Shown: positions 1 through 64,000 of the stretch, piece after piece
Layout: each line of letters starts with the position of its first letter
Position numbering within the stretch: position 1 is the stretch's first letter
Source: an uncultured Clostridia bacterium
Lineage (GTDB): Bacteria; Bacillota; Clostridia; Lachnospirales; Anaerotignaceae
DNA length: 64,000 nucleotides
Direction: 5' to 3'
Assembly: GCA_944378105.1 (NCBI GenBank)
Contig: CALWGC010000022.1
Location: forward strand, 96,944 to 160,943
Translations under genes and position numbers: made by a program
Notes under the pieces: generated by a model
What the model was told of the DNA's origin: nothing
Seen by the model: the letters and a program-made list of their open reading frames with translations, nothing else
Database searches by the model: none

Positions 1-257
1 TTCATGGCAAGGCTAACTTCGCTTTTCATTTCCGCCGCATTTTCTGGGCATTCTTTTCCCTTTTGAAATTTAAACACCCGAAAATTTGGCTCCAGACTTT
101 TTAAGGGTACAAACTCCTTGCTTTCGTAATAATCCAAAAATTGAATCATCACAACGCTGAATCCTTCTCCCAAAGCACGAATCCCCTGCCCAATGGCCAA
201 GGCCGTTTTCCCACGACCATCGCCATAGTACATCATAATCTTTCCGTTACGCACCAC
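1..257 (-). CDS. CobO/BtuR-like cob(I)yrinic acid a,c-diamide adenosyltransferase family protein. N-terminal part only; the gene runs off the left edge.
   Basis: Not in the ORF track because there is no stop in the window. Minus-strand translation from GTG at ~254/257 gives VRNGKIMMYYGDGRGKTALAIGQGIRALGEGFSVVMIQFLDYYES. This has the P-loop GxGKT followed by an IQFxK-like segment typical of this family. GAGGTG lies just upstream. Confidence 0.55.
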   Translation of the reverse strand, partial: MVRNGKIMMYYGDGRGKTALAIGQGIRALGEGFSVVMIQFLDYYESKEFVPLKSLEPNFRVFKFQKGKECPENAAEMKSEVSLAM

Positions 258-304
258 ATGCACCTCGCATCACGAAACTACCATTTCGTGTTCTTCTGTC
301 CCAA

Positions 305-517
305 TTATTCTGCCAAAGAGGCGATCGAAAAGCCACCCTTTACATCCCCATTGATGATATAGTAGCACATGCCTTCCTCTGATTTATAATATACGTCCAA
401 AGAAGCAATGTCTTTGATTTTCTTTCCTTCGGCAACCCAATGCTCTTTGATTTTGTCCAGAACTTGTTTTTCCGTCACTTGTACTGCACCATATTCAAAA
501 TAAACGGTTGCTTTCAT
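305..517 (-). CDS. Small hypothetical protein (70 aa)
   Basis: ORF 305..550 trimmed to the internal ATG (MKATVYFEYGAVQV...), which is preceded by a strong AAGGAGGGG RBS. No family recognised with certainty. Confidence 0.5.
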   Translation of the reverse strand: MKATVYFEYGAVQVTEKQVLDKIKEHWVAEGKKIKDIASLDVYYKSEEGMCYYIINGDVKGGFSIASLAE

Positions 518-588
518 AACAATCCCCTCCTTGTGGCATCCTTGGTACATTATAGTGATATTGTACTAAATTTTTATGAAAAAGTCAA

Positions 589-1254
589 TCAAGCTTGTGC
601 GCCATTTTTTTCCGTTTCTAGGTGCACCTGGGAAACAGAAACCTCATAGGCCACCCTCGTTTCCTTCCGCTCTTCCAGCTGCTTTTCATAGGTTCGGCTT
701 TGTAGCCGCCCCTGAATCCATAACGGTGTCCCCACCGATAAGGACGCAACAAACCCGGCATTTCTCCCCCAAAAAATACAGGGAATATAGTCACTTTTTC
801 CATAAGAACGATGTACCGCCAATAACGCATCGGCAATTTCCCTTCCAAAGGGCGTGACACGATAGATGGCAGGCTTACATAAGTATCCATGGAGCGTCAT
901 GGCATTTTCGTCCTCCTGCTCTGTGGGCGCCATGGCCTTGGCAAACACACTTAATACCAGATGGTTTTTGCCCGCCTGCTGTTGGTTCCAACTGCGCAGT
1001 TGTCCTTGAATTTGTAACTGTTCTCCCGGCTGCACCAGCTGCGGACGCAAACGCTTGGAAAATAACACCGGAAGCACATCCGGCGTACCGCTTAAACGGT
1101 TGCTCTCCAGAAAAAAACGATAAAACGGTTCCCCATACACGCTGTGGCTCCATTGGCATTCCCCCTGCACTTTGCCGCGCAGCAACATTTGATTGGAAGT
1201 CAAAATGGCCTCTGCTTTCTTTGCACAAGTGAAATCTGGTTGTTCTTTTGTCAT
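589..1254 (-). CDS. Single-stranded DNA-binding (SSB)-like protein with two OB-fold halves
   Basis: ORF 589..1341 trimmed to the ATG at 1254 (RBS GAAGGGGAG). The C-terminal half reads LHGYLCKPAIYRVTPFGREIADALLAVHRSYGKSDYIPCIFWGRNAGFVASLSVGTPLWIQGRLQSRTYEK, an SSB OB-fold pattern. The N-terminal half shows a weaker version of the same pattern. Confidence 0.6.
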   Translation of the reverse strand: MTKEQPDFTCAKKAEAILTSNQMLLRGKVQGECQWSHSVYGEPFYRFFLESNRLSGTPDVLPVLFSKRLRPQLVQPGEQLQIQGQLRSWNQQQAGKNHLVLSVFAKAMAPTEQEDENAMTLHGYLCKPAIYRVTPFGREIADALLAVHRSYGKSDYIPCIFWGRNAGFVASLSVGTPLWIQGRLQSRTYEKQLEERKETRVAYEVSVSQVHLETEKNGAQA

Positions 1255-1339
1255 TTGATTACTCCCCTTCATGGTGCCCAAACTGGCTTTTTTATACCTA
1301 TATGCCCCTGTCCACTCATTTATGAAGTGTTTTTTTGAC

Positions 1340-1376
1340 AAAAGAAAGACACACGACCATCCTTTTGTCGTGTGTC
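1340..1376 (-). terminator. Intrinsic terminator after the Lon-like gene
   Basis: Perfect 10-bp stem GACACACGAC (1348-1357) / GTCGTGTGTC (1367-1376), followed on the minus strand by UUUCUUUU. Confidence 0.6.
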
Positions 1377-1383
1377 CCCCGTC

Positions 1384-3792
1384 TTATCGCCGTGCCGGTT
1401 CGGCACATGCTTTTTTATGGTATTCTTTTAATTTTTTCAGCACCAGGGCATGGATGGAGCCTGGCGGATATTTTCCGGCGGCGTTTTTGCGTCCGGCCGG
1501 CACACCGGTCAAAAGGGCAATGCCTTCTTCGATGTGGGAGACGGTGTAGATGTGGAACATTCCTTGCCGGACGGCCTCCACCACTTCTTCTTTCAGCACC
1601 AAATCCTTGCGGTTGCTTTCGGGAATCAACACCCCTTGGGTTCCGGTGAGGCCCCGTTTTTTACAGAGGGCAAAAAAGCCTTCGATTTTGTGGGTCACGC
1701 CGCCAATGGCCTGGATTTCGCCCCATTGGTTCACCGAGCCGGTCACGGCCAAATCCTGCCGGATGGGCACGCCAGAGAGGCTGGACAAAATACAGTACAG
1801 CTCTGTGCTGGAAGCGCTATCGCCGTCAATGCCATTATAGTTTTGTTCAAAACAAATGCGGCAAGAAAGGGACAGCGGCACATCCTGGGCATACATCTGT
1901 CCCAAATAGCCGGTGATGATCTGCACCCCTTTGTTGTGGGTGGCGCCGCTCATTTGGGCTTCTTTTTCGATGTTAACGATGCCGCTTTTGCCGATATAGG
2001 TGGTGGCTGTGATGCGGCAGGGGTTCCCAAAGGTATAGGTCCCCAAATCCAGCACGGCTAACCCGTTGATCTGGCCCACCTTTTCCCCTTCGGTGTCCAC
2101 CATAATCACGCCCTTTTCCAGCATTTCGTTCAGCTTTTCTTCGTACATCTGTAACCGGTATTCTTTCTTTTCGATGGCTTTTTCCACATCGGCTCTTCCC
2201 ACCACTTGTGCTCCTTCCAAGCGGGCCCAGGCCTCTGCCTCGCAAAGAATTTCCGACAGATAGTTAAACCTGGTCGTCAGTTTTTCTTGGCTTTCCACCA
2301 TCCGCGAAGAATATTCCACCAAATAGGCCACCGCCGCCGCATCAAAGGGCAGCATTTTTTCCTTTTTCACATAGGCCGCAATGAACCGGGCAAAGTCTTT
2401 CGTATTGGCTTCGTTGCGCTCCATTTCATAATCAAAGTCGGCCAACACCTTGAAATACTTGTCAAACTCTTCTTCATATTCCCGCAGCAATTCATAATAA
2501 TAGCTGCTGCCAATCAAAATCACTTTCACATCCACAGGAATGGGCTCCGGTTTCAAGGTGGGGGCCGGCACGCCGGCTTGTTGTTCCCGCATGGTTTCGG
2601 TGGACAATTCCCTGGTTTTTACCACCCGGCGCACGGCTTCCCAGGAAGCAGGATTGGCCAGCACATCATGGGCCTGCAAAATCAAATACCCGCCGTTGGC
2701 CTTATGGAAGAGCCCCGGCTTGATTTTCATAAAGTCGGTGGTCAAATTGCCATATTCATTGTCATACTCAATCTCGCCCACCAAATTATAATAGGTTGGA
2801 TTAAAATCCACCACCACAGGGGCGCCTTCTGTCTTGCTGTTATCAATAATCAAATTAACTTTGTATTTTAAGGTCACATCTTCCGGCTGCTTTTTGTTCA
2901 TCATCAGCGGCAAAAGCCCGGCCAAGCTTTCCTCTTCTTCTCCGTCCGAGGGCACAAATTGGCTGATGTTTTCCAGCACATCTTCCTGCACCGCAGAGAT
3001 ATATTCCAACACCCGGGGATAGTCTTTATATTTTTCCTGCACCGCATTGACATGGTGCCCGATGGCAAACATACCCACTTTATAATCCAAATCATCCACG
3101 GCCTTGCGGCATTCCTTTTCGTCTTCTTTCATGTCCCGCATGATGGCCGTGGCCAGGTCCTGCACCACATCGCTTTCGGCGTTGATTTTTTCTTTCACTT
3201 CTTCGCTCAGCGTGTCATACTGTTCCTCGTCCACCGGTTTTCCTTCCACAATGGGCATGAAATAGATGCCGGCGTTGGTGCTTTTGATAGTAAAGCCGTG
3301 TTCGGCCGCCATGTCGCTCATGGCCTTCATCTGTTTGTCCCGGCGGTCGTCATAAAGCTTTGTCACCTGGTTTTTCTGTTTTTCATAATCTTCGCTGGTG
3401 AAGGCTTTTTGCATCTCGCTTTCCACCAACGCCACCAGCTCTGCCATGTCATCGCGAAACTGCCGCCCCACCCCTGGCTCAAAACGAAGGGCAAGGGGCG
3501 CTCTGGGATTGACAAAGTTATAGACATAACACCAGTCATAAGGCACCCGTTCTGTTTTTGCCAAACGCTGGGTGCTCAAACGGGCATAGGTGGTCTTGCC
3601 CACACCGGAAGGCCCCGCCATATAGATGTTATATCCTTTGTTTTTCACCAAAAGCCCAAATTCCAGTGCTTCCACCGCCCTGGTTTGGCCCATGATGCCC
3701 TCTAACGGTTCCAAGTCATTGGTGTTGGTAAAGCCCAATGTTTTGGGATCACAACGGTTGGTCAATTCTTCTGCTTTTAATTCCCTTGTCAT
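1384..3792 (-). CDS. Lon-like ATP-dependent protease (AAA+ domain plus Lon S16 proteolytic domain, COG1067-type)
   Basis: 802 aa. Walker A is GPSGVGKTT. A long helical insertion sits in the AAA+ domain. The C-terminal Lon protease signature is DGDSASSTELYCILSSLSGVPIRQDLAVTGSVNQWGEIQAIGGVTHKIEGFF (Ser-Lys dyad). Confidence 0.9.
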   Translation of the reverse strand: MTRELKAEELTNRCDPKTLGFTNTNDLEPLEGIMGQTRAVEALEFGLLVKNKGYNIYMAGPSGVGKTTYARLSTQRLAKTERVPYDWCYVYNFVNPRAPLALRFEPGVGRQFRDDMAELVALVESEMQKAFTSEDYEKQKNQVTKLYDDRRDKQMKAMSDMAAEHGFTIKSTNAGIYFMPIVEGKPVDEEQYDTLSEEVKEKINAESDVVQDLATAIMRDMKEDEKECRKAVDDLDYKVGMFAIGHHVNAVQEKYKDYPRVLEYISAVQEDVLENISQFVPSDGEEEESLAGLLPLMMNKKQPEDVTLKYKVNLIIDNSKTEGAPVVVDFNPTYYNLVGEIEYDNEYGNLTTDFMKIKPGLFHKANGGYLILQAHDVLANPASWEAVRRVVKTRELSTETMREQQAGVPAPTLKPEPIPVDVKVILIGSSYYYELLREYEEEFDKYFKVLADFDYEMERNEANTKDFARFIAAYVKKEKMLPFDAAAVAYLVEYSSRMVESQEKLTTRFNYLSEILCEAEAWARLEGAQVVGRADVEKAIEKKEYRLQMYEEKLNEMLEKGVIMVDTEGEKVGQINGLAVLDLGTYTFGNPCRITATTYIGKSGIVNIEKEAQMSGATHNKGVQIITGYLGQMYAQDVPLSLSCRICFEQNYNGIDGDSASSTELYCILSSLSGVPIRQDLAVTGSVNQWGEIQAIGGVTHKIEGFFALCKKRGLTGTQGVLIPESNRKDLVLKEEVVEAVRQGMFHIYTVSHIEEGIALLTGVPAGRKNAAGKYPPGSIHALVLKKLKEYHKKACAEPARR

Positions 3793-3796
3793 ACGG

Positions 3797-4285
3797 TCAC
3801 GCTCCTTCCGTGGGGGAAGTCATTTCGTCGTAATGCTCATACGTTTCAAAATACAGCCACATAATCACGGCATCTTCATGGGTGTCTTGGTAATAATTCT
3901 TGCGAAACCCTTCGGGCCGGAATCCAAACCGGGCATAAAGCCGCTGGGCCGTCAAGTTGGAGATTTTCACTTCCAAGGTAATGCCAATCATTTCCTTTTC
4001 CTTGGCCACGGCAATCATCTCTTCCATCAGCGCCGCTCCTACCCCTTGGTTACGATATTGGGGCAATACGGCCACATTGGTGATTTGGCCTTCGGTCACC
4101 ACATGCCACATCCCGGCATATCCGGCTACCTTTCCATCCACCAACGCCACCCGATAGATGGCCATGGTATTTTTGGTCAGCTCCCGTTCAAAGTCCGCCC
4201 GCGTCCAGGCAATGGCAAAACAAGTTTCCTCCACTTCCAACACATCTTCCAGATGCGCCATCGTCATGGGTACAATCTCGATCAT
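3797..4285 (-). CDS. rimI: Ribosomal-protein-alanine N-acetyltransferase (GNAT)
   Basis: 162 aa. GNAT acetyl-CoA motif QYRNQGVGAALM. Sits in the conserved position after tsaE-tsaB. Confidence 0.8.
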   Translation of the reverse strand: MIEIVPMTMAHLEDVLEVEETCFAIAWTRADFERELTKNTMAIYRVALVDGKVAGYAGMWHVVTEGQITNVAVLPQYRNQGVGAALMEEMIAVAKEKEMIGITLEVKISNLTAQRLYARFGFRPEGFRKNYYQDTHEDAVIMWLYFETYEHYDEMTSPTEGA

Positions 4286-4297
4286 CGATTTCTCCTT

Positions 4298-5014
4298 TTA
4301 TCTACCCAGTCTTTGGGCCTGTTTTTGTTTTTCTTCCAACTCCCGCTCTGCTTGGGGTTTGCGTAAATAGATGGGGGTAAATTCAGCTCCGTCTACAAAC
4401 TGGCCTCTTTTTTGCAATTCTTCTGCCAACGCCCCCACCGAGGCCGCCCGCTGGAAACAACAATTGGCCGGGGCCAGATAAAACCGATCCTCTTGTTTGA
4501 GCCGTTCTTGATACACCGGCACGCCATCGCCCACAAAAATGGTCTCCCGGCCGCTGGCCTTACAGATGGAAATCATTTCTTCCAGACTGCGGGCCGCCTG
4601 GGGCACCAGCTGGCGCAGCACGCCTTTTTCCCAACTATACGCCGCCGTATACACCTGCTGCCGTCTGGCATCCATAATGGGGCAAATGAGGCGGTTATTT
4701 TGTGCAATGTTATAGGCCAACGCATCCAGTGTGGGTACAGGGATAATGGGAATGGAAAGCCCATGGGCCAACCCCTTGGCCGTGGCCGCCCCAATGCGCA
4801 GCCCCGTAAAAGAGCCCGGCCCTTCGGCACAGGCAATATAGTCCAACTCCTCTGCCGCCGTACCCGTCCATTGTAATAACTGGTCAATCATGGGCATGAT
4901 GGTTTGGGAATGGGTCAGTTTATGATTGAGACTCACTTCCCCGCGGCAAATGCCGTCTTCCAACAACGCCGCCGAAGCCACCAAAGCGGAAGTATCCAAT
5001 GCCAATAGTTTCAT
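4298..5014 (-). CDS. tsaB: tRNA t6A37 threonylcarbamoyl-transfer protein TsaB
   Basis: ORF trimmed to MKLLALDTSALVASAALL (typical TsaB N-terminus). Its ATG overlaps the tsaE stop (ATGA at 5011-5014). Confidence 0.9.
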   Translation of the reverse strand: MKLLALDTSALVASAALLEDGICRGEVSLNHKLTHSQTIMPMIDQLLQWTGTAAEELDYIACAEGPGSFTGLRIGAATAKGLAHGLSIPIIPVPTLDALAYNIAQNNRLICPIMDARRQQVYTAAYSWEKGVLRQLVPQAARSLEEMISICKASGRETIFVGDGVPVYQERLKQEDRFYLAPANCCFQRAASVGALAEELQKRGQFVDGAEFTPIYLRKPQAERELEEKQKQAQRLGR

Positions 5015-5442
5015 TTTGTTCCCTCCTCCACTCGAATGCGGCGATAATTGTCGCCACGGCTGAAATCCTTTTCTATGGTAATCCATTTGGCTGTGGGTGG
5101 GATCAATTCTTTCACCAATTTGGCCCATTCCACCAGGCAAACGCCCTGGCCAAAGAAATAGTCTTCATATCCCGTATCATCCATTTCTTCTAAACTGCCC
5201 ACACGGTACACATCAAAATGATATAACGGCAGACGCCCTTCGTATTCATGAATGATGGTAAAGGTGGGGCTTGTGATATACGGCGTCGTTACGCCAAGCC
5301 CACGGGCAAACCCACGGGTAAACACCGTTTTTCCCACGCCCAAGTCGCCTTCCAGGCAGAAAATATCGCCAGGGCGCGCCTCTTTGGCCAACGCTTGCCC
5401 CACTTGCTCCGTTTCTTGTTCACTCCAAGTTTCAAACTCCAT
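5011..5442 (-). CDS. tsaE: tRNA t6A37 ATPase TsaE
   Basis: ORF trimmed to MEFETWSEQETEQ. P-loop is GDLGVGKTVFTRG. Contains the SPTFTI and YHFDVYR motifs typical of TsaE. Confidence 0.9.
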   Translation of the reverse strand: MEFETWSEQETEQVGQALAKEARPGDIFCLEGDLGVGKTVFTRGFARGLGVTTPYITSPTFTIIHEYEGRLPLYHFDVYRVGSLEEMDDTGYEDYFFGQGVCLVEWAKLVKELIPPTAKWITIEKDFSRGDNYRRIRVEEGTK

Positions 5443-5444
5443 GG

Positions 5445-6260
5445 TTATCTCCTTTGTGTTCTCAGTTGTTCTGCACGATATACGGTGGATTCGATCGTTT
5501 CTCCTGCGGCAATCCAAACACTGCCGTCGCCTTTGCGGTAAAGCGCCTTTCCTCCGCCACAGTAGACCACTTGTGCCACATCTTCATCCAGTACCGTTTC
5601 TCTTCCCACATGAAAAAGCACCAACTGGCCCGTTTCGTCTTCGTCGCTTTCTCCTGCCACATAATAAATCCATTGGTTTTCCGTCGAGGCAGCCAAAGAA
5701 AGCACATGCTCTGCAATGGGCGCCTTGACCCCGCCGGAACAATAATAAAAAGACGTTCCTTTTTGATAATAAATATCCTGTTTTGTTGCCGTAAAAGCAG
5801 CTTCTGTCACCTGGGTATCGATTTTCTGCTGACTTTCCAGCGCGCCTTTGCGCACGGAAAACAGATACAGCGTTCCATCCTCCGTGCGGCCCAATACGGC
5901 CGAGCCATCCTGGCAAGAACGAATGCTTTCCGGCAACAGCCCTTCCACCTGAAATTGGCTTTCGGTGCCATCTTCTGCCACCAAAAAAAGTCCGTCTGGC
6001 TGATTGCTTAAAGTATAGCCTTCTAAGCCACCCTGCGTTTGTGCCGGCTCCTCCACGGCCACCGGCTCTCCTTCCAAATCCCATTGGTACCAGGTGTCAT
6101 CGCTACAAAAATAGCCCAAGCTTTCTTCTCCCGAAAGCCCTGCCAGATACCACCCGGCCGTATTGCGCAAAGCAGCATATCCTGCCGCCAAAAGCGCCAT
6201 ACAGGCGGCCAAAATCAAACATCGTTTCCCAAAGGAACTTTTTTTCTCCTGGGTGTCCAT
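5445..6260 (-). CDS. Hypothetical membrane-anchored protein with an extracytoplasmic domain
   Basis: ORF trimmed to MDTQEKKSSFGKRCLILAACMALLAAGYA (RBS AGGGAG), giving an N-terminal signal-anchor helix. Its stop is 2 nt from the tsaE start. No family recognised. Confidence 0.6.
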   Translation of the reverse strand: MDTQEKKSSFGKRCLILAACMALLAAGYAALRNTAGWYLAGLSGEESLGYFCSDDTWYQWDLEGEPVAVEEPAQTQGGLEGYTLSNQPDGLFLVAEDGTESQFQVEGLLPESIRSCQDGSAVLGRTEDGTLYLFSVRKGALESQQKIDTQVTEAAFTATKQDIYYQKGTSFYYCSGGVKAPIAEHVLSLAASTENQWIYYVAGESDEDETGQLVLFHVGRETVLDEDVAQVVYCGGGKALYRKGDGSVWIAAGETIESTVYRAEQLRTQRR

Positions 6261-6293
6261 GTTCCAACTCCCTTTTCTTTGTGATCTCGTATC

Positions 6294-6323
6294 AGTATAC
6301 CATTTTTGGCAGATTGTTGTAAA
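6294..6323 (-). promoter_or_regulatory. Candidate sigma-A promoter of the hypothetical-tsaE-tsaB-rimI-lon operon
   Basis: On the minus strand: TTTACA, 18-nt spacer, TGgTATACT (extended -10). Lies about 35 nt upstream of the start at 6260. Confidence 0.45.
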
Positions 6324-6383
6324 CACTCATCCCAAAAGAGGCTTCCTTTCTCCATAAAAAAAAGGATGCCGGAATCACCGACA

Positions 6384-6416
6384 CCCCAAAACGGCACGCG
6401 CCACCGCCGTTTTCTT
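6384..6416 (-). terminator. Intrinsic terminator after the GntP permease gene
   Basis: Stem AAAACGGC (6388-6395) / GCCGTTTT (6406-6413), immediately downstream of the stop at 6417. A short U run follows on the minus strand. Confidence 0.5.
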
Positions 6417-7772
6417 TTAATAAAGCCCTGGCAATACACCAGAGAACATATTCAAAATCAGTACCACAATCAGCCCTGTCACACCAGCGCACAGACCACC
6501 AACGGTCCATGTCTTTAAGGTTTCGGAGAAGCTGAAACCGGAGAAACGGTTGATTACCCAGAAACCGGAGTCGTTTGGCAAAGAAAGACCAACGCTACCG
6601 CAGCAAACGGCAAGACCAACCAATACCGGAGAAGCGCCTACCGCTACGATGGTAGGAGCCACGATGGAAGAGGTGGTTACCAATGCAACCGTTGCAGAAC
6701 CTTGTGCTGCACGGAGAATCTGGCTTAACAAGAAGGCCAACAGGATCAAAGGCATGTTCAAATCGCCCATCACACCTACCAGATAATCGCCAATGCCGGA
6801 AGCATTGATGATCTGGCCAAAGCTACCGCCGGCGCCGGTAATCAAGAACACCATACCAGCCTGACCAGCGGCTTCCGTCAAAATATCTTCCAAAGGACGA
6901 GGGAAGTATTTTTTCAGTGCAAAAATAGCAACGATGACACCGATGAACAATGCCACGTTCTTATCGCCAATGAAAGCAAAGAACATGTTCACAGCTGGGT
7001 TGCTGTCGCCGATGATGGCCGTTACTACGGTACCAGCCAAGATCAACAAAATAGGAAGGAAAATCAAGCCCACTGCCAGATAGCCAGATGGTTTTGGACC
7101 ATTGTTCACTGGCTGTGCAGCTGGAGTTGCTTCTTCCAAAGCAGCTTCCACGATGCTGTTATCTTTAAAAAATTTGTTGGTGGTCAATTTGGAATAGAGC
7201 ACGCCGCCCACCAAGCTGGCAGGTAGTGCAACAATCAAAGAATAAAATACAAATGGACCAATGGGTGCATTCACGTTACCAGCTACTGCCATAGGACCTG
7301 GAGTTGGGATAACCAAGCAGTGTGCTACAATCAAACCAACGCCCAAAGCCGTTACGAAACGGGCAAAATGGATACCGGTTTTTTTGGAAAGCTGTTTGGC
7401 AATGGTCACCAAGATAACGAAAGCGGCATCAAAGTATACAGGAATGGCAACAATGACACCAGTGATGTTCATGGCGATGGGAGAGTTTTTGATGCCGACT
7501 TTTTCCAACACCAAAGAAGCAATTTCTTCCGTACCGCCTGTTTCATACAATAATTGTCCTAAAATAATACCGAGTGCAATAACAATACCAATACTTTGCA
7601 TGGTCGAGCCAAACCCTTTGGCAATTTCCGTTGGGATGGAGTTCAATGGCAAACCAGTTGCAAGACCCATCACAATGGCCACGGCCAGCAACGCAATGAA
7701 GGGATTTACTTTAAATTTGATGATCAAAAGCATCAACAGAATAATCCCTACAAGAAAAACTGCAAGTAACAT
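6417..7772 (-). CDS. GntP-family (gluconate / acid-sugar:H+) permease
   Basis: 451 aa, polytopic. N-terminus MLLAVFLVGIILLMLLIIKFKVNPFIALL and overall Gly/Ala/Val-rich pattern are typical of GntP transporters. RBS AGGAGG. Confidence 0.85.
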   Translation of the reverse strand: MLLAVFLVGIILLMLLIIKFKVNPFIALLAVAIVMGLATGLPLNSIPTEIAKGFGSTMQSIGIVIALGIILGQLLYETGGTEEIASLVLEKVGIKNSPIAMNITGVIVAIPVYFDAAFVILVTIAKQLSKKTGIHFARFVTALGVGLIVAHCLVIPTPGPMAVAGNVNAPIGPFVFYSLIVALPASLVGGVLYSKLTTNKFFKDNSIVEAALEEATPAAQPVNNGPKPSGYLAVGLIFLPILLILAGTVVTAIIGDSNPAVNMFFAFIGDKNVALFIGVIVAIFALKKYFPRPLEDILTEAAGQAGMVFLITGAGGSFGQIINASGIGDYLVGVMGDLNMPLILLAFLLSQILRAAQGSATVALVTTSSIVAPTIVAVGASPVLVGLAVCCGSVGLSLPNDSGFWVINRFSGFSFSETLKTWTVGGLCAGVTGLIVVLILNMFSGVLPGLY

Positions 7773-7988
7773 CTTTGTTCCTCCTATTCTTTTTTCTGCA
7801 CCTGCATATTCTGTGCCCCACTATCGGAAAGTATGTGTGCCCCGTCTTTTCCTTCTCTCTTGCAGCGGCGCAGTTGCAAGAAGAAGAAACCGTGTTGCTT
7901 GTATATTGGTCAGACCGGAAATACATTTTATGACATTCCATTTCTTTCCAAATCTTCCCAAACCCTTGTCTTTCCTTAGCTATCTATC

Positions 7989-8017
7989 ATGATACAAAAC
8001 ATCCAGACCTTTGTCAA
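7989..8017 (-). promoter_or_regulatory. Candidate sigma-A promoter for the GntP permease gene
   Basis: On the minus strand: TTGACA (8012-8017), 17-nt spacer, TATCAT (7989-7994). This implies a ~210-nt 5' UTR. Confidence 0.45.
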
Positions 8018-8297
8018 ATAAAAAACACACTAGAAAATTCGACTTATGTTCGTCATTTCGTTCCAAATTCATGAATGACATTCGATATAACCGTATAACG
8101 TTCCTTCTTTTCCGGCGATATTGCTTAAAAAAGCGACATTTTTTGACTAACTTTCAAACAAATTCACGTAGAAAGGTTGGGGTTTGGCGAAAAGACTTTT
8201 TTTCTGAGTTTTCCTTTTATTTTTTCTTTTTTTCGTGCAAATGATACAAAAATCACAGTCTTTTCTTGTCTATTTGCTCCAGTGTAAAACACTGGGG

Positions 8298-8332
8298 CAA
8301 CAAAATAGGCCGCCGAATTTCTTCGGCGGCCT
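8298..8332 (-). terminator. Intrinsic terminator after potD
   Basis: Stem AGGCCGCCGAA / TTCGGCGGCCT (8307-8332) with loop TTTC, then UAUUUUG on the minus strand. A second perfect 7-bp hairpin CCAGTGT-AAA-ACACTGG follows at 8279-8295. Confidence 0.7.
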
Positions 8333-8355
8333 GCCTGCCAGGGTTCCTGGATTTA

Positions 8356-9438
8356 TTATTGTGCAGCCTTCACTTTGATCCAAAGTTCTGCCAATTTTTG
8401 TTTCAACACTTCGTTGTCTTTGAAGATTTCGTCTTTTTCATAGCCGTCTCTTGGCAAATAAGCTTCGTTGTCGGCATAATAACCGCCTTCGCCGGTCATG
8501 GCATCCAACACTTCCTGGTTACTGGAAGCATAGCCTACATATTCGCTGTTGCCATAAGAAGCGTCATAGGTCAATACATAGTTGATAAATTCATGGGCTA
8601 ATTCTGGGTTTTCTGCATTGGCCGGAATCACCATGGCGTCGCTCCAAAGGTTGGTGCCTTCCATTGGCATAAAGAAGCCCATGTCTGGGTTTTCATCCAA
8701 AATCACCGCTGCATCACCGCTATATACCACGGCCAGGCTCTTGGTGCCGCTCATCATATTGTCAATGACTTCGTCGGTTACATAGGTTGGTTCCATGGTG
8801 TCGTTCAGTTCTTGCAGCCATTCATAAGCAGCCTGGATTTCTGCTTCGTCTTCGGTGTTCATGGAGTAGCCCAATGCTTTAAAGGCCATCATAAAGGAGT
8901 CGCGTTCCGAGTCATAGATATACACATCGCCTTTGTAATCGGTATTTTTCAAAATGTTCCAGCCCTGTTCTTCCAACAGTTCCAAAGGCACATTGTTCTT
9001 GTTGTATACAATGCCTACACTGCCCCAGAAATAAGGCACAGAATATTGATTGCCTGGATCATAATCCAAGTTGGTCAGGTTTTCGGCCAGATTGGACAAG
9101 TTTGGAATCTTGCTGTGATCCAATTCCATCAACATATCTTCTGCCATCAACCGTTCAATCATATAGTCGGAAGGTACCAAAACGTCGTAAGCATCGCCTG
9201 CTTGCAGTTTGGTATACATCATTTCGTTGGAATCGAAATATTCCACGATCACTTTGACACCAAATTCGTCTTCGAAGTCGGAAATTAGGTTTTCACCCAT
9301 GTATTCCCCCCAGTTATACAGCTTTAACGTATCAGAGCTGTATTTGCTTTCTGCTTCGCTTCCGCTTTCCGAAGAACTGCTGCTGCAACCGCTCAACACC
9401 AGTGCAGCCCCCAACATCAATGCAAAAATTCTTTTCAT
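8356..9438 (-). CDS. potD: Spermidine/putrescine ABC transporter substrate-binding lipoprotein
   Basis: 360 aa. Lipobox LSGC. Sequence resembles the PotD family. It is the last gene of a potA-B-C-D arrangement with overlapping stops and starts. Confidence 0.85.
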   Translation of the reverse strand: MKRIFALMLGAALVLSGCSSSSSESGSEAESKYSSDTLKLYNWGEYMGENLISDFEDEFGVKVIVEYFDSNEMMYTKLQAGDAYDVLVPSDYMIERLMAEDMLMELDHSKIPNLSNLAENLTNLDYDPGNQYSVPYFWGSVGIVYNKNNVPLELLEEQGWNILKNTDYKGDVYIYDSERDSFMMAFKALGYSMNTEDEAEIQAAYEWLQELNDTMEPTYVTDEVIDNMMSGTKSLAVVYSGDAAVILDENPDMGFFMPMEGTNLWSDAMVIPANAENPELAHEFINYVLTYDASYGNSEYVGYASSNQEVLDAMTGEGGYYADNEAYLPRDGYEKDEIFKDNEVLKQKLAELWIKVKAAQ

Positions 9439-10229
9439 TTCACCCTTTTCCTTTCTTTTAACATTGGAATAATATTGATCAGCAGCAATACCACCGTAAT
9501 GAGCAAAATCACAATGGTGGAAAGCGCGTTGATCGACGGATTGACCCGTTTACTCATGGTGTAAACGAGAATGGAAATGTTGCTGACCCCGTTACCAGTC
9601 ACAAAATAAGAGATGATAAAGTCGTCAAAACTCATGGTAAAGGCAATCAGCGCCCCGGAAATAATGCCCGGCATAATCTGCGGTACAATCACCTTTAAAA
9701 GCGCCTGCCAAGGGGTGGCCCCCAGGTCCATACAGGCGTCGGCCAAGTTGGGATCAAGGCTACGCAATTTCGGCGATACGCTTAACATCACATAAGGCGT
9801 ACAAAACATAATGTGGGCCAGCACCATGGTCAAAAACCCTTTTTTCACCCCAAGGGCACTGAAAAACATCAAAAGCCCAATGGCCGTCACAATTTCTGGG
9901 TTCATAATGGGCAAATCGTTGATGTGCTCCACCGTCGCCTTTAAAATTTTGTTGCTTTTGGAAAGGCCAATGGCCGAAATGGTGCCCACAATGGTGGAAA
10001 CCACCGTTGCAATCAAAGCCACGGCAATGGTATAGAAAACGGCATCCATCATGTCGTTACTGGAAAACATTTTTTCGTACCATTGCAGCGAAAACCCGTT
10101 TAAATGGGTCAAGGATCGGTTTCCGTTGAAGGAAAACACAATGATATACAGGATGGGAGCATAGAAAAAAGCAAATAAAACGGCCATCCAAATCTTGGAA
10201 AAAATCCGTGGTTTTTCTTTCATGCTCAC
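9435..10229 (-). CDS. potC: Spermidine/putrescine ABC transporter permease
   Basis: 264 aa polytopic protein with the ABC permease EAA-like loop (DLGATPWQALLKVIVP). Shows 4-nt overlaps with both neighbours. Confidence 0.85.
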   Translation of the reverse strand: MSMKEKPRIFSKIWMAVLFAFFYAPILYIIVFSFNGNRSLTHLNGFSLQWYEKMFSSNDMMDAVFYTIAVALIATVVSTIVGTISAIGLSKSNKILKATVEHINDLPIMNPEIVTAIGLLMFFSALGVKKGFLTMVLAHIMFCTPYVMLSVSPKLRSLDPNLADACMDLGATPWQALLKVIVPQIMPGIISGALIAFTMSFDDFIISYFVTGNGVSNISILVYTMSKRVNPSINALSTIVILLITVVLLLINIIPMLKERKRVK

Positions 10230-11059
10230 ACCCCTCTCTCATCCACATTGCGGTCTACTTTTTTGGTGATATACATGGAAATCATGATAATCACTGCCAT
10301 AATCATGGAAATGGCCGAACCAAAGTTCCAGTTGCCGCTGGTCAAAAACTGGCTTTCGATGACGTTACCGATGAGCACAAACTGGCCGCCACCCAGAAGC
10401 TTTGGAATAAAGAAACTGGATACGGCCGGCAAAAATACCAGCGTAATGCCGCTGATGACACCAGGCATCGATAGCGGCAGCGTCACCCGCAAAAACCGCT
10501 GCACCCGGTCGGCCCCCAAGTCGTTGGCCGCTTCCAACAGGCTTTTATCCATTTTCGTTAACGATGTATGAATCTGCAAAATCATGAATGGTAAAAAGTT
10601 ATATACCATCCCCAGCACCACTGCAAAGGACGTGTGGAGCATTTTGATGGGTTCTAAGCCAAACAGGCCCAAAAAGCTATTGATGATCCCATCGTCTTGC
10701 AAAATCCCCATCCAGGCATAGGTGCGCACCAACATGTTAATCCAGGTGGGAATGGTGACCAAAAGCACCAAGCGCATATGCCAGTTGGGACGGGCATTGG
10801 CAATGAAGTAAGCCGTGGGATAGCCCAGCAATATACAGACGATGGTGGTCAAAATGGCAATCCATAAACTGCGTTTGAGCACATCCAAAAAGATGGCATC
10901 GCTAAAAAAGTAAGCAAAGTTTTCCAGCGTAAATCGGAATGTGGTGACGTCGTTTCCCTTCTGGGTGAAGGCATACATCACAATCATCAACATGGGCACC
11001 ACAATCATAATACCAATCCACACCAGATAGGGATAGAGCATGGTTTTAAAATGACGCAT
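10226..11059 (-). CDS. potB: Spermidine/putrescine ABC transporter permease
   Basis: 277 aa polytopic protein with the EAA-like loop (EAANDLGADRVQRFLRVTLP). Confidence 0.85.
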   Translation of the reverse strand: MRHFKTMLYPYLVWIGIMIVVPMLMIVMYAFTQKGNDVTTFRFTLENFAYFFSDAIFLDVLKRSLWIAILTTIVCILLGYPTAYFIANARPNWHMRLVLLVTIPTWINMLVRTYAWMGILQDDGIINSFLGLFGLEPIKMLHTSFAVVLGMVYNFLPFMILQIHTSLTKMDKSLLEAANDLGADRVQRFLRVTLPLSMPGVISGITLVFLPAVSSFFIPKLLGGGQFVLIGNVIESQFLTSGNWNFGSAISMIMAVIIMISMYITKKVDRNVDERGV

Positions 11060-12630
11060 CAGTATCCCCCTTTGCTCATGATGTGAATATCTTCTGGCGT
11101 AAAGGCAAGGCCCACTTCTTCTCCTTCTTGATATTCGTCGGTGGTATCCACTTTATAGACATAGCCTTGGGTTTTGAATGTGACATCATAATCGCCCACG
11201 GTGATATTTTCTGGATCAAAGTCATATTCCACATCGGTGATTTCCACCGCCGAGTCGTCCACCAAGCTCCAGGCCGAAGCATTGGCCCAAGTTTTCAAGT
11301 CTGTTTCCAGGGCAATACTTTCGTTGATTTCGTCCACTTTCTTAAAGAAGTTTACGGCATAAATTTCTTCCTGGTACTCGTTGCTGACAATGCGGTTTTC
11401 TTCCCGCACAATCATGTTGGCTGTGGCTTTGGTGCCTTGGGCCGTGGAGAAAACAACGGGATAGACGCCGTTTTTCGGTTCGATATGGTATTCCACTTTG
11501 CTGATGGAAATCAGGCTATCGGTATCCGGGTTCCAGGCCTGGGCGTCGGCCCGGGCGATGATGTCGGCATCGGTCAGCTCTTCCACGTCACTGATGTCCA
11601 AATAGAAATCATTGGCGCTCATCTTTTCGTTGGCCGCCGTGTTGAAGGTTGGGCGGTCTTCGGAAACGTGCATTTTTACGGTGATGCTGGTGCCGGCTCT
11701 CGTTTCCACCATGGTTTCATAATGGACGCCTTTAAAAAGCACCGATTTCACCACGCCTTTAAGCAACCCTTTTTCCTTTGGCACAATGTCCAAGTCCTCC
11801 GGACGGATGACCACGTCTACTTTTTCGTTTTCGCCAAAGCCGCTATCCACACAAACAAAACGCTTATCTTCAAAAATCACTTCTTTGTCCTTCACCATCA
11901 CGCCGTCGATGATGTTGCTTTCGCCAATGAAGTTGGCCACAAAACGGTTGACCGGTTCGTTATAAATATCCGTCGGGGTCCCAATTTGCTGGATTTCGCC
12001 GTCGTTCATAACCACAATCTTATCGCTCATAGTCAAGGCTTCTTCCTGGTCATGGGTAACATAGATAAACGTAATCCCCACTTCTTTTTGGATTTTCTTT
12101 AACTCGTGCTGCATTTCTTTACGCAGTTTCAAGTCCAAGGCTCCCAAAGGCTCGTCCAAAAGCAGCACCATGGGCTCGTTGACCAAGGCCCGGGCGATGG
12201 CCACCCGCTGTTGCTGGCCGCCGCTCATTTCGGTGACGCTTCGCTTGGCGTAGTCTTCCAAATTCACCAGCTTCAGCATACGTTTTACTTTCTGTTCGAT
12301 GATGTCCTTGGGTTCTTTCTTGATTTTCAGCCCAAAAGCCACATTGTCGTATACATTCATATGGGGAAAGAGGGCATATTTTTGAAACACCGTGTTGATT
12401 TCCCGTTTATAAGGCGGAAGATTGCTGATTTCCTCTCCGTCAAACAGCACCTCGCCTTGATTGGGGCTTAAAAACCCGCCCAAAATCCGCAACAATGTCG
12501 TCTTGCCGCAGCCGGAAGGGCCCAGCAGCGTCACAAATTCATTTTCATAAATATCCAAATTGATGCCTTTGAGCACCAGCTGTCCGTCAAATTCTTTGAC
12601 GATGTTTTTAAACTGAATCAGCTTTTTCAT
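11059..12630 (-). CDS. potA: Spermidine/putrescine ABC transporter ATPase carrying a ~175-aa insertion in the C-terminal regulatory (TOBE-like) domain
   Basis: 523 aa. Walker [10 protein letters not shown], signature MSGGQQQR, Walker B LLLDEP. The C-terminal end [16 protein letters not shown] is PotA-like. Residues ~314-488 have no counterpart in ~370-385-aa PotA proteins as I recall them. Confidence 0.9.
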
Positions 12631-12645
12631 GGCGTCCTCCCCGGT

Positions 12646-13182
12646 TTAAAATAATGGCGGTGTTGATACCCAAATGAGTTTTGCCGTTGTTTTTTTGTCA
12701 TTGCGGAGAAAATGGAAATTTTTCCCGTGCAGATAAAAGGTCTCCCCTTTTTTCACCACATACTGCTTTTCCCCGTCATGCAGTGTCACCCTTCCCTCCA
12801 GCACAAAGCCAAACTCCTCTCCATCGTGGGGGGCCACTTCAAAGGTGTTTTGTCCCGGCAAAAGCTCGATTAACATCGGCTCCATTTCGTTCTTTTGGGA
12901 ATTGGGCACAATCCAATGGATGGTATATTCTTCTTTTTCGTCCACAAAAAAGTCGTCCTTTTCAAAGACCACCTTTTCGTCCTTGTCTTCCCGGAAAAAT
13001 TCCGAAAGACTGGTGCCCAGCGCCTCCAAAATGTCGTTGAGGGTGGCAATGGAAGGGGATGTGAGATTTCTCTCCAGCTGAGAAAGAAAGCCTTTGGTCA
13101 GCTCGCAGCGGCTGGCCAGCTCTTCCAAGGTCAAGTCCTTCTGGCTGCGCAATTGTTTGATTTTTGCTCCGATATCCAACAA
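12646..13182 (-). CDS. XRE-family HTH regulator with a C-terminal cupin domain (PuuR-like)
   Basis: 178 aa. N-terminal HTH is IKQLRSQKDLTLEELASRCELTKGFLSQLERN. The C-terminal part is a cupin-like beta-barrel. Lies 15 nt upstream of potA on the same strand. Confidence 0.8.
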   Translation of the reverse strand: MLDIGAKIKQLRSQKDLTLEELASRCELTKGFLSQLERNLTSPSIATLNDILEALGTSLSEFFREDKDEKVVFEKDDFFVDEKEEYTIHWIVPNSQKNEMEPMLIELLPGQNTFEVAPHDGEEFGFVLEGRVTLHDGEKQYVVKKGETFYLHGKNFHFLRNDKKTTAKLIWVSTPPLF

Positions 13183-13244
13183 AACTGCTCCTTTCTCGAT
13201 ATACTAATACTAAACAAAAAAGACTTCTTTATTAAACCTCAATC

Positions 13245-13272
13245 ATTATACTATACCGTAAAAAAAATGCAA
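13245..13272 (-). promoter_or_regulatory. Candidate sigma-A promoter of the regulator-potABCD operon
   Basis: On the minus strand: TTGCAT, 16-nt spacer, TATAAT. Confidence 0.4.
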
Positions 13273-13458
13273 CAAAAATAAAACAAAAAGTTTGATTTCA
13301 GTAAACTACATAACAAAATTTCAAATTTAATCCCCATTTTTCAACATTTTATCTAAACCTTCCAACCTCTTCCATGGGCGGCTTTTCGTTGGGTGATTGT
13401 AAAGAAAAAATATGGTGTTTGTAAACTTTTCGTATGGTTTTTTTCTTCTTTTCTGTGG

Positions 13459-13487
13459 TTGAATGGGGAGAGGGAGTATGATAAAAT
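13459..13487 (+). promoter_or_regulatory. Candidate sigma-A promoter of the HAD / ABC-F / HD gene group
   Basis: TTGAAT, 17-nt spacer, TGaTAAAAT (extended -10). Lies ~45 nt upstream of the ATG at 13532. Confidence 0.45.
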
Positions 13488-13531
13488 AAATCGAAATGGA
13501 TGATTCTTACATCTTTTTTAGGAGGTTTTTT

Positions 13532-14374
13532 ATGCAGACCAATACATACCCCAGGCTCATCGCCTGTGATTTAGATGGTACTTTATTAAACAGCAAAAAA
13601 GAAATGAGCCAAGACCTTACTCAAACCCTGGAAGCCTTGATGGAACAAGGCATTTGGTTTGTGCCCGTCACCGGCCGCTGTTTCCAGGCCGTTCCAAGTC
13701 AGGTCCTCTCTCTTTCAGGGCTTCGCTATGTGGTCACCTCCAATGGCGCTGCCGCCGATGACTGCAAAACCCAAAAACGCCTTTTTACCACATCCCTGCC
13801 ATCCAAAGAAGTCTCCCATTTGTTCCACACCTATTTTCCCCTGCCCATTTTAACGGAAGTATTTTTAGACGGCCATGCCTATATCGACCAGGCGGCCTGG
13901 GACCAACTGGACCAATTTGGCCTTTCCGAAACATCGTATCACTATGTGCGCCGCACCCGCAAACCGGTGGAGCACTTGCCTGCTTTCGTTTCCGACCATG
14001 TGCAAGAACTGGAAAACATCAACCTCGTCTTTCGCGATCCCGCCTTGCGCCTGCAAACCTTGTCCAAACTACAGCAAAACCCAGCCATCACCGTCACCAG
14101 CTCCTCTGCCGCCAATTTGGAAATCACCCACCCCTGCGCCACCAAAGGCCATGCCCTGCAAACCATCTGCAACCTGCTTCATCTTTCGCCCCAAGACGTG
14201 GTGGCCTTTGGCGATAGCCCCAACGATGCCGATATGCTTCGCTTTACCCCCCATAGCTATGCCATGGCAGGCGGTTCTGCCGAAATTTTGCAAACGGCGG
14301 CCCATACCACCGCCTCCTGCGATGAAGAAGGGGTTTTGGTGGCCCTGCGAGAAATCTTTCACAAAATTTTGTAG
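13532..14374 (+). CDS. Cof-type HAD-IIB family hydrolase (sugar-phosphatase-like)
   Basis: ORF trimmed to MQTNTYPRLIACDLDGTLLNS (DxDGT motif) with RBS AGGAGG. C-terminal GDSPNDADM motif. Confidence 0.85.
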   Translation: MQTNTYPRLIACDLDGTLLNSKKEMSQDLTQTLEALMEQGIWFVPVTGRCFQAVPSQVLSLSGLRYVVTSNGAAADDCKTQKRLFTTSLPSKEVSHLFHTYFPLPILTEVFLDGHAYIDQAAWDQLDQFGLSETSYHYVRRTRKPVEHLPAFVSDHVQELENINLVFRDPALRLQTLSKLQQNPAITVTSSSAANLEITHPCATKGHALQTICNLLHLSPQDVVAFGDSPNDADMLRFTPHSYAMAGGSAEILQTAAHTTASCDEEGVLVALREIFHKIL

Positions 14375-14440
14375 TTGAAATTGTGCGGTTTTTAAGCTAA
14401 AATAAAAACGTTTCTATTGTACGAAAGAGAAGGAGTCTTC

Positions 14441-15997
14441 ATGAGTATTTTAACGGTGCAACATTTAAACCATGGCTTTGGCGACCGCGCCATTTTCCGC
14501 AACGTCTCCTTTCGGCTTTTGAAAGGCGAACATATTGGCTTGGTGGGCGCCAACGGCGAAGGAAAGTCCACCTTTTTCCGCATTGTCACCGGCGCTTTGA
14601 TGCCGGACGAAGGAACCATCGAATGGAGCAAACATGTCAAAGCCGGTTATTTGGATCAACATACCGTCCTGGAACCGTCCCAAACCATTGGGGACGTGTT
14701 GCGCAGCGCATTTTTGCCTTTGTTTGAAGAAGAAGCAGAAATGAACGATTTGTGCGCCCGCATGGGCGAGGCCAGCGAAGAGGAATTAAACGAAATGCTG
14801 GAACGCTTGGGCGAAATTCAAGACGATTTGACCAACCACGATTTTTATGTCATCGACGCCAAGGTGGAAGAAGTGGCAAGGGCGCTGGGGCTTTTGGATT
14901 TAGGGTTAGAGCGCAGTGTAACAGAGCTTTCCGGCGGCCAAAGAACCAAGGTGCTTTTGGGAAAACTGCTGTTAGAAAAACCGGATATTTTGCTTTTGGA
15001 CGAACCCACCAACTACCTGGACGAAAGCCATATTTTGTGGCTGACCCGCTATTTACAAGAATACGAAAACGCCTTTGTGCTGATCTCCCACGACATCCCG
15101 TTTTTAAATCAAGTGACCAACCTCATCTATCATGTGGAAAATGGAGAGCTGACCCGCTATGTGGGTAACTACGACCAGTTCCAGGAAGTCTATGCCGCCA
15201 AAAAAGCCCAACTGGAAGCGGCTTATCGCAAACAACAACAAGAAATGGAAGAATTGAAAGACTTTGTGGCCCGCAATAAAGCCCGTGTGGCCACCCGCAA
15301 TATGGCCATGAGCCGGCAAAAAAAGCTGGATAAAATGGAAGTCATCGAACTGGCCAAGGAAAAACCAAAGCCGGAATTTCATTTCAAAGAAGCCCGCGCC
15401 GCAAGCCGCTATCTCTTCCAGACCAAAGACCTGGTCATTGGATACGACACGCCCTTAAGCCGGCCACTGACGCTGACCATGGAGCGGGGAGAAAAAATTG
15501 CCCTCACCGGCGCCAACGGCATCGGCAAAACCACGCTCTTAAAAAGCATTCTGGGCCTCATCCCGCCCCTTTCTGGCACCACAGAATTGGGCGATTATCT
15601 GCACATCGGCTATTTTGAACAGGAACGAAAATACGAAGACAACACCACTTGTATCGACGAAATTTGGAAAGAATTTCCTTCCTATACGCAATACGAAGTC
15701 CGCTCGGCCTTGGCCAAATGCGGCTTAACCACCAAGCATATCGAAAGCCAGATGAAAGTCTTAAGCGGTGGCGAGCAGGCCAAAGTCCGTCTCTGCAAAA
15801 TCATCAACCGGGAAAGTAACTTCCTTTTGCTGGACGAACCCACCAACCACCTGGACCAGGACGCCAAAGACGAATTGAAACGTGCCTTAAAAGCCTATGG
15901 CGGCAGCATTTTATTCATCTGCCACGAGCCGGATTTTTATCAGGATATTGCCACCGCTGTGTGGAATTGTGAACAATGGACCACCCGTCAAGTGTAA
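14441..15997 (+). CDS. ABC-F family ATPase (translation-associated, no transmembrane domain)
   Basis: ORF trimmed to MSILTVQHL (RBS GAAGGAG). Two ABC cassettes (GANGEGKST/LSGGQ and GANGIGKTT/LSGGE) are joined by a charged linker (KKAQLEAAYRKQQQEMEELKDF). Confidence 0.9.
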   Translation: MSILTVQHLNHGFGDRAIFRNVSFRLLKGEHIGLVGANGEGKSTFFRIVTGALMPDEGTIEWSKHVKAGYLDQHTVLEPSQTIGDVLRSAFLPLFEEEAEMNDLCARMGEASEEELNEMLERLGEIQDDLTNHDFYVIDAKVEEVARALGLLDLGLERSVTELSGGQRTKVLLGKLLLEKPDILLLDEPTNYLDESHILWLTRYLQEYENAFVLISHDIPFLNQVTNLIYHVENGELTRYVGNYDQFQEVYAAKKAQLEAAYRKQQQEMEELKDFVARNKARVATRNMAMSRQKKLDKMEVIELAKEKPKPEFHFKEARAASRYLFQTKDLVIGYDTPLSRPLTLTMERGEKIALTGANGIGKTTLLKSILGLIPPLSGTTELGDYLHIGYFEQERKYEDNTTCIDEIWKEFPSYTQYEVRSALAKCGLTTKHIESQMKVLSGGEQAKVRLCKIINRESNFLLLDEPTNHLDQDAKDELKRALKAYGGSILFICHEPDFYQDIATAVWNCEQWTTRQV

Positions 15998-16012
15998 AGA
16001 AAGGAATTTGCC

Positions 16013-16504
16013 ATGGAACGAATGGAGCAATTGATGTTAAAAATGATGCAGCACACCGCAGGAGACGCCAAGCGCACCCAGCACTTTTTGAAGGTGCATG
16101 CCCTGGCCCGTCTCATCGGCCGGGAAGAACGGCTGGATACCTTCACCCAGTTTATCCTGGAAACGGCCGCCTTGGTGCATGACATTGGCATTTATGCCGC
16201 CATCGAAAAACACGGCAGCAGTGCCGGCACTTTCCAGGAGGAAGAAGGCCCGGCCCTGGCCAAAGAGATGCTTTCACAACTGGATTATTCCGAAGAAATC
16301 ATCGACCGAGTGCTGTTTTTGGTGGCCCATCACCATAGCACCGATTGGTTGGGCGAAGACCATCGGATTTTGCTGGAAGCCGACTATCTGGTCAATTTCT
16401 ATGAAGAAGGCTTCACCAAAGAACAAATCCAAACCACCTATGACACCGTCTTTCAGACCACCTTTGGCCGGTATTTGTGCCAAACCATGTACGGCTTATC
16501 CTAA
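16013..16504 (+). CDS. HD-domain phosphohydrolase family protein
   Basis: 163 aa. H...HD...H pattern (VHALARLIG, ALVHDIG, VAHHH). Confidence 0.75.
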   Translation: MERMEQLMLKMMQHTAGDAKRTQHFLKVHALARLIGREERLDTFTQFILETAALVHDIGIYAAIEKHGSSAGTFQEEEGPALAKEMLSQLDYSEEIIDRVLFLVAHHHSTDWLGEDHRILLEADYLVNFYEEGFTKEQIQTTYDTVFQTTFGRYLCQTMYGLS

Positions 16505-16539
16505 GGAGCGTAAAGACTGTTTTCCTTTACATCAACTTG

Positions 16540-16587
16540 AAAAAAACAGCTGAAACCCTTGCAAAACAAAGGTCCCAGCTGTTTTTT
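16540..16587. terminator. Bidirectional intrinsic terminator between convergent genes
   Basis: AAAAAAACAGCTG ... CAGCTGTTTTTT inverted repeat flanked by A and T runs, between the HD gene (+) and the MATE gene (-). Confidence 0.6.
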
Positions 16588-16631
16588 GTATGTTGTTTTC
16601 GTTTTGAGACGGGTTTGAAACACCGTCTTTT

Positions 16632-17987
16632 TTATGCCTGTTCTTCTTTTCCCAGCCGTCGGTATACCGTCCAATACATGGTCCAATAGCAGGCCACGCC
16701 ACCAATGATATTGGAAATGGGTTCGGCCAAAAAGACGCCATTGACGCCCAAATTGCCCACATGAGGCAGCCATAAGGTTAAGGGAATCACAATCAACACC
16801 TTGCGAAAGAGGGAAAAGAACACTGCCTGTTTGCTCTTTCCAAGCCCCACAAAGGAGGATTGCCCCGAAAACTGAAAGACCATAAAGAAAAATGCCGAAA
16901 AATAAAGCCGCATGGCAGATACCCCATGCTCCAAATAGGCTGGATCGTTGACAAAAATCCGGATAAACACCTGGGGCACCAAAAGCGTCAGCGCACAGGC
17001 CACCAAGCAGTAAATCCCGCCCATCCATGTGGTCACTCGAATCCCCTGCTTCACCCGATCGTATTGTTTGGCCCCATAGTTATACCCCAGCACCGGCTGG
17101 GCACCGTTGGTGATGCCGGAAACGGGCAGGCTAATGATATCCCGCACCGAGTTTAAGATGGTCATAATACCGATATATAAATCGCCGCTGACCGATTGCA
17201 GCGTGGCGTTACAGGCAATTTGCACCAAGCCATTGGTGGCCGACATGGTAAAACCGGCAAAGCCCAGCGCCACAATCTCTTTGGCATAGCCAAAATCCAG
17301 TCGAAACCAGCGTTTTCTTAAATGCAATATCGCCTCTTTTCCCGTCAAAAAGCGCAGTACCCAAAGGGCCGAAATGGCCTGGGAAATCACCGTGGCCAGA
17401 GCCGCTCCCCGCACCCCCATGTCAAAGACAAACAAAAACAAGGGGTCTAACAATAAATTGATGAGGGCCCCCACCACCGTCGTCACCATGGCAATCCGAG
17501 GAAAGCCCTGGGATGTGATGAAATAATTTAAGCCTGTGCCAAGCATGGCAAAAACCGTACCCAAAAGATACACGCTCATATAATCATAAGCATAACCATA
17601 GGTCTCGCTGCTGGCCCCAAACAAATACAGTATGGGCTTTTCCAGACAGAAAAACACCGCCATAATCACAAAGGAGCAAACAAAAAGCAACACTGCCGTG
17701 TTTCCCATCATCTTTTCCGCCCGTTCCGTCTGTCCGGCCCCTCTTGCGATGGAACACAGGGGCGCGCCGCCCATACCAAACAAATTGGTAAAGGCCGTAA
17801 TCAGCGATATAATCGGGAAAGTAATCCCCACCCCCGTTAACGCCAATCCGTTTTCCACCGGCAAATGGCCAATATAAATCCGGTCCACCACATGATAAAG
17901 CAGCTGTACAAACTGAGCCACAATCAGGGGAATGGCCTGCTGGGCAATGTGTTTTGCCACAGAACCTTCCGAAAAATCATGTTCCAT
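16632..17987 (-). CDS. MATE-family efflux transporter
   Basis: ORF trimmed to MEHDFSEGSVAKHIAQQAIPLIVAQFVQLLYHVVDRIYIGH, a typical MATE N-terminus. About 12 predicted TM segments. Confidence 0.9.
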   Translation of the reverse strand: MEHDFSEGSVAKHIAQQAIPLIVAQFVQLLYHVVDRIYIGHLPVENGLALTGVGITFPIISLITAFTNLFGMGGAPLCSIARGAGQTERAEKMMGNTAVLLFVCSFVIMAVFFCLEKPILYLFGASSETYGYAYDYMSVYLLGTVFAMLGTGLNYFITSQGFPRIAMVTTVVGALINLLLDPLFLFVFDMGVRGAALATVISQAISALWVLRFLTGKEAILHLRKRWFRLDFGYAKEIVALGFAGFTMSATNGLVQIACNATLQSVSGDLYIGIMTILNSVRDIISLPVSGITNGAQPVLGYNYGAKQYDRVKQGIRVTTWMGGIYCLVACALTLLVPQVFIRIFVNDPAYLEHGVSAMRLYFSAFFFMVFQFSGQSSFVGLGKSKQAVFFSLFRKVLIVIPLTLWLPHVGNLGVNGVFLAEPISNIIGGVACYWTMYWTVYRRLGKEEQA

Positions 17988-18055
17988 TTCCTGATCCCTC
18001 TTTTCTTTGTTGCAAAAAACCTTCTGCCGCCTCTCCCAAGCGGCAAACCCGTCCT

Positions 18056-18107
18056 CAAAAAAAGCAAATTCCCTGCCGCAGGCCACAAGCCGGCAGGCAG
18101 GGATTTG
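18056..18107 (-). terminator. Intrinsic terminator after the aminotransferase gene
   Basis: Stem AAATCCCTGCC / GGCAGGGAATTT, followed by GCUUUUUUU on the minus strand. Confidence 0.65.
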
Positions 18108-18119
18108 TCTTTGGTCCGT

Positions 18120-19292
18120 TTATTTTTGGATGATGCCGCTTTTTGCGATATCTTCCACCATTTCTTTGATTTCGTCCACCGTCTTTACCATGGCCAGACG
18201 CACATACCCTTCTCCCAAGGGACCAAATACGCTGCCAGGCACACAAAAGACGCCGGCTTTATCAATCAAATCCAACACAAACTGTTCCGAATTGGTGTAT
18301 CCTTTGGGCAATGGTCCCCAGGCAAACATGGTACCTTCCGACCAAACGCCTTCCCAGCCGATTTCGGAGAGGCCATTGCAAAGGGCATCTCTTCTTTTTT
18401 GATACTCTGCCCGGTTTCTAATCACCATGTCCTGTGGCCCCGTCAGTGCTGCCACGGCGGCGGCCTGTACCGGTTTAAAGATGCCATAGTCAATCTGGCT
18501 TCTCAACTTCTGAAATTCCCGAATGATGTCCCGGTTGCCTAACGCAAAAGAGATCCGGGCCCCCGTCAAGTTATAGCCTTTGGAAAGGGAATTAAATTCA
18601 ATCCCCACTTCTTTGGCCCCTTCCATGGCCAGGAAAGAGAACCCTTCTTTACCGTCAAAGACAATTTCCGAATAGGCATTGTCGTGCAAAATCACAATGT
18701 TATATTTTTTGGCAAAGGCAATCAAATCGGTATAAAATTCCTTTGGCGCCAAACGGCAAATGGGGTTGGCCGGATAGGAAACCACCATGGCTTTTGCCGC
18801 CTTGGCAATTTCTGGGTCAATGGCATCAAAGTCGATGAGATAGCCGTTTTCTTCTTTCAAGTCATAATGTACAATTTTTGCGCCATTTAACATGGGCCCC
18901 ATGGAGAAGATGGGATAGCCTGGGTTTGGCGTCAAAACAATGTCGCCTGGGTTACAAAGCACCATCCCAATGCGGCTTAAGCCTTCCTGGGAGCCATATA
19001 AGGACATAATTTCGTCTGCTTCCAACGTCACGCCATACCGGTTTTTGTACCATCCCTGTACGGCCGCCACCAGTTCGTCGGTATCTGAAATGGCATATTT
19101 ATAATTTTGAGGATCGCGAGAAGCTTCCGTCAACGCTTCCATCACATGGGCATCGGGCAAAAAGTCAGGCGTACCCACAGAAAGGTCATAGCATTTTTTT
19201 CCTTCCGCCAGACGCTGTTTTTTGATTTTCGCCAATGTGGTAAAAATCCCTTCTTTAAATTCCTGCATCCGATCTGCAAATTGAATTTCCAT
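18120..19292 (-). CDS. Class I/II pyridoxal-phosphate-dependent aminotransferase
   Basis: 390 aa. PLP-lysine motif SLSKGYNLTGARI. Also has the NPGYP and YPANP motifs of aspartate / LL-DAP-type aminotransferases. Confidence 0.85.
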   Translation of the reverse strand: MEIQFADRMQEFKEGIFTTLAKIKKQRLAEGKKCYDLSVGTPDFLPDAHVMEALTEASRDPQNYKYAISDTDELVAAVQGWYKNRYGVTLEADEIMSLYGSQEGLSRIGMVLCNPGDIVLTPNPGYPIFSMGPMLNGAKIVHYDLKEENGYLIDFDAIDPEIAKAAKAMVVSYPANPICRLAPKEFYTDLIAFAKKYNIVILHDNAYSEIVFDGKEGFSFLAMEGAKEVGIEFNSLSKGYNLTGARISFALGNRDIIREFQKLRSQIDYGIFKPVQAAAVAALTGPQDMVIRNRAEYQKRRDALCNGLSEIGWEGVWSEGTMFAWGPLPKGYTNSEQFVLDLIDKAGVFCVPGSVFGPLGEGYVRLAMVKTVDEIKEMVEDIAKSGIIQK

Positions 19293-19379
19293 TGTTTCCG
19301 AACCTCCTTCATCTCTTACGGATGAAACTAAGTATAGCTTGTTTTTGGAAGCAGTGCAAGTTTTTTCTTTGTATTTGTC

Positions 19380-20378
19380 TTATTTTCGAAAATGAGGGGC
19401 GTATTTTGCCGCCAGGAAAATGGCTTCTTCCATGCTGACTGCACTGGCCAAGTTGGTGCCGGCAATGTCCATGGCCGTGCCATGGTCCACAGAGGTACGC
19501 AAAATAGGCATGCCACAGGTGATGGAGATGGTTCGCTCAAAATCCAGTGTTTTGGTGGCGATATGCCCTTGGTCGTGATAGAGGGAAAGAACGCTGTTAT
19601 AGCGGCCCTTTAAGGCCAGGTGGAACACCGAGTCGGCCCCGATGGGCCCAACCACATCCACGCCTTGTTTTTGCAGCGCCTCCACCGCCGGCGTCACTGC
19701 CTCCACTTCTTCCATCCCAAAAAGCCCGTGTTCGCCGCTGTGGGGGTTTAACCCTGCCACGGCCATGGTTCCTTCGGTCACCCCCAAAGAAGCCAACGCC
19801 TCTTTGCAGCGCACCACATAATCCATCACCCGCTCCTTGGTCACCATGGTACAAGCTTTTTGCAGCGAAACATGGCGGCTTAAAAAGAACACCCGTAATC
19901 CCCGCACTTCAAACATGGTCAAAGGGTCTTTGGTCTGGGTCAAAGCGCCAAAAATTTCCGTATGCCCAATGAAGGGAACGCCTGCTGCCTTGAGGGCTTC
20001 TTTATTGATGGGTGTGGTGGCTACGGCATCCACTTGGCCTTCCATGGCCAAAGAAACCGCCTTTTCGATATATTCATAGGCCGCCCGGCCGCACATGGCC
20101 TGGATTTGTCCCCGGACAAACTGGCTTTGGTCAATGTTGGCGCAATCCATCAAGAAAATCACATCTTTGTCGTCCCTGGCTTCCCTCGCCTCTTGAATGA
20201 GACAAAGGGGAAGTGTCACCCCTGTGATCGCCTTGGCCTCTTCCATCACATTTCGATCTCCCACAACCACGCAATGGGCCGCTTGACGCACCTTTGGATT
20301 GGCCAAAGCTTTGACCACAATCTCTGGCCCAATCCCGGCCGCATCCCCCATGGGAATGGCAATGAGCGGTTTCATCAT
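19380..20378 (-). CDS. PdxA-family NAD(P)-dependent dehydrogenase (4-hydroxythreonine-4-phosphate dehydrogenase-like; PdxA2-type paralog is possible)
   Basis: 332 aa. N-terminus [15 protein letters not shown], with the FIGHTEIF and [12 protein letters not shown] motifs characteristic of PdxA. Confidence 0.8.
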
Positions 20379-20420
20379 ATCAACACCTCTGTTTCGTAAA
20401 AATTGGTTTCATTCTATCAT

Positions 20421-20453
20421 AAAATTTGCAATAGGGAAAGAAAAAATTTGCAA
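20421..20453. promoter_or_regulatory. Direct repeat AAAATTTGCAA x2 (22-bp period) upstream of the PdxA-family gene; possible operator or promoter element
   Basis: Exact 11-nt copies at 20421-20431 and 20443-20453. They lie between the uxaA terminator and the start at 20378. A TGaTAGAAT extended -10 follows on the minus strand. Confidence 0.35.
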
Positions 20454-20526
20454 AAAGAAAAAACCGTCAAAAAAATTCTCCTCTTGTACCCATCGATCCT
20501 TTGGGACAACAGTTTTTTGACGGTTT
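20452..20526 (-). terminator. Intrinsic terminator after the UxaA large subunit gene
   Basis: 14-bp stem AAACCGTCAAAAAA (20461-20474) / TTTTTTGACGGTTT (20513-20526), then UUUUUUCUUUUU on the minus strand. Confidence 0.6.
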
Positions 20527-20555
20527 CCTGCTTCTTTCTTTGTCTGAAAACAAAC

Positions 20556-21716
20556 TTAAATGAATTTACAAATCCGCTGCATGGAGCATTCGTTAAACCC
20601 AAAGGCTTCGGCCTTGGTCACTTTGCCGTTGGCCACGGCCACCAGCTCTTCAAACAGCGCCTGTCCACATTGATCAATGGTCTGTTCGCCGCTGAGCACC
20701 ACACTGGCATCAAAATCGATGTTGTCCTTCATTCTCTGGAAGGTTTTGCTGTTGCCGGTCACTTTGATGACGGGGGCAATGATATTGCCGGTGGGGGTAC
20801 CGCGCCCGGTGGTGAAAATAATGGCTTGGGCGCCGCCGGCCACCATGGCCGTCACACTGGCCACATCAAAACCTGGGCTATCCATAATGAGGGCCCCTTT
20901 TTTCGTTGGCATCTGGGCATATTCCAACACTTCCACAATGGGACGAGAACCGCCTTTATAGATACAACCAAGGGATTTTTCTTCGATGGTAGAAATGCCG
21001 CCTTCTTTATTGCCAGGGGTTGGCTGGCCGGTGCGCAGGTTTTGGTTGACATTGGCCAAATGTTCTTCCAAGTCTTTACAGATACCAATGATCTGCTTTT
21101 TGATTTCTGGTGTAGCTGCCCGTTTGGCCAAAATGTGTTCGGCGCCGATAAATTCTGTGGTTTCGCTCATCACGGCCGACCCACCTGCATCCACCAGGCG
21201 GTCGGAGACATTGCCCACTACGGGGTTTGCCGCCAGGCCGCTGGTGGCGTCGCTGCCGCCGCATTCCACGCCTAAAAACAGCTCGCTTAACGGAAATTCT
21301 TTTTTCTGTACCAAAGAAGCATCCTGCACCATTTTTCTGGCAGCCTTCACCGCTTTATTGATGGTGTTCACGGTGCCGCCTTCTTCTTGAATGACGAACA
21401 CTTCCAAAGGTTTGTTGGTCTTTTTCAAAATGGCTTCTTTCATGCTCTCTGGCGTACAGCCTTCACAGCCCAAACCGATCATTACGGTGCCATAAATGTT
21501 GGGATTGGCCGCAAAGCCGGAATACATTTCCGTACAAATTTTCAAATTTTCTTCCACTTCCGAACAACCGGCGGTGTTTCCCACATAACAAGTGCCTTCC
21601 ACCTGTTCCGATACAATCCGGCAAGTTTCCTGGGAGCAGGCACAAGTGGGCAAAATCAATACTTTGTTTCGAATTCCCACCCGGCCATCCGGTCTTTCAT
21701 ATCCAAAAAAGTTCAT
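20556..21716 (-). CDS. UxaA-family dehydratase, large (C-terminal domain) subunit
   Basis: ORF trimmed to MNFFGYERPDGRVGIRNKVLILPTCAC, a typical altronate/galactarate dehydratase-family start. Confidence 0.8.
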   Translation of the reverse strand: MNFFGYERPDGRVGIRNKVLILPTCACSQETCRIVSEQVEGTCYVGNTAGCSEVEENLKICTEMYSGFAANPNIYGTVMIGLGCEGCTPESMKEAILKKTNKPLEVFVIQEEGGTVNTINKAVKAARKMVQDASLVQKKEFPLSELFLGVECGGSDATSGLAANPVVGNVSDRLVDAGGSAVMSETTEFIGAEHILAKRAATPEIKKQIIGICKDLEEHLANVNQNLRTGQPTPGNKEGGISTIEEKSLGCIYKGGSRPIVEVLEYAQMPTKKGALIMDSPGFDVASVTAMVAGGAQAIIFTTGRGTPTGNIIAPVIKVTGNSKTFQRMKDNIDFDASVVLSGEQTIDQCGQALFEELVAVANGKVTKAEAFGFNECSMQRICKFI

Positions 21717-21733
21717 GCAAAGGCACTCCTTTC

Positions 21734-22027
21734 TCAACATTCCTCGTCGTAGTTTCTAGGCAGAGAACGCACATTTTTGTGGCTGATCCAATCGCCCTTT
21801 TTTGCGTCGCTCATCATGGCCCCAATCACCTGGCCGTATTTGATGACCTCTTCTCCGTCTTTGAGGTCCACCACAGCCACTTTGTGAAACGCCGGTACCT
21901 CTTCCCTGGCCTCTACTTCCACCTCTTGGCCTTCTTTTTGGTAAAACACCGTGTCTCCTGCATGAACATCATCCACCACTGTCACAACCTTGTCCACCGG
22001 TTGCAATAGAATTGCTCTGATCCGCAT
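21734..22027 (-). CDS. UxaA-family dehydratase, small SAF-domain subunit
   Basis: ORF trimmed to MRIRAILLQPVDKVVTVVDDVHAGDTV (RBS AAGGAGGG), a SAF-like N-terminal domain. Ends 17 nt upstream of the large subunit. Confidence 0.75.
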   Translation of the reverse strand: MRIRAILLQPVDKVVTVVDDVHAGDTVFYQKEGQEVEVEAREEVPAFHKVAVVDLKDGEEVIKYGQVIGAMMSDAKKGDWISHKNVRSLPRNYDEEC

Positions 22028-22300
22028 GGGATTTCCCTCCTTGTCTCGTCCATTCCATCGGGTGCTTGTTTCTTTCATTATAACGAAGGGACGGACGGTT
22101 TTCAAGTATTTTCGTATTATTTTTTCTGCTATATTTGTATTTCCGTTTTTTTATTACGTTTTTTCCTTCTTTTTCTCCATTGCGTATTCTTTTTACGATT
22201 AGGAAAACAAAACCGTTTGCTTAAGTTTTCAAAATCCCTTGCACTTTTCGCCTTCCTTTAGTACCATAAAAAAAAGAAAAAAAAGAAACGGAGGTTTTCC

Positions 22301-23437
22301 ATGTTATTTCACAAATACGCCCCCTTATTGCTTGTTGTCGGCTGTCTCATGAGCGGTTGTGCATCGGATGCCATTCCTTCGCCCAAAGACCGCCTTTCTG
22401 CCATAGAAAGCGGAGAAGTGACGCTGGAAGAGGCGGAAGAAAAAGGTTGGATGGATGAAGCCTTTACCAAATACTATCAAGCAGCCCATCCTTTTGCATT
22501 AAAAGTGCCCGCTGCCGCCACTTCTTATGCCTTTCCCGCTTTGGGACTGACCCTTTCTTTCTCTGAAGACTGGAGCATAGCCCAGCAAAACGGGGAAATT
22601 TGGATGTACTATACTGCTTCCGACGATGGCACCAACGCCTGCGTCTATTTCCAAGAAGGCACGCCGCCCAAAGACTTGCTTTCTATGACAGATTACGAAG
22701 ATTGGCTTGCCACCTCCACCCCCATCGGGGCCATTGGCTTTGCCCCGGCCGGACAGGAGGGCATCGATTTGCCTTATATTGAAACCATGTATACTTCTGC
22801 GCCCACATTGGCCGGACAGACCACAGACAATCGCCAAGTCTGCTATGTCTATGTAAACCCCGATAGTGCCTATGCCGATTTGTTTGCCAAACGGACCATC
22901 CTTTTTGAAACCCCAACCCAGCCCGACCAAACGGCCGCCTTTGGCTATCTGGATAGTCCACATTTGGTTACAGACCTGGGCGACTTTACGGCCCAGTCCC
23001 TCCAAGGGCAATGGTATAACGGCAATTTGTTTGCCCAAGCCGATTTGACCATGGTCAATGTCTGGGCCACCTTCTGTGGCTATTGCATCGACGAAATGCC
23101 GGCCTTGGAAGAAATCAGCCAGGAAATGCAACAAAAAGGCGCCTCCTTCCAGATTGTTGGCATCTGTATGGACGTCACCCCCGAAGGCCCTGTGGATGAA
23201 GCACAACTCAACAAAGCTCTTGCCATTGAAGAAGCCACCGGTGTCACCTATGTTTCTTTGATTCCCGATGAAACCATGCTCCAAGGCCCTGTGGGCACCA
23301 TCCAAAACCTGCCCACCACCTTTTTTGTGGACCGCCAGGGCCACATCACAGGCCAGGCCTATGCCGGGGCCAACGACAAAGAATCGTGGCAAGAAATCAT
23401 TGACGCCCATCTATCCTTGGTGGAAGGAGCGGAATAA
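22301..23437 (+). CDS. Lipoprotein with a C-terminal TlpA/redoxin-type thioredoxin fold (thiol-disulfide oxidoreductase)
   Basis: 378 aa. Lipobox LMSGC. The N-terminal ~230 aa is an unknown domain. C-terminal part has VNVWATFCGYCIDEMPALEEI (CXXC) and PTTFFVDRQG (cis-Pro loop). Confidence 0.8.
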   Translation: MLFHKYAPLLLVVGCLMSGCASDAIPSPKDRLSAIESGEVTLEEAEEKGWMDEAFTKYYQAAHPFALKVPAAATSYAFPALGLTLSFSEDWSIAQQNGEIWMYYTASDDGTNACVYFQEGTPPKDLLSMTDYEDWLATSTPIGAIGFAPAGQEGIDLPYIETMYTSAPTLAGQTTDNRQVCYVYVNPDSAYADLFAKRTILFETPTQPDQTAAFGYLDSPHLVTDLGDFTAQSLQGQWYNGNLFAQADLTMVNVWATFCGYCIDEMPALEEISQEMQQKGASFQIVGICMDVTPEGPVDEAQLNKALAIEEATGVTYVSLIPDETMLQGPVGTIQNLPTTFFVDRQGHITGQAYAGANDKESWQEIIDAHLSLVEGAE

Positions 23438-23440
23438 TTG

Positions 23441-23578
23441 ATGAAAAAAACTCAGGTATCGATTTTGCTTTTGCTCTTTGGCTGTTTTTGCCTGGGAGCA
23501 GGATGGCTGCGGGGAGAAAATAGCGTGATTTTGGCAAAAGCCATTCGCATTTGTTTGGAGTGTGTTGGCATTGGATAA
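23441..23578 (+). CDS. 45-aa single-pass membrane mini-protein with a C-terminal CXXC (CD1871A-type)
   Basis: Below the ORF-track size cutoff. The ATG is 3 nt after the tlpA-like stop. Sequence is MKKTQVSILLLLFGCFCLGAGWLRGENSVILAKAIRICLECVGIG. I recall the ...C-x-E-C-[VI]-G-I-G end as the CD1871A family signature. Confidence 0.7.
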   Translation: MKKTQVSILLLLFGCFCLGAGWLRGENSVILAKAIRICLECVGIG

Positions 23579-24422
23579 AGAAAAAAAATCGGAACGAAAA
23601 CGACTGACTATACAGCTTCTTTGGACCCTCATCACCAACGCCTTTGTGGTTGGCTTTGCCCGGGGCGCCATCTACCAAGGAAAGCTAAAAAGCGTCTGTG
23701 TACCGGGGCTAAACTGTTATTCCTGCCCCGGTGCCATCGCCAGCTGCCCCATCGGGGCCTTGCAGGCCGTCCTTGGCAGTTACGAGTTTCGGCTCCCCCT
23801 GTTTGTGACTGGGTTTTTGATCCTCGTTGGCACCATCTGTGGCCGGTTTGTCTGCGGCTTTCTTTGCCCCTTTGGGCTGGTGCAGGATTTGCTCTATCGA
23901 ATTCCCTTTCCCAAAAAGTGGCGTACCTTTCCCTGCGACCGGCCGCTGCGGTTTTTGAAATTTCTAGTTTTGGCCGTGTTTGTGGTGGCTCTGCCCCTTT
24001 TGGTGACCGACCTCATTGGCCAGGGCTATCCCTGGTTTTGTAAACTGATCTGCCCGTCCGGCACACTGATGGGCGGCATTCCTTTGGTCAGCGCCAATGA
24101 AACGTTGCAACAAAGCATTGGAGCGCTGTTTGTTTGGAAGATGGGGCTTTTGCTTTTCTTGTGTCTGTTGGGGGTTGTGCTTTGCCGCCCCTTTTGCCGC
24201 TATCTTTGCCCCCTGGGCGCCATCTATGGCTTGCTGCAACAAGCCTCTTTCTATCGGCTTTCTGTGGACCAAGATGCCTGCATCTCCTGCGGCCAGTGTG
24301 CCCGTGTTTGCCCCATGGCCTGCGAGCCCACCAAACGGCCCAACGATATGGAGTGCATCCGCTGTGGCCGCTGCAAGGCCGCCTGCCCCACAGAGGCCAT
24401 TGAGATTGGATTTCTAAAATAA
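23562..24422 (+). CDS. Polytopic membrane 4Fe-4S binding protein (NapH/NosR/MauN-like)
   Basis: 286 aa. CX3CP motifs CGFLCP, CKLICP and CRYLCP, plus CYSCPGAIASCP. Two ferredoxin motifs, CISCGQCARVCP and CIRCGRCKAACP. The start is uncertain (GTG 23562, TTG 23565 or TTG 23571) and overlaps the mini-ORF. Confidence 0.85.
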   Translation: MLALDKEKKSERKRLTIQLLWTLITNAFVVGFARGAIYQGKLKSVCVPGLNCYSCPGAIASCPIGALQAVLGSYEFRLPLFVTGFLILVGTICGRFVCGFLCPFGLVQDLLYRIPFPKKWRTFPCDRPLRFLKFLVLAVFVVALPLLVTDLIGQGYPWFCKLICPSGTLMGGIPLVSANETLQQSIGALFVWKMGLLLFLCLLGVVLCRPFCRYLCPLGAIYGLLQQASFYRLSVDQDACISCGQCARVCPMACEPTKRPNDMECIRCGRCKAACPTEAIEIGFLK

Positions 24423-24426
24423 AAAA

Positions 24427-24459
24427 AGGTTGTTCGATTGTTTCGAGCAACCTTTTTTT
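24427..24459 (+). terminator. Intrinsic terminator after the 4Fe-4S protein gene
   Basis: Stem AGGTTGTTCGA / TCGAGCAACCT with one G-U pair, followed by TTTTTTT. Confidence 0.65.
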
Positions 24460-24516
24460 GTCACCTTTTTCTCTTTTTTGCCATAGTATGACAAAAAAAG
24501 AAAAGGTGATCGCATC

Positions 24517-25785
24517 ATGCGGACAAAATGGATCCTTTCTCTAGCCGCAGCATTTTGTTTATTGTGTTTCTCCCTTTGGTTTGCCATCCCCTGGGCAGCA
24601 GATGTATCGACGAAACTTCCCGCTGTTTATGTCTGGTGGGTCATCCTTGGCATCGCTTTGCTGCCTGGTTTTTTGATGTTTGCCATGTTTTTTTCCAATG
24701 TGCAGCATCAAAAGCCGGCTTCTTACCCCATCGCATCCGACCCTGTGACCATTTTGCTGTGCGCCCATAATGAAGAAGCAGCCTTGCCTTCCTGTCTGCA
24801 ACATATTTTTGCACAGCAATATGGCGGTTCCATTTCCCTGCTTCTCATTGACAATGCTTCCACCGATCAAACCGCTGCTATTGCCAAAAAAGCGGCCGCC
24901 CAGGCCCCGCCCGGTTTTTCTGTTACCTATCTGTTCTGTCCGCAAAAAGGAAAACACTTTGCCCTCAACGAAGGCCTGCGCCATGTCAAAACCAAACTTT
25001 TTCTCACATTGGATGCCGATACGCTGTTGGAGCCAGAAGCGGTGGAACAAATCGTATCCTGCCTTTTGGCCACCGACAGCGCCTGTACGGCAGGCCATTT
25101 ATTCGTGGCCAATCCACGCCAATCCTTTGTTTCTGCCATGCAGCTTTACGACTATTGGCTCAGCATTGCTGCCGTCAAACGGTTCCAAGGTAGCTACCGT
25201 ACCACCTTGGTGGCCCAAGGCTCTTTCAGTGCCTATCGCACAGAAGCGGTCCGAGAAGTGGGCGGGTGGGATGCTTCTTTTGGAGAAGATATTGTCCTCA
25301 CCTACCGGCTCCTATCCAAAGGCTATGGCTCCACCTATGCCCCAAAGGCCGCAGCCTCCACCATCGTTCCAACCACATGGTCTTCCCTCTTTCGCCAAAG
25401 GAAACGTTGGGCCTACGGCATGCTGGAAGGCCTTTGCACAGTCCCTCTTTTACAACAGCCTTCTTGGTATAGCCGCTATTTTGTACTGGTCAATTGTCTG
25501 ATTCCTGTTTTAGACTTGGCCTATTTGACAGGTTTTTTGCCTGGTGTCGTTCTTTGGGACCTAGGCTATCCCTATTTTGTGGGGCTTTATACCTTGTTTT
25601 CTCTGCTGTTAGGCGCTCTGTTATGGACTGCGGCCTATGGGTTCCAGAAAAAATTGAACCTGCCATTTCAAAATCATGCCATCGGCTTTCTTGGTTTTTT
25701 ACTGTTTTTCCAAACCATCAGCTCCATGGCCGCCGTCAGTGGCTATCTCCAATTTTTGCTTTCCCGAAGAAACATGCACTGGTAG
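24517..25785 (+). CDS. Membrane-embedded family-2 glycosyltransferase, processive beta-polysaccharide-synthase type (PgaC / cellulose / chitin synthase-like)
   Basis: 422 aa. N- and C-terminal TM segments surround a GT-A domain with LLIDNAS, LDADT (DxD) and FRQRKRWAYG (Q-x-x-R-W). Confidence 0.85.
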   Translation: MRTKWILSLAAAFCLLCFSLWFAIPWAADVSTKLPAVYVWWVILGIALLPGFLMFAMFFSNVQHQKPASYPIASDPVTILLCAHNEEAALPSCLQHIFAQQYGGSISLLLIDNASTDQTAAIAKKAAAQAPPGFSVTYLFCPQKGKHFALNEGLRHVKTKLFLTLDADTLLEPEAVEQIVSCLLATDSACTAGHLFVANPRQSFVSAMQLYDYWLSIAAVKRFQGSYRTTLVAQGSFSAYRTEAVREVGGWDASFGEDIVLTYRLLSKGYGSTYAPKAAASTIVPTTWSSLFRQRKRWAYGMLEGLCTVPLLQQPSWYSRYFVLVNCLIPVLDLAYLTGFLPGVVLWDLGYPYFVGLYTLFSLLLGALLWTAAYGFQKKLNLPFQNHAIGFLGFLLFFQTISSMAAVSGYLQFLLSRRNMHW

Positions 25786-25850
25786 CCCGTTTGCCATACA
25801 AAAACGAACCAAACGCATCTTTCCAAGAAAAAATAACGTTCGGAAAAAAG

Positions 25851-25894
25851 AAACTGGCTGGAATCCTTTCTGTTGCAAGGATTCCAGCCAGTTT
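25851..25894. terminator. Bidirectional intrinsic terminator between convergent genes
   Basis: Perfect 16-bp stem AAACTGGCTGGAATCC / GGATTCCAGCCAGTTT with a 12-nt loop, flanked by A-rich and T-rich runs. Confidence 0.7.
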
Positions 25895-25929
25895 GCTTTC
25901 TTAGAAAACTACGCTGTAACAAATTCTTT

Positions 25930-27666
25930 TTATTCTGCCACCATTTCTGTTGGTTCCGTTTCCATGCTTGGCAGAGACTGGGCTTCGCTGGCTTCTGCTT
26001 CCTGTTTGGCCCGTTCTTCCAAGGCCGCGTCGGTGGCTGCCTGGTGTCCGGTCAATTTCACCTGCGTCACCGTCACCAATCCGTCTGTGGCCCCGGCATA
26101 CCCGCTCAGTTCCACCTGGTCGCCTACTTTGGCTGTGATGATGGTCAGGTTTTCTTTGGCCTGCACTTCAAAGAGGGTTTCTTCCCCTTCCAATGTGACA
26201 AAGTAACAGGTGTTGCCGTCGATCACCACGTCATAAATGCCGCTGATGGTGCCGCTAAATTGATTTTGTTCTGCCTCCTCTGTCAAAGAAAGGCCGCTAT
26301 CATTCATCAATGCTTTATAATTGGTTTCACACTGGCTCACCGTATCGCCAATGGCCACCAACTGATACCGCTCCACATTGACCATGGCATATTTTTTCAC
26401 CAATCCCGCATCGTCTTTGAGGGAGAGGAAATAGGTGGGCTGGCCTCCCACGTTCAATAGCAGCGGGAACGTAGCCTGATAACCCAAGTTTTGCACCTGG
26501 CCTTCGGCCGAACGCATGGCAGACAATTCCTTGGCGCCGGAAACCTGATAATAATTAGTTTCCTTCGTCCGCTGGTTCATCAACACAAAGCCCACAATGG
26601 ACTCGTCCCCTGTCACAGAGGTGATGCCGGTATAGACCCAAACGTCATCGTTTAAGGCAATATAGTTATAGCCTTCTGTGGTTTGCAGACAACCCTTTTG
26701 GCTAAAAATACTGTTGAGGTACCCACCGGAAAGCAGCCCAAAATAATCGTACTGTCCAATCAGCAACGCCGCATCATAAACGCCGTCCACCCATTGGGGC
26801 ACATCGGCAATGTCATAATAGGTGTGTTCCCCCGTGACGGCATTTAACAGCACGGCTCCCTTGATGTCGCTGCCGCCAAACAGACCAATGGTCTTTTCTT
26901 CCACCGAGCAAATCCAGTAAGGCACGCCGTTGTCGTCAATTTCAAAGCTGATATTGCGGAACATAGCCGTCGGATAGCAAAAGCGCAGATACCGGTTCAA
27001 ATTGCGGCCAAAGTGCTCCGTTGGCGAAATGCGGATACCTTCTTCCAATTTCACCAGTTCCACATCCTGGGTGGTCATATCAATTTTGATATAGGCCGGA
27101 ATCCCCGTGGAACGATTGGTCAGCCATTTGATGGCACTGCTGTACTCCAATGGTGTAACGCGCACCGGTTTTCCTTGGTAGTTGATTTGGGAATAAAAAT
27201 CGCTGACTTCATATTGGCTGACCATATCGATCATACTGCCCATTTTTCTTTCTGCCAACAGCGCCGCCGTATCCTTGTCCATAATGGGGATTTGGTTAAA
27301 ATCCACCTCTTCAATGTCTTCGGCAAAACTACTGGGGGTGACGGTCAACAAGTCCTTGTAGGCCGAGGCCCGCAAGATGGGCGAAGAAAGCAGCGTCCCG
27401 CCGCCATAAAACACCACAAAAACTGCCACCACCAGTAACAGCTTTTTCCATTTTTTGATCTGTTCTCCCAGTGTAAGCCCGCGGCTGGACTCCACCATTT
27501 TTTGTATCATGGTATAGCTATTGAGCACCACAGCCACCACCAATAGCAGTACCGCAAACTGCCAAAACTCTTGGTTATGGATATTGATGGCTGGAAGCAT
27601 GGTATAAAATAACAAAAACCAAACCACAATCGTCAATCCCACGCCATAGATTGTCCTCTTTTTCAT
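25930..27666 (-). CDS. Membrane protein of unknown function with a large extracytoplasmic domain and an acidic C-terminal tail
   Basis: 578 aa. About three N-terminal TM helices, a ~400-aa soluble region, a C-terminal beta-rich segment (GTISGIYDVVIDGNTCYFVTLEGEETLFEVQAK...VELSGYAG) and a tail (EERAKQEAEASEAQSLPSMETEPTEMVAE). Codon usage is consistent with its neighbours. Confidence 0.7.
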   Translation of the reverse strand: MKKRTIYGVGLTIVVWFLLFYTMLPAINIHNQEFWQFAVLLLVVAVVLNSYTMIQKMVESSRGLTLGEQIKKWKKLLLVVAVFVVFYGGGTLLSSPILRASAYKDLLTVTPSSFAEDIEEVDFNQIPIMDKDTAALLAERKMGSMIDMVSQYEVSDFYSQINYQGKPVRVTPLEYSSAIKWLTNRSTGIPAYIKIDMTTQDVELVKLEEGIRISPTEHFGRNLNRYLRFCYPTAMFRNISFEIDDNGVPYWICSVEEKTIGLFGGSDIKGAVLLNAVTGEHTYYDIADVPQWVDGVYDAALLIGQYDYFGLLSGGYLNSIFSQKGCLQTTEGYNYIALNDDVWVYTGITSVTGDESIVGFVLMNQRTKETNYYQVSGAKELSAMRSAEGQVQNLGYQATFPLLLNVGGQPTYFLSLKDDAGLVKKYAMVNVERYQLVAIGDTVSQCETNYKALMNDSGLSLTEEAEQNQFSGTISGIYDVVIDGNTCYFVTLEGEETLFEVQAKENLTIITAKVGDQVELSGYAGATDGLVTVTQVKLTGHQAATDAALEERAKQEAEASEAQSLPSMETEPTEMVAE

Positions 27667-27786
27667 AGATAACCTCTTTTCTCCTTTCGGTCCTTGATGG
27701 GTATCATACTAACATATATTGCTACATACGTAAAGAAAAGAAACATTTCTTCATGATTTTTTAACATTTCTCTCCGGCGAAACCTC

Positions 27787-27815
27787 TTTACAGAACGGCT
27801 TTTTTTCACTATACT
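27787..27815 (+). promoter_or_regulatory. Candidate sigma-A promoter of mecA
   Basis: TTTACA, 17-nt spacer, TATACT. Lies ~22 nt upstream of the ATG (RBS GAGGAGGGG). Confidence 0.45.
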
Positions 27816-27837
27816 TGAGAGGAGGGGAAGTGATACG

Positions 27838-28482
27838 ATGAAAATTGAAAAGCTAAGCGAAAACCAAATCAAGCTGACGCTGACACATGCCGACCTCAAA
27901 GAACATAACATCAACCTGGAAGAACTGATGAAGCCCACCGAGCAAACAAAAGAGCTGTTCAAAGACATCATGGAACAGGCCTTTGACTCCTGCGGCTTTT
28001 CCTTTGAAAATGCTCCGTTAATGATTGAGGCCACCCCCGTTTCTGTAGACGGTCTGATGCTGATTGTCACCAGGCTGCCGGATCAGGAAAGCACCAAAGA
28101 TAAGATTTCTTTGCTGTCGCAAAATAAAGAGCTGCGGCGCTATCGCAAAAAACCCATTGCCCGGCGCAAAACCCAACAGCTTAACGATGACGGCATTTTG
28201 GTTTATTCCTTTGAAACCCTGGACGATGCAGCCCATGCGGCCATCCAGCTGACGACTTCCTTTTGCGGTTTTAGTCAGCTTTACAAGTATCAAAACCGCT
28301 ATTTCTATCTGCTGCAAACCGCCCTGGGCGAAGGCGAAGCAGCAGCACCTTTGGAGCAGTTGCTTTTAGAATATGGGCAAAAACACAATTCTTCCGTGCT
28401 GGCCAAATACCATCTGATGGAACATGGCGAGTTGTTATTGGATGATCCGTGCATCGAGCGGCTGGCGGCCCTCTATGACTGA
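27838..28482 (+). CDS. mecA: Adaptor protein MecA (ClpC adaptor)
   Basis: 214 aa. N-terminus MKIEKLSENQIKLTLTHADLKEHNINLEEL and the overall layout resemble MecA family proteins. Confidence 0.8.
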   Translation: MKIEKLSENQIKLTLTHADLKEHNINLEELMKPTEQTKELFKDIMEQAFDSCGFSFENAPLMIEATPVSVDGLMLIVTRLPDQESTKDKISLLSQNKELRRYRKKPIARRKTQQLNDDGILVYSFETLDDAAHAAIQLTTSFCGFSQLYKYQNRYFYLLQTALGEGEAAAPLEQLLLEYGQKHNSSVLAKYHLMEHGELLLDDPCIERLAALYD

Positions 28483-28520
28483 TTCTTCCAAGCAGGTATG
28501 GCAGAAAAAAAACTTTTTTC

Positions 28521-28559
28521 CCGCACAACCAAGAAATCGATTGGTTGTGCGGTTTTTTT
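28521..28559 (+). terminator. Intrinsic terminator after mecA
   Basis: 12-bp stem CCGCACAACCAA / TTGGTTGTGCGG, followed by TTTTTTT. Confidence 0.75.
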
Positions 28560-28677
28560 GTGGCAAAAAGAAAAAGCTTGCGATTTGTTTGAGCAAAAAC
28601 AGCTGCACCTTTGAGACTCCCTTTCATACAGTAGAGGCAAACGAATTCCTCTTTTGCTGAAAGGAGCGTCGATACGC

Positions 28678-29319
28678 ATGCGCTATCCAAACGAACAAGA
28701 TCCTTGGGGTTTGCCAGAAGAATCCTTGGCCTATCTCCGTTTTTTCCATGCCCTGCCCACCGATCCTGAAATTCCTGTGGACATTTATGTGAACCAAAAA
28801 ATGGTGGCCGAAGGGCTGCGGTATCAAGATTTTACCCATTACCTGCCGGCAAGACCTGGCTATTACACCATCCAGGTGTTTGAAACCGGAACCACCGGCA
28901 CGCCGCTAGTCAGTGTGGCCCTGCCTTTACAGGCCGAAGAAGTGGTGACGGCGGCCGTCGTGGGTACGCCGGAAAACATCGGAATTCAGGCCCTCAGCGA
29001 TTTTCCAAAAGAAACCGAAGAAAACCGCGCCGCACTGCGCTTTAGTAACCTTTCCCAAACGCCGGTTTCTATCTATCTGGATAACCGCCCCGTGGTGTAT
29101 GACCTGGCCTTTGGCGAACTGACGGATTTTCTCTCCTTTGCCCCCGGCCGCCATACGTTGGTGGTCAAAGATGCCGCCACCAATCGCACCCTCATCACCC
29201 ACCCTTCGTTACAGCTGAAAAAAGAAGACTTTTACACGGCATTTGTCATCGGCAAAACCAATGGCCGCCCCGGCCCGGAAGTGGTGGTGGCCTTGGAAGG
29301 CATCAGCTATCTCGATTAA
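28678..29319 (+). CDS. DUF4397-like protein
   Basis: Repeated beta-sandwich-like pattern (LRFFHALPTDPEIPVDIYVN... and LRFSNLSQTPVSIYLDN...), recalled as DUF4397. The start is ambiguous (ATG 28678 or TTG 28654). Confidence 0.7.
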   Translation: MRYPNEQDPWGLPEESLAYLRFFHALPTDPEIPVDIYVNQKMVAEGLRYQDFTHYLPARPGYYTIQVFETGTTGTPLVSVALPLQAEEVVTAAVVGTPENIGIQALSDFPKETEENRAALRFSNLSQTPVSIYLDNRPVVYDLAFGELTDFLSFAPGRHTLVVKDAATNRTLITHPSLQLKKEDFYTAFVIGKTNGRPGPEVVVALEGISYLD

Positions 29320-29366
29320 ACAAACTTCTCGTTTTTGCAGCATAGGTTCGTTTCCCTTTGGCCAAC

Positions 29367-29402
29367 AAAAAATCCCTGTGGGTCCTCCCACAGGGATTTT
29401 TC
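29367..29402. terminator. Bidirectional intrinsic terminator
   Basis: 15-bp stem AAAAATCCCTGTGGG / CCCACAGGGATTTTT with loop TCCT, between the DUF4397 gene (+) and the asparaginase gene (-). Confidence 0.75.
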
Positions 29403-29407
29403 TTGTT

Positions 29408-30370
29408 TTATTCTTCCATAAATTGGCGAATTTCTTCGTCTGTTTCATAGAGGGCACAAGCCGTCAAAAGCTTCATATACCCCATTTCTGTCGTCTTGTC
29501 ATACACCGGTACAGCCCCGGCATCCAACAGCGCCCGGGTGCTTTCGTAAATGTCGCCATCCATCATGCCTTGCTTTTCATGGCCCATTTCCAAAAACACC
29601 AGCACGCCGGCTTCTTTGGCCCGTTCCAAAAAGACCAGCAGATTGTTGTTGTCGCCTTTGGTGCAGGCCGTGCCGGAGTGATAGGTGCCGTGGAGCACAG
29701 CCCGTTTGCCGTCCAGGCGCAGCGCACTATAATCTAACCCCACATAGGGCGCAATCAGCATCACATTGTTTTTGATGGTCAGTGGATTGGGGAACAAAAT
29801 CCGTTTCCAAGGCGCAGGCATCCCCTGCCCCATGGTCATGCTGTAAAAATCGTCCTGCGCATCACAGCCAAACAGTTCTTCTCCCAGATGCATATATAAT
29901 TTCCCGTTCGTGTTTTCATAGGGCACATAGACGCCGCCTAAATGCCGCTCCTTGATCCAGGCGACGGCTGCGGCAAAATTGGCTTCCCCGTTGGAGCCAG
30001 GTTGGCCCAACATCTGGCGGCTGCTTAAGAGGCAAACCGGCTTTAAAAGCCCCCGTAACGTCACCGATAAAAAGGCTGCCGTAAAGGATAACGTGTCGGT
30101 GCCGTGGGCCAAAATGGCGCCATCATATTCATCCCAGTCCACTTGGCAAAGACATTCCCGCATCCGATTCAAATGCTCCAGCTGTAGATTTTCGCTCAGT
30201 TCCTGCATCAAATTGATGACATCAAACTCCGTATCGGCATAGGGCGAGCCGCTTTTTTCAAAGGATTTCAAAAGCAGCGGCAACGCCGCCTGTGTATCCG
30301 GACTTTTCACATGATTTTCTGCAAAAGAACAAATGGTTCCTCCCGTCAGCACCAACAGCAATTTTCCCAT
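29408..30370 (-). CDS. L-asparaginase family protein (type I-like)
   Basis: 320 aa. N-terminal LVLTGGTICS (the TGGTI motif) and HGTDTL motif. Confidence 0.8.
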   Translation of the reverse strand: MGKLLLVLTGGTICSFAENHVKSPDTQAALPLLLKSFEKSGSPYADTEFDVINLMQELSENLQLEHLNRMRECLCQVDWDEYDGAILAHGTDTLSFTAAFLSVTLRGLLKPVCLLSSRQMLGQPGSNGEANFAAAVAWIKERHLGGVYVPYENTNGKLYMHLGEELFGCDAQDDFYSMTMGQGMPAPWKRILFPNPLTIKNNVMLIAPYVGLDYSALRLDGKRAVLHGTYHSGTACTKGDNNNLLVFLERAKEAGVLVFLEMGHEKQGMMDGDIYESTRALLDAGAVPVYDKTTEMGYMKLLTACALYETDEEIRQFMEE

Positions 30371-30393
30371 GGAATTTCCCCCTTTTGTACCCC

Positions 30394-30768
30394 TCAGCGC
30401 ACCGCAGACGGTGGCACAATTTCAATCCAATAATTGTCTGGATCATTGATGAAATAAATACCCATTTCGGGGTTTTCAAAACAGATACAACCCATTTGCT
30501 GATGTTTTTCATGGGCTTTTTCATACTCTTCGGTCACAAAGGCCAGATGAAATTCGTTTTCCCCCAGGTTATAAGGCTCCTTCCGGTCTCTCAAATACGT
30601 CAATTCCAGCGTAAAGTCGCTTTTGCCATCGCCCAAATAAACAAGAATCCAGCTGCCGTCTTCGGCCTCTTTGCGGCGTACTTCTTTTAACCCCAAAGCG
30701 GCATCATAAAACGCCAGACTTTTTTCCAAATCCAACACATTATAATTAAAATGATTGAAACGAAACAT
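30394..30768 (-). CDS. VOC-family metalloenzyme (glyoxalase I / lactoylglutathione lyase-like)
   Basis: ORF trimmed to MFRFNHFNYNVLDLEKSLAFYDAALGL. Contains the GxxxHLAF and YWIEIV metal-ligand segments typical of small glyoxalase I proteins. Confidence 0.8.
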   Translation of the reverse strand: MFRFNHFNYNVLDLEKSLAFYDAALGLKEVRRKEAEDGSWILVYLGDGKSDFTLELTYLRDRKEPYNLGENEFHLAFVTEEYEKAHEKHQQMGCICFENPEMGIYFINDPDNYWIEIVPPSAVR

Positions 30769-30785
30769 GGTTCTCCTCCTCGGTA

Positions 30786-32303
30786 TCAATGATGATGCCC
30801 CGGGCCGTGATGGTCGTGGCCACAGGTGCATCCGTCGTCGTGGTGGTGTTCTTCTCCACAAGTACAGCCATCGGCATGGGCATGATGTTCTTCCGGCACA
30901 TCGGGATGGAAGCCCAATTCATTAAAAATGGCCCCCACTTTGTCAATGATCATCAACCGGTCTTCTTCCGTATTGGCCGTATCGATGGCGTCTTTGATAT
31001 AGTCCATCACCTGTGGAATATCCCAATCCACCGGCAGCGTGCTCAATAAAAGCGCCATGGCTGCCTTGCGCATCTTGATGGGCAGTGCCAAAAACCGCTG
31101 GCGCATGGAAGCACAAAAGGATTCAAACTGGGCCTCTTTCCAATCGTCCAAGGCTGGCGTATCTTCGGGGTCGGTGGCAAAGGTGAAAATTTCTTCTTTG
31201 ATGTCGCTGTAAAAACATTGCCGCACAAAGCCTTCTGTGGCCAAAATCTTGCCCAAATCCTCCGAAACGGTGCTGTAGTCTTCGATTTTTTCCAACAGCG
31301 GCATTTCTTTGGCGTTGAGTTCATTGGCATGGTCAATGAGCGGCTCGATGTACTGTTCCAGCATTTCATTGACGGTTTCATCAAAGGTGTCGTCTTCGTT
31401 TTGTTCCAATATTTCTTTCACTTTGAAATAAACGTCTTTGTATCCATATTCTTTTTCCGTCAACTCGTCCAAAGAAAAAGGCAAATAACAAAGCAAAATC
31501 AAAGAATAAATGGCGTTTAACAACTCCTGGCAATAGTCTTCCATGTCCGTTAAGGCCGAGAAGATGGTGCCCATGTCTTCATACACTTCATCCAGCGCCT
31601 CATCGGAAAGCTCTGCCGGTTGCACCTGCATTTTTTCTTTCAATAACGATGCCACTTCTGGGAAATAGGTGCCAAAGGAAGGCTCGTCCAACGGCCCATT
31701 CATCATTTCAAAGACCTGTAAACTATGGCGCACCGCCTCTTCGCTTTGGCCCACAAAGGCCAAACGCAAACTGGCCTTGACCAAATCGTCATACCGGTCT
31801 CTGGTCATTTTTAACGGCACCGCCCGCATCAGTTGGCCAATGTGGTTTTTCTGGTCCAGTAAATTTTTTCCTTCTTGGATAAAATCAATGCAGTCGGCAT
31901 AAAAAATCCGATACTCCACGTCTTGTTTGTTTTCGCTCTCTTTGGCATATTCTCGCCGGATTTTCTCGTCGCTTAAGGGTGTCGAGATGATATTCCAAAG
32001 GGGATAATAACAATGGATGGTGCGATAGATGGAAAGAAGTTTTTCTTTCATGGCAAAGGCTTCTTCCAATACCGCTTCTTTGACTTCTTGCTCGCCCAGT
32101 GTCATTTGCAGCGCCGCCGTTTGGCGATGCACCTGCTCCTTTAAATCCAGCAAGGGCTGCGGGATGGAATACAGGGCTGCAAGCGGGCTTTCTTGCCGGT
32201 CTTCCATACAGCTAGAAAGCAGCAAAAGCAGGCTTGCTGTGGCCTGGTTGAGCACATATTCTGTGGAAATAGACGAAAGTTGTTCTTCAAGTTTCTTGGT
32301 CAT
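30786..32303 (-). CDS. Large acidic, predicted all-helical protein of unknown function with a His/Cys-rich C-terminal tail
   Basis: ORF trimmed to MTKKLEEQ (RBS AGGAGG), 505 aa. The tail is HPDVPEEHHAHADGCTCGEEHHHDDGCTCGHDHHGPGHHH. Ends 17 nt upstream of the VOC gene. Confidence 0.7.
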   Translation of the reverse strand: MTKKLEEQLSSISTEYVLNQATASLLLLLSSCMEDRQESPLAALYSIPQPLLDLKEQVHRQTAALQMTLGEQEVKEAVLEEAFAMKEKLLSIYRTIHCYYPLWNIISTPLSDEKIRREYAKESENKQDVEYRIFYADCIDFIQEGKNLLDQKNHIGQLMRAVPLKMTRDRYDDLVKASLRLAFVGQSEEAVRHSLQVFEMMNGPLDEPSFGTYFPEVASLLKEKMQVQPAELSDEALDEVYEDMGTIFSALTDMEDYCQELLNAIYSLILLCYLPFSLDELTEKEYGYKDVYFKVKEILEQNEDDTFDETVNEMLEQYIEPLIDHANELNAKEMPLLEKIEDYSTVSEDLGKILATEGFVRQCFYSDIKEEIFTFATDPEDTPALDDWKEAQFESFCASMRQRFLALPIKMRKAAMALLLSTLPVDWDIPQVMDYIKDAIDTANTEEDRLMIIDKVGAIFNELGFHPDVPEEHHAHADGCTCGEEHHHDDGCTCGHDHHGPGHHH

Positions 32304-32473
32304 TCTTTTCAACCTCCTGCTAGCATTATAAACGAAAAAGGCAGGGATAACAACCATATTTTCGTCGAAAGGACCGTTTCGCCCTCTGGCTTTCTCGCTT
32401 TCGCGCAAAAGCACCTTTACAACCTGGCCAAAAACCCGTACACTGGTAGAAAAAAAGAAAGGAGTCTTACGCC

Positions 32474-33184
32474 ATGCAATACCCTTTCGTTTCTTGCGCC
32501 CGTTTTCTTGTCCGGCCCAACCGGTTTTTGGCCGATGTGGTGCTGCCTGGCGGGGAAATTTGCCGGGTTCATGTCAAAAACACCGGCCGCCTGGGGGAGC
32601 TGCTGCTGCCAGGGGCCTTGGTCTATTTGGAAGAAGGGCAAAACCCTAAACGCAAAACAAAATATTCCCTCATCGCCGTAGAAAAAGACGGCGTACTGTT
32701 TCAAATTGACTCCCAGGCCCCCAATCAGGTGGCCGCCGAAGCTTTGCTGGATGGACGCATCACAGAAATTGGCCCCGTCTCCTCCCTCAAACGGGAAGTC
32801 ACCTTCCACGACAGCCGCTTTGACATTGCCTATGAAACGCCAGAGGGAAAACAAGGCTTTTTGGAGGTCAAAGGTGTCACCCTCCTGCAAGACGGCGTGG
32901 CCCTCTTTCCCGACGCCCCCACCAGCCGCGGCGCCAAACATCTATTACACCTTTGCGATGCCGTATCGGAAGGCTATGAAGCAGCCGTCCTCTTTTTGAT
33001 CCAAACCGCATGGGCCAAAGGGTTTTCTCCCCATACCGTTCGCGATCCTGCCTTCACCGAAGCACTAAAAAAAGCAAAAGAAAGTGGTGTCCAAATTTTA
33101 GCATATACTTGCCATGTTACCCCCGACACCCTATCCCTCAACTCCCCCGTTCCACTTTTGTTGGAATTGGAAAAAAACCATTGA
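32474..33184 (+). CDS. sfsA: SfsA-family nuclease (sugar fermentation stimulation protein A)
   Basis: 236 aa. Sequence RFLADVVLPGGEICRVHVKNTGRLGELL...EVKGVTL...FPDAPTSRGAKHL is typical of SfsA. Confidence 0.85.
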   Translation: MQYPFVSCARFLVRPNRFLADVVLPGGEICRVHVKNTGRLGELLLPGALVYLEEGQNPKRKTKYSLIAVEKDGVLFQIDSQAPNQVAAEALLDGRITEIGPVSSLKREVTFHDSRFDIAYETPEGKQGFLEVKGVTLLQDGVALFPDAPTSRGAKHLLHLCDAVSEGYEAAVLFLIQTAWAKGFSPHTVRDPAFTEALKKAKESGVQILAYTCHVTPDTLSLNSPVPLLLELEKNH

Positions 33185-33209
33185 CAACCTTTGGTTTTTC
33201 TTGCATAAT
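33181..33209 (+). promoter_or_regulatory. Candidate sigma-A promoter overlapping the sfsA stop codon
   Basis: TTGACA (33181-33186), 17-nt spacer, CATAAT (33204-33209). Confidence 0.5.
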
Positions 33210-33344
33210 AGAGGTGAAGAAGAGAAGGTAACTTGAAAAAAGGGCCGGTGATTTTTCCATGAAAAACCAACAAAAAACCAAGGTTGTTTGCCAAAATCCC
33301 CCTTCTTTTTCATTCTCTTTTTTTCATCTGTTGTATGGCCGCAC

Positions 33345-33382
33345 GCCGTCTGCTTTTTTGTCAAAAGCAGGCGGCTTTTTTT
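33345..33382 (+). terminator. Intrinsic terminator or attenuator in the leader upstream of the small basic ORF (could also serve sfsA)
   Basis: 13-bp stem GCCGTCTGCTTTT / AAAAGCAGGCGGC with one G-U pair and loop TTGTC, followed by TTTTTTT. Confidence 0.65.
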
Positions 33383-33419
33383 GTCGGCAAATCCAGTTTT
33401 GTTGCGGGGAGGGATTGTT

Positions 33420-33695
33420 ATTTTAATCATCAAAAAGTCCAGAGCCAAAGACGAGTACATTGTTTACAATCCACATCATTTTCAGCTACATACCCACACA
33501 CGCCATAAGCGCATCGCCGTCATCATCAAAAGCAACGTGGAGCACCAACGGGTGCCCCGCTCCAACGATCTACGCCTATTGGAAAGCCACATTCGCGTCA
33601 CCAGCAACAAAAGCTATCTGCGTAAGCTGGAAGCGCGCCGGGAAGAGCTTTTGGCCGCCAAGGCCCAACAAAAGCAAACCGGCGGCGCGGCCTAA
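33420..33695 (+). CDS. Small basic hypothetical protein (~91 aa); start codon uncertain, possibly ATT
   Basis: C-rich third codon positions match neighbouring genes. A strong GGGGAGGG RBS (33406-33413) lies 7 nt before ATT 33420. A terminator follows the stop. No in-frame ATG/GTG/TTG follows the RBS until a GTG ~40 codons in. Confidence 0.45.
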   Translation: MLIIKKSRAKDEYIVYNPHHFQLHTHTRHKRIAVIIKSNVEHQRVPRSNDLRLLESHIRVTSNKSYLRKLEARREELLAAKAQQKQTGGAA

Positions 33696-33710
33696 CCCCT
33701 TTGTGTTCCC

Positions 33711-33746
33711 CTCCCCTTGGCCAAATGGCAAAGGGGAGCTTTTTTG
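33711..33746 (+). terminator. Intrinsic terminator after the small basic ORF
   Basis: Stem CTCCCCTT / AAGGGGAG (inner extension TGGCC/GGCA), followed by CTTTTTT. Confidence 0.6.
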
Positions 33747-33763
33747 TTCCTAAAATATACAAC

Positions 33764-33790
33764 AAAAAAGCCGCCTTTTGAAAAGCGGCC
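33764..33790 (-). terminator. Intrinsic terminator after the GNAT gene
   Basis: On the minus strand: GCCGC-UUUUCAAAAG-GCGGC followed by UUUUUU. Overlaps the 16-nt palindrome AAAAGCGGCCGCTTTT. Confidence 0.5.
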
Positions 33791-33806
33791 GCTTTTTCTC
33801 CTCTTC

Positions 33807-34310
33807 TTATTTGGAAATAGGATATTCCAAAATATAATCGTCCATGACAAACCCGCACCCAATGTCCGTCACAACGCTATCGGTGATCTGGAACCCTAAA
33901 TGATGATAGATTTCCAGCGTATGGTCGTTGTGCTTATTACAGGTCAGCCAAATTTTGCTCCATCCCTCTTTTTTGCAAAGCTCCACCAAAAAGCGGAAGG
34001 CCTGGGAGGCAAACTGGTTCCCCCTCGATTCCTGCTGCACATAGAGTTTACTTAAAAAGAGCGCTCCGTTTTCCGGATGTACCCCGGTATAGCCCACCAA
34101 GGTATCCCCGTCGAACATCCGGTAATATCGATAGCCGGAGGCAATCTGTCCCCGCATGGCCGGATAGGACTGGTACTTTTCCACCATATAATCCACCTGG
34201 GCTTCGCCCAAAAGCGGTACAAAATGCTGGTGCCAAATTTTGGTGGCCAGCGCTGCCACTTCTTTCAACTCTTCTTCTGTCGTTGTCAAAACAATGGTAC
34301 AAGGTTTCAA
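33807..34310 (-). CDS. GNAT-family N-acetyltransferase
   Basis: 167 aa. Acetyl-CoA binding segment QQESRGNQFASQAFRFL. Confidence 0.8.
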   Translation of the reverse strand: MKPCTIVLTTTEEELKEVAALATKIWHQHFVPLLGEAQVDYMVEKYQSYPAMRGQIASGYRYYRMFDGDTLVGYTGVHPENGALFLSKLYVQQESRGNQFASQAFRFLVELCKKEGWSKIWLTCNKHNDHTLEIYHHLGFQITDSVVTDIGCGFVMDDYILEYPISK

Positions 34311-34338
34311 ACGTCATTCCTTCTTTCTACTTCTTTTG

Positions 34339-35283
34339 TTACACGAGATTGACCGGCGTACCGGCAAGCCATTGGCGGAAGTTTTCAAACACAATCTCTG
34401 CCCGAATCTCCATGGCTTCTTTGCTGGCAAAGGCAATATGCGGTGTGGCCAGCACGTTTGGCGCCGTCAGCAGCACATCGTCTGTGGCCAAAGGCGGCTC
34501 CACATCAAAAACGTCAATGCCGGCCGCGGCCAGATGCCCGCTGTGCAGGGCCTTGGCCAAAGCCTGGCTATCCACCACAGGGCCCCGGGCCGTATTGATG
34601 AGGATGGCCCCTGGTTTCATCTTTGCAAACTGCGCTTCGCCCATCAAATGGCGGGTGGAGTCATTGAGCGGGCAATGGAGAGACACAATGTCCGACTGGG
34701 CCAGCAGTTCCTCCATGGAAACAAACTGCACGAAGGATGGTTCGTTCCCCGTCACATGGCGTCTGTAGCCCAATACCTTACACCCAAAGGCATGGCAAAG
34801 CTCTGCCACCCGCAGTCCGATGGTGCCGGCGCCAAGGATCCCTACGGTTTTTCCCTTCAGCTCCATGCCCATCAGACCGTCTTTGGTGCCCCCGGCCCGG
34901 CACCGCCGTTCCATCTCCGGCACAAAGCGCAGCAAGCTTAACATCATGCAAAGGGCCAATTCTGCCACGGCTTCCGTGGAATACCCAGCGGCATTGGACA
35001 CCGTCATCCCCAATTCTTTCGCCTTGGCCACGGCCACATGGTCCACGCCGGTAAAGGCAATGTCAATATAGCGCAGCTTGGGTGCTGCGGCAATGACTTC
35101 TGCCGAAAGGGGCATGTTGGCCAATAAGACGGCATCGGCGTCTTGCAGCCGTTCGATCTGTACCGCCGGGTCCGTATTTTTTTCATAACAAACAATCTCA
35201 TGGCCTTCTTCCAAAAACGGCTTACAAAGTGCCGCCATTTTTTCTTCCGAAACGCCAAGGCTTTCTAATACCACCAGTTTCAT
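34339..35283 (-). CDS. D-isomer-specific 2-hydroxyacid dehydrogenase (PGDH / glycerate dehydrogenase-like)
   Basis: 314 aa. NAD motif GILGAGTIGLRVA. Catalytic segments INTARGPVVD and TPHIAFAS. Confidence 0.9.
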   Translation of the reverse strand: MKLVVLESLGVSEEKMAALCKPFLEEGHEIVCYEKNTDPAVQIERLQDADAVLLANMPLSAEVIAAAPKLRYIDIAFTGVDHVAVAKAKELGMTVSNAAGYSTEAVAELALCMMLSLLRFVPEMERRCRAGGTKDGLMGMELKGKTVGILGAGTIGLRVAELCHAFGCKVLGYRRHVTGNEPSFVQFVSMEELLAQSDIVSLHCPLNDSTRHLMGEAQFAKMKPGAILINTARGPVVDSQALAKALHSGHLAAAGIDVFDVEPPLATDDVLLTAPNVLATPHIAFASKEAMEIRAEIVFENFRQWLAGTPVNLV

Positions 35284-35315
35284 GTTCTTTCCCCTCGCTC
35301 TCTTCTATTTCTTTT

Positions 35316-35828
35316 TTATCTTTCGCCCATCAAAGGCGGTGCATAGGTCACCATTCCCTGGGGAATTTCGCCATTTCCCAACGGAAGTATCATCCCGTAT
35401 TCCTCCGGCACAGGAAAAGGCAATCGAATCCCAAACGACGATGCCGGTAAGAAACCGGCTTTTGCATAATAAGCCGGGTTTCCCAACACCACCACACAGT
35501 CATAGCCCATCTCCTTGGCCCGGCGGTGTCCTTCTGCCATCAGACTTTGCCCAACGCCTTTGTTCTGTTCCTCGGGGCTCACTGCCAATGGCGCCAGAGC
35601 CAACTCCTCTTTTCCTCCCAAAGAAATTTTGGTCCAAAGTCCATACCCAATGATCCGGCCCTCTTTTTCGGCCACCAGCGCAAGCTTGGGCACATATTGC
35701 GCCGTATGCCGCAGCGATACCACCAAATCCTGCTCCGTACCGTCTGCCTGCTCTGCCGTCAAAAATGCCGCTTGGACCAATTCATAAATGGCTGGAAAAT
35801 CCTCTGGTTGCTCTTGTCGAATTTCCAT
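35316..35828 (-). CDS. GNAT-family N-acetyltransferase (YhbS-like)
   Basis: 170 aa. LAVSPEEQNKGVGQSLM motif. Confidence 0.8.
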   Translation of the reverse strand: MEIRQEQPEDFPAIYELVQAAFLTAEQADGTEQDLVVSLRHTAQYVPKLALVAEKEGRIIGYGLWTKISLGGKEELALAPLAVSPEEQNKGVGQSLMAEGHRRAKEMGYDCVVVLGNPAYYAKAGFLPASSFGIRLPFPVPEEYGMILPLGNGEIPQGMVTYAPPLMGER

Positions 35829-35840
35829 CGTCTGTTCCTT

Positions 35841-36986
35841 TCACTTTCTGGGCATCTTGGGCGGTTTTGGCCCAAAGAATTGATAATAGTCGGTTTTGAT
35901 GCGACCATTAAAAATCTTCCGCTTGGCGTCTGCCTTGCGGCCAAACAAGCTTTCAAAATATTCCATGGAAGTGATGACATAGGCGCCCCAAGTTTCGTTT
36001 TGCTTGAGCAATTTTCCCAAAGAGCGATACAGCTCTTCCACTTCCTTTAATTCCCCGATTCGCTCGCCATAAGGGGGATTTGTGATGATGCAGCCATAAT
36101 CCCCAATCAGCTTAGCCTCTTGGGCCGGGCGCACTTCAAAGGTGATGCAGTCGTCCACGCCGGCTTTTTCGGCATTTTCCTTGGCCACGGCAATGGCTTC
36201 CGGGTCGATATCACTGCCATAAATTTGAGGCATCACATCATAATCAATGGCCTGGTAGGCCGCCACCCGGGCCTGCTTCCAAATCTGCGGCGCAATTTGC
36301 GGCCATTCTTCGCTGGCAAAGCGGCGATGAATCCCCGGGGCCACATTGCGGGCAATGAGGGCCGCTTCGATGGGGATGGTGCCGGAACCACACAGCGGGT
36401 CCAATAACGGCCGGCTTTTATTCCAGTAACTTAAATCCACCATGGCCGCCGCCAATGTTTCTTTTAAAGGCGCCACCATGGCCGTTTCCCGGTAACCCCG
36501 TTTATGCAAACTTCCGCCGCTGGTGTCGATGGTCAATGTGGCAATGTCATTGAGCAGGGCCACCTGGATGGTATATTCCGGCCCCGTTTCGTCAAACCAG
36601 CTGACATGATATTTTTGTTTCAGTTTTTCCACCACGGCCTTTTTCACAATGGCCTGGCAGTCGGAAACGCTAAACAGCGTGGATTTCACACTTTTGCCCG
36701 TCACCGTAAACTTGCCGTCTTCCGTAATCCAGTTCCCCCAAGGCAAAGCCTTGGTGCCCTCAAACAAATCGTCAAAGGTGGTGGCGCGAAATTCGCCCAT
36801 TTTGATGAGCACCTTGCTGGCAAAACGCAGCCACAAATTGGCCTTGACAATATCCGCCTCCGTGCCCGTAAATTCCACCCGGCCGTCGTACGTTTTCACA
36901 TTTTCAAACCCTAGCCGGATCACTTCTCGCTTGACACATGCTTCCAGGCCAAAGGCCGTCGTTGCAATCAAATTGATTTTTTCCAT
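35841..36986 (-). CDS. THUMP-domain class I SAM-dependent RNA methyltransferase (RlmL/YpsC-like)
   Basis: ORF trimmed to MEKINLIATTAFGLE. DPLCGSGTI (SAM motif I) and ITNPPYGERIG (motif IV). Confidence 0.9.
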   Translation of the reverse strand: MEKINLIATTAFGLEACVKREVIRLGFENVKTYDGRVEFTGTEADIVKANLWLRFASKVLIKMGEFRATTFDDLFEGTKALPWGNWITEDGKFTVTGKSVKSTLFSVSDCQAIVKKAVVEKLKQKYHVSWFDETGPEYTIQVALLNDIATLTIDTSGGSLHKRGYRETAMVAPLKETLAAAMVDLSYWNKSRPLLDPLCGSGTIPIEAALIARNVAPGIHRRFASEEWPQIAPQIWKQARVAAYQAIDYDVMPQIYGSDIDPEAIAVAKENAEKAGVDDCITFEVRPAQEAKLIGDYGCIITNPPYGERIGELKEVEELYRSLGKLLKQNETWGAYVITSMEYFESLFGRKADAKRKIFNGRIKTDYYQFFGPKPPKMPRK

Positions 36987-37054
36987 GTTTCCTTCTCCAT
37001 CTTCGTTTTTCAACCATCTTTTTTACGAGTATATCACATTTTCTTTTGTTTTCC

Positions 37055-37096
37055 AATGAAAAAAAGCCTTGTCTTACCCAAAGACAAAGGCTTTTT
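37055..37096 (-). terminator. Intrinsic terminator after the yerC-like gene
   Basis: On the minus strand: AAAGCCUUUGUCUU-UGGGU-AAGACAAGGCUUU followed by UUUUUU. Confidence 0.65.
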
Positions 37097-37122
37097 GCGC
37101 GTTTTCGCCCATTTTGTTCTTC

Positions 37123-37476
37123 TTATTGCTCTTCCAGCGTGCTTTCCACCGGAATGACGCCTTGCTTTTCGTTCAGGCGATCGATGGCCAGCTTATAGCC
37201 GTCGGTGCCATAAATCAAGGCTCGGTTCACCCGGCTGATGGTGGCTGTGGAAGCGCCGGTCTTTTCTGCAATTTCCACATAAGTGCATTTTCTCTCCAGC
37301 ATCTCTGCCACCGCCATCCGTTGGGCAATGGCATTGATTTCATGCACCGTGCAAAGATCTTCAAACAACCGGTAACAGTCCTCCACCGTCTCCATCGTCA
37401 GCACATACTCAAAGAGCCTGTCTGCAAATTTGCTTCTGATTTTTTGATTCACGCCCATCACCTTTCGCTTATCCAA
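37123..37476 (-). CDS. YerC/YecD-family TrpR-like DNA-binding protein
   Basis: ELCTVHEINAIAQRMAVAEMLERKCTYVEIAEKTGASTATISRVNRAL is the family's HTH signature. The start is 37476 or 37458. Confidence 0.8.
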   Translation of the reverse strand: MDKRKVMGVNQKIRSKFADRLFEYVLTMETVEDCYRLFEDLCTVHEINAIAQRMAVAEMLERKCTYVEIAEKTGASTATISRVNRALIYGTDGYKLAIDRLNEKQGVIPVESTLEEQ

Positions 37477-37549
37477 AAAGATACTCTAGTTGGTATTTTA
37501 ACATTTCACAGCGTTAAAGTAAAGGGCTTTTCGAAATTTCTGCCAGATT

Positions 37550-37804
37550 TTACACACCCGGCTCTACTTCTGTGGAAACGCGAAACATTTTTTTCATTTG
37601 TTTCCAGCAATCCTCGCAAATGTCGGCTTCTTCCCGTACCCCGTCCTGGCCGGAAAAATAACCCCATTCCTTTTCCAGATGAATGAAGTCCTCAAAATAG
37701 CCGTTTTCGTCCGTTGTCAACTGTCTTCCACAACAATTACAAACCACTTGGGCAATCACTTCTTGCTCCACTTGCCGTTTTTCTTTGATAATCACCCATA
37801 TCAC
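37550..37804 (-). CDS. Small hypothetical protein with two Cys pairs (zinc-ribbon-like)
   Basis: 84 aa with CNCC...CEDC spaced ~45 aa apart. Single clean ORF in an otherwise empty gap. No family recognised. Confidence 0.5.
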   Translation of the reverse strand: MIWVIIKEKRQVEQEVIAQVVCNCCGRQLTTDENGYFEDFIHLEKEWGYFSGQDGVREEADICEDCWKQMKKMFRVSTEVEPGV

Positions 37805-37898
37805 CTCTCTTTTGTCCCCATTTTACCGCATTTTTTGCAAAAAAGATATATATAATCTCTGGCAGCCGTGGTAAAATAAACTTCTGGAGGCGATTGGA

Positions 37899-38840
37899 TT
37901 GTATCTTCATGTTTATGACCTCACCGACTGTACCCTTTGCCCGCGCCGCTGCCACGGCGACCGCACCCGTCCCCCCTATGGCTATTGCCAAAGCGGGACT
38001 GCGCCAAAGGCGGCCCTGGCCTCGGTGCACCAGTACGAAGAACCGCCCATCAGTGGCACCCGTGGTTCGGGTACGGTCTTTTTTTCCGGCTGCGCCTTGC
38101 GCTGCGTCTTTTGTCAAAATTACACCATCAGTCAAGAAAACAACGGCGTAACACTAACTACAGAAGAACTGGCTGACACCTTTTTGTCTTTGCAAGAAAA
38201 ACAAGTCCATAATCTTAACTTAGTCACCGCCGGCCACTTTCTTCCCTCTGTGGTGGACGCACTTCGTCTGGCCAAAGAACAGGGATTGACCCTTCCGGTG
38301 GTCTATAATTCCAGTGGATATGAAACGGTGGAGGCGCTGTCTTTATTGGAAGGACTGGTGGATATTTATTTGCCGGACTGCAAATACTATGACACTGCCC
38401 TTTCTGCAAAGCTTTCTCACTGCCCAGACTATTTTTTCCATGCCGCAAAGGCCATCGGCGAAATGGTGCGCCAGGTGGGCGAAGCCGTTTTTGATGAAAA
38501 CGGCCTGATGCAGCGAGGTGTCATTATCCGCCACATGGTGCTGCCCTCGGCCAGAGAGGATAGTAAAAAAATTCTTTCTTGGATCAAAGAAACCTTCGGC
38601 GATACGGTCTATGTATCGCTTTTGCGGCAATATACGCCCATGTATTTGGCCAAAGAGTTTCCGCCCTTTCACCGAAAACTGACGACGTTTGAATATGAAG
38701 ACGTGGTGGACCACTTTCTCTCCCTGGGTCTCACCCATGGATTTCGCCAAGAAAAGTCTTCTGCCACCTCTGCCTATACCCCACTGTTTGACGGCTCCGG
38801 CCTTTGCCGCCGTGCCACATCCCGAAAGGAGGAATCTTGA
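37899..38840 (+). CDS. Radical SAM protein (PflX-type, pyruvate formate-lyase-activase-like)
   Basis: 313 aa. TTG start 8 nt after GGAGG. N-terminal Cys cluster CTLCPRRCHGDR...YC and radical SAM motif GCALRCVFCQN. Confidence 0.85.
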   Translation: MYLHVYDLTDCTLCPRRCHGDRTRPPYGYCQSGTAPKAALASVHQYEEPPISGTRGSGTVFFSGCALRCVFCQNYTISQENNGVTLTTEELADTFLSLQEKQVHNLNLVTAGHFLPSVVDALRLAKEQGLTLPVVYNSSGYETVEALSLLEGLVDIYLPDCKYYDTALSAKLSHCPDYFFHAAKAIGEMVRQVGEAVFDENGLMQRGVIIRHMVLPSAREDSKKILSWIKETFGDTVYVSLLRQYTPMYLAKEFPPFHRKLTTFEYEDVVDHFLSLGLTHGFRQEKSSATSAYTPLFDGSGLCRRATSRKEES

Positions 38841-40060
38841 TGAAAACCGTAACGGAACGCTTTTTAGAATTGGTTACAAAACCTTCCACCAGCTGTGAAA
38901 CCAGTGCCACGGTGCCCAGCACCCTCTGCCAAAAAGACCTGGCCCTTTTTTTACTTCATGAGTGTGAAAAAATGGGGCTTACCGATTGTTTTCTCAGCGA
39001 TACCGGCTATGTCTATGCCCGTCTGCCAAAAACAGCCGAAGGCTTCCACACCCTGGGCTTCATTGCCCATATGGATACCAGTCCTGATGCACCTGGGGAA
39101 AATGTCCACCCTGTATTGACAAGAAATTATGATGGCGGCGATATCATTTTGCCCTATCGGACCATTTCTCCCAGTCAATTTCCAGATTTGCTCTTGTACC
39201 AAGGACAAGATATTCTCACCTCCGATGGCTCCACACTCCTTGGCGCCGACGATAAGGCCGGCATTGCAGAAATTTTAGCGGCCATCGAAACCTTGGTCAC
39301 CCATCCAGAAATCCCCCACGGGGAAATTGCCCTTGCCTTCACGCCAGATGAAGAAATTGGCCGCGGGGCCGACCATTTTGACATTGCCCGTTTTGGGGCA
39401 GACTTTGCCTATACCGTTGACGGCGGGAAACTTGGCGAGCTGGAATATGAAAATTTCAATGCCGCTTCTGCCGTCGTTCATATCACCGGTGTCAACGTCC
39501 ATCCCGGCACGGCCAAGGGCCTGATGAAAAACGCCTTGCTGATGGCAAACGAATTTATTTCCGCTTTTCCTGCCAGCGAAACCCCGGCCCATACGGAAGG
39601 ATACGAAGGCTTTTTCCATCTAAACCAAATGGAGGGCAATGTTTCTGACTGTACGCTGCACTACATCATCCGTGACTTTGACAAAGAACGTTTTGCCGCC
39701 CGCAAGGCTTTGTTTGAGACCGTAAAAGACCAACTGAACGCCCATTTTGGCGATTGTATCACCGTCACGGTCCAGGATCAGTATTACAACATGGCAGAAA
39801 AATTGGCCCCCCATCCCCACATTGTAGCCCTGGCCAAGGAGGCCATGGAGTCTGTGGGGGTAACGCCCCTCATCGGCCCCATCCGCGGCGGCACCGATGG
39901 CGCCCGGCTTTCCTTTGAAGGCCTCCCCTGCCCCAATCTCTTTGCCGGCGGCCATAACTTCCATGGCGTTTATGAATTTGTGCCGGTGCAAAGCATGGAA
40001 AAAGCCGTGGAGGTGCTTTTGGCCATTGCCAAAAATGCAAAAAAAGAAAAAAAGGCTTGA
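38840..40060 (+). CDS. pepT: Peptidase T (tripeptide aminopeptidase, M20B)
   Basis: ORF trimmed to MKTVTERFLELV. AHMDTSPD, GADDKAGIAEIL and FTPDEEIGRGA motifs. The start overlaps the preceding stop by 1 nt. Confidence 0.9.
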   Translation: MKTVTERFLELVTKPSTSCETSATVPSTLCQKDLALFLLHECEKMGLTDCFLSDTGYVYARLPKTAEGFHTLGFIAHMDTSPDAPGENVHPVLTRNYDGGDIILPYRTISPSQFPDLLLYQGQDILTSDGSTLLGADDKAGIAEILAAIETLVTHPEIPHGEIALAFTPDEEIGRGADHFDIARFGADFAYTVDGGKLGELEYENFNAASAVVHITGVNVHPGTAKGLMKNALLMANEFISAFPASETPAHTEGYEGFFHLNQMEGNVSDCTLHYIIRDFDKERFAARKALFETVKDQLNAHFGDCITVTVQDQYYNMAEKLAPHPHIVALAKEAMESVGVTPLIGPIRGGTDGARLSFEGLPCPNLFAGGHNFHGVYEFVPVQSMEKAVEVLLAIAKNAKKEKKA

Positions 40061-40085
40061 CAATTGGAAAAAGCCATGGTAGCAT
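40057..40085 (+). promoter_or_regulatory. Candidate sigma-A promoter of the tyrS leader
   Basis: TTGACA (40057-40062, overlapping the pepT stop), 17-nt spacer, TGgTAGCAT. Confidence 0.4.
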
Positions 40086-40158
40086 AAAGCCAATTTCATA
40101 AAACACGCAATGATCGGGTTGACAAAGCACCGTTTGTACTTGCTTTGTTGGGCTTTTT

Positions 40159-40356
40159 CGGGTGACTAAGCAGAGAGCGAATTGGTTGGTGAAAAATTCG
40201 CCGCACCGCAAAAAGTAAATTACCGCCCGTAGCCATCGGCTTAGCCGCCGACGGGTTTGCCCGTTATAGCAGCGAAAGGCACGTTCATTTTGACGTGTAA
40301 ACAAAGGTGGTACCACGGGTTCTCTCGTCCTTTTTTAGGACGGGAGATTTTTTTTG
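40159..40356 (+). promoter_or_regulatory. T-box riboswitch leader (tyrosine specifier) controlling tyrS
   Basis: Stem I base CGGGUG (40159-64) / CGCCCG (40224-29). AGAGA bulge at 40172-76. Distal stem GCGAAUU/AAUUCGC with a GGUUGGUGAAA loop. AGUA then UAC (40221-23) on the 3' side of the specifier loop. T-box sequence AAAGGUGGUACCACGGG at 40303-19. Terminator CUCUCGUCC/GGACGGGAG plus a U9 run. Confidence 0.85.
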
Positions 40357-40381
40357 AGAAAAACAAGGAGGAGAATTCGAA

Positions 40382-41614
40382 ATGAAAAACGCATTGGAAG
40401 TATTGGAAGAAAGAGGGTTTATTGAACAGCTGACCCATGAAGACGAAATTCGGGAACTGTTTGCCAAAAACGAACCCATTACGTTTTATATCGGTTTTGA
40501 CCCCACCGCCGATAGCCTTCATGTGGGGCACTTTTTGACTGTCATGGCCATGGCCCATTTGCAGCGGGCCGGACACCGCCCCATCTGTCTGATGGGCGGC
40601 GGCACTGGCATGATTGGCGACCCCACCGGCAAAACCGATATGCGCCAGATGATGACCGTCGAAACCATCGACCACAACGTGGCCTGCTTCAAAAAACAGC
40701 TGAGCCATTTCATCGACTTTGACGACGACAAAGCCATCATCGCCAATAACGCCGACTGGATTCGTAACCTCAACTACATCGATTTTCTGCGGGAAATCGG
40801 TGTTCACTTCTCCGTCAACCGGATGCTGACGGCAGAATGCTTCAAAACCAGAATGGAAAAAGGTCTTTCCTTCCTGGAATTTAACTATATGTTGATGCAG
40901 GCCAACGACTTTTTGGAACTGAATAAAAAATATGGCTGCGTGATGCAGTTGGGCGGTAACGACCAATGGAGCAACATCATCGCAGGCGTGGATTTGATTC
41001 GCCGCAAAGAACAAAAGCCGGCCTTTGGCATGACCTTCAAACTGTTGACCAACAGCGAAGGCAAAAAAATGGGCAAAACGGAAAAAGGCGCCGTTTGGCT
41101 GGACCCAGAAAAAACGTCTTCTTACGAATTTTATCAGTACTGGAGAAACGTGGACGACAAAGACGTGGAAAACTGCCTGGCCCTTCTGACGTTCTTGCCT
41201 ATGGAAGAAGTTCGTCGTTTGGGCGCTTTGGAAGGCAGTGCCATCAACGAAGCCAAAGAAGTACTGGCCTTTGAGCTGACCAAAATTGTCCACAGCGAAG
41301 AAGAAGCCCAGAAAGCACAGCAGGCAGCCCGCGCTCTTTTTGGCGGCGGCGCCCAGGGCGGCTCTGTGCCAGAAACAGAAGTTTCTGCAGCCGAATTTGG
41401 CGAAGGTATGGACATTCTTTCCATCCTCACCCTCACCAAACTGTGTGCTTCCCGCGCCGAAGGCCGTCGTTTGGTACAGCAAGGCGGGCTGAAACTGAAC
41501 GATGAAAAAGTGGAAAGCTTTGACCTGGTAGTAACGAAAGAAATGCTTCAGGATGGTTCTGTGATGCTGCAAAAGGGCAAAAAATCCTTCCACCGTCTGA
41601 AAGTTACGGAATAA
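40382..41614 (+). CDS. tyrS: Tyrosine--tRNA ligase
   Basis: 410 aa. HIGH-type motif (SLHVGHF), KMSKS-type motif (KKMGKT) and a C-terminal S4-like domain. Confidence 0.95.
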
Positions 41615-41652
41615 AAAATCTCCGGCTAAGGCCAGAGATTTGAGAAAATTTT

Positions 41653-41684
41653 AAGGGTGCCAATCCCATTGGCACCCTTTTTTA
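41653..41684 (+). terminator. Intrinsic terminator after tyrS
   Basis: 12-bp stem AAGGGTGCCAAT / ATTGGCACCCTT with loop CCC, followed by TTTT. Confidence 0.7.
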
Positions 41685-41691
41685 GTTTCTT

Positions 41692-42513
41692 TCAATCTTT
41701 CTGCTGACAAAGGGCGGCACAAATCCCATCCACCAGATGCACAAAATCTGCCTTCACCCGTTTGGTCACGGCGATGACTTCTTCATGGCTTAAGGCTTTG
41801 TCGCTTACGCCTGCGGCCGGGTTTGTGATACAACTGATGCCCAACACTTGAAGCCCCGCATGGGCCGCCACAATGGCCTCCGGCACCGTACTCATCCCCA
41901 CAGCATCGGCACCAAGAATCCTGGCCATCCGCACCTCTGCCGGCGTTTCATAGCTGGGCCCGGAAAAACCGCAATAGATGCCTTCTTTGAGGGAAATACC
42001 TAATTCTTGTGCCACCTCTTTGGCCAAGGAACGCAGCGCCGGTGTATAACAAAAGCTCATATCCGGAAACCTTGGCCCAAGATTTTCCCAGTTTTTCCCC
42101 CGCAGCGGATTTTGCCCCATGAAGTTGATATGATCTGTAATGAGCATCAACGTGCCTTCGGCAAAGTCTGGGTTTACGCCGCCGGCCGCATTGGTCAGCA
42201 CCACCGTCTTTACCCCAAGCCGTGCCATCAGCCGCACCGGCATCACAACATCCTCCATATCATATCCTTCATAATAATGAAACCGCCCCTGCATACAAAT
42301 GACATCCGGCGTGATCACAAATTGCCCTTTGTGTCCCTCTACCGTGGAAACAGGGAAAAAAGGAATCTCCCCATACGGCACCGTGACAGCCTGAGACAAG
42401 GTATCTCCATAATCCCCCAACCCAGAACCTAAAATTAGCCCAAGCTTGGGACGATAGCTCATTTTTTGCTGCACAAAGGCAACGGCTTGTTCTAATTGTT
42501 CCATACGATCCAT
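41692..42513 (-). CDS. Purine nucleoside phosphorylase (PunA/PNP trimeric type)
   Basis: ORF trimmed to MDRMEQLEQAVAFVQQKMSYRPKLGLILGSGLG (RBS AGGAGG). RFHYYEG and VGMSTVPE motifs. Confidence 0.9.
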   Translation of the reverse strand: MDRMEQLEQAVAFVQQKMSYRPKLGLILGSGLGDYGDTLSQAVTVPYGEIPFFPVSTVEGHKGQFVITPDVICMQGRFHYYEGYDMEDVVMPVRLMARLGVKTVVLTNAAGGVNPDFAEGTLMLITDHINFMGQNPLRGKNWENLGPRFPDMSFCYTPALRSLAKEVAQELGISLKEGIYCGFSGPSYETPAEVRMARILGADAVGMSTVPEAIVAAHAGLQVLGISCITNPAAGVSDKALSHEEVIAVTKRVKADFVHLVDGICAALCQQKD

Positions 42514-42714
42514 GTATAACACCTCCTGTGTTTTCTTCTTGTTTCTGTATCGAAAGGGAAAATCCTTCTGGCAAATTTGCAGAAAATACCAAAAAAAGAT
42601 TAGACAATTTTTTGTCAAGGAATGGCTTTTGTTTGCTTGCAGTCGTTTCCTTTTTTATGCTATCATAAAAAAGAGCAAAGAATACATTGGCTCATTGAAA
42701 AGGAGGAATGCACT

Positions 42715-43293
42715 ATGGCAAAAAAAATTTTGATGCTTTGCGGCGATTTTACCGAAGATTATGAAACAATGGTACCTTTCCAGGCCCTGTCCATGCTGGG
42801 TTATCAGGTGGATGCCGTTTGCCCGGACAAAAAAGCCGGCGATACGGTGGCTACGGCCATTCATGACTTCATTGGGTTTCAGACTTATGCCGAATTGAGA
42901 GGCCATAATTTTGCACTGACTGCCGATTTTGATGCAGTCAAAACGGAAGACTATGTGGGGCTGTTTATCACTGGCGGCCGCGCACCAGAATACATCCGTT
43001 TGAACCCTCGTGTCATTGCCATTGTGCAGGAATTTTTTGCAGCCAATAAACCAGTGGCTTCCATCTGCCACGGCCCACAGATTTTGACGGCAGCCGGCGT
43101 GCTCAAAGGCTACAAAGCCACCTGCTATCCCGCTTGCAGCCCAGACATCGGTCTGGCTGGCGGCGAATATGTGGAAGTACCAGCCGATCAAGCCGTTGTA
43201 GACAAAAACTTGGTTACCGCTCCTGCTTGGCCAGGCAACACCGCCATCTGTCGGGAATTTGCCAAACTGCTGGGCGCAAAAATCGAAATCTAA
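42715..43293 (+). CDS. DJ-1/PfpI-family protein (intracellular protease / deglycase type)
   Basis: ORF trimmed to [17 protein letters not shown] (RBS AGGAGG). Nucleophile elbow [10 protein letters not shown]. Confidence 0.9.
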
Positions 43294-43317
43294 TCAAATG
43301 CTTCCGATCACAAACCC

Positions 43318-43350
43318 CCATCCAATGTTCTTGGATGGGGGTTTTCCTTT
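43318..43350. terminator. Bidirectional intrinsic terminator
   Basis: Stem AAACCCCCATCCA / TGGATGGGGGTTT, between the DJ-1 gene (+) and the radical SAM gene (-). Confidence 0.7.
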
Positions 43351-43355
43351 TCCTA

Positions 43356-44720
43356 TCATTTCTTTTGTTCCATTTTTTCTTTTTCTTTCTGCCACAACTG
43401 ATCGGCCTTAGGCTTCCACTGGTTGGCGTATGGCGTTGTGCGGTCGCATAAGGTGTCCACGTCTTCTAAGGATTCATAATCCGTCGAAACGGCCTTGGAC
43501 TCTTTCACCATGGCCCGCAATATTTCTGGGTTTTCCAGCATCGGACAAGGCCGCAGCATATTTTCCGAAAACGGCTGATGATCGTGATAAGCCAAAAACA
43601 AAGGCGACTGCAATGCCTCCAGCAACGTATGATTTCTGATATTCACATTGGAATAATGAATAAAGACACAAGGCTCTACATCGCCTTTGGCATTGATGTG
43701 TAAATATCTCCGGCCACCGGCGATACAGCCATCCACATATTGGGCATCGTTTTGAAAATCCATGGAAAAAATGGGTTTGGTTTGACGAAATGCCCGAATC
43801 CGCTGCATCATCTGTTCTCTTTGTTCTGGCGTTGGCAAAAGCGCCGGCACGGCGCCATTTCCTACTGGCATGTAATGGAAAAACCAAACAAACAATGCCC
43901 CGGCGTCAATGATCTGGTCAAAAAAGGCCTCGCTGCTGACGTCGTCACAGTTTTGGCTGGTATAACAGGTGGAAATCCCAAAAGGCAAGCCATGGGCTTT
44001 CAAGCGTTTCATGGCTTCCATCACTTTTTGATAAACCCCTGTGCCTCTTCGGCCATCGTTGGCCGTTTCAAACCCTTCCAAACTGATGGCAGGCACAAAG
44101 TTTTTCACCCGCAGCATTTCCTCGCAGAAGGCGTCGTCAATCAAGGTGCCGTTGGTAAAGGAAAGAAATTCACAGTCGCTGTGTTTTTCACACAAAGCCA
44201 TCAAGTCTGCTTTGCGCACCAAAGGTTCCCCGCCTGTAAAAATATACATATAGGTGCCCAATGCCTTGCCTTGGGTTATGATGGAGTCCAATTCTTCCAA
44301 TGTCAAGTTCAGCCGGTTTCCGTACTCGGCCGCCCAACAACCGGTGCAATGAAGATTGCAGGCCGATGTTGGGTCCAACAAAATGGCCCAGGGCACATTG
44401 CAATGATGTTTTTCCATCATTTCTTCTTGTGTGGCACTGCCAATCAAGCTGGCATTTAAAATAAAGTTTTCAAAAAAGGTCCGTCTGACCCCAGGGTCCA
44501 ATTCATAGACTTTCAAAATCAGCTGATACCAGTTGTTTTTATCCTCGATGGCTTGATGAAACGCATGAATTTGCGGGGCATACCAATTTTCTGGCACCAA
44601 CTGTTCCACCAAATGCATCAATTTTGGAATATTGGTTTGCGGATCATGGTCCAAATAGGTCAAGGCCTGGTGCACGGCCGCCGTCATTGCTGCTTGTTTT
44701 GCTTTTTCTTTCAGATTCAT
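43356..44720 (-). CDS. Radical SAM protein with a ~110-aa N-terminal extension and a Cys-containing C-terminal domain (substrate unknown)
   Basis: 454 aa. Radical SAM motif CNLHCTGCWAAEYG. Later Cys residues (DGCIAGG, EPCVF, RPCPM) suggest an auxiliary-cluster or SPASM-like region, but this is not verified. Confidence 0.8.
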   Translation of the reverse strand: MNLKEKAKQAAMTAAVHQALTYLDHDPQTNIPKLMHLVEQLVPENWYAPQIHAFHQAIEDKNNWYQLILKVYELDPGVRRTFFENFILNASLIGSATQEEMMEKHHCNVPWAILLDPTSACNLHCTGCWAAEYGNRLNLTLEELDSIITQGKALGTYMYIFTGGEPLVRKADLMALCEKHSDCEFLSFTNGTLIDDAFCEEMLRVKNFVPAISLEGFETANDGRRGTGVYQKVMEAMKRLKAHGLPFGISTCYTSQNCDDVSSEAFFDQIIDAGALFVWFFHYMPVGNGAVPALLPTPEQREQMMQRIRAFRQTKPIFSMDFQNDAQYVDGCIAGGRRYLHINAKGDVEPCVFIHYSNVNIRNHTLLEALQSPLFLAYHDHQPFSENMLRPCPMLENPEILRAMVKESKAVSTDYESLEDVDTLCDRTTPYANQWKPKADQLWQKEKEKMEQKK

Positions 44721-44842
44721 ACGCTCTCAACCTCGCTTTTTCATACTCGCACGCTTCATTCACTTTCACATTTCAAATACCCAATACTGTTATTGTAAGG
44801 AAAAAAATAGCATTTGTCATGGGACAGGAATGGAAAAGTGTG

Positions 44843-45541
44843 TCATAAATGCGCGAATTTTTCTGATTTCTCCCTTCTTTTGGATGGGTTGTTCTGCGCT
44901 TTGCCCTCGCTTCTATCATCCCCAGGCGCTTTTTCTGTTACCTTCCCCTCTCTGTTTGCCTGTTCTTGGCTTACCTTTGTCATATGGGCCAAAACCACAT
45001 CCCAAACGCCTTTCATCCTGGCCATCAGTTGTTCCGGCGGCAACTTGGCTCCATGGGAAACCCAACGAAAAATGGTAATGACGATGGCATCATTTAAAAA
45101 CTGGCTATAAAACTGCTCCATTTCTTCCATCTCCAGCCCTTCCCGACTGGCTGCATAGGCCATCTCTGTATGTCCCAAAGAATGATGCTCTTTTCCATAG
45201 GAAAACAAAAACTCCCAGAAATACGTTCGAAAAGAATTTTGTCCTGTATATTTCAATAATTGACCATAATACCCTCTTTGCTCATAAAAACAACGGCAAA
45301 TGCAGTCCATCCAGGCCCATTGGTCACTTTGGTCTATCTTTTGCAATTCCTCTACAAATTCTGTATCAAAAATCCACTGCACCAAGTGATACTTGTCCTG
45401 GAAATGATAATAAAACGTTTTTCTCCCTATGCCACAAGCATGACAAATCATGCTGACATTGACTTTTTCAAAGGGTTGTGTCTGCATCAAATCTTTCAGC
45501 GCCTGGGCCAATGCTTTCTTTGTTTTTTCAGAATTTGCCAT
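44843..45541 (-). CDS. TetR/AcrR-family transcriptional regulator
   Basis: ORF trimmed to MANSEKTKKALAQALKDLMQTQPFEKVNVSMICHACGIGRKTFYYHFQDKY (TetR HTH). Confidence 0.8.
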   Translation of the reverse strand: MANSEKTKKALAQALKDLMQTQPFEKVNVSMICHACGIGRKTFYYHFQDKYHLVQWIFDTEFVEELQKIDQSDQWAWMDCICRCFYEQRGYYGQLLKYTGQNSFRTYFWEFLFSYGKEHHSLGHTEMAYAASREGLEMEEMEQFYSQFLNDAIVITIFRWVSHGAKLPPEQLMARMKGVWDVVLAHMTKVSQEQANREGKVTEKAPGDDRSEGKAQNNPSKRREKSEKFAHL

Positions 45542-45628
45542 CTTTCTCACCATCCAATTTCTTCTGCTCTGTCTTGGTTTCCACCAATCCCTTCTTTCTA
45601 AATACGAAAGAAAACCCTTTTTTCTTTC

Positions 45629-45668
45629 CCCAAAAGGGCCTTCTTTTCCGAAGAAAAGAAGGCCCTTT
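45629..45668 (-). terminator. Intrinsic terminator after the SIMPL-domain gene
   Basis: Perfect 16-bp stem AAAGGGCCTTCTTTTC / GAAAAGAAGGCCCTTT with loop CGAA, then UUUU on the minus strand. Confidence 0.7.
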
Positions 45669-45724
45669 GAAACCACATCGTTACCAATGGAACAACTTTG
45701 TTCCACCCTCACTCTGTTATATTT

Positions 45725-46468
45725 TTATTTTCCAAACAAATACCATACCTGTACCGAGGCATTGACTTCCACATCGTCATAACGAATTTCCGGTACCGCC
45801 ATATCTTCTGCCACTGCACCCTTGGCGTTCATGGGAGCCATGCTGGAACTGGTGACTGCTTCTTCATAGCTGTTATAGTTTTGGTCCACCTGCACACTGT
45901 GTACGCCTGTCACCTGCATCCCCATGGAAGAAGCCGTAAAGTCGGCCGTTTGTTTTGCATTGGTCATGGCTGCGGCCAATGCTTTTTGGTACAAAGCATT
46001 GGTGTCTTTGACAAAGAAACGGGCATTGCCATCCACATAGGCCCCCGCATTAACGGCCGTCTGCATCAAGGCCCCAACGCCGTCCACGTCATCCGTTTCC
46101 ACCGTAAAACGCTGATACGCCCGGTACCCTTCCAAGGTTTCTTTTCCCGTTTCCGGTTCATAGGAATATTCCGGCGTTACATAATAACTGCCGCTGATGA
46201 TGTCCTCTTTGTCCACCCCATCTGCCACCAAAGCCTGCACCAAAGTTTCTGCCTTGGTTGCATTTTCTGCCTGTGCTTTTTGTGCCGTGTCTGCTTTGGT
46301 TTCCACAGAAAAATACATGCTGGCCCGGTCAGGGGTGGCACTGGCGCGGCCGTTTCCCGTCACCTGGATAGTGTTTTGCACCGGCTCTGCCGCAAAGGCC
46401 GTACTGGTTCCAAAGACCATCAGCGCCCCCATCGTCAAAGCAATGATTGTTTTCATTCCGTGTTTCAT
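45725..46468 (-). CDS. SIMPL (DUF541)-domain secreted protein
   Basis: 247 aa with a signal peptide (MGALMVFGTSTAFA). IQVTGNGRASATPDRA...ETKADTAQKAQAENA is typical of SIMPL/LpsM-like proteins. Confidence 0.8.
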   Translation of the reverse strand: MKHGMKTIIALTMGALMVFGTSTAFAAEPVQNTIQVTGNGRASATPDRASMYFSVETKADTAQKAQAENATKAETLVQALVADGVDKEDIISGSYYVTPEYSYEPETGKETLEGYRAYQRFTVETDDVDGVGALMQTAVNAGAYVDGNARFFVKDTNALYQKALAAAMTNAKQTADFTASSMGMQVTGVHSVQVDQNYNSYEEAVTSSSMAPMNAKGAVAEDMAVPEIRYDDVEVNASVQVWYLFGK

Positions 46469-46548
46469 ACAAATCCCTCCTTTAAAATCCGATCTGATTC
46501 TTATAGATTGATACGAGCAGAAAAAGGAAAAGGTTCCCTTTTTTTTGC

Positions 46549-46591
46549 AAAAAAACAGCCTGCTGCAAATTTTTTTGCAGAGGCTGTTTTT
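46549..46591. terminator. Intrinsic terminator, bidirectional in appearance
   Basis: AAAACAGCCTGCTGCAAA / TTTGCAGAGGCTGTTTT flanked by A and T runs. Lies ~160 nt downstream of the htrA stop on the minus strand. Confidence 0.65.
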
Positions 46592-46753
46592 CGTCTATTT
46601 CAAAAGGGAAGGATAAGAAAATAATTTGAAGAAAAATAGGATACTTGCATCTATTTCAAATCGATTTTATCGATGTGTGTCTGCCATTTCTGGCCTTTGG
46701 TTGGTTTTTTGATTTTTTGGTTTTGATTGTTTCTCGTACTTTTCCAATGCTCT

Positions 46754-48217
46754 TTATTGCGATACCTGGTTGGCATCATAGATTGGAACTTGCAATGTCA
46801 CAGAGGTATTGCCGTCCCGGATGACATTCATTTCCACGGTGGTACCCACCTGTTGTTCAGCCAGAATTTCCGTCAGGCGGTCCATAGTCATCACCGTCTG
46901 TCCTGCCAAGGAAACAATGATATCGCCCGGTTCCAAACCGGCTTCTTCTGCACCGCCGCCAGGCAGTACATCCCGAACCAGTACACCGACAGGCAGCTGA
47001 TACAAATCGGCCACTTCGTCCGTAATATCCTGGCCCATAATGCCTAAGTACGGTCTTGGTTTCGTACCTTCGTCTTTCAGCCGGTACATCACTTCTGTTA
47101 CGGTGTTACTTGGGATGGCATAGCCCATGGCTTCCCCATCCACCGATTTTGCTGTGTTAATGCCAACCACTTGGCCTTGGAAGTTCACCAGGGCGCCGCC
47201 GCTGTTACCAGGGTTGATGTTGGCACTGGTTTGCATCACGTCCAAATCGCGGCCATCCACTTCAATGGTTTTGTTTAAGACACTGATGATGCCGTCGGTG
47301 GCACTTTTGCCCTGACCAAGGGCGTTACCGATGGCAATGACGTTATCGCCAACCCGCAGAGAGTCGCTGTCGCCAAATTCTGCTACGGTGATGTTATCGA
47401 TGCCTGCCGTATGGAAATCGGCAATCTTGGCTTTCACCACAGCCAATTCTGCCATGGCATCTGTCCCAACCACTTCTGCTTCAATGGCTTCTACGCCAGT
47501 GACAGAAACAGAAATTTGTTTTGCGCCTTCTACCACGTGATTATTGGTCACAATATAAACATACTCTTCGTCGGTATCAAAAATCACACCCGAGCCGGAT
47601 TCTTCACTTTCATAAGGCACCAAAAAGCCATAATAATTGGTGGTGCCGGTGGAAGAAACACTGATATTCACCACGGCCGGAGATACTTTTTCCACCACAT
47701 CCGCCGCCGTCATTGCACCATTTTGTGTCCCCACTGTGACTGCCCGGTCCGCTGCAGCACCTCCCGTTTCGGCTACGCTGGCTGTTTCTTTGGAAGGGTT
47801 AGAAAAATATTTTTCTGCCCAAGCATAAGAAGTGCCAACACTTAACCCGCCGCATACGCTAAGTACCAGACAGGCTGCAATTACTTTGCGAAAACTTGTG
47901 GATTTTTTCTTTTTTCTTACGGTTTCTTTATAATAGGTGTCGTTGCCGGAAGAATGTGGTGTTCTTTCGGTTGCAGGCTGCTGGGATTGCATCGCTGTGG
48001 TTGCTTCGCCGCACGAAGAAGCAGGTTGTTGTGTTTGTTCCTGCGATGATTGTGCTTGCTGCATGTGCGAAACTACCTGTTGTTGAGCCCTCTCCTCTTC
48101 GGCTCTTTTTGAGGCATATTCTTCCATGGAAACTTGTTGCTCCATCACCTCCGGTTGTTGTTCTTCTTCTGTATGATTTTGTGGATGTAATTCGTGATTT
48201 CTTTCCATTTCATCCAT
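46754..48217 (-). CDS. HtrA/DegP-family S1C serine protease with a PDZ domain and a long Gln/Glu-rich cytoplasmic N-terminus
   Basis: 487 aa with a TM anchor (VIAACLVLSVCGGLSV). Catalytic segments TNNHVV, D, and NPGNSGGALVN. C-terminal PDZ (GVLVRDVLPGGGAEEAGLEPGDIIV). Confidence 0.9.
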   Translation of the reverse strand: MDEMERNHELHPQNHTEEEQQPEVMEQQVSMEEYASKRAEEERAQQQVVSHMQQAQSSQEQTQQPASSCGEATTAMQSQQPATERTPHSSGNDTYYKETVRKKKKSTSFRKVIAACLVLSVCGGLSVGTSYAWAEKYFSNPSKETASVAETGGAAADRAVTVGTQNGAMTAADVVEKVSPAVVNISVSSTGTTNYYGFLVPYESEESGSGVIFDTDEEYVYIVTNNHVVEGAKQISVSVTGVEAIEAEVVGTDAMAELAVVKAKIADFHTAGIDNITVAEFGDSDSLRVGDNVIAIGNALGQGKSATDGIISVLNKTIEVDGRDLDVMQTSANINPGNSGGALVNFQGQVVGINTAKSVDGEAMGYAIPSNTVTEVMYRLKDEGTKPRPYLGIMGQDITDEVADLYQLPVGVLVRDVLPGGGAEEAGLEPGDIIVSLAGQTVMTMDRLTEILAEQQVGTTVEMNVIRDGNTSVTLQVPIYDANQVSQ

Positions 48218-48361
48218 CTCAATTACCTCCTTTTGTTTTGTGTTCTTTGAACTTTATGGTTTTATTATAGTGTCAACATTTTAATAAAATATGAACAAGA
48301 TGTAAAAGAATGTCAATAAAATTTGAGATTTTTGTAAAGAATATTCAAAAACACTAGGTTT

Positions 48362-48418
48362 CATACAAAAAAAGAACGACTTCCTTTGGATTTTTTGCTC
48401 CAAAGCAGTCGTTCTTTT
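48362..48418 (-). terminator. Intrinsic terminator after the FtsW/SpoVE-family gene
   Basis: On the minus strand: AAAGAACGAC...GUCGUUCUUU with an inner CUUUGGA/UCCAAAG helix, followed by UUUUUUG. Confidence 0.7.
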
Positions 48419-48437
48419 CCATTGCTTTTTCTATGGA

Positions 48438-49718
48438 TTATTTCAGTTTATAACGGCTGATGTTTAACAAGATCCCCATACTGCCCAAGGTGAACACCAT
48501 ACCCGATCCGCCATAGCTGATGAAAGGCAGCTGCATCCCCGTATTGGGCATGGAGTTGGTGGCCACGGCGATATTGATAATCACCTGTACCCCAATGAGC
48601 ATGACAATACCGGCTGCAACCAAAGTACCATATAGATCTCTGGCTTCGATGGCAATTTTCGTTCCTCGCCATACCAGCACCATAAACAGCAGTATGACAA
48701 TGGCAGCCCCCACCATGCCCAGCTCCTCACAGATGATGGCAAAAATAATGTCGTTATAAGGTTCCGGCACAAAAAACTTCTGCCGGCTTTGCCCAAGCCC
48801 AAGCCCGAACATCCCGCCGGAGGCCACGGCATACAAGCTTTGTACAATCTGGAATCCTTTGTCCAGAATGTCCCCAAAGGGGTCCAGCCACGCCCGGATA
48901 CGACTCATCCGATACGCAAACATGGGCAGTAACAACAACAACGCCAGCGCCGCCACGGCGCCAAAACCCGCCACCACAAAGTACCAAATTTTGGGACTTG
49001 CCACAAACAAAATGGTCACCCCGATGGCAAAAATAACAATGGCCGTACTCAAGTTGGAAATGGCCACCAACGCCGTCGGCAAGGCCAAAACACCTACGGC
49101 CTTTAAAAATCCTTTCAAAGACCCCAGTTCCTCTTGATGGCGGGCCACATAGTCGGCCAAAAACAAAATCACGGCAATTTTGGCCACTTCCGAAGGCTGA
49201 AACCCAATGGGCCCCACCCCAAGCCAACGCTTGGAGCCTTGAATTTCTTCTCCGATGATCTGTACCAACACCAGACAGACCACCGAAAACCAATAGGCGA
49301 TCCCGCCAAAGCGGCGCACCACCCGATAGGGGAAATGGACCATAATGGCTAACCCCACAAACCCAATGGCACTCCAGGCAATTTGCAGCTTGACAAAGTG
49401 ATACATGTCGCCCCCAAAGGAGCTATGGGTCAATGCATAATAATAACTGGAGCTAAATACCATCACAATGCCAAAGAGCACCAAGCTGATGATGACCAAC
49501 AGCAAAATGGTGTCTATGCTGCCTGGCTGACGCGGTGTATGCCCATGGGCTTGGGGCAACTGTTCCGGTGGCGCATCCTCTGGCACACGGCGGCGTTTTC
49601 TCCGTTCTTCTTCCAAAGAGCGGATGTTGTTTTTTCGTTTATTGTTTGGCTTTGGCGCCGGTCGAGACGGCGCCTGATTGCGCTGCATTTGTGACAAAGT
49701 GTTGCGAATGGTCCTCAC
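48438..49718 (-). CDS. FtsW/RodA/SpoVE-family SEDS protein (peptidoglycan glycosyltransferase)
   Basis: 426 aa, ~10 TM segments, with a basic ~70-aa N-terminal extension. Sits in the conserved position after murD in the dcw cluster. Confidence 0.9.
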   Translation of the reverse strand: MRTIRNTLSQMQRNQAPSRPAPKPNNKRKNNIRSLEEERRKRRRVPEDAPPEQLPQAHGHTPRQPGSIDTILLLVIISLVLFGIVMVFSSSYYYALTHSSFGGDMYHFVKLQIAWSAIGFVGLAIMVHFPYRVVRRFGGIAYWFSVVCLVLVQIIGEEIQGSKRWLGVGPIGFQPSEVAKIAVILFLADYVARHQEELGSLKGFLKAVGVLALPTALVAISNLSTAIVIFAIGVTILFVASPKIWYFVVAGFGAVAALALLLLLPMFAYRMSRIRAWLDPFGDILDKGFQIVQSLYAVASGGMFGLGLGQSRQKFFVPEPYNDIIFAIICEELGMVGAAIVILLFMVLVWRGTKIAIEARDLYGTLVAAGIVMLIGVQVIINIAVATNSMPNTGMQLPFISYGGSGMVFTLGSMGILLNISRYKLK

Positions 49719-49739
49719 CCCCTTTTTGTTTCCTCTTGA

Positions 49740-51098
49740 TTAAAAGCGGCAAACCGCCTCCTTGAACAAATCGCCGCGTTGTTCATAGTTATCAAACATA
49801 CCCCAGCTGGCGCAGGCCGGCGAAAGCAAGACACAATCTCCCTCCTGGGCCATCTGGCGGGCCATTTGGATAGCTTCGTCAAAGGTATCGGCAAAGCAAT
49901 AGGCTGAAAAACCATATTTGTCACAGCAGGCAGCAATTTTCTTTGCCGTCTGACCAATGAGAATCAGTTGTTTCACCCGGCCGTCAAACAGTTTCACCCA
50001 GTCGTCGTACTCGGCCCCTTTATCATAGCCGCCGCCCAACAGCACACATGGCTTTTCCATGGCCAAAATACCGCGGATGGCTGCATCCACATTGGTGCCC
50101 TTGCTGTCGTTATAATAGTCCACACCATCCACCGTTTTCACATACTCAATCCGGTGGGCCACGCCGGCAAACTGGCGCAGCACAGTGCAAATTTCTGCTT
50201 CCGAAATACCGGCACACAAAGCCATGGCCACCGCCGCCATGACGTTTTCATAATTGTGTACCCCCAAAAGTTTCAATTCCTTCACCGAAAGAAGCGCATG
50301 GCTTTGCCCCTCTCTACTTACCATGATATGCCCGTCTTGCAGGAAAATGCCATCTTTTAATGGCTCTTTGGAGCTGAAAAAGACGGCCTTGGCTTCCGTT
50401 TTTTGGGCCATAGCCCGTGTGACAGGGTCGGCATGGTTCAAAATCACAAAATCGTCTTTGGTCTGTCTTGCAAAGACCCGCTCCTTCATGGCAATATAGC
50501 ATTCCAACGTTTTGTGCCGGTCCAAATGGTCCGGCGTAATATTCAGCACGGCGCTGATATGTGGATGGAACAAATCGGCCGTTTCCATTTGGAAAGAGCT
50601 GATTTCTGCCACCACATAATCGTCTTTGGTCAACCGCTCCACTTCTTCGCTATAGGGTACCCCGATATTTCCCACCACGGCCGTGTTGGGGTATTGGGTT
50701 TTCATCAATTCTCCCGTCAGCGCCGTTGTGGTGGTTTTGCCGTTGGTGCCGGTAATGGCAATGATAGGGCAAGGAGTAAAGCGGTAAGCAAACTCCACTT
50801 CGCTGATGATAGGGATTTCTGCTTCTCTGGCCAGCTGCAAAAAAGGCAAGTCAGTGGGAATCCCGGGACTTACAATCACCAAATCCTTCTGGGTGATGAT
50901 GTCGTCCGGGTTTTTCCCCAGAAAAAGGGTCACGCCGGCCTCTTCCAAGGCCGCTAAGGCCGCCTGATTTGAAAATTGCTCTCTTTGTTTCAAATCGGAA
51001 AGCGTCACCTTGGCGCCTTTTTTTGCCGCCAACATTGCCGCCGCCATACCGCTTCTGGCCATGCCGCACACCAATACTTGTTTGCCTGCAAGTTCCAT
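49740..51098 (-). CDS. murD: UDP-N-acetylmuramoyl-L-alanine--D-glutamate ligase
   Basis: ORF trimmed to MELAGKQVLVCGMARSGMAAA. ITGTNGKTTT P-loop. dcw position. Confidence 0.95.
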   Translation of the reverse strand: MELAGKQVLVCGMARSGMAAAMLAAKKGAKVTLSDLKQREQFSNQAALAALEEAGVTLFLGKNPDDIITQKDLVIVSPGIPTDLPFLQLAREAEIPIISEVEFAYRFTPCPIIAITGTNGKTTTTALTGELMKTQYPNTAVVGNIGVPYSEEVERLTKDDYVVAEISSFQMETADLFHPHISAVLNITPDHLDRHKTLECYIAMKERVFARQTKDDFVILNHADPVTRAMAQKTEAKAVFFSSKEPLKDGIFLQDGHIMVSREGQSHALLSVKELKLLGVHNYENVMAAVAMALCAGISEAEICTVLRQFAGVAHRIEYVKTVDGVDYYNDSKGTNVDAAIRGILAMEKPCVLLGGGYDKGAEYDDWVKLFDGRVKQLILIGQTAKKIAACCDKYGFSAYCFADTFDEAIQMARQMAQEGDCVLLSPACASWGMFDNYEQRGDLFKEAVCRF

Positions 51099-51118
51099 GT
51101 TTCGTTCCTCCCGCCTTC

Positions 51119-52063
51119 TTACAGCGCCAAAAAGGCAATCAGACATGCCAACGCCGTAATCATATAAAATACTGTTACTACTCTCGTTTCGCTCCAACCC
51201 ATCAGTTCGAAATGATGGTGGATGGGCGCCATTTTGAAAATCCGTTTGCCGGTCAGTTTGAAGCTAGCCACCTGCAAAATCACCGAAATGCTTTCGGCCA
51301 GATAGATGATGCCCACCAAAAGAATGAACAGCGGCATCTGAAACCATAACGCCACCGCCGCCACAAAACCGCCCAAAGCCAGAGAACCGGTGTCCCCCAT
51401 GAATACTTTGGCCGGATAGCTGTTAAAGAGCAAAAAGGCCATCAAGCCGCCCACCACGGCTGCACAAACGAGAGCCGCGTTACTGCCTGCTTGCCAACAG
51501 ATAATGAGAAAGAACGTGGCCACCAAAAGGGTTACGCCACTGGCCAAACCGTCCAGGCCGTCGGTAAGGTTAACGCCGTTAACGGTACCCAAAATCACCA
51601 CCACAAAAAACGGCCAATAGAGAATGCCCAAATCCCAGGATACCTGCAAAAAGGGCACAGTAATTTCGGTGCTGCCCACCTGGGTATGGAAGTAAAACCC
51701 GAAAATCGCCACCACAATCAACTGCAAAATAATTTTTTGATAAGCCCGAAGCCCCAAAGACCGTTTTTTGACCACCTTAATATAGTCATCCAAAAAACCG
51801 ATGATGCCAAAGCCCAGCGTCACCAGCAAAATGGCCATGGCCTCTGTGCTTTCTCTGGCAAAGATCACGCCGGTAATGACGATGGCCGCCAAAAAGGCAA
51901 TGCCGCCCATGGTGGGGGTACCGCTTTTTTTCAAGTGGCTTTGTGGCCCGTCTTCCCGCTCCGTTTGGCCATATTTTAACCGGTGCAGCACAGGAATCAG
52001 CAAGGGGCAAAAAATGGCCCCCAAAATAAAACTAACAATCACCGCATAACAAGCTTCTAACAA
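51119..52063 (-). CDS. mraY: Phospho-N-acetylmuramoyl-pentapeptide transferase
   Basis: 314 aa, polytopic. PTMGG, NLTDGLDGL and MGDTGSLALGG motifs. Confidence 0.95.
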   Translation of the reverse strand: MLEACYAVIVSFILGAIFCPLLIPVLHRLKYGQTEREDGPQSHLKKSGTPTMGGIAFLAAIVITGVIFARESTEAMAILLVTLGFGIIGFLDDYIKVVKKRSLGLRAYQKIILQLIVVAIFGFYFHTQVGSTEITVPFLQVSWDLGILYWPFFVVVILGTVNGVNLTDGLDGLASGVTLLVATFFLIICWQAGSNAALVCAAVVGGLMAFLLFNSYPAKVFMGDTGSLALGGFVAAVALWFQMPLFILLVGIIYLAESISVILQVASFKLTGKRIFKMAPIHHHFELMGWSETRVVTVFYMITALACLIAFLAL

Positions 52064-52064
52064 C

Positions 52065-53417
52065 TTATTTCACCTCTTGTAATTTTTCGGCAATCCGGTG
52101 CAGCGCCATGCTGTGGGATGCCTTCACCAATACCGTATCCTTCTTGGAAAAATAGCCCTGCCAAGGGGCGTCAAAAAACGCTTCCACCGATGGAAAATGC
52201 ACGGCCTTGCCGCCGGCTTCTTCCATCCCTTCTGCCAAAGAGCGGCTTAAGGGCCCAATGGCAATACAAAGGTCAATGCCGTTTTGTGCCGCAAAGGCCC
52301 CCACTTCCTTGTGGAAAGATGCGGCGTTTTCCCCCAATTCCAGCATATCCCCAAGGACAGCCACCTTCCGCCCTTCCACCTGAGAAAGCACTTGCAGCGC
52401 CGCTTTGGTGGAAACGGGGTTGGCATTATAACTATCGTTTAAAATGGTGCAAAAATCCGTTTTCGTCAGCTGCATCCGCATGCCCGTCTGGGCAAAGCGG
52501 CCAATACCTTGGGCCATTTGTTGTAACGAAAGGCCCAGATGGTATCCCACGGCGGCGGCCGCCACGGCGTTTAAGACCATGTGCTCTCCCGCAGCCGGCA
52601 GCGTCACTTCCACCTCCTCTTCCCCATGGCAAAGGGTAAAGGCCGTTTGGGTTAACCCCAGGGGGCGAATGTTTTTGGCATAAAAATCGTTGTCCGGCGA
52701 AAACCCAAACCAAAGGGTGCGAGGCCGGTCTTTGCCCAAAGTCAAAAGCATATCATCCTCGCCGTTGAGTACGGCAATGCCATCGGGAGAAAGACCTTCA
52801 AAGATTTCGCATTTGGCTTTTAAAATACCTTCTCGGCTGCCCAGGTTTTCGATGTGGGCCACGCCAATATTGGTGATGACTGCCACCGTCGGCTTTGCAA
52901 TGGCCGTCAGATAAGAAAGCTCGCCAAAATGGTTCATGCCCATTTCGATCACGGCAGCCGTGTGGCTTTCTTCTAATCCAAATACCGTCAGCGGTAACCC
53001 AATATCATTATTGAAATTTCCCGCCGTTTTGTGCACAAAAAATCCTTCCGAAAGGACGGATGCAATCATTTCTTTTGTGCTGGTTTTCCCCACACTGCCG
53101 GTCACGGCCACCACAGGGATGGAAAACTTGCTGCGATAATGGGCCGCCAAGTCCCCCAGGGCTTTTTTCGTGTCTTTGACGAAAATGGCCCGGCTTGCCG
53201 TCGTTTCCTTTTGGCTTAGCACACAGGCGGCGCCGGCTTCTTCGGCCTGGACCAAAAAATCATGGCCGTCAAACCGTTCCCCCACCAGTGGGATGAACAG
53301 CGCCCCCGGCGCAATCTGCCGGCTATCGGTGGTCACGGATGTGACGGTGCCCGAAAAATCCCCTTTTTTCTGGCCGCCTACGGCCTTTGCGATTTCCTCG
53401 ATCTCCATCGGTATCAT
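52065..53417 (-). CDS. murF: UDP-N-acetylmuramoyl-tripeptide--D-alanyl-D-alanine ligase
   Basis: 450 aa. VTGSVGKTSTKE P-loop. Overlaps murE by 4 nt. Confidence 0.95.
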   Translation of the reverse strand: MIPMEIEEIAKAVGGQKKGDFSGTVTSVTTDSRQIAPGALFIPLVGERFDGHDFLVQAEEAGAACVLSQKETTASRAIFVKDTKKALGDLAAHYRSKFSIPVVAVTGSVGKTSTKEMIASVLSEGFFVHKTAGNFNNDIGLPLTVFGLEESHTAAVIEMGMNHFGELSYLTAIAKPTVAVITNIGVAHIENLGSREGILKAKCEIFEGLSPDGIAVLNGEDDMLLTLGKDRPRTLWFGFSPDNDFYAKNIRPLGLTQTAFTLCHGEEEVEVTLPAAGEHMVLNAVAAAAVGYHLGLSLQQMAQGIGRFAQTGMRMQLTKTDFCTILNDSYNANPVSTKAALQVLSQVEGRKVAVLGDMLELGENAASFHKEVGAFAAQNGIDLCIAIGPLSRSLAEGMEEAGGKAVHFPSVEAFFDAPWQGYFSKKDTVLVKASHSMALHRIAEKLQEVK

Positions 53418-54865
53418 TTGTCTTCCTCCAAAAATGCTTCTTTCACCACTTCCACATCGTCAAAGTGGATGGTACGATCGGCAAAAATTTGATAATCCTC
53501 ATGGCCCTTTCCGGCCACCACCACCAAGTCCTCTACTTTCGCCATAGCAATGGCCCGGAAAATAGCTGCTTTTCGGTCGCAAATCATTTCATAGGGGCAG
53601 CCCGTTTCCTTTGTCCCCACTTCCACATCCAGCAAAATGGCCTCTGGGGTTTCACTGCGGGGGTTATCGCTGGTGATGATGCAATAGTCCGACAGCCGCC
53701 CGGCCACTTCACCCATCATAGGCCGTTTGGTTCTGTCCCGGTCCCCGCCACAGCCAAAGACGGTGATGATGCGGCCTTTGACAAATTCTTTGGCGGTGTT
53801 TAAAATATTTTCCAATCCGTCCGGCGTATGGGCATAGTCCACCACAGCCGTGGTGCCTTTTTGGCTTACCACCGGTTCAAAGCGGCCCCGCACGCCGCGA
53901 ATGGAAGAAATCCCCTTCAAAATGGTTTCCATGTCAATGCCCATGAAAAGACAGGCCCCAATGGCCCCCAGGGCATTATAAATGCTAAATTTTCCAGGAA
54001 TTTGCAGACGCACCGGATACGTCTTTCCTTCATAATCCAATTGAAACGAAACGCCGGTGGCGTCAATGGCAATCTGTTCGGCCTGCAAATCGGCCCCATG
54101 GTCGATGCCAAAGGTGAGCACTTGACCCTTACACTGGTCTTTCATATAGGCCCCCGCCTCGTCGTCCACATTGACCACTGCTTTTTTGGCCATCTGGAAC
54201 AAAATGCCCTTGGCGTTGCGATAATTTTCCATGGTTTTATGATAATCCAGATGGTCGCGGGTTAAGTTGGTGAAAATGGCCACATCAAAATCCGTCTCGT
54301 CCACCCGGTGCAAATCCAGGGCATGGGAAGAAACTTCCATCACCACATCCGTTACACCCGCTTCTTTCATTTCACCAAAGAGAGCCTGCAAATCCAAACT
54401 TTCCGGCGTGGTGCGGCCAGTGTGCAATTCCTTTTGGCCAATCATGTTTTGGATGGTGCCAATGAGGCCCACAGTTTTTCCCTTTTCTTCCAGCACCCGT
54501 TTGATGAGATAGGTGGTGGAGGTTTTGCCGTTGGTGCCGGTAACGCCAACAAGGGTCATCTGGCGGGAAGGATGGCCATAGAAAGCCGCCCCCAGCTGGG
54601 CCAGCAACTTGCGGTTATTGTTGCAAAAAAGTACAGCCACATCCTTTGGCAGTGCCACTTCCTTTTCCACCGCCACCGCCACGGCACCGTTTTCCAGCGC
54701 TTTTTGCACGTATTGATGGCCGTCGGTCTGAAAGCCCGTGATGGCCACAAACAGATACCCCGGCTGCACTTGACGGGAGTCATAGGCAATGCCCTTAATT
54801 TCCACTTCGTCGCTGCCTTGCAGCAGTCTGCCGTCTGTTTCCTTCCACAATGCGCTTAATTTCAT
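53414..54865 (-). CDS. murE: UDP-N-acetylmuramoyl-L-alanyl-D-glutamate--2,6-diaminopimelate (or lysine) ligase
   Basis: ORF trimmed to MKLSALWKET (RBS GGAGG). VTGTNGKTST P-loop. GGDRDRTKRP near the C-terminus, where DNPR appears as SDNPRSE. Confidence 0.95.
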   Translation of the reverse strand: MKLSALWKETDGRLLQGSDEVEIKGIAYDSRQVQPGYLFVAITGFQTDGHQYVQKALENGAVAVAVEKEVALPKDVAVLFCNNNRKLLAQLGAAFYGHPSRQMTLVGVTGTNGKTSTTYLIKRVLEEKGKTVGLIGTIQNMIGQKELHTGRTTPESLDLQALFGEMKEAGVTDVVMEVSSHALDLHRVDETDFDVAIFTNLTRDHLDYHKTMENYRNAKGILFQMAKKAVVNVDDEAGAYMKDQCKGQVLTFGIDHGADLQAEQIAIDATGVSFQLDYEGKTYPVRLQIPGKFSIYNALGAIGACLFMGIDMETILKGISSIRGVRGRFEPVVSQKGTTAVVDYAHTPDGLENILNTAKEFVKGRIITVFGCGGDRDRTKRPMMGEVAGRLSDYCIITSDNPRSETPEAILLDVEVGTKETGCPYEMICDRKAAIFRAIAMAKVEDLVVVAGKGHEDYQIFADRTIHFDDVEVVKEAFLEEDK

Positions 54866-54937
54866 GGCAAGTAACCTCCGCTTTCCGTTTCCAAGATTTG
54901 TTCTCTGTTCCAATATACCACAAAGTAGCCTCTCTGA

Positions 54938-56875
54938 CTACTTTTCTTTTAATGTAATCTGCACCTTCTGCCCGCGGTTGACCACTTCTCCGGCCCGGGG
55001 AAATTGGGAGGCAATCTCTTCTCCTTCTCCGCTTACTTCCACCGTCAAACCGCTTTCTTCCAGTATTTTCTTTCCTTCCAAAAAGTATACTCCTGTCACA
55101 TTGGGTACGGTCACTTTTGTCTCTGCCTGATACGTTTCTTCTTGTTCCACACCCAGCACCGGCAAAACCGCCTGCAAAAACTCGTTCATCACAGGACCTG
55201 CCACACTGCCGCCGTAATACGTCCCCTCTGGCTCGTCAATCAAAAGCAGCGCCATCATGGTCGGCTCGTCGGCTGGGGCAAAGGCCAAAAAGGAGGCGAT
55301 GTATTTCCCGCTTTTACGGGGCAATTTTTCACTGGTGGCCGTTTTTCCGCCAATGCGATAGCCTTCGATGGCAGCCTTATTACCTGTGCCTTCGGCCACA
55401 ACGCTTTCCAAAATGGTCCGCATTTGTTCGCTGACTTCGGCAGAAAGAATCTGCGTTTTTTCCCCATGGGTCAGTTCCGTCACCGTCCCATCGGCACTTT
55501 CCAACGAAAGTCCCAAATGGGGTGTCACCAAGTACCCGCCGTTGACGGCCGCGGCCGCCGCCCGCAACAGTTGCAGCGGCGTAATTTGAAACCCCTGCCC
55601 AAAGGAATAGGTGGCCAATTCCACCGGGCCCATGTCTTCCTGCTTGTGTAAAATCCCAACGGCTTCCCCGGCCAAATCAATGCCCGTTTTCTCCAACAAC
55701 CCAAACTTTTCTAAGTACGGATAAAACACATCCACGCCCATCCGTTCTGCCACGGCCATAAAGACCGGGTTACAACTGTTTTGCACCCCTTCCACAAAGC
55801 TTTGGGAGCCATGGGAACGGGGATAGCGCCAGCATTTGATGGTGCGGCCGCCGGTGGTATAGCTGCCGTTACAAAAAAACTGGCTTTCCGGCGTGATGAC
55901 GCCGGAGGAAAGGCCGGCACAGGAGGTGATGATTTTAAAGGTACTGCCCGGCTCATAGGTGTCGCTGATGGCGTCGTTACGCCACATTTGGTTGAGGGCT
56001 TCCATCTGTTCTTCGGCCGAAAGGCTTTCCCATTGGGCCGCCACTTCCGGATCGGTCACCGTAAAGGGATCGTTTAAATCAAAAGTGGGCTCATTGGCCA
56101 TGGCATAAATTTCGCCATTTTGGGGGTTTAGCACAATCAGCGTGCCGCCTTTGGCGTTTTTGGCCTCCACGGCTTTTTTTAACGTCTGCTCCGCATATTG
56201 CTGGACCGTCACATCCAAAGACGTGCGCAAGGTTTGGCCGTTTTGGGGTGCAATACGGACAACCTCGTCGCTGACCGTCAGGCCCCGGCTATCGGTCTCT
56301 GTCAAAATCTTTCCCTGCTCGCCTGTTAAAACATCATTATACTTGGCTTCCAGGCCCAAAATTCCCTGGTTGTCTTTCCCCACAAATCCAATGACCTGGG
56401 CCGCCAAAGAGCCACAGGGATAGACCCGCTTCACATCTTCATCCACCACAACGCCAGGCAAATCGGCCTCGCGAATCCTTTGGGCCACCTCCGGCTCCAC
56501 TTTGGACTCAATGCGAACCAGCGCCACTTTTTGACGCACTTTTTCCAGTACCGTCTCATAGTCCAGTTCCAGCATTTGGCTTAAAAACTGGGCCGTTTCT
56601 TCCTTTTCTTTCACCTGCACCGGAATGACGCTGACGGCACAAACGGAACGGTTATCGGCGATGGGCACGCCGTTACGGTCGGTGATGTCTCCGCGCAGCG
56701 GTGTCAAAAGCCGGTCCCTCGTTTGCTGTTCATAGGCCATTTCCTGTAACCAAGCCGCCCGGAATAGCTGTAAATACCCGATGCGGCAAAGAAGTCCCAC
56801 TGCTGTCACCACAAAGCAAGCAAACAACAGTAAGACTCTTCTTTGCATCCAAATGTTCGTTTTTTCCTGCCACAA
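54938..56875 (-). CDS. Class B penicillin-binding protein with one C-terminal PASTA domain (SpoVD-like position)
   Basis: 645 aa with an N-terminal TM anchor. STFK (res 311-314), SCN (367-369) and KTA instead of KTG (511-513). TTG start 9 nt after AGGAG. Confidence 0.9.
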   Translation of the reverse strand: MWQEKTNIWMQRRVLLLFACFVVTAVGLLCRIGYLQLFRAAWLQEMAYEQQTRDRLLTPLRGDITDRNGVPIADNRSVCAVSVIPVQVKEKEETAQFLSQMLELDYETVLEKVRQKVALVRIESKVEPEVAQRIREADLPGVVVDEDVKRVYPCGSLAAQVIGFVGKDNQGILGLEAKYNDVLTGEQGKILTETDSRGLTVSDEVVRIAPQNGQTLRTSLDVTVQQYAEQTLKKAVEAKNAKGGTLIVLNPQNGEIYAMANEPTFDLNDPFTVTDPEVAAQWESLSAEEQMEALNQMWRNDAISDTYEPGSTFKIITSCAGLSSGVITPESQFFCNGSYTTGGRTIKCWRYPRSHGSQSFVEGVQNSCNPVFMAVAERMGVDVFYPYLEKFGLLEKTGIDLAGEAVGILHKQEDMGPVELATYSFGQGFQITPLQLLRAAAAAVNGGYLVTPHLGLSLESADGTVTELTHGEKTQILSAEVSEQMRTILESVVAEGTGNKAAIEGYRIGGKTATSEKLPRKSGKYIASFLAFAPADEPTMMALLLIDEPEGTYYGGSVAGPVMNEFLQAVLPVLGVEQEETYQAETKVTVPNVTGVYFLEGKKILEESGLTVEVSGEGEEIASQFPRAGEVVNRGQKVQITLKEK

Positions 56876-56978
56876 AGAAGATCTGCTCCTTTTTTTGTTT
56901 CATTCTATGAAACAAGTGGGGCAAGATATGCCCTTCTTGGCAGGGGTGGCTTGTTTTCCTCTGTTCAAACAAGCTGCG

Positions 56979-59276
56979 TTAAGGCGAAGCGGCAGTACTT
57001 TGGGCTGTTTGTGTTGCTTCTGCCGTCTCTTCCGTTTCCTCTGTCTCTTCTTCCGGCAACGAAAGGGTCACTTGCACGGTGCTGCCTTCTTCCACCGTCA
57101 CGCCATATTGCGGCGAGGTGGCCGAAACCACGCCCCCTTCTTCGCCCAAAAATTCTGCCATCAGCCCGGCATCCACCAAAGCCGTCATGGCCTCTTCTTT
57201 GGTCATCCCTTTCACATCGGGCACCACAATATTGCCGGTTTCACCTTCGCCTTTTTCCACATACAAAATCACGTGGCTGCCTTCTTCCACCTCCACGGGC
57301 CCGTGGGGCGCTTGGTTAACAACGGAGTTGCCGCTGCCCACCACTTCATAGGTCAATCCCTTGGCATCCAGCTCTGTCAGCACATCAAACAATGTTCCGC
57401 CGGTATAATCTTCCACCGTCGTTTTTGCCACATCATTGGTGATGGTGTTTTCTGCTTCATAATCGGGCTCAATGCCTTTATACTGGATGATTTTTTCCAG
57501 CAAGTCCTTCATGGCCGGAGCCACGGTGGTCACACCGTCGGCATAGCTTTCCGGCTTATGAATCAATGCCAAAGCCAGGTATTGTGGGTTTTCTGTCGGC
57601 AAAAAGGCCATAAAAGAAACCGTATATTGTCTTGGTACCGTTCTGCCCTGCTCTGCCGTACCAGTTTTGCCGCCGAAGGTATAGCCTTCGATTTTTGCTT
57701 TTTTACCGGTACCTACTTCCACCGTCTGAATCATATCCCGGCGCACAATATCGCTGGTTTCTTGGGAAATCACTTTGCGCACCACTTCCGGCTTCGTTTC
57801 CGAAACCACATTGCCATCTTGGTCCAGTACTTGGCTAACCACATAAGGACGCATCAAATTGCCGCCGTTGATGACGGCTGCAAAGGCATTGATGCATTGC
57901 AGCGCCGTGGCATTAAAACTTTGGCCAAAGCTCATGGTGGCCAACTGCGTAGGCCCAATTTCTCCCACGTCATACATCAGCGCCTGTAAACTTTCTTCCG
58001 ATGGTTCCCCCGGCAAGTCGATGCCGGTGGGCGACCCAAAGCCAAAATCCCGCTGATAGCGGTAGAAAGTTTCTGCACCCATTTTTTCTGCAATATCCAT
58101 CAAAGCCACGTTACAAGACTGGGCCAAGGCGCCAGCCACATCCAGCGTGCCATGGCCGCTTCTTAAGTGGCAACCGATGGAATAGTCGGCCACTTGCTTA
58201 TAGCCTTGGCAATAGAACGTATCTGTGTTTTTGATGATGCCTTCTTCCAAGGCCGCCGCCACGGTGATGGGTTTAAAAATGGAGCCTGGTTCAAAAGTGG
58301 AAGAAACATTAAAGTTCTTCCAAACGCTATTTAAATATTCATACTGGGCCTCTGTGTCCATGGTTTCCCACATCTGGGCAAAGGCTTCGCTTTCCATGGC
58401 CAAAGGAACCGTCGGGTGATTGGGATCAAAGCCCGGGCCTGCGGCCATGGCCAAAATTTCACCGGTGTTGGGGTCCATGACAATACAAGCGGCGTTTTCC
58501 GGGTTATAGTCTGCCATCATGTCGCTGACAGCCTGTTCGGCAAAGGTTTGGATGTTATAATCGAGCGTCGTGACAACGGTGTTACCGTCTTGGGCCGGAA
58601 TTTCCTGGGCCACGGTGCCATTGGTGCCGTCATAGGTCAAGTAGGCCCGGCCTGGCACACCGCTCATTTCCTTATTATAGGTGTTTTCCAATCCCCAAAA
58701 CGTATCCCGTTGAAACCCAATCACCTGGGCCGCCAAGGACCCTGCGGGGTAACTGCGCTTGGTATCTTTTTGATACACCACACCTTTCAGGTCTTGGGCT
58801 TCCAGTGCTTCTTTCACTTCTCTTGGCTGAAGCTTGGCCAATACCTTCCAGCTGGTGTCTAAGGCCGGTGTATTGTTTTCCTCATCCACAATCACCGTAT
58901 AGCTTTTCAACGTATCATAGTCCACCCCTTCCAGTGCTTCCGAAAGGGCATGCAACGTTTTTTCCTGTTCTTCCATATCAAACTGGACCAAAACCCGCAC
59001 GTCCAGCACAATGTTATAAACCGTAGAGCTGACGGCCAAGGGCTGGTTATTGCGGTCGGTGATGGTGCCGCGGTTGGGGTTAATGGTTTCGTCATAGCTG
59101 GAAACTTGTTGGTTTTTTGCTGCCGTCTCATACTCTTCGCCGTGGACCACCTTTAAATAAAGCACCCGGCAGGCCAGGGCGAAAAAGACCAGAAAAAGCA
59201 TAAAAAGAATAAAAACCAAACGGCCCTTGGCCTGATTTTTGGCTTTTATTCTTTGAGGATTTCGCATATACATCAT
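56979..59276 (-). CDS. Class B penicillin-binding protein with two PASTA domains (FtsI/PBP2B-like position)
   Basis: 765 aa with an N-terminal TM anchor. SIFK, SCN and KTGT motifs. C-terminal PASTA repeats and a Glu/Thr-rich tail. Confidence 0.9.
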   Translation of the reverse strand: MMYMRNPQRIKAKNQAKGRLVFILFMLFLVFFALACRVLYLKVVHGEEYETAAKNQQVSSYDETINPNRGTITDRNNQPLAVSSTVYNIVLDVRVLVQFDMEEQEKTLHALSEALEGVDYDTLKSYTVIVDEENNTPALDTSWKVLAKLQPREVKEALEAQDLKGVVYQKDTKRSYPAGSLAAQVIGFQRDTFWGLENTYNKEMSGVPGRAYLTYDGTNGTVAQEIPAQDGNTVVTTLDYNIQTFAEQAVSDMMADYNPENAACIVMDPNTGEILAMAAGPGFDPNHPTVPLAMESEAFAQMWETMDTEAQYEYLNSVWKNFNVSSTFEPGSIFKPITVAAALEEGIIKNTDTFYCQGYKQVADYSIGCHLRSGHGTLDVAGALAQSCNVALMDIAEKMGAETFYRYQRDFGFGSPTGIDLPGEPSEESLQALMYDVGEIGPTQLATMSFGQSFNATALQCINAFAAVINGGNLMRPYVVSQVLDQDGNVVSETKPEVVRKVISQETSDIVRRDMIQTVEVGTGKKAKIEGYTFGGKTGTAEQGRTVPRQYTVSFMAFLPTENPQYLALALIHKPESYADGVTTVAPAMKDLLEKIIQYKGIEPDYEAENTITNDVAKTTVEDYTGGTLFDVLTELDAKGLTYEVVGSGNSVVNQAPHGPVEVEEGSHVILYVEKGEGETGNIVVPDVKGMTKEEAMTALVDAGLMAEFLGEEGGVVSATSPQYGVTVEEGSTVQVTLSLPEEETEETEETAEATQTAQSTAASP

Positions 59277-59320
59277 TCCTTCATCGTTGCTGCTCCCCGC
59301 AAAGAATGCGGGGAGACGAG

Positions 59321-59842
59321 TTATTCAAAAATCTGAAGCAAAGAAGACAAAGAAAAGCCTTCTTCTTCCTCTTCCGGCGCCGAAGCCACGTCATATTGCA
59401 CCGTATAGCTTTCTTTTGGCACCGAGATATACATAATCTGATAAGGCTGTGGTTCTGCCATACCAAGGCGTGTGGTTGCTTGTTCTTCGATGTATTCCAG
59501 ATCAATTTTTTCTGCCAATTCCGTTTCGATGGTATGGTTTTGGCTTTTGAGCGCAATAATCTGGGCATTTAAGTCCTGATTGGTCACCCGCTGACGAGAA
59601 ACGGCGGCCACGGAAGACATACACAAAAAACATCCGGCAAACACCACGGCGGCGGCACAGATATATTTCAAAACATGGACATGCCGTTCTTGCCGTTCTG
59701 CTTTGGATTCTTGATATACACTTCTGCGGCGGCGTCTGGGCTGTGGTATGGCCTGCTCCTGTGGCCAATCATAGGCGTACGCATTGCTGCTGGTATTATA
59801 TTCCGATGCACTTGGTTGGAAATTTCTTCGATACTGGGCCAA
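59321..59842 (-). CDS. ftsL: FtsL-like cell division protein (bitopic, coiled-coil)
   Basis: 173 aa. Basic N-terminus, one TM (YICAAAVVFAGCFLCMSSV), then a coiled-coil-like segment. Sits in the conserved slot between rsmH and the PBP gene. Assignment is mainly positional. Confidence 0.6.
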   Translation of the reverse strand: MAQYRRNFQPSASEYNTSSNAYAYDWPQEQAIPQPRRRRRSVYQESKAERQERHVHVLKYICAAAVVFAGCFLCMSSVAAVSRQRVTNQDLNAQIIALKSQNHTIETELAEKIDLEYIEEQATTRLGMAEPQPYQIMYISVPKESYTVQYDVASAPEEEEEGFSLSSLLQIFE

Positions 59843-59861
59843 TGGTCGTTCCCTCTCTCTA

Positions 59862-60794
59862 TTAGATTCGCTCTAAAACGCGCAGTTTTGCGCTTCTGGC
59901 GCGGTGATTTTGCTCCAATTCTTCTGCCGAAGGCAAAATCGGCTTTCTCGTCATCACCTTGGCCAGAGGCACCTTGCCACACACGCACACCGGAAACTCC
60001 GGCGGGCAGGTACAAGGATTTTCCTGCTTACGAAATGCATTTTTGACAATGCGGTCTTCCAAAGAATGGAAGGTGATGATGGCCAGACGGCCACCCACGT
60101 TTAAATGTTTTGTCATGGCATCAATGGTGCGTTCCAAGATTTCCAATTCGCCGTTGACTTCAATGCGGATCGCCTGAAAGGTTCGCTTGGCCGGATGCGG
60201 ACCGTCTTTTCTGGCGCCTTTTGGCACGGCTTTTTTGATGATTTCCACCAGTTCAAAGGTGGTTTGGATGGGGGTTTGGGCACGGGCTTGTACAATAAAT
60301 TGGGCAATGCGCTTGGCCCAACGTTCCTCGCCATATTCATAAATGACACGGGCAAGCTCTTCTTCGCTATAGGTGTTGACCACATCATAGGCCGAAAAAT
60401 CGCGCCGCTCGTCCATCCGCATATCCAAAGGGGCATCTTGCATATAGCTAAACCCCCGTTCGGCTGTATCTAATTGATAGCTGGATACGCCAATATCCAG
60501 CAAAAAGCCATCCACTTTTTCAATCCCAAGCTGGTCCAATATGGTTTCCACATGGGAAAAATTATCGTTAACGAAAGTGACCTTGTCCAAAAATGGTGCC
60601 AAGTGCTCTTTGGCGGCGCAGATAGCGTTACTGTCTTGGTCAATACCAATGAGCCGCCCTGTCGTTAAGCGCCGGCAAATTTCATAAGAATGTCCGCCGC
60701 CACCCAGCGTCCCGTCCACATAAATGCCCTCTGGGCGAATGGCCAGGGCCTCGATGGACTCCGAAAGCAATACGGAAATATGATGAAACTCCAT
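59862..60794 (-). CDS. rsmH: 16S rRNA (cytosine1402-N4)-methyltransferase
   Basis: 310 aa. [19 protein letters not shown] and [10 protein letters not shown]-like ([10 protein letters not shown]) motifs. Confidence 0.95.
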
Positions 60795-60817
60795 GACTTT
60801 ATTTTCTCCTTTTGGTT

Positions 60818-61249
60818 TTAAATATGAAGCTCTGCCATACGTTCTGCCAGTTCTTGATCCACATAATTTTCTTCATCGTTGTAGGCTTCCCATTTTTCCC
60901 GGTTCCAAATTTCCACCCGGTCGCCCACGCCAATGGAGACAATTTGTTTTTCCAGCTTGGCATATTCCCGCAGCGTTTGCGGAATCAAAATCCGTCCTTG
61001 GCTGTCGATTTCACATTCAATGGCACCCGACATAAAAAAGCGAGCAAATTTTCGTACATCTGCACTGGTCCAAGGCAAGGCCTTCAGTTTTTCCACCAAA
61101 CTGAGCCACCGTTCTTCGGCATACACAAATAAGCAGTTATCCAGTCCCCGGGTGACAATGAATTTTTCACCCAAATCCTCCCGCAATTTGGAGGGGACGA
61201 TGATTCTGCCTTTTGCGTCGATATTATGTTGGTATTCGCCGATAAACAT
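60818..61249 (-). CDS. mraZ: Transcriptional regulator MraZ
   Basis: ORF trimmed to [24 protein letters not shown]. The second SpoVT/AbrB-like repeat is [15 protein letters not shown]. Confidence 0.95.
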
Positions 61250-61288
61250 TGCCGTCACCACACATTTGTACCAAAAAACATTTTTGCT

Positions 61289-61318
61289 CCACTTTCAACC
61301 ACTTTTAACCACTTGTAA
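61289..61318 (-). promoter_or_regulatory. Three direct MraZ-box-like repeats with 10-bp periodicity
   Basis: On the minus strand: ACAAGTGGTT AAAAGTGGTT GAAAGTGGAG (plus strand CCACTTTCAA CCACTTTTAA CCACTTGTAA). They lie 40-70 nt upstream of the mraZ ATG, directly downstream of the candidate -10. Confidence 0.65.
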
Positions 61319-61322
61319 TCAT

Positions 61323-61351
61323 ATTGTAATATAAATCCCCCACAAATACAA
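61323..61351 (-). promoter_or_regulatory. Candidate sigma-A promoter of the mraZ/dcw operon
   Basis: On the minus strand: TTGTAT (61346-51), 17-nt spacer, TACAAT (61323-28). Confidence 0.5.
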
Positions 61352-61533
61352 GAAAAAACGTAATTTTGTTCAGAAAAATTCCGGCAAAATATGGGAAAAA
61401 CCACGGTTTTCGCCCAGTGGAGGATGGGTGGAGCGTGGTCCCATCTTTCTGCCTTCTTCTCCCTGTTTTCCGTTCCAAATATTGCTATGGTGGCAGAAAA
61501 GAACAGAAAAAGACTCCCTATTTATCGCAATTT

Positions 61534-61569
61534 CCAAGAAGAAAAACAAAAACAATGTTTTCTTCTTGG
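61534..61569. other. Perfect 12-bp inverted repeat / hairpin of unknown function
   Basis: CCAAGAAGAAAA (61534-45) - 12-nt loop - TTTTCTTCTTGG (61558-69). No adjacent U tract on the minus strand. Confidence 0.5.
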
Positions 61570-61599
61570 GAAACCGCTTTTTTGCTTTTTCCTGTTTGG

Positions 61600-61648
61600 C
61601 AATAAAAAAGACAGAAATTTTTTGCATGTTCCAAAAAATTTCTGTCTT
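61600..61648 (-). terminator. Intrinsic terminator after polC
   Basis: 17-bp stem AAGACAGAAATTTTTTG / CAAAAAATTTCTGTCTT, followed by UUUUAUU on the minus strand. Begins 17 nt after the polC stop. Confidence 0.75.
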
Positions 61649-61664
61649 GCTTTTTGATTGTTCT

Positions 61665-64000
61665 TTACATAAATAAACTCAGCTGATTGGTTTCTGGCAA
61701 TCCTTTCAATACGCCATTTTCTTTTAAAAGCTCCACCAGCGTTTTTCCCAAACCCGTCTTTTCTCTAAATTCTTCCTGAGTCTTAAATTCTTCCACCGTC
61801 GATCGACCCTCCACAATGCCCTGGGCCGCCGTAACACCCAGCCCCTGCAGGGAGTTAAAGGGCGGAATGAGGCCGTTTTCGTGGATGATGAATTTTTTTG
61901 CATCAGAACGATACAGGTCGATGGGATAAAACCGAAACCCTCTGGCATAAAATTCGATGACCAGTTCCAACACCGTCAGTTTATTTTTTTCCTTGGCCGT
62001 GGCAGCATTGCCCTTTTCGTATAACTCCTTGGCCGCCGCCCTGGCCACTTCTTCCCCGACGCACATACAACTGTAATCAAAGTCATCGCAGGCGCGGACC
62101 GTGAAATAAGAAGCATAATAGGCCAAAGGATAATTGATTTTAAAATAGGCAATGCGAAACGCCATCATCACATAAGCCGCCGCATGGGCCTTTGGGAACA
62201 TGTACTTGATCTTTAAACAGCTATCGATATACCACTGGGGTACATCGTGTTCTCTCATCAGCGCCATGTCCTCCTCGGCCAAGCCCTTCCCCTTCCGCAC
62301 CTTTTCCATGATTTTAAAGGCCGGCTTATTGGGCACGCCTTTGGTAATCAAGTACCCCATGATGCTGTCACGGGTGGAAATGGTTTCTTTTAGGGTGATG
62401 GTGCCGTTTGCGATGAGGTCGGCGGCGTTATTGATCCACACGTCGGTGCCGTGGGAAAGGCCAGAAATGCGCAGCAAGTCGGAAAAGGTTTTGGGCTTGG
62501 TGTCCAACAACATTTGCCGCACAAACTTGGTCCCAAATTCTGGAATGCCCAACGTTCCCGTTTCACAGTTAATCTGGTCCCCCGTCACCCCCAAGGCCTT
62601 TGGGCTTTCAAACAGGGACATGGTTTCTTTATCATCCAGTTTCACTGACTGGGGGTTCACACCCGTCAAGTCGTAAAGCATACGAATGACGGTGGGATCG
62701 TCATGGCCCAGCAAGTCCAGCTTCAGCAGACGGCCGGAAATGGAATGATAATCAAAATGGGTGGTAATGATGGTGCTGTTGACATCATCGGCCGGGTGCT
62801 GGATGGGGCAAAACTCGCAAATGTCGTGGTCGCGAGGCACCACCATCAGCCCGCCGGGATGCTGGCCTGTGGTCCGTTTGATGCCGGTGCAGCCATCGGC
62901 CAGACGGCGCATTTCGGCGTTATGGGCCACCCGGCCCTTTTCTTCCATATACTTTAACACAAACCCATAGGCCGTTTTATCGGCCAATGTGCCGATGGTG
63001 CCGGCTTTAAAGACCTTGCCCTTGCCGAAAAGCTCTTCTGTATAGGCATGGGCCTGCTGTTGATATTCGCCGGAAAAGTTCAAGTCGATATCCGGCTCCT
63101 TGTCCCCTTCAAAGCCCAGGAAGGTTTCAAAGGGAATGTCATGGCCTTCTTTGTTTAAAGGCGTCCCGCAGACCGGGCAAATGGCATCGGGCATGTCGCA
63201 GCCGCTACCGCCTTCCATGTACGTCTGATGCACCACTTCGCTTTCAAAATCGGAATATTTACAGTTGGGGCACAGATAATGGGGAGGCAGCGGATTTACC
63301 TCCGTAATACCGGCCATGGTGGCGGCAAAGGAGGAACCAACGGAGCCACGGCTCCCCACCAAATACCCATGGTCCACAGAGTTCCACACCAATTTTTGGG
63401 CGATGATATAAAGCACGGCATAGCCGTTTGAAATGATGGAATTCAGTTCCCGGTCCAGCCGTTTTTGCACAATCTCCGGCAAAGGGTCGCCGTAAAGGCT
63501 ATGGGCCTTGGTGGTGGTGATATTGCGCAAGTCGTCGTCGGCGCCGTCGATGCGGGGCGGGAAGGTGCCATCGGGAATAGGCTTGATTTTTTCAATCCAG
63601 CTAGCCACCAAATTGGTATTGGTCACCACCACTTCATAGGCCTTTTCCTCGCCCAGGTATTGAAATTCTTCCAACATTTCTTCTGTAGTACGAAAATACA
63701 GCGGTGCCTGGTTATCGGCATCGGAAAAGCCTTCGGCGTTCATGATAATCCGGCGATAGTCGGCCCCTTCCGGGTCGATGAAATGGCAGTCGCAAGTGGC
63801 CACCACCGGCTTGTGGTGCTTTTCGCCCAAGGCAATGATTTTGCGATTGAAATTTTTGATGTCCTCCATGGACTGCACCGCATCCACTTTCGGGGAGGCA
63901 ATCATAAATTTATTGTTACCCAAAGGCTGAATTTCCAGATAGTCATAAAAGCCCACCAAGTTGTCAATGACTTCCTGGGGTTTTTCATCCAACAAAGCGC
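61665..64000 (-). CDS. polC: PolC-type DNA polymerase III alpha subunit. C-terminal ~778 aa only; the gene continues beyond the right edge.
   Basis: Open frame to the window edge. PolC catalytic-core and C-terminal motifs ([30 protein letters not shown] zinc module, [23 protein letters not shown]-terminal NQLSLF). Confidence 0.95.

Follow-up and report, generated by a model that had tools for sequence, protein, structure and literature searches.

An ancestor of the Lachnospirales clade comprising the Anaerotignaceae and their relatives acquired a single time, within the polyamine transporter ATPase PotA, an in-frame slice of a surface-protein repeat spanning two periods. The insert is located at the turn of a β-hairpin in the C-terminal TOBE domain and represents exactly two periods of a repeat of ~85 aa. 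It was analysed in the window, i.e., the whole stretch of 64,000 nucleotides studied here, which derives from an uncultured Clostridia bacterium of the Anaerotignaceae. As its most likely consequence, we infer that the insert enlarges an acidic regulatory domain for cytoplasmic polyamine sensing or for docking of a partner; the chances that the repeat slice in the hairpin turn acts as an enlarged polycation-sensing module appear to us about even.

Host protein and boundaries of the insert

The potA gene (11059..12630, minus strand, stop codon included) is an open reading frame encoding the 523-aa ATPase subunit of a spermidine/putrescine ABC importer and represents the sole PotA orthologue of its genome. 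The protein scored above the cut-offs of the NCBIfam PotA equivalog NF043075 (573.3 bits versus 550) and of the TIGR01187 potA model (391.4 bits versus 355.6); with the E. coli-type model NF006987 it reached 436 bits, below the cut-off of 482. In a sequence search against the PDB the full-length protein matched ABC ATPases alone, with residues 3-340 aligning to E. coli PotA 8zx1 (E=1e-96), and in a superposition of its AlphaFold model and E. coli PotA the TM is 0.77 and the rmsd 2.7 Å. An open reading frame for an XRE-type HTH and cupin regulator (12646..13182, minus strand), the architecture of which reads like that of PuuR, lies directly upstream of potA. The open reading frames of potB (10226-11059), potC (9435-10229) and potD (8356-9438, with an N-terminus resembling a lipoprotein signal) follow directly downstream on the minus strand, overlapping or abutting. 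The window protein is a true PotA encoded in a regulator-potABCD operon, and the order of the pot genes was kept at every insert-bearing locus examined.

The nucleotide-binding domain comprises residues 1-240 (11911..12630, minus strand; Pfam ABC_tran at residues 20-162, E=7e-39). It is followed by the N-terminal TOBE part (residues 241-310; 11701..11910, minus strand), assigned by Pfam TOBE_2 and by alignment to canonical PotA; HYETMVET, the native strand that opens the hairpin, closes this part. The C-terminal TOBE part (residues 488-523; 11062..11169, minus strand), assigned by the spacing of the canonical consensus and by the AlphaFold hairpin, starts with the native second hairpin strand YVYKVDTT, followed by the last strands EEVGLAF and IHIM; here the window protein matches the canonical spacing "aromatic-x-W-K-V-H-S-T, five residues, G-x-x-V-G". 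TOBE_2 (PF08402) was detected with 43.1 bits (cut-off 21) but split into two stretches, the first of which covers residues 273-324 and profile positions 1-52 of 76. Every expected TOBE strand is predicted by AlphaFold.

To locate the boundaries of the insert, every virtual excision was scored with an HMM derived from 28 canonical C-terminal domains, on which canonical sequences reach 102.6 bits or more. The best excision removes 177 aa, with its start at residue 309-313 and its end at residue 485-489, and yielded 96.4 bits; YVYKVDTT was retained in every top-scoring excision. Excisions corresponding to two complete units inserted at an alternative boundary scored below the hairpin-turn excision. 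Together with the repeat HMM and the homology to surface proteins, this places the insert at about residues 311-487 (11170..11700, minus strand), which essentially matches the boundaries of the original prediction (11167-11691, residues 314-488). Its location inside the TOBE domain, likewise proposed beforehand, is borne out by both the split TOBE_2 match and the excision scan. The additional length proved real also in comparison with the canonical PotA proteins of sister families in the Lachnospirales (e.g., loci L106-L135), which have 341-365 aa, are orthologous with 61-67% identity over residues 1-310 and are encoded in the same operon, often behind the same XRE-cupin regulator; they lack the insert, their hairpin reading "...FKGVHYEMLIE..n..WKVHSTVMSPVG..VGI...". 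The GC content of the insert (0.51-0.52) is slightly higher than that of its flanks (0.45-0.48).

Repeat units, predicted strand exchange and relatives of the insert

Two related repeats at residues 356-396 and 444-487 had been recognised in the original prediction and are indeed 41% identical across 49 aa in BLASTP (E=2e-8); the length of ~50 aa assumed for them, however, has to be replaced by a unit of ~85 aa according to the repeat HMM, for which 528 units from 61 giant surface proteins were used. At the start of the insert lie the last strand of a donor repeat unit and a linker (residues 311-327; 11650..11700, minus strand), assigned to profile positions 63-84: residues 304-325 match these positions ("YpvtFttakgtsvtvkvtVtde") with 8 bits, and many alignments to surface proteins begin at PotA residues 303-316. 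Repeat unit 1 (residues 328-412; 11395..11649, minus strand) is complete, covering HMM positions 1-85 with 89.2 bits and E=9e-30, and is predicted by AlphaFold with a pLDDT of 84-92 and the secondary structure b-b-a-a-b-b-b-b. Repeat unit 2 (residues 413-487; 11170..11394, minus strand) lacks its own last strand; residues 415-489 correspond to HMM positions 2-71 (45.7 bits, E=3e-16). Greater divergence and acidity mark this unit, which contains a near-invariant stretch of 27 residues with small insertions when compared to the consensus of the surface repeats. The repeat motif "NE..ISANDF" accounts better for a stretch of PotA that seemed to align with the E. coli loop NEDDPDFDHSLDQKMAIN.

Since the slice opens on the final strand of one unit and stops just short of that of another, the donor strand TSITVKMHV would replace a native TOBE strand and pair with the native HYETMVET in the TOBE sheet; by the same phase, the displaced native strand YVYKVDTT would complete repeat unit 2. 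AlphaFold predicts strands 304-311 and 315-323 linked by a 3-residue turn and a second hairpin formed by strands 479-487 and 490-496; across the insert, the pLDDT is 80-92. The exchange topology is based on predicted secondary structure and sequence phasing rather than on coordinates, and the TOBE and repeat folds are both predicted to stay intact despite it. The full-length model reached a pTM of 0.46, and the orientation of the insert domains is predicted without confidence.

Giant surface proteins with signal peptides and LPXTG anchors contain the repeat in long tandem arrays, and the PotA insert is 30-43% identical to them. The consensus "E.I.AN.F....V......I..A.A.AW....G..V..T..D......G.Y.VTF.T..GT..TV...V.D" is common to PotA and surface proteins, and unit length and predicted secondary structure are alike. 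The giant proteins are secreted and anchored and contain 10-34 tandem units (e.g., P0122 with 3795 aa and 34 units, or the LPXTG protein P0130 with 1684 aa), and they additionally bear lectin, Flg_new, InlK_D3, SdrD_B or PF16403 domains. In contrast, PotA is cytoplasmic with exactly two units, which are embedded in another domain, more acidic and far more conserved (~73% identity across species compared to ~34% mean column identity among surface units). The expectation that the relatives of the repeats are extracellular was confirmed: all non-PotA matches inspected among 150 listed representatives were repeat proteins, most of which have a signal peptide, an anchor at the C-terminus (LPXTG or transmembrane), or both. 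PotA itself has no signal peptide and so departs from the extracellular location of this family. Scans of the insert and its halves gave no Pfam match at E<=10 except a chance match to Ribophorin_II and no NCBIfam match at E<=0.01. The ~85-aa repeat is covered by no model of either collection, and such a model could be built.

A likeness to Big_3/DUF5011 repeats had also been suggested, of which a remote relationship stood up in profile, hhalign and Foldseek comparisons, whereas the PotA units themselves had no Pfam match to Big_3 or PF16403 at E<=10. Among 60 homologous surface units, the most frequent Pfam matches were Big_3 (PF07523; four units, best E=1.5e-4) and Bact_surface_Ig-like (PF16403; three units, best E=7e-5). 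The best PDB match of the repeat profile was the Big_3 domain 2kpn (E=0.015), and hhalign of the repeat alignment against five PF16403/Big_3 segments gave 70.7% probability with E=3.8e-5 over 44 columns. Foldseek searches with the full PotA model returned ABC ATPases alone, so that a model of the insert only was required; the two-unit AlphaFold model matched 2kpn with a probability of 0.97 and E=0.029 at a weak, target-normalised TM of 0.48, and Rib domains (RibR, TM 0.44) and S-layer domains were also among the top matches, all structural matches being weak (best E=7.5e-3). The pattern A-x-A/D ... G-x-Y-x-V-T-F/Y-x-T ... V-x-V is common to Big_3, Bact_surface_Ig-like and the PotA units, but in the PotA repeat, unlike the other two, a pair of short helices lies between the first strands. 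These data weakly suggest a remote superfamily resemblance to Big_3/Bact_surface_Ig-like and not membership.

Distribution, selection and possible function

The insert was found in 106 of the 113 genomes of the window's family, the Anaerotignaceae; one further family of the order and a single genome from a different order also have it. Genome scoring left out G485 and G735, which gave too many candidates, possibly giant repeat proteins. Its architecture recurs in 1535 protein clusters and 179 species genomes, which excludes the assembly error that the original prediction had named as a possible refutation, and it is present in the isolates Clostridium sp. ASF356 (complete genome), Anaerotignum lactatifermentans DSM 14214 and A. 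propionicum. The other possible objection raised there, a known and common PotA variant, holds only in that the insert is common within one clade: no curated model was found, and literature searches yielded no description of such a PotA. Canonical PotA without the insert occurs in at least 25 sister families. In a tree of the non-insert part of PotA, a single long and well supported branch (99/100) separates all 33 insert-bearing proteins from 30 canonical orthologues of ~345 aa; one more row without the insert, the 31st (L091), groups with the outgroups as a distant paralogue. This phylogeny fits an insert that arose a single time. No other copy of the repeat was detected in the window's genome or family, each genome giving one match, always PotA, and a donor inside the same genome was ruled out on this basis.

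The length of the insert is 177.0 ± 0.5 aa in 92 orthologues. Its pN/pS of 0.23 resembles that of the host TOBE domain (0.20), the NBD having 0.11, with synonymous sites near saturation. The net charge amounts to -21 over residues 311-487 or -22 over residues 313-489, and to -21.8 ± 2.9 in the 92 orthologues (range -26 to -15); columns that are at least 90% acidic number 22, against 6 for basic. Per 100 aa, the insert carries a charge of -12.4 and repeat unit 2 one of -17 (computed over residues 413-500), compared to means of -5.9 ± 4.0 for homologous surface units and -5.0 for canonical PotA C-domains. Nevertheless, the acidity is notable rather than extreme, the insert lying near the 5th percentile when windows of 177 aa from this part of the genome are compared, and it could reflect ancestry or general adaptation because the surface repeats themselves are acidic. 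Many of the invariant insert residues are hydrophobic or core-like and uninformative on a ligand.

From the fixed length, the charge of about -22 and the role proposed for spermidine at the E. coli regulatory domain, we propose that the insert represents an enlarged polycation-sensing, i.e., trans-inhibition, module. Two β-rich, Big_3-like domains would project from each PotA regulatory domain into the cytoplasm and roughly triple the negative charge of an already acidic domain, thereby possibly tuning or sharpening feedback control over polyamine uptake; the insert may in addition dock a cytoplasmic partner. Taken further, an extracellular adhesin or stalk repeat might have been exapted by an in-phase, strand-exchanging insertion into a polyanionic two-domain cytoplasmic sensor of polyamines, or of a polyamine-dependent partner, that gates uptake in a large clade of gut-dwelling anaerobes, a scenario to which we give somewhat less than even chances.

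Ig-like repeats are typical protein-binding modules, and the insert might instead serve docking alone, recruiting a cytoplasmic regulator or a polyamine-metabolising enzyme, much as MalK recruits MalT and EIIA-Glc, and so coupling transport to expression or metabolism. The identity of ~73% among PotA units against ~34% among surface units suggests a specific interface, and the long near-invariant stretch of unit 2, with its small insertions, would agree with one. A candidate is the PuuR-like XRE-cupin regulator encoded directly upstream of potA. This regulator, however, is kept upstream of canonical and insert-bearing potA alike, including the insert-less loci L087-L090, and is absent in family f13, G539 and L006; gene-context comparison therefore rules it out as an insert-specific partner, and a gene co-occurring specifically with the insert was not seen. 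We regard docking as the main role as possible but rather unlikely. A purely structural function is improbable in our view: as a rigid spacer or clamp between PotA protomers that binds neither ligand nor partner, the insert would make the dimer more stable or fix the geometry in which the NBDs close. The stalk-like tandem arrays built by these repeats in surface proteins and a length fixed at 177 ± 0.5 aa would fit such a geometric constraint, and an appendage on a rotating regulatory domain (PMC11414716) could modulate kinetics, but the conserved strong negative charge is not explained by pure mechanics, canonical PotA works without the module in at least 25 sister families, and the domain orientation is not confidently predicted (pTM 0.46). 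A neutral recombination remnant, a mobile or intein-like element or an assembly chimera has next to no probability. Although a surface hairpin turn can tolerate insertions and the GC content is slightly raised, the selection on the insert (pN/pS 0.23 with saturated synonymous sites), its invariant length and many invariant columns, its retention in nearly every genome of its family as well as in another family, its presence in isolate genomes of which at least one is complete, a continuous, stop-free reading frame and the lack of intein or transposase features in profile searches effectively refute a passenger or artefact.

The PotA insert, through which the host and the guest fold are predicted to swap one strand each, represents a clean natural domain insertion and could be a natural template for engineered β-hairpin insertions; the move of an extracellular repeat family into the cytoplasm is probably rare. 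Bacteria of the insert clade (Anaerotignum, Neoanaerotignum, Tyzzerella-like bacteria and ASF356) are frequent inhabitants of the gut of humans and animals, an environment rich in polyamines that are relevant to the host. For the question of how PotA senses cytoplasmic polyamines, the roughly tripled acidic surface would offer an amplified version with a simple deletion control. As cultured members of the clade exist, the sensor hypothesis is directly testable.

Comparison with characterized ABC transporters

The best studied counterpart is PotA of the E. coli PotD-PotABC system (PDB 8Y5F/8ZX1; Sci Adv 2024, PMC11414716). Spermidine lowers the ATPase activity of PotABC, and the regulatory domains of PotA rotate by about 15 degrees in the transport cycle; the authors proposed that the "extensively negatively charged" regulatory domain is a polyamine-binding site, which is their proposal only, and that spermidine binding there locks the transporter in an inhibited state (PMC11414716). 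The window PotA shares ~49% identity with the E. coli protein (Foldseek structural alignment of ~318 columns, TM 0.77) and likewise consists of an ABC NBD and an acidic C-terminal TOBE-type regulatory domain encoded in a potABCD operon. However, E. coli PotA has 378 aa, and its second hairpin strand is followed by no more than a short acidic loop, NEDDPDFDHSLDQK, whereas 177 aa forming two extra domains are present at the hairpin turn of the window protein.

Additional modules on cytoplasmic ATPases are well established for other importers. The regulatory domain of MalK binds MalT and EIIA-Glc, the C2 domain of MetN and the accessory domains of ModC mediate trans-inhibition by the substrate, and the ATPases OpuA and OpuC bear tandem CBS domains. 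What these systems have in common with the function proposed for the PotA insert is that transport is gated by extra cytoplasmic modules of the ATPase that sense substrate, effector or partner, the tandem CBS domains of OpuA/OpuC providing a two-module parallel. The modules of MalK, MetN, ModC and OpuA/OpuC are, however, C-terminal extensions with cytoplasmic folds, whereas the PotA insert resides within the TOBE fold and is derived from an extracellular repeat family.

Insert in the regulatory domain of PotA

The potA gene (positions 11059-12630, minus strand) encodes 523 amino acids and is followed downstream, on the same strand and with overlapping or abutting open reading frames, by potB (10226-11059), potC (9435-10229) and potD (8356-9438). 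Judged by profile scores and alignment, the product is a true PotA: it reached 573 bits against NCBIfam model NF043075 (cut-off 550) and 391 bits against TIGR01187 (cut-off 356), carries the Pfam domain ABC_tran at residues 20-162, and aligns over residues 3-340 with E. coli PotA (8zx1; E = 1e-96). It represents the single PotA orthologue in the 2.04-Mb genome. The Pfam domain TOBE_2 was detected in two separate stretches, with residues 273-324 corresponding to profile positions 1-52.

At least 25 other families of the order have canonical, insert-less PotA orthologues; these measure 341-365 aa and read '...FKGVHYEMLIE(4-5 aa)WKVHSTVMSPVG..VGI..PDLIHIMKK'. Each of 1600 virtually excised versions of the window's PotA was scored against an HMM of the canonical C-terminal domain, built from 28 sequences. 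The top score, 96.4 bits compared to at least 102.6 bits for the canonical sequences against their own HMM, came from removing 177 aa, with the cut beginning at residue 309-313 and ending at 485-489. As the best excision falls there, the alignment places an insert of ~177 aa at the turn of a TOBE beta-hairpin. This essentially confirms the original prediction, which had located an insertion at 11167-11691 (residues 314-488); the two segments it had quoted as related repeats (residues 356-396 and 444-487) were indeed 41% identical over 49 aa (E = 2e-8). No description of such a PotA variant was found in the literature or in curated models.

A surface-protein repeat within PotA

Searching the insert alone against 1.84 billion representative proteins yielded 229 matches. 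Besides PotA fragments, the best were giant proteins of 1000-6700 aa with 27-37% identity and up to 28 matching stretches each, most of them carrying an N-terminal signal peptide and a C-terminal LPXTG-type or transmembrane anchor. They also bear domains typical of Gram-positive surface proteins (L-type lectin, Flg_new, InlK_D3, SdrD_B, Bact_surface_Ig-like and Gram_pos_anchor). Among the 150 matches listed and inspected, none other than PotA looked cytoplasmic, which upholds the extracellular kinship proposed for the repeats.

The unit in the giant proteins comprises ~85 aa with the consensus 'E.I.AN.F....V......I..A.A.AW....G..V..T..D......G.Y.VTF.T..GT..TV...V.D', and the surface proteins (P0122-P0130 and other giants), the largest of 6713 aa, carry it in arrays that reach 34 units. 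On these proteins Pfam gives spurious summed matches to SulA, MpPF1 and UDP-g_GGTase, and a dedicated family model for the repeat appears to be missing. Locus L098 encodes, beside the LPXTG repeat protein P0130 and downstream of a two-component system, a second giant surface protein of the SpaA/CarboxypepD_reg type (8271-11055; at least 1978 aa), and looks like a surface-adhesin locus in a possible donor type of organism. In four cluster representatives (P0131, P0132, P0141, P0143) the insert-bearing PotA C-terminus is joined to unrelated N-termini (ABC-F-like ATPase, arabinofuranosidase-like enzyme, lipoprotein signal); these probably stem from chimeric metagenome contigs or chimeric gene calls and are not real architectures.

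A repeat HMM built from 528 units matched PotA three times in register: at residues 304-325 (profile positions 63-84, 8 bits), 328-412 (positions 1-85, 89 bits, E = 9e-30) and 415-489 (positions 2-71, 46 bits, E = 3e-16). This register indicates that the inserted slice spans exactly two periods, starting near profile position 72 of one unit and stopping at position 71 of the second unit after it. AlphaFold2 modelled each unit as beta-beta-alpha-alpha-beta-beta-beta-beta, with a pLDDT of 82 for full-length PotA (80-92 in the insert) and 79 for the insert modelled alone. The remainder of the model superposes on E. coli PotA (TM 0.77, rmsd 2.7 Å). The full-length model has a pTM of 0.46, so that any placement of the insert relative to the dimer of nucleotide-binding domains would be tentative. 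Two tight hairpins were predicted, joining strand 304-311 to 315-323 and strand 479-487 to 490-496. The native TOBE strand HYETMVET is followed by the donor-derived last strand (repeat consensus 'gtsvtvkvtVtde'), and the penultimate strand of unit 2 by YVYKVDTT, the second native strand (canonical consensus 'x-W-K-V-H-S-T'). Profile register, strand order and predicted hairpins together suggest, from topology, an in-phase, strand-exchanging insertion leaving both folds intact.

The original prediction had likened the repeats to Big_3/DUF5011. Neither Pfam nor NCBIfam has a model that covers this repeat. Homologous surface units scanned singly matched Big_3 most commonly (4/60, best E = 1.5e-4) and Bact_surface_Ig-like in 3/60 (best E = 7e-5), and the best PDB sequence match of the repeat profile was the Big_3 domain 2kpn (E = 0.015). 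Hhalign against a small Big_3/PF16403 alignment gave 71% probability (E = 3.8e-5), and Foldseek with the two-unit model returned weak matches only (best E = 7.5e-3), headed by S-layer SlpX domain II, ZmpB INT domains, tandem Rib domains and 2kpn (prob 0.97, TM 0.48). Since these four independent signals, each weak, agree in direction, we read the repeat as a divergent, un-modelled branch of the Big_3/DUF5011-like Ig superfamily; the likeness holds as remote kinship, not as membership of either Pfam family.

Distribution, descent and selection

The insert was detected in 1535 protein clusters (90% identity), nearly all of 519-530 aa, and in 179 species genomes labelled mostly Anaerotignum, Neoanaerotignum, Anaerotignaceae, Tyzzerella or 'Clostridia bacterium'; among them are Clostridium sp. 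ASF356, whose genome is complete, and isolates of A. lactatifermentans and A. propionicum. Of the 113 genomes and 23 genera in the window's family, 106 and 21, respectively, carry it, always within a PotA-length open frame and, except in genome G044, as one copy; the window's genome contained the repeat nowhere else. G044 carries two identical insert-bearing potA copies on one contig (C1:393757-394299 and C1:547530-548072); either the pot locus was recently duplicated or the assembly repeats it. Within the order the insert occurs only in this family and family f13 (53/301 genomes), and a 400-genome sample of the class contained one further case from another order (G539, family f35; 49% identity). 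Of the family members without insert, G039 (locus L090, genus g4) encodes a PotA of canonical type (67% identity), its gene preceded by the same XRE-HTH/cupin regulator gene as in the window, and G109, G092 and G023 have just more distant paralogues (45-55% identity). Such members represent either a basal lineage older than the insertion or later replacement.

By maximum likelihood, the part of PotA outside the insert gave a tree in which one long branch (length 1.03, support 99/100) separates all 33 insert-bearing sequences from 30 canonical orthologues, which fits a single acquisition. The PotAs of f13 and the out-of-order G539 (L099-L105) nest within the diversity of the window's family, hinting that the whole potABCD operon may have been transferred laterally between families after the insertion arose. 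Surface proteins carry a broad, diverse range of the repeat family, PotA a narrow and uniform one; the transfer therefore ran from a surface protein into PotA.

Across 92 orthologues the insert length is 177.0 ± 0.5 aa (range 175-179), and pN/pS is 0.23 in the insert, 0.20 in the TOBE domain around it and 0.11 in the nucleotide-binding domain, with synonymous sites near saturation (pS about 0.8). The insert has many invariant columns, among them those of ARA.A.AW (unit 1) and AVN..K.D..ES...T.LKTWANA (unit 2). Fixed length, low pN/pS and invariant columns exclude a chimera, a recent mobile element and a neutral passenger. The insert-coding DNA (11300-11750) has a GC content of 0.51-0.52 vs 0.45-0.48 in flanking potA/potB; given the age of the insert, its amino-acid composition is probably a better explanation than a recent transfer.

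We are highly confident of the identity and mode of origin of this protein, a PotA with an exapted surface-repeat module. The finding leaves the nature of PotA itself unchanged; from a gut clade that is common, it offers a neat example, open to testing, of how domains are exapted and ABC importers regulated.

Possible function of the insert

The net charge of the insert is -21 or -22 according to where its boundary is set, corresponding to -12.4 per 100 aa (-17 in unit 2), compared to -5.9 ± 4.0 in homologous surface units and -5.0 in canonical PotA C-domains. Among the 92 orthologues the charge is kept at -21.8 ± 2.9, with 22 columns at least 90% acidic vs 6 basic. It lies at about the 5th percentile of equal-length windows in the genome region and is thus marked, not extreme.

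As the main rival to a charge-based role, the insert might, by analogy with MalK, provide a docking platform for a cytoplasmic partner. The obvious candidate would be the 178-aa XRE-HTH/cupin regulator of PuuR-like architecture encoded directly upstream of potA (12646-13182, minus strand), likely a polyamine-responsive repressor of the pot operon. This regulator, 52-75% identical across several Lachnospirales families, stands beside canonical and insert-bearing potA alike and is missing at the insert-bearing potA of f13, G539 and locus L006, so that gene context rules it out as an insert-specific partner. A purely mechanical role as spacer or clamp ranks second among the rivals.

Our preferred reading, held tentatively and at best as an even call, is that the insert would enlarge a polyanionic sensor in the regulatory domain and thereby tune trans-inhibition by cytoplasmic polyamines. 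In E. coli, spermidine reduces PotABC ATPase activity and the PotA regulatory domain turns about 15 degrees in the transport cycle; polyamines have been proposed from cryo-EM to bind this 'extensively negatively charged' domain, fixing the transporter in an inhibited state (PMC11414716).

Follow-up and report, generated by a model that had tools for sequence, protein, structure and literature searches.

A 64-kb stretch of DNA, hereafter the window, carries three consecutive genes that encode a thioredoxin-fold lipoprotein (ORF1), a CXXC mini-protein of the CD1871A family (mini-ORF) and a NapH-related Fe-S membrane protein (ORF3). We consider it probable that this trio forms an Fe-S relay for electrons across the membrane, by which an extracytoplasmic thioredoxin (Trx)-like protein is kept reduced. 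An earlier sequence-only reading of the locus had proposed such an Fe-S route for reductant, and co-occurrence, predicted topology and natural gene fusions now support it. In our best reading, the anatomy of the relay is taken from sequence prediction and we infer its chemistry.

Organization of the three-gene locus

The features of the locus are listed in Table 1. As the sequence-only reading had stated, the three ORFs lie on the same (plus) strand, and the mini-ORF has exactly the sequence quoted there. The terminator that it had put at 24427-24459 corresponds to the stem and T-run at the end of Table 1. ORF1 is preceded by a ribosome-binding site (GGAGG, 6 nt upstream). A search of the plus strand upstream of ORF1 turned up no consensus sigma-70 promoter, and no Rfam family matched across 21900-24700.

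For comparison, we surveyed 80 genome loci that contain a relative of ORF3; no two of them share a species, and all come from Clostridia or Spirochaetia. The claim that the three genes are translationally coupled was upheld, with a correction at the second junction. The 3-nt gap between ORF1 and the mini-ORF was found with an ATG start (a TTG start at 23438 gives 0 nt). The second junction had been described as a ~17-nt overlap; 8 nt is likelier. The most probable start of ORF3 is TTG 23571 (MDKEKKSERKR...) rather than GTG 23562, since the N-termini of homologues agree with the former (MDKRVKK, MDKKKK). With this start, ORF3 overlaps the mini-ORF stop by 8 nt, and the same overlap was present in 47/80 loci.

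Table 1. Features of the three-gene unit (positions in the window)
Feature	Position	Strand	Remarks
ORF1, thioredoxin-fold lipoprotein	22301..23437	+	378 aa
ORF1 active-site CXXC, C259-G-Y-C262 in WATFCGYC	23075..23086	+	
mini-ORF, CD1871A-family CXXC protein	23441..23578	+	45 aa, one TM helix
mini-ORF CXXC	23552-23563	+	
ORF3, 4-TM Fe-S membrane protein, NapH-like core	23571..24422	+	likely TTG start
ORF3 loop 1, C46-x5-C52-x2-C55-x6-C62 = CVPGLNCYSCPGAIASCP	23697..23747	+	predicted outside
ORF3 CX3CP motif 1, C98GFLC102P	23853..23870	+	after TM2, cytoplasmic side
ORF3 CX3CP-like motif 2, C160KLIC164P	24039..24056	+	loop 3, predicted outside
ORF3 CX3CP motif 3, C212RYLC216P	24195..24212	+	after TM4, cytoplasmic side
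ORF3 ferredoxin domain, two CX2CX2CX3CP [4Fe-4S] motifs, C240-C250 + C265-C275	24279..24389	+	
Intrinsic-terminator-like hairpin + T-run, end of three-gene unit	24419..24461	+	19-pair stem

The thioredoxin-fold lipoprotein

ORF1 begins with a signal peptide and lipobox; an N-domain occupies ~aa 21-225, and a ResA/TlpA-like domain follows at aa 228-367. The lipobox LMSGC noted earlier is present, with Cys20, and on this basis the Trx domain is predicted to be extracytoplasmic. The assignment of a TlpA/redoxin domain was confirmed by Pfam: residues 228-367 matched AhpC-TSA (36.9 bits), Redoxin (32.7 bits) and Thioredoxin (24.7 bits), each above its cut-off. A Foldseek search gave ResA, TlpA, CcmG and Etrx2 as the closest folds (target-normalised TM-score, TMt, 0.6-0.8), and these proteins also matched in sequence. 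Comparison with curated NCBIfam equivalogs assigned ORF1 at the superfamily level only, as it fell into none of the named orthologue groups tested: TlpA (NF047696, 43.9 bits against a cut-off of 230), ResA (NF002854, 35.3 against 170), DsbE (TIGR00385, 46.8 against 123) and StoA (NF041202, 17.7 against 210).

Matches to the Trx domain, and not to the N-domain, dominated the fold search. The latter is lineage-restricted, with only four full-length database homologues; it gave no Pfam match and had no homologue across the 80 loci.

The CGYC site of ORF1 is atypical. Its homologues in the cassette mostly carry W[AG]T[FW]C[GSP]PC, and their active sites are mainly CGPC, CSPC or CPPC, which are typically of the reductase type. 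Nearly all 55 cassette Trx homologues have a lipobox or a signal peptide (42 recognised by regular expression, the rest by eye). Relatives consisting of a rhodanese-Trx fusion (P0246) were rejected as cassette members, as they lie outside it.

The CD1871A-family mini-protein

The mini-ORF scored 55.4 bits (E 4e-15) with the NCBIfam model NF040920 (CD1871A family), for which the cut-off is 32, and its residues 8-45 span the entire 38-position model. The product ends in KAIRICLECVGIG, and the outward C-terminal helix finishes in ICLECVGIG. All features by which we recognised CD1871A proteins were found in it: a length of ~45-60 aa, a single TM helix and the motif ...KAxxICxECIGIG at the C-terminus. 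The same pattern occurs in 80/80 loci and in > 7900 database clusters. In the literature found, CD1871 appears only as a locus tag within the conjugative transposon CTn5 of C. difficile.

As to whether the mini-ORF is translated, we analysed codon-position entropy over its last 19 codons that do not overlap ORF3, using 81 sequences. The values were 0.83, 0.58 and 1.55 bits at positions 1, 2 and 3, respectively. This clear coding signature indicates that selection acts on the protein. The CXXC had been expected to face outward, and the charge bias agrees: N-in/C-out is predicted in 81/81 sequences. The net charge of the mini-protein is +4 in the N-flank and −1 in the C-flank, and N exceeded C in every sequence. 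Two other identities were considered. A lipoprotein was rejected: LFGC in the mini-protein resembles a lipobox, but only 3/81 family members have a lipobox-like motif. A RiPP precursor was dropped in view of the lack of a maturase gene, the TM-helix N-terminus and the invariant C-terminus.

The NapH-related Fe-S membrane protein

All cysteine motifs previously listed for ORF3 (CGFLCP, CKLICP, CRYLCP and two CX2CX2CX3CP) are present, and Pfam recognised two Fer4_5 and two Fer4 stretches. Some homologues of ORF3 also matched Fer4_18. A fourth motif, C46-x5-C52-x2-C55-x6-C62 in loop 1, had been overlooked; it is invariant in 82 sequences. Together with the two cysteines of the CX3CP in loop 3, this gives six extra invariant cysteines, and the family motif reads CVPGLNCYSCPG. 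Four TM segments are predicted. The N-terminus, loop 2 and the C-terminus are rich in K/R, and loops 1 and 3 are poor in K/R. Hydropathy, the positive-inside rule and the logic of the fusions described below predict that the ferredoxin domain lies inside and the six extra cysteines outside. Both termini and the Fe-S centres of NapH were reportedly assigned to the cytoplasmic side by Brondijk et al. in 2004.

The proposed NapH/NosR/MauN architecture stood as homology of the core, but not as membership of the curated NapH/MauN families. ORF3 (residues 91-284) aligned to Escherichia coli NapH (97-278) with an hhalign probability of 98.6% (E 1e-15). The curated NapH/MauN cut-off was not reached: ORF3 scored 56.3 bits against 213 for TIGR02163 (NapH/MauN) and 49.4 against 234 for NF007013 (NapH equivalog), in both cases with a match confined to residues 187-282. 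CX3CP motifs 1 and 3 of ORF3 align to the first and second CX3CP of NapH, and motif 2 is an insertion relative to NapH. The loop 1 motif lies outside the aligned region and has no counterpart in the alignment with E. coli NapH; the model confidence of this loop is low (pLDDT 54-59). Sequence and fold searches of the PDB returned ferredoxin-domain matches only (polyferredoxins, FwdF and the delta subunit of PFOR), and no solved structure matched the membrane domain. No napG/napA, mau or nos genes were found near ORF3 in the window, and none recur in the 80 loci.

Conservation of the cassette

The mini-ORF was present in all 80 loci and lay immediately upstream of the ORF3 relative in 73 of them. 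In 47/80 loci a secreted Trx gene was directly upstream of the mini-ORF, and 7 further loci had one at another position. The trio is thus not confined to one lineage: it reaches, among others, Lachnospiraceae, Oscillospirales, Christensenellales, Peptostreptococcales and Treponema/Spirochaetia. In the remaining 26/80 loci, the Fe-S and mini-protein pair had no Trx gene within 6 kb, and therefore the pair may serve other clients instead of, or in addition to, Trx. No other neighbouring family was widely recurrent, the maximum being 13 of the 80 loci. A conserved substrate gene beside the cassette (Msr, peroxiredoxin etc.) was likewise rejected, as none recurs.

Natural fusions of the Fe-S protein

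Among distant relatives we found at least 40 natural fusions (counted as cluster representatives at 50% identity) that join the Fe-S protein, one further TM helix and a Trx (Redoxin) domain. The number of TM helices between the ferredoxin domain and the Trx CXXC was odd in 30/30 parsed fusions, and positive charge precedes the helix. The fusions are thus predicted to put Trx on the membrane face opposite the ferredoxin domain. From the lipoboxes, the signal peptides and these helix counts, the Trx domain is predicted to be extracytoplasmic, as had been assumed at the outset. In 4/4 fusion loci examined, the upstream gene encodes a 5-TM protein that ends in a CD1871A module, and this module is also predicted to end outside in all four proteins.

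In one lineage, a GltD-like NAD(P)H flavoprotein (resembling the small subunit of NADPH-GOGAT) is fused to the cytoplasmic N-terminus of the Fe-S protein. This fusion is embedded in a cassette of mini-protein, Fe-S protein and Trx; it was seen in three independent assemblies and amounts to a single 50%-identity cluster. Fusions between the mini-protein and ORF3 were not found: apparent N-terminal extensions (L009, L049 and others) were over-called ORFs, and P0121 proved to be a tandem duplicate.

The Fe-S and mini-protein pair could be the real unit and reduce a metal ion, a small disulfide (cystine) or an oxidant, with Trx as an optional client or as an auxiliary in the upkeep of the outward cysteines. 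We regard this as unlikely, though the numbers lend it something: the pair was present in 80/80 loci and Trx adjacent in 47-54/80. The membrane protein CcoG, also known as FixG, acts on Cu(II) for assembly of the cbb3 oxidase; this related cupric reductase, compared by Pfam domains, combines similar Fer4_5 modules with cytoplasmic [4Fe-4S] clusters (Fer4). We know, however, of no Trx or CXXC mini-protein partner of CcoG. ccdA is not invariably adjacent to its Trx clients either. NapH-like modules in general work with many different partners (PMC8238504), but no alternative partner gene recurs beside the pair, and the Fe-S module is fused specifically to Trx domains in the cluster representatives counted above.

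A candidate pathway for electrons

The universal mini-ORF, the 8-nt overlap, the adjacent Trx gene and the Fe-S/Trx fusions argue that the three proteins are functionally coupled. In the relay that we favour, a low-potential donor in the cytoplasm would reduce the two [4Fe-4S] clusters in the C-terminal ferredoxin domain of ORF3. The donor would probably be reduced ferredoxin in most lineages and the fused GltD-like NAD(P)H flavoprotein in one. From there, electrons would pass via the NapH-like 4-TM core and the two CX3CP motifs on its cytoplasmic side to a cysteine-rich site at the outer face, made up of the six invariant cysteines of ORF3 and the CXXC of the mini-protein. This site would turn one-electron Fe-S chemistry into two-electron thiol/disulfide exchange. 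The reduced dithiol would then be handed on to the Trx lipoprotein at its CXXC, and this protein would in turn reduce substrates at the cell surface.

Both ferredoxin as the donor and the reducing direction are what we infer; the direction is suggested by the fused GltD-like module, the CGPC/CSPC/CPPC sites and the ResA/TlpA/CcmG/Etrx2 folds. The evidence for physical coupling is silent on direction, and electrons might instead enter the cell by way of the mini-protein and then ORF3, to be taken up by an acceptor in the cytoplasm. The Trx lipoprotein would then oxidise secreted proteins, as in DsbA/DsbB-like disulfide formation, in quinone-less anaerobes. The CGYC of ORF1 is similar to CGHC, the more oxidising site of PDI, and CxYC or CxWC occurs in a small number of homologues. 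We nevertheless find this improbable, as most cassette Trx proteins combine reductase-typical sites with a ResA/TlpA fold and the fused GltD-like module fits an NAD(P)H donor. Moreover, transfer from thiols (~−120 to −270 mV) to low-potential [4Fe-4S] clusters or NAD(P)+ would be uphill.

Relation to known systems

To our knowledge, ResA, TlpA, CcmG and Etrx2 all depend on a supply of reductant and are all served by CcdA/DsbD. As far as is known, all characterised proteins of the ResA/TlpA/Etrx type use CcdA or DsbD, which is consistent with PMC3914529 and PMC3322552. An ordinary CcdA encoded elsewhere might by the same token reduce the Trx lipoprotein, with adjacency reflecting co-regulation (for example, in an oxidative-stress regulon), but this is very improbable given that translational coupling is kept across two phyla, that covalent fusions set Trx opposite the ferredoxin domain across the membrane and, as weak evidence, that the window encodes no CcdA-like protein. 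On the last point, a crude motif and Pfam check agreed with the earlier statement that ccdA and dsbD are absent from the 64-kb window: no ORF in it showed the PC-motif pattern of CcdA, and neither ORF1, the mini-ORF nor ORF3 matched the families of the DsbD transmembrane domain (PF02683, PF13386), which has cysteines in TM1 and TM4. This absence says little about the remaining genome.

The DsbD/CcdA/ScsB systems (CcdA-ResA of Bacillus; CcdA-Etrx-MsrAB2 of S. pneumoniae) have the role that we propose for the trio, namely transmembrane delivery of cytoplasmic reductant to an extracytoplasmic CXXC protein of ResA/TlpA fold, and there too the transporter gene often adjoins that of the client. The trio has no homology to DsbD/CcdA, however, and would be a functional analogue built from unrelated parts. 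DsbD proteins use cysteine pairs only and obtain electrons from cytoplasmic thioredoxin, whereas the trio combines two ferredoxin-type [4Fe-4S] sites and three CX3CP motifs with a four-cysteine loop and a separate CXXC mini-subunit.

The core of ORF3 is homologous to that of NapH, MauN, NosR and RdhC (PceC), which fall into Pfam Fer4_5 (PF12801); ORF3 and NapH have in common the TM helices, the two cytoplasm-side CX3CP motifs and the C-terminal 2×[4Fe-4S] domain. Modules of the NapH/NosR/RdhC type have been proposed to be modular transmembrane electron conduits (PMC8238504; PMC5928378), and the role of the CX3CP motifs is enigmatic even in these proteins (PMC5928378). ORF3 differs from the NapH type in that it comes without NapG, NosZ or a flavinylated partner, has the six extra outward cysteines and is accompanied by the obligatory mini-protein. 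Its partner is a thiol oxidoreductase, and not a metallo- or flavo-reductase as for NapH-type proteins; its donor is probably not quinol.

The logic of one-electron Fe-S chemistry leading to disulfide reduction, with transfer to a thioredoxin-type protein, would, by analogy, be that of ferredoxin:thioredoxin reductase (FTR) and of the heterodisulfide reductase subunit HdrB (CCG). Unlike the membrane protein ORF3, however, FTR and HdrB are soluble enzymes of the cytoplasm or plastid, and neither matched ORF3 in the PDB sequence and fold searches.

In the literature searched, we found no description of such a system and no mention of the family. The trio may well be the first transmembrane route outside the DsbD type that supplies reductant to extracytoplasmic thiol-disulfide oxidoreductases. 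It would consist of a NapH-derived Fe-S protein with an obligatory CXXC micro-subunit, be driven by ferredoxin or NAD(P)H in an FTR-like manner, occur widely among spirochaetes and the Clostridia of gut and rumen, and sometimes be mobile.

Implications

As far as we know, DsbD/CcdA/ScsB, fed by cytoplasmic thioredoxin, is the sole family of transmembrane reductant carriers in envelope thiol-redox biology. If the proposed relay operates, this picture would have to be revised to include a second and unrelated Fe-S solution tied to ferredoxin or NAD(P)H. The relay would provide functions for the > 7900 clusters of a micro-protein family that gene callers routinely miss and for the very many proteins annotated merely as "4Fe-4S binding protein". 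The CX3CP motifs common to NapH, NosR and RdhC would acquire a concrete role. The natural Fe-S/Trx fusions provide ready single-polypeptide constructs for biochemistry. Finally, the relay would explain how strict anaerobes with a ferredoxin-centred metabolism keep their surface proteins reduced, for example after exposure to oxygen in the gut.

Conservation of the three-gene cassette

The three plus-strand ORFs lie where the sequence-only reading had placed them, and the mini-ORF has the sequence that it quoted (see the table). A word-indexed search with ORF3 returned 8000 of 8000 scored candidates at E ≤ 1e-5. When 1.84 billion cluster representatives were searched exhaustively, 473 matched at E ≤ 1e-30 and 2734 at E ≤ 1e-10, and a genome scan yielded at least 598 loci with ORF3 relatives. 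The best matches of the word-indexed search were 55-62% identical and came from different Clostridia families. We fetched 80 loci with an ORF3 relative, one species each; their sources included Lachnospiraceae (Dorea, Blautia, Roseburia, Mediterraneibacter, Oribacterium, Lachnoanaerobaculum and others), Oscillospirales (Acutalibacter, Dysosmobacter, Angelakisella, Butyricicoccus and others), Christensenellales, Peptostreptococcales (Peptostreptococcus, Aminicella) and five Treponema/Spirochaetia genomes. All 80 carried a same-strand CD1871A-type ORF, which was directly upstream in 73. In 54 loci there was a homologue of the thioredoxin-like (Trx) domain of ORF1: in 47 its gene immediately precedes the mini-ORF, and in 7 it sits at another place in the locus. 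In the other 26, none was found within 6 kb. The co-occurrence seen in the window thus extends beyond this lineage to each of these groups. No other neighbour family recurred widely in the 80 loci; the commonest reached 13 and 10 loci, with a RelA/SpoT-domain protein and an ABC ATPase among them. The module is therefore self-contained and lacks a linked substrate.

Features of the window and of related loci
Feature	Location	Strand	Remarks
123-aa ORF	window 21734-22105	-	no Pfam match; 7-nt overlap with start of altronate-dehydratase-like gene
ORF1	window 22301-23437	+	378 aa; GGAGG ribosome-binding site 6 nt before start
ORF1 N-domain	window 22361-22975	+	aa 21-225, ~200 aa; no match in Pfam search
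mini-ORF	window 23441-23578	+	45 aa; NF040920
ORF3/mini-ORF junction	window 23562-23578	+	ATTGGATAA; TTG 23571 embedded in invariant Ile-Gly codons ending mini-ORF
Strong terminator-like hairpin	window 24419-24461	+	after ORF3
578-aa protein	window 25930-27666	-	predicted TM segments; no Pfam match at E ≤ 1e-5
5-TM partner genes	L086 1822-2670; L087 3164-3997; L089 4187-4996; L090 92-898		directly upstream of Fe-S/Trx fusion gene
L088 cassette	3106-6447 (JGI metagenome 3300033148)		order mini-protein, P0313, Trx lipoprotein

Judged by its number, the locus CD1871A, from which the family takes its name, falls within CTn5, a conjugative transposon of C. difficile 630 (CD1845-CD1878a; PMC3158075), and CD18710 is given as a conjugative-transposon gene in a CodY study (PMC12772354), so the module may be mobile. 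The trio of Peptoclostridium acidaminophilum carries generic PGAP labels only (TlpA family, CD1871A family, 4Fe-4S binding protein); this copy (L085) resides on an 809-kb megaplasmid and adjoins an IS256 transposase. The cassette is rearranged in the Lachnoanaerobaculum loci L067, L072 and L074 (about 6001-9620), where the order is Fe-S protein, HAMP/HisKA histidine kinase, mini-ORF, a protein of 250 aa that has no Pfam match, and Trx lipoprotein. This arrangement may point to two-component regulation in that genus. A rhodanese-Trx fusion at L082 (4380-6259), kin to the ORF1 Trx domain, was rejected as a cassette component. It sits in an oxidative-stress setting, beside an Rrf2 regulator and desulfoferrodoxin.

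The neighbours in the window are unrelated to the cassette: MatE, aminotransferase, PdxA and altronate dehydratase genes upstream on the other strand, GT2 glycosyltransferase and MecA genes downstream. The 123-aa ORF may be a split N-terminal domain of the altronate-dehydratase-like gene. An Rfam search at the three-gene unit gave no element.

The mini-ORF and its coupling to ORF3

The mini-ORF is a genuine member of the CD1871A family (NCBIfam NF040920; 55.4 bits, cut-off 32). This family counts over 7900 clusters at 90% identity, with lengths of 48-60 aa in nearly all of them. Across 81 sequences, using the last 19 codons without ORF3 overlap, codon-position entropy was 0.83, 0.58 and 1.55 bits for positions 1, 2 and 3. 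Conserved residues were spread over all synonymous codons (four for Gly, four for Ala, AAA/AAG 39/38 for Lys). This pattern is a signature of protein-level selection and bears out the view of the mini-ORF as a real coding sequence. We rejected the mini-protein as a lipoprotein: the lipobox-like LFGC of the window protein is kept in only 3 of 81.

The mechanical start of ORF3 is GTG 23562. The true start is likely TTG 23571, which we prefer because it gives a homologue-like N-terminus (MDKEKKSERKR...; homologues begin e.g. MDKRVKK or MDKKKK), follows GGAG by 10 nt and makes ORF3 overlap the mini-ORF stop codon by 8 nt (TTGGATAA). Of 80 related loci, 47 share this 8-nt overlap and 51 use TTG as the start codon. 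At the Trx stop and mini-ORF start of related loci, a 4-nt overlap was the most frequent arrangement. The mini-ORF/ORF3 junction is an unusually fixed point of translational coupling.

The Trx lipoprotein

The hydrophobic N-terminus of ORF1 closes in the lipobox LMSGC (Cys20). Residues 228-367 pass the AhpC-TSA, Redoxin and Thioredoxin cut-offs of Pfam and contain the active-site motif WATFCGYC. By sequence and predicted fold, the closest solved structures are ResA, TlpA, CcmG/DsbE and pneumococcal Etrx2; ORF1 fell below the cut-off of every named NCBIfam orthologue group checked (TlpA, ResA, DsbE, StoA). Its N-domain is confined to a handful of close relatives, with only 4 full-length ones among 5.8 billion clusters, and is modelled by AlphaFold2 as a mixed alpha/beta fold (pLDDT about 60-90). 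N-domains of comparable length occur in further long Trx proteins of the cassette (L005, L006, L041, L054, L059, L045), with no detectable relation to that of ORF1. Among the Trx homologues of the cassette, those from Clostridia have lipoboxes and those from Treponema have type-I signal peptides.

ORF3 is a relative of NapH with cysteines predicted to face outward

ORF3 ends at 24422. The position given in the sequence-only reading stands, but its anatomy required revision: besides the shifted start, a fourth cysteine motif, C46-x5-C52-x2-C55-x6-C62 (CVPGLNCYSCPGAxxSCP), had been overlooked, and this motif is invariant across 82 aligned homologues. Residues 91-284 are homologous to residues 97-278 of E. 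coli NapH (hhalign probability 98.6%, E 1e-15, 25% identity), the aligned region covering TM2 with CX3CP, TM3, TM4 with CX3CP and two [4Fe-4S] motifs. The four TM segments and two CX3CP motifs form a shared module, in which the motifs are without assigned function (PMC5928378). Relative to NapH, CKLICP in loop 3 is an insertion, and the alignment does not reach the four-cysteine loop 1. ORF3 scored below the curated NapH/MauN threshold (56 versus 213 bits), and PDB sequence and fold searches gave no solved-structure match for its membrane part. The AlphaFold2 model (pLDDT 77, pTM 0.78) has low confidence in the Cys-rich loop 1. ORF3-like proteins of 430-500 aa without a Redoxin domain also occur (P0258, P0260, P0261, P0265, P0267, P0270, P0271, P0273); in P0258 and P0260, the two sequences inspected, the C-terminal extension is hydrophobic, multi-TM and without Pfam match. 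The CX3CP/TM unit is internally duplicated in P0002, P0011 and P0014.

Topology was assigned by simple hydropathy and charge analysis (positive-inside rule). ORF3 has four TM segments, with K+R counts of 6 in the N-terminus, 8 in loop 2, 10 in the C-terminal domain, 3 in loop 1 and 1 in loop 3. The ferredoxin domain and the two CX3CP motifs are thus predicted to be cytoplasmic, and the six extra invariant cysteines (four in loop 1, two in loop 3) to face outward. The NapH topology that Brondijk et al. reportedly determined by experiment in 2004 agrees with this prediction. The flanks of the mini-protein have mean net charges of +4 (N) and -1 (C), the N flank being the more positive in 81 of 81 family members; this bias places the C-terminal CXXC helix outside, as had been proposed from the window protein.

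Gene fusions

We regard the gene fusions found among database sequences as the most informative new evidence. Many ORF3 relatives at 42-48% identity span 430-820 aa, and 40 of 50 long representatives have one or two AhpC-TSA/Redoxin domains at the C-terminus, with sites of the form WxTWCxxC. These fusions keep all ORF3 cysteine motifs. In 30 of 30 parsable fusions, an odd number of TM helices (one in 29, three in 1) separates the Trx CXXC from the ferredoxin domain, with net positive charge before the separating helix. The Fe-S entry domain must therefore lie across the membrane from the Trx domain.

In four of four loci (L086, L087, L089, L090), the gene immediately upstream of the fusion encodes a protein of 268-282 aa with five predicted TM helices and no match in a Pfam search. 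The last 37 residues of these partners are a CD1871A module (...KAxxIC[TS]ECIG[LI]G-stop; NF040920 28-42 bits), and their charge pattern predicts N-in, C-out. In L088, the Fe-S membrane protein (P0313) has at its N-terminus a module like GltD, the NADPH-glutamate-synthase small subunit (Fer4_20 + Pyr_redox_2). This fusion was seen in three independent assemblies. It is compatible with the N-terminus of the Fe-S protein lying in the cytoplasm and suggests NAD(P)H as an electron source in the L088 lineage.

Proposed mechanism and relation to known systems

The comparative evidence strongly supports both a joint function of the three proteins, which is very probable, and a system that spans the membrane. 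From the reductase-type active sites, the ResA/TlpA fold, the fusion to an NAD(P)H module and the thermodynamics of low-potential clusters versus disulfides, we infer that electrons flow in the reducing direction. In most lineages the donor would probably be ferredoxin, without a linked partner gene. The six outward cysteines of ORF3 and the CXXC of the mini-protein would constitute an outward site turning electron transfer into dithiol/disulfide exchange, a conversion for which FTR and Hdr offer an analogy. The ORF3 cysteines could instead hold an external Fe-S cluster. We favour thiol relays, since we know of no machinery for inserting a cluster into an external membrane-protein loop in a monoderm bacterium.

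In its proposed working the cassette is like the DsbD/CcdA-Trx pairs, but it shares no homology with them. The NapH/NosR/RdhC modules, to which it is related, were proposed by Méheust et al. (PMC8238504) to be modular transmembrane conduits for flavinylated partners; NapH-like proteins were not linked there to thioredoxin-like proteins or CD1871A. Our literature searches found no description of the cassette. Given this and its relatedness to NapH, we class it as a variant, apparently a NapH-like conduit whose output is thiol-based and which has a micro-subunit. On evidence that is computational throughout, there is a substantial chance that the cassette represents a pathway of a genuinely new class for supplying reductant to the envelope.
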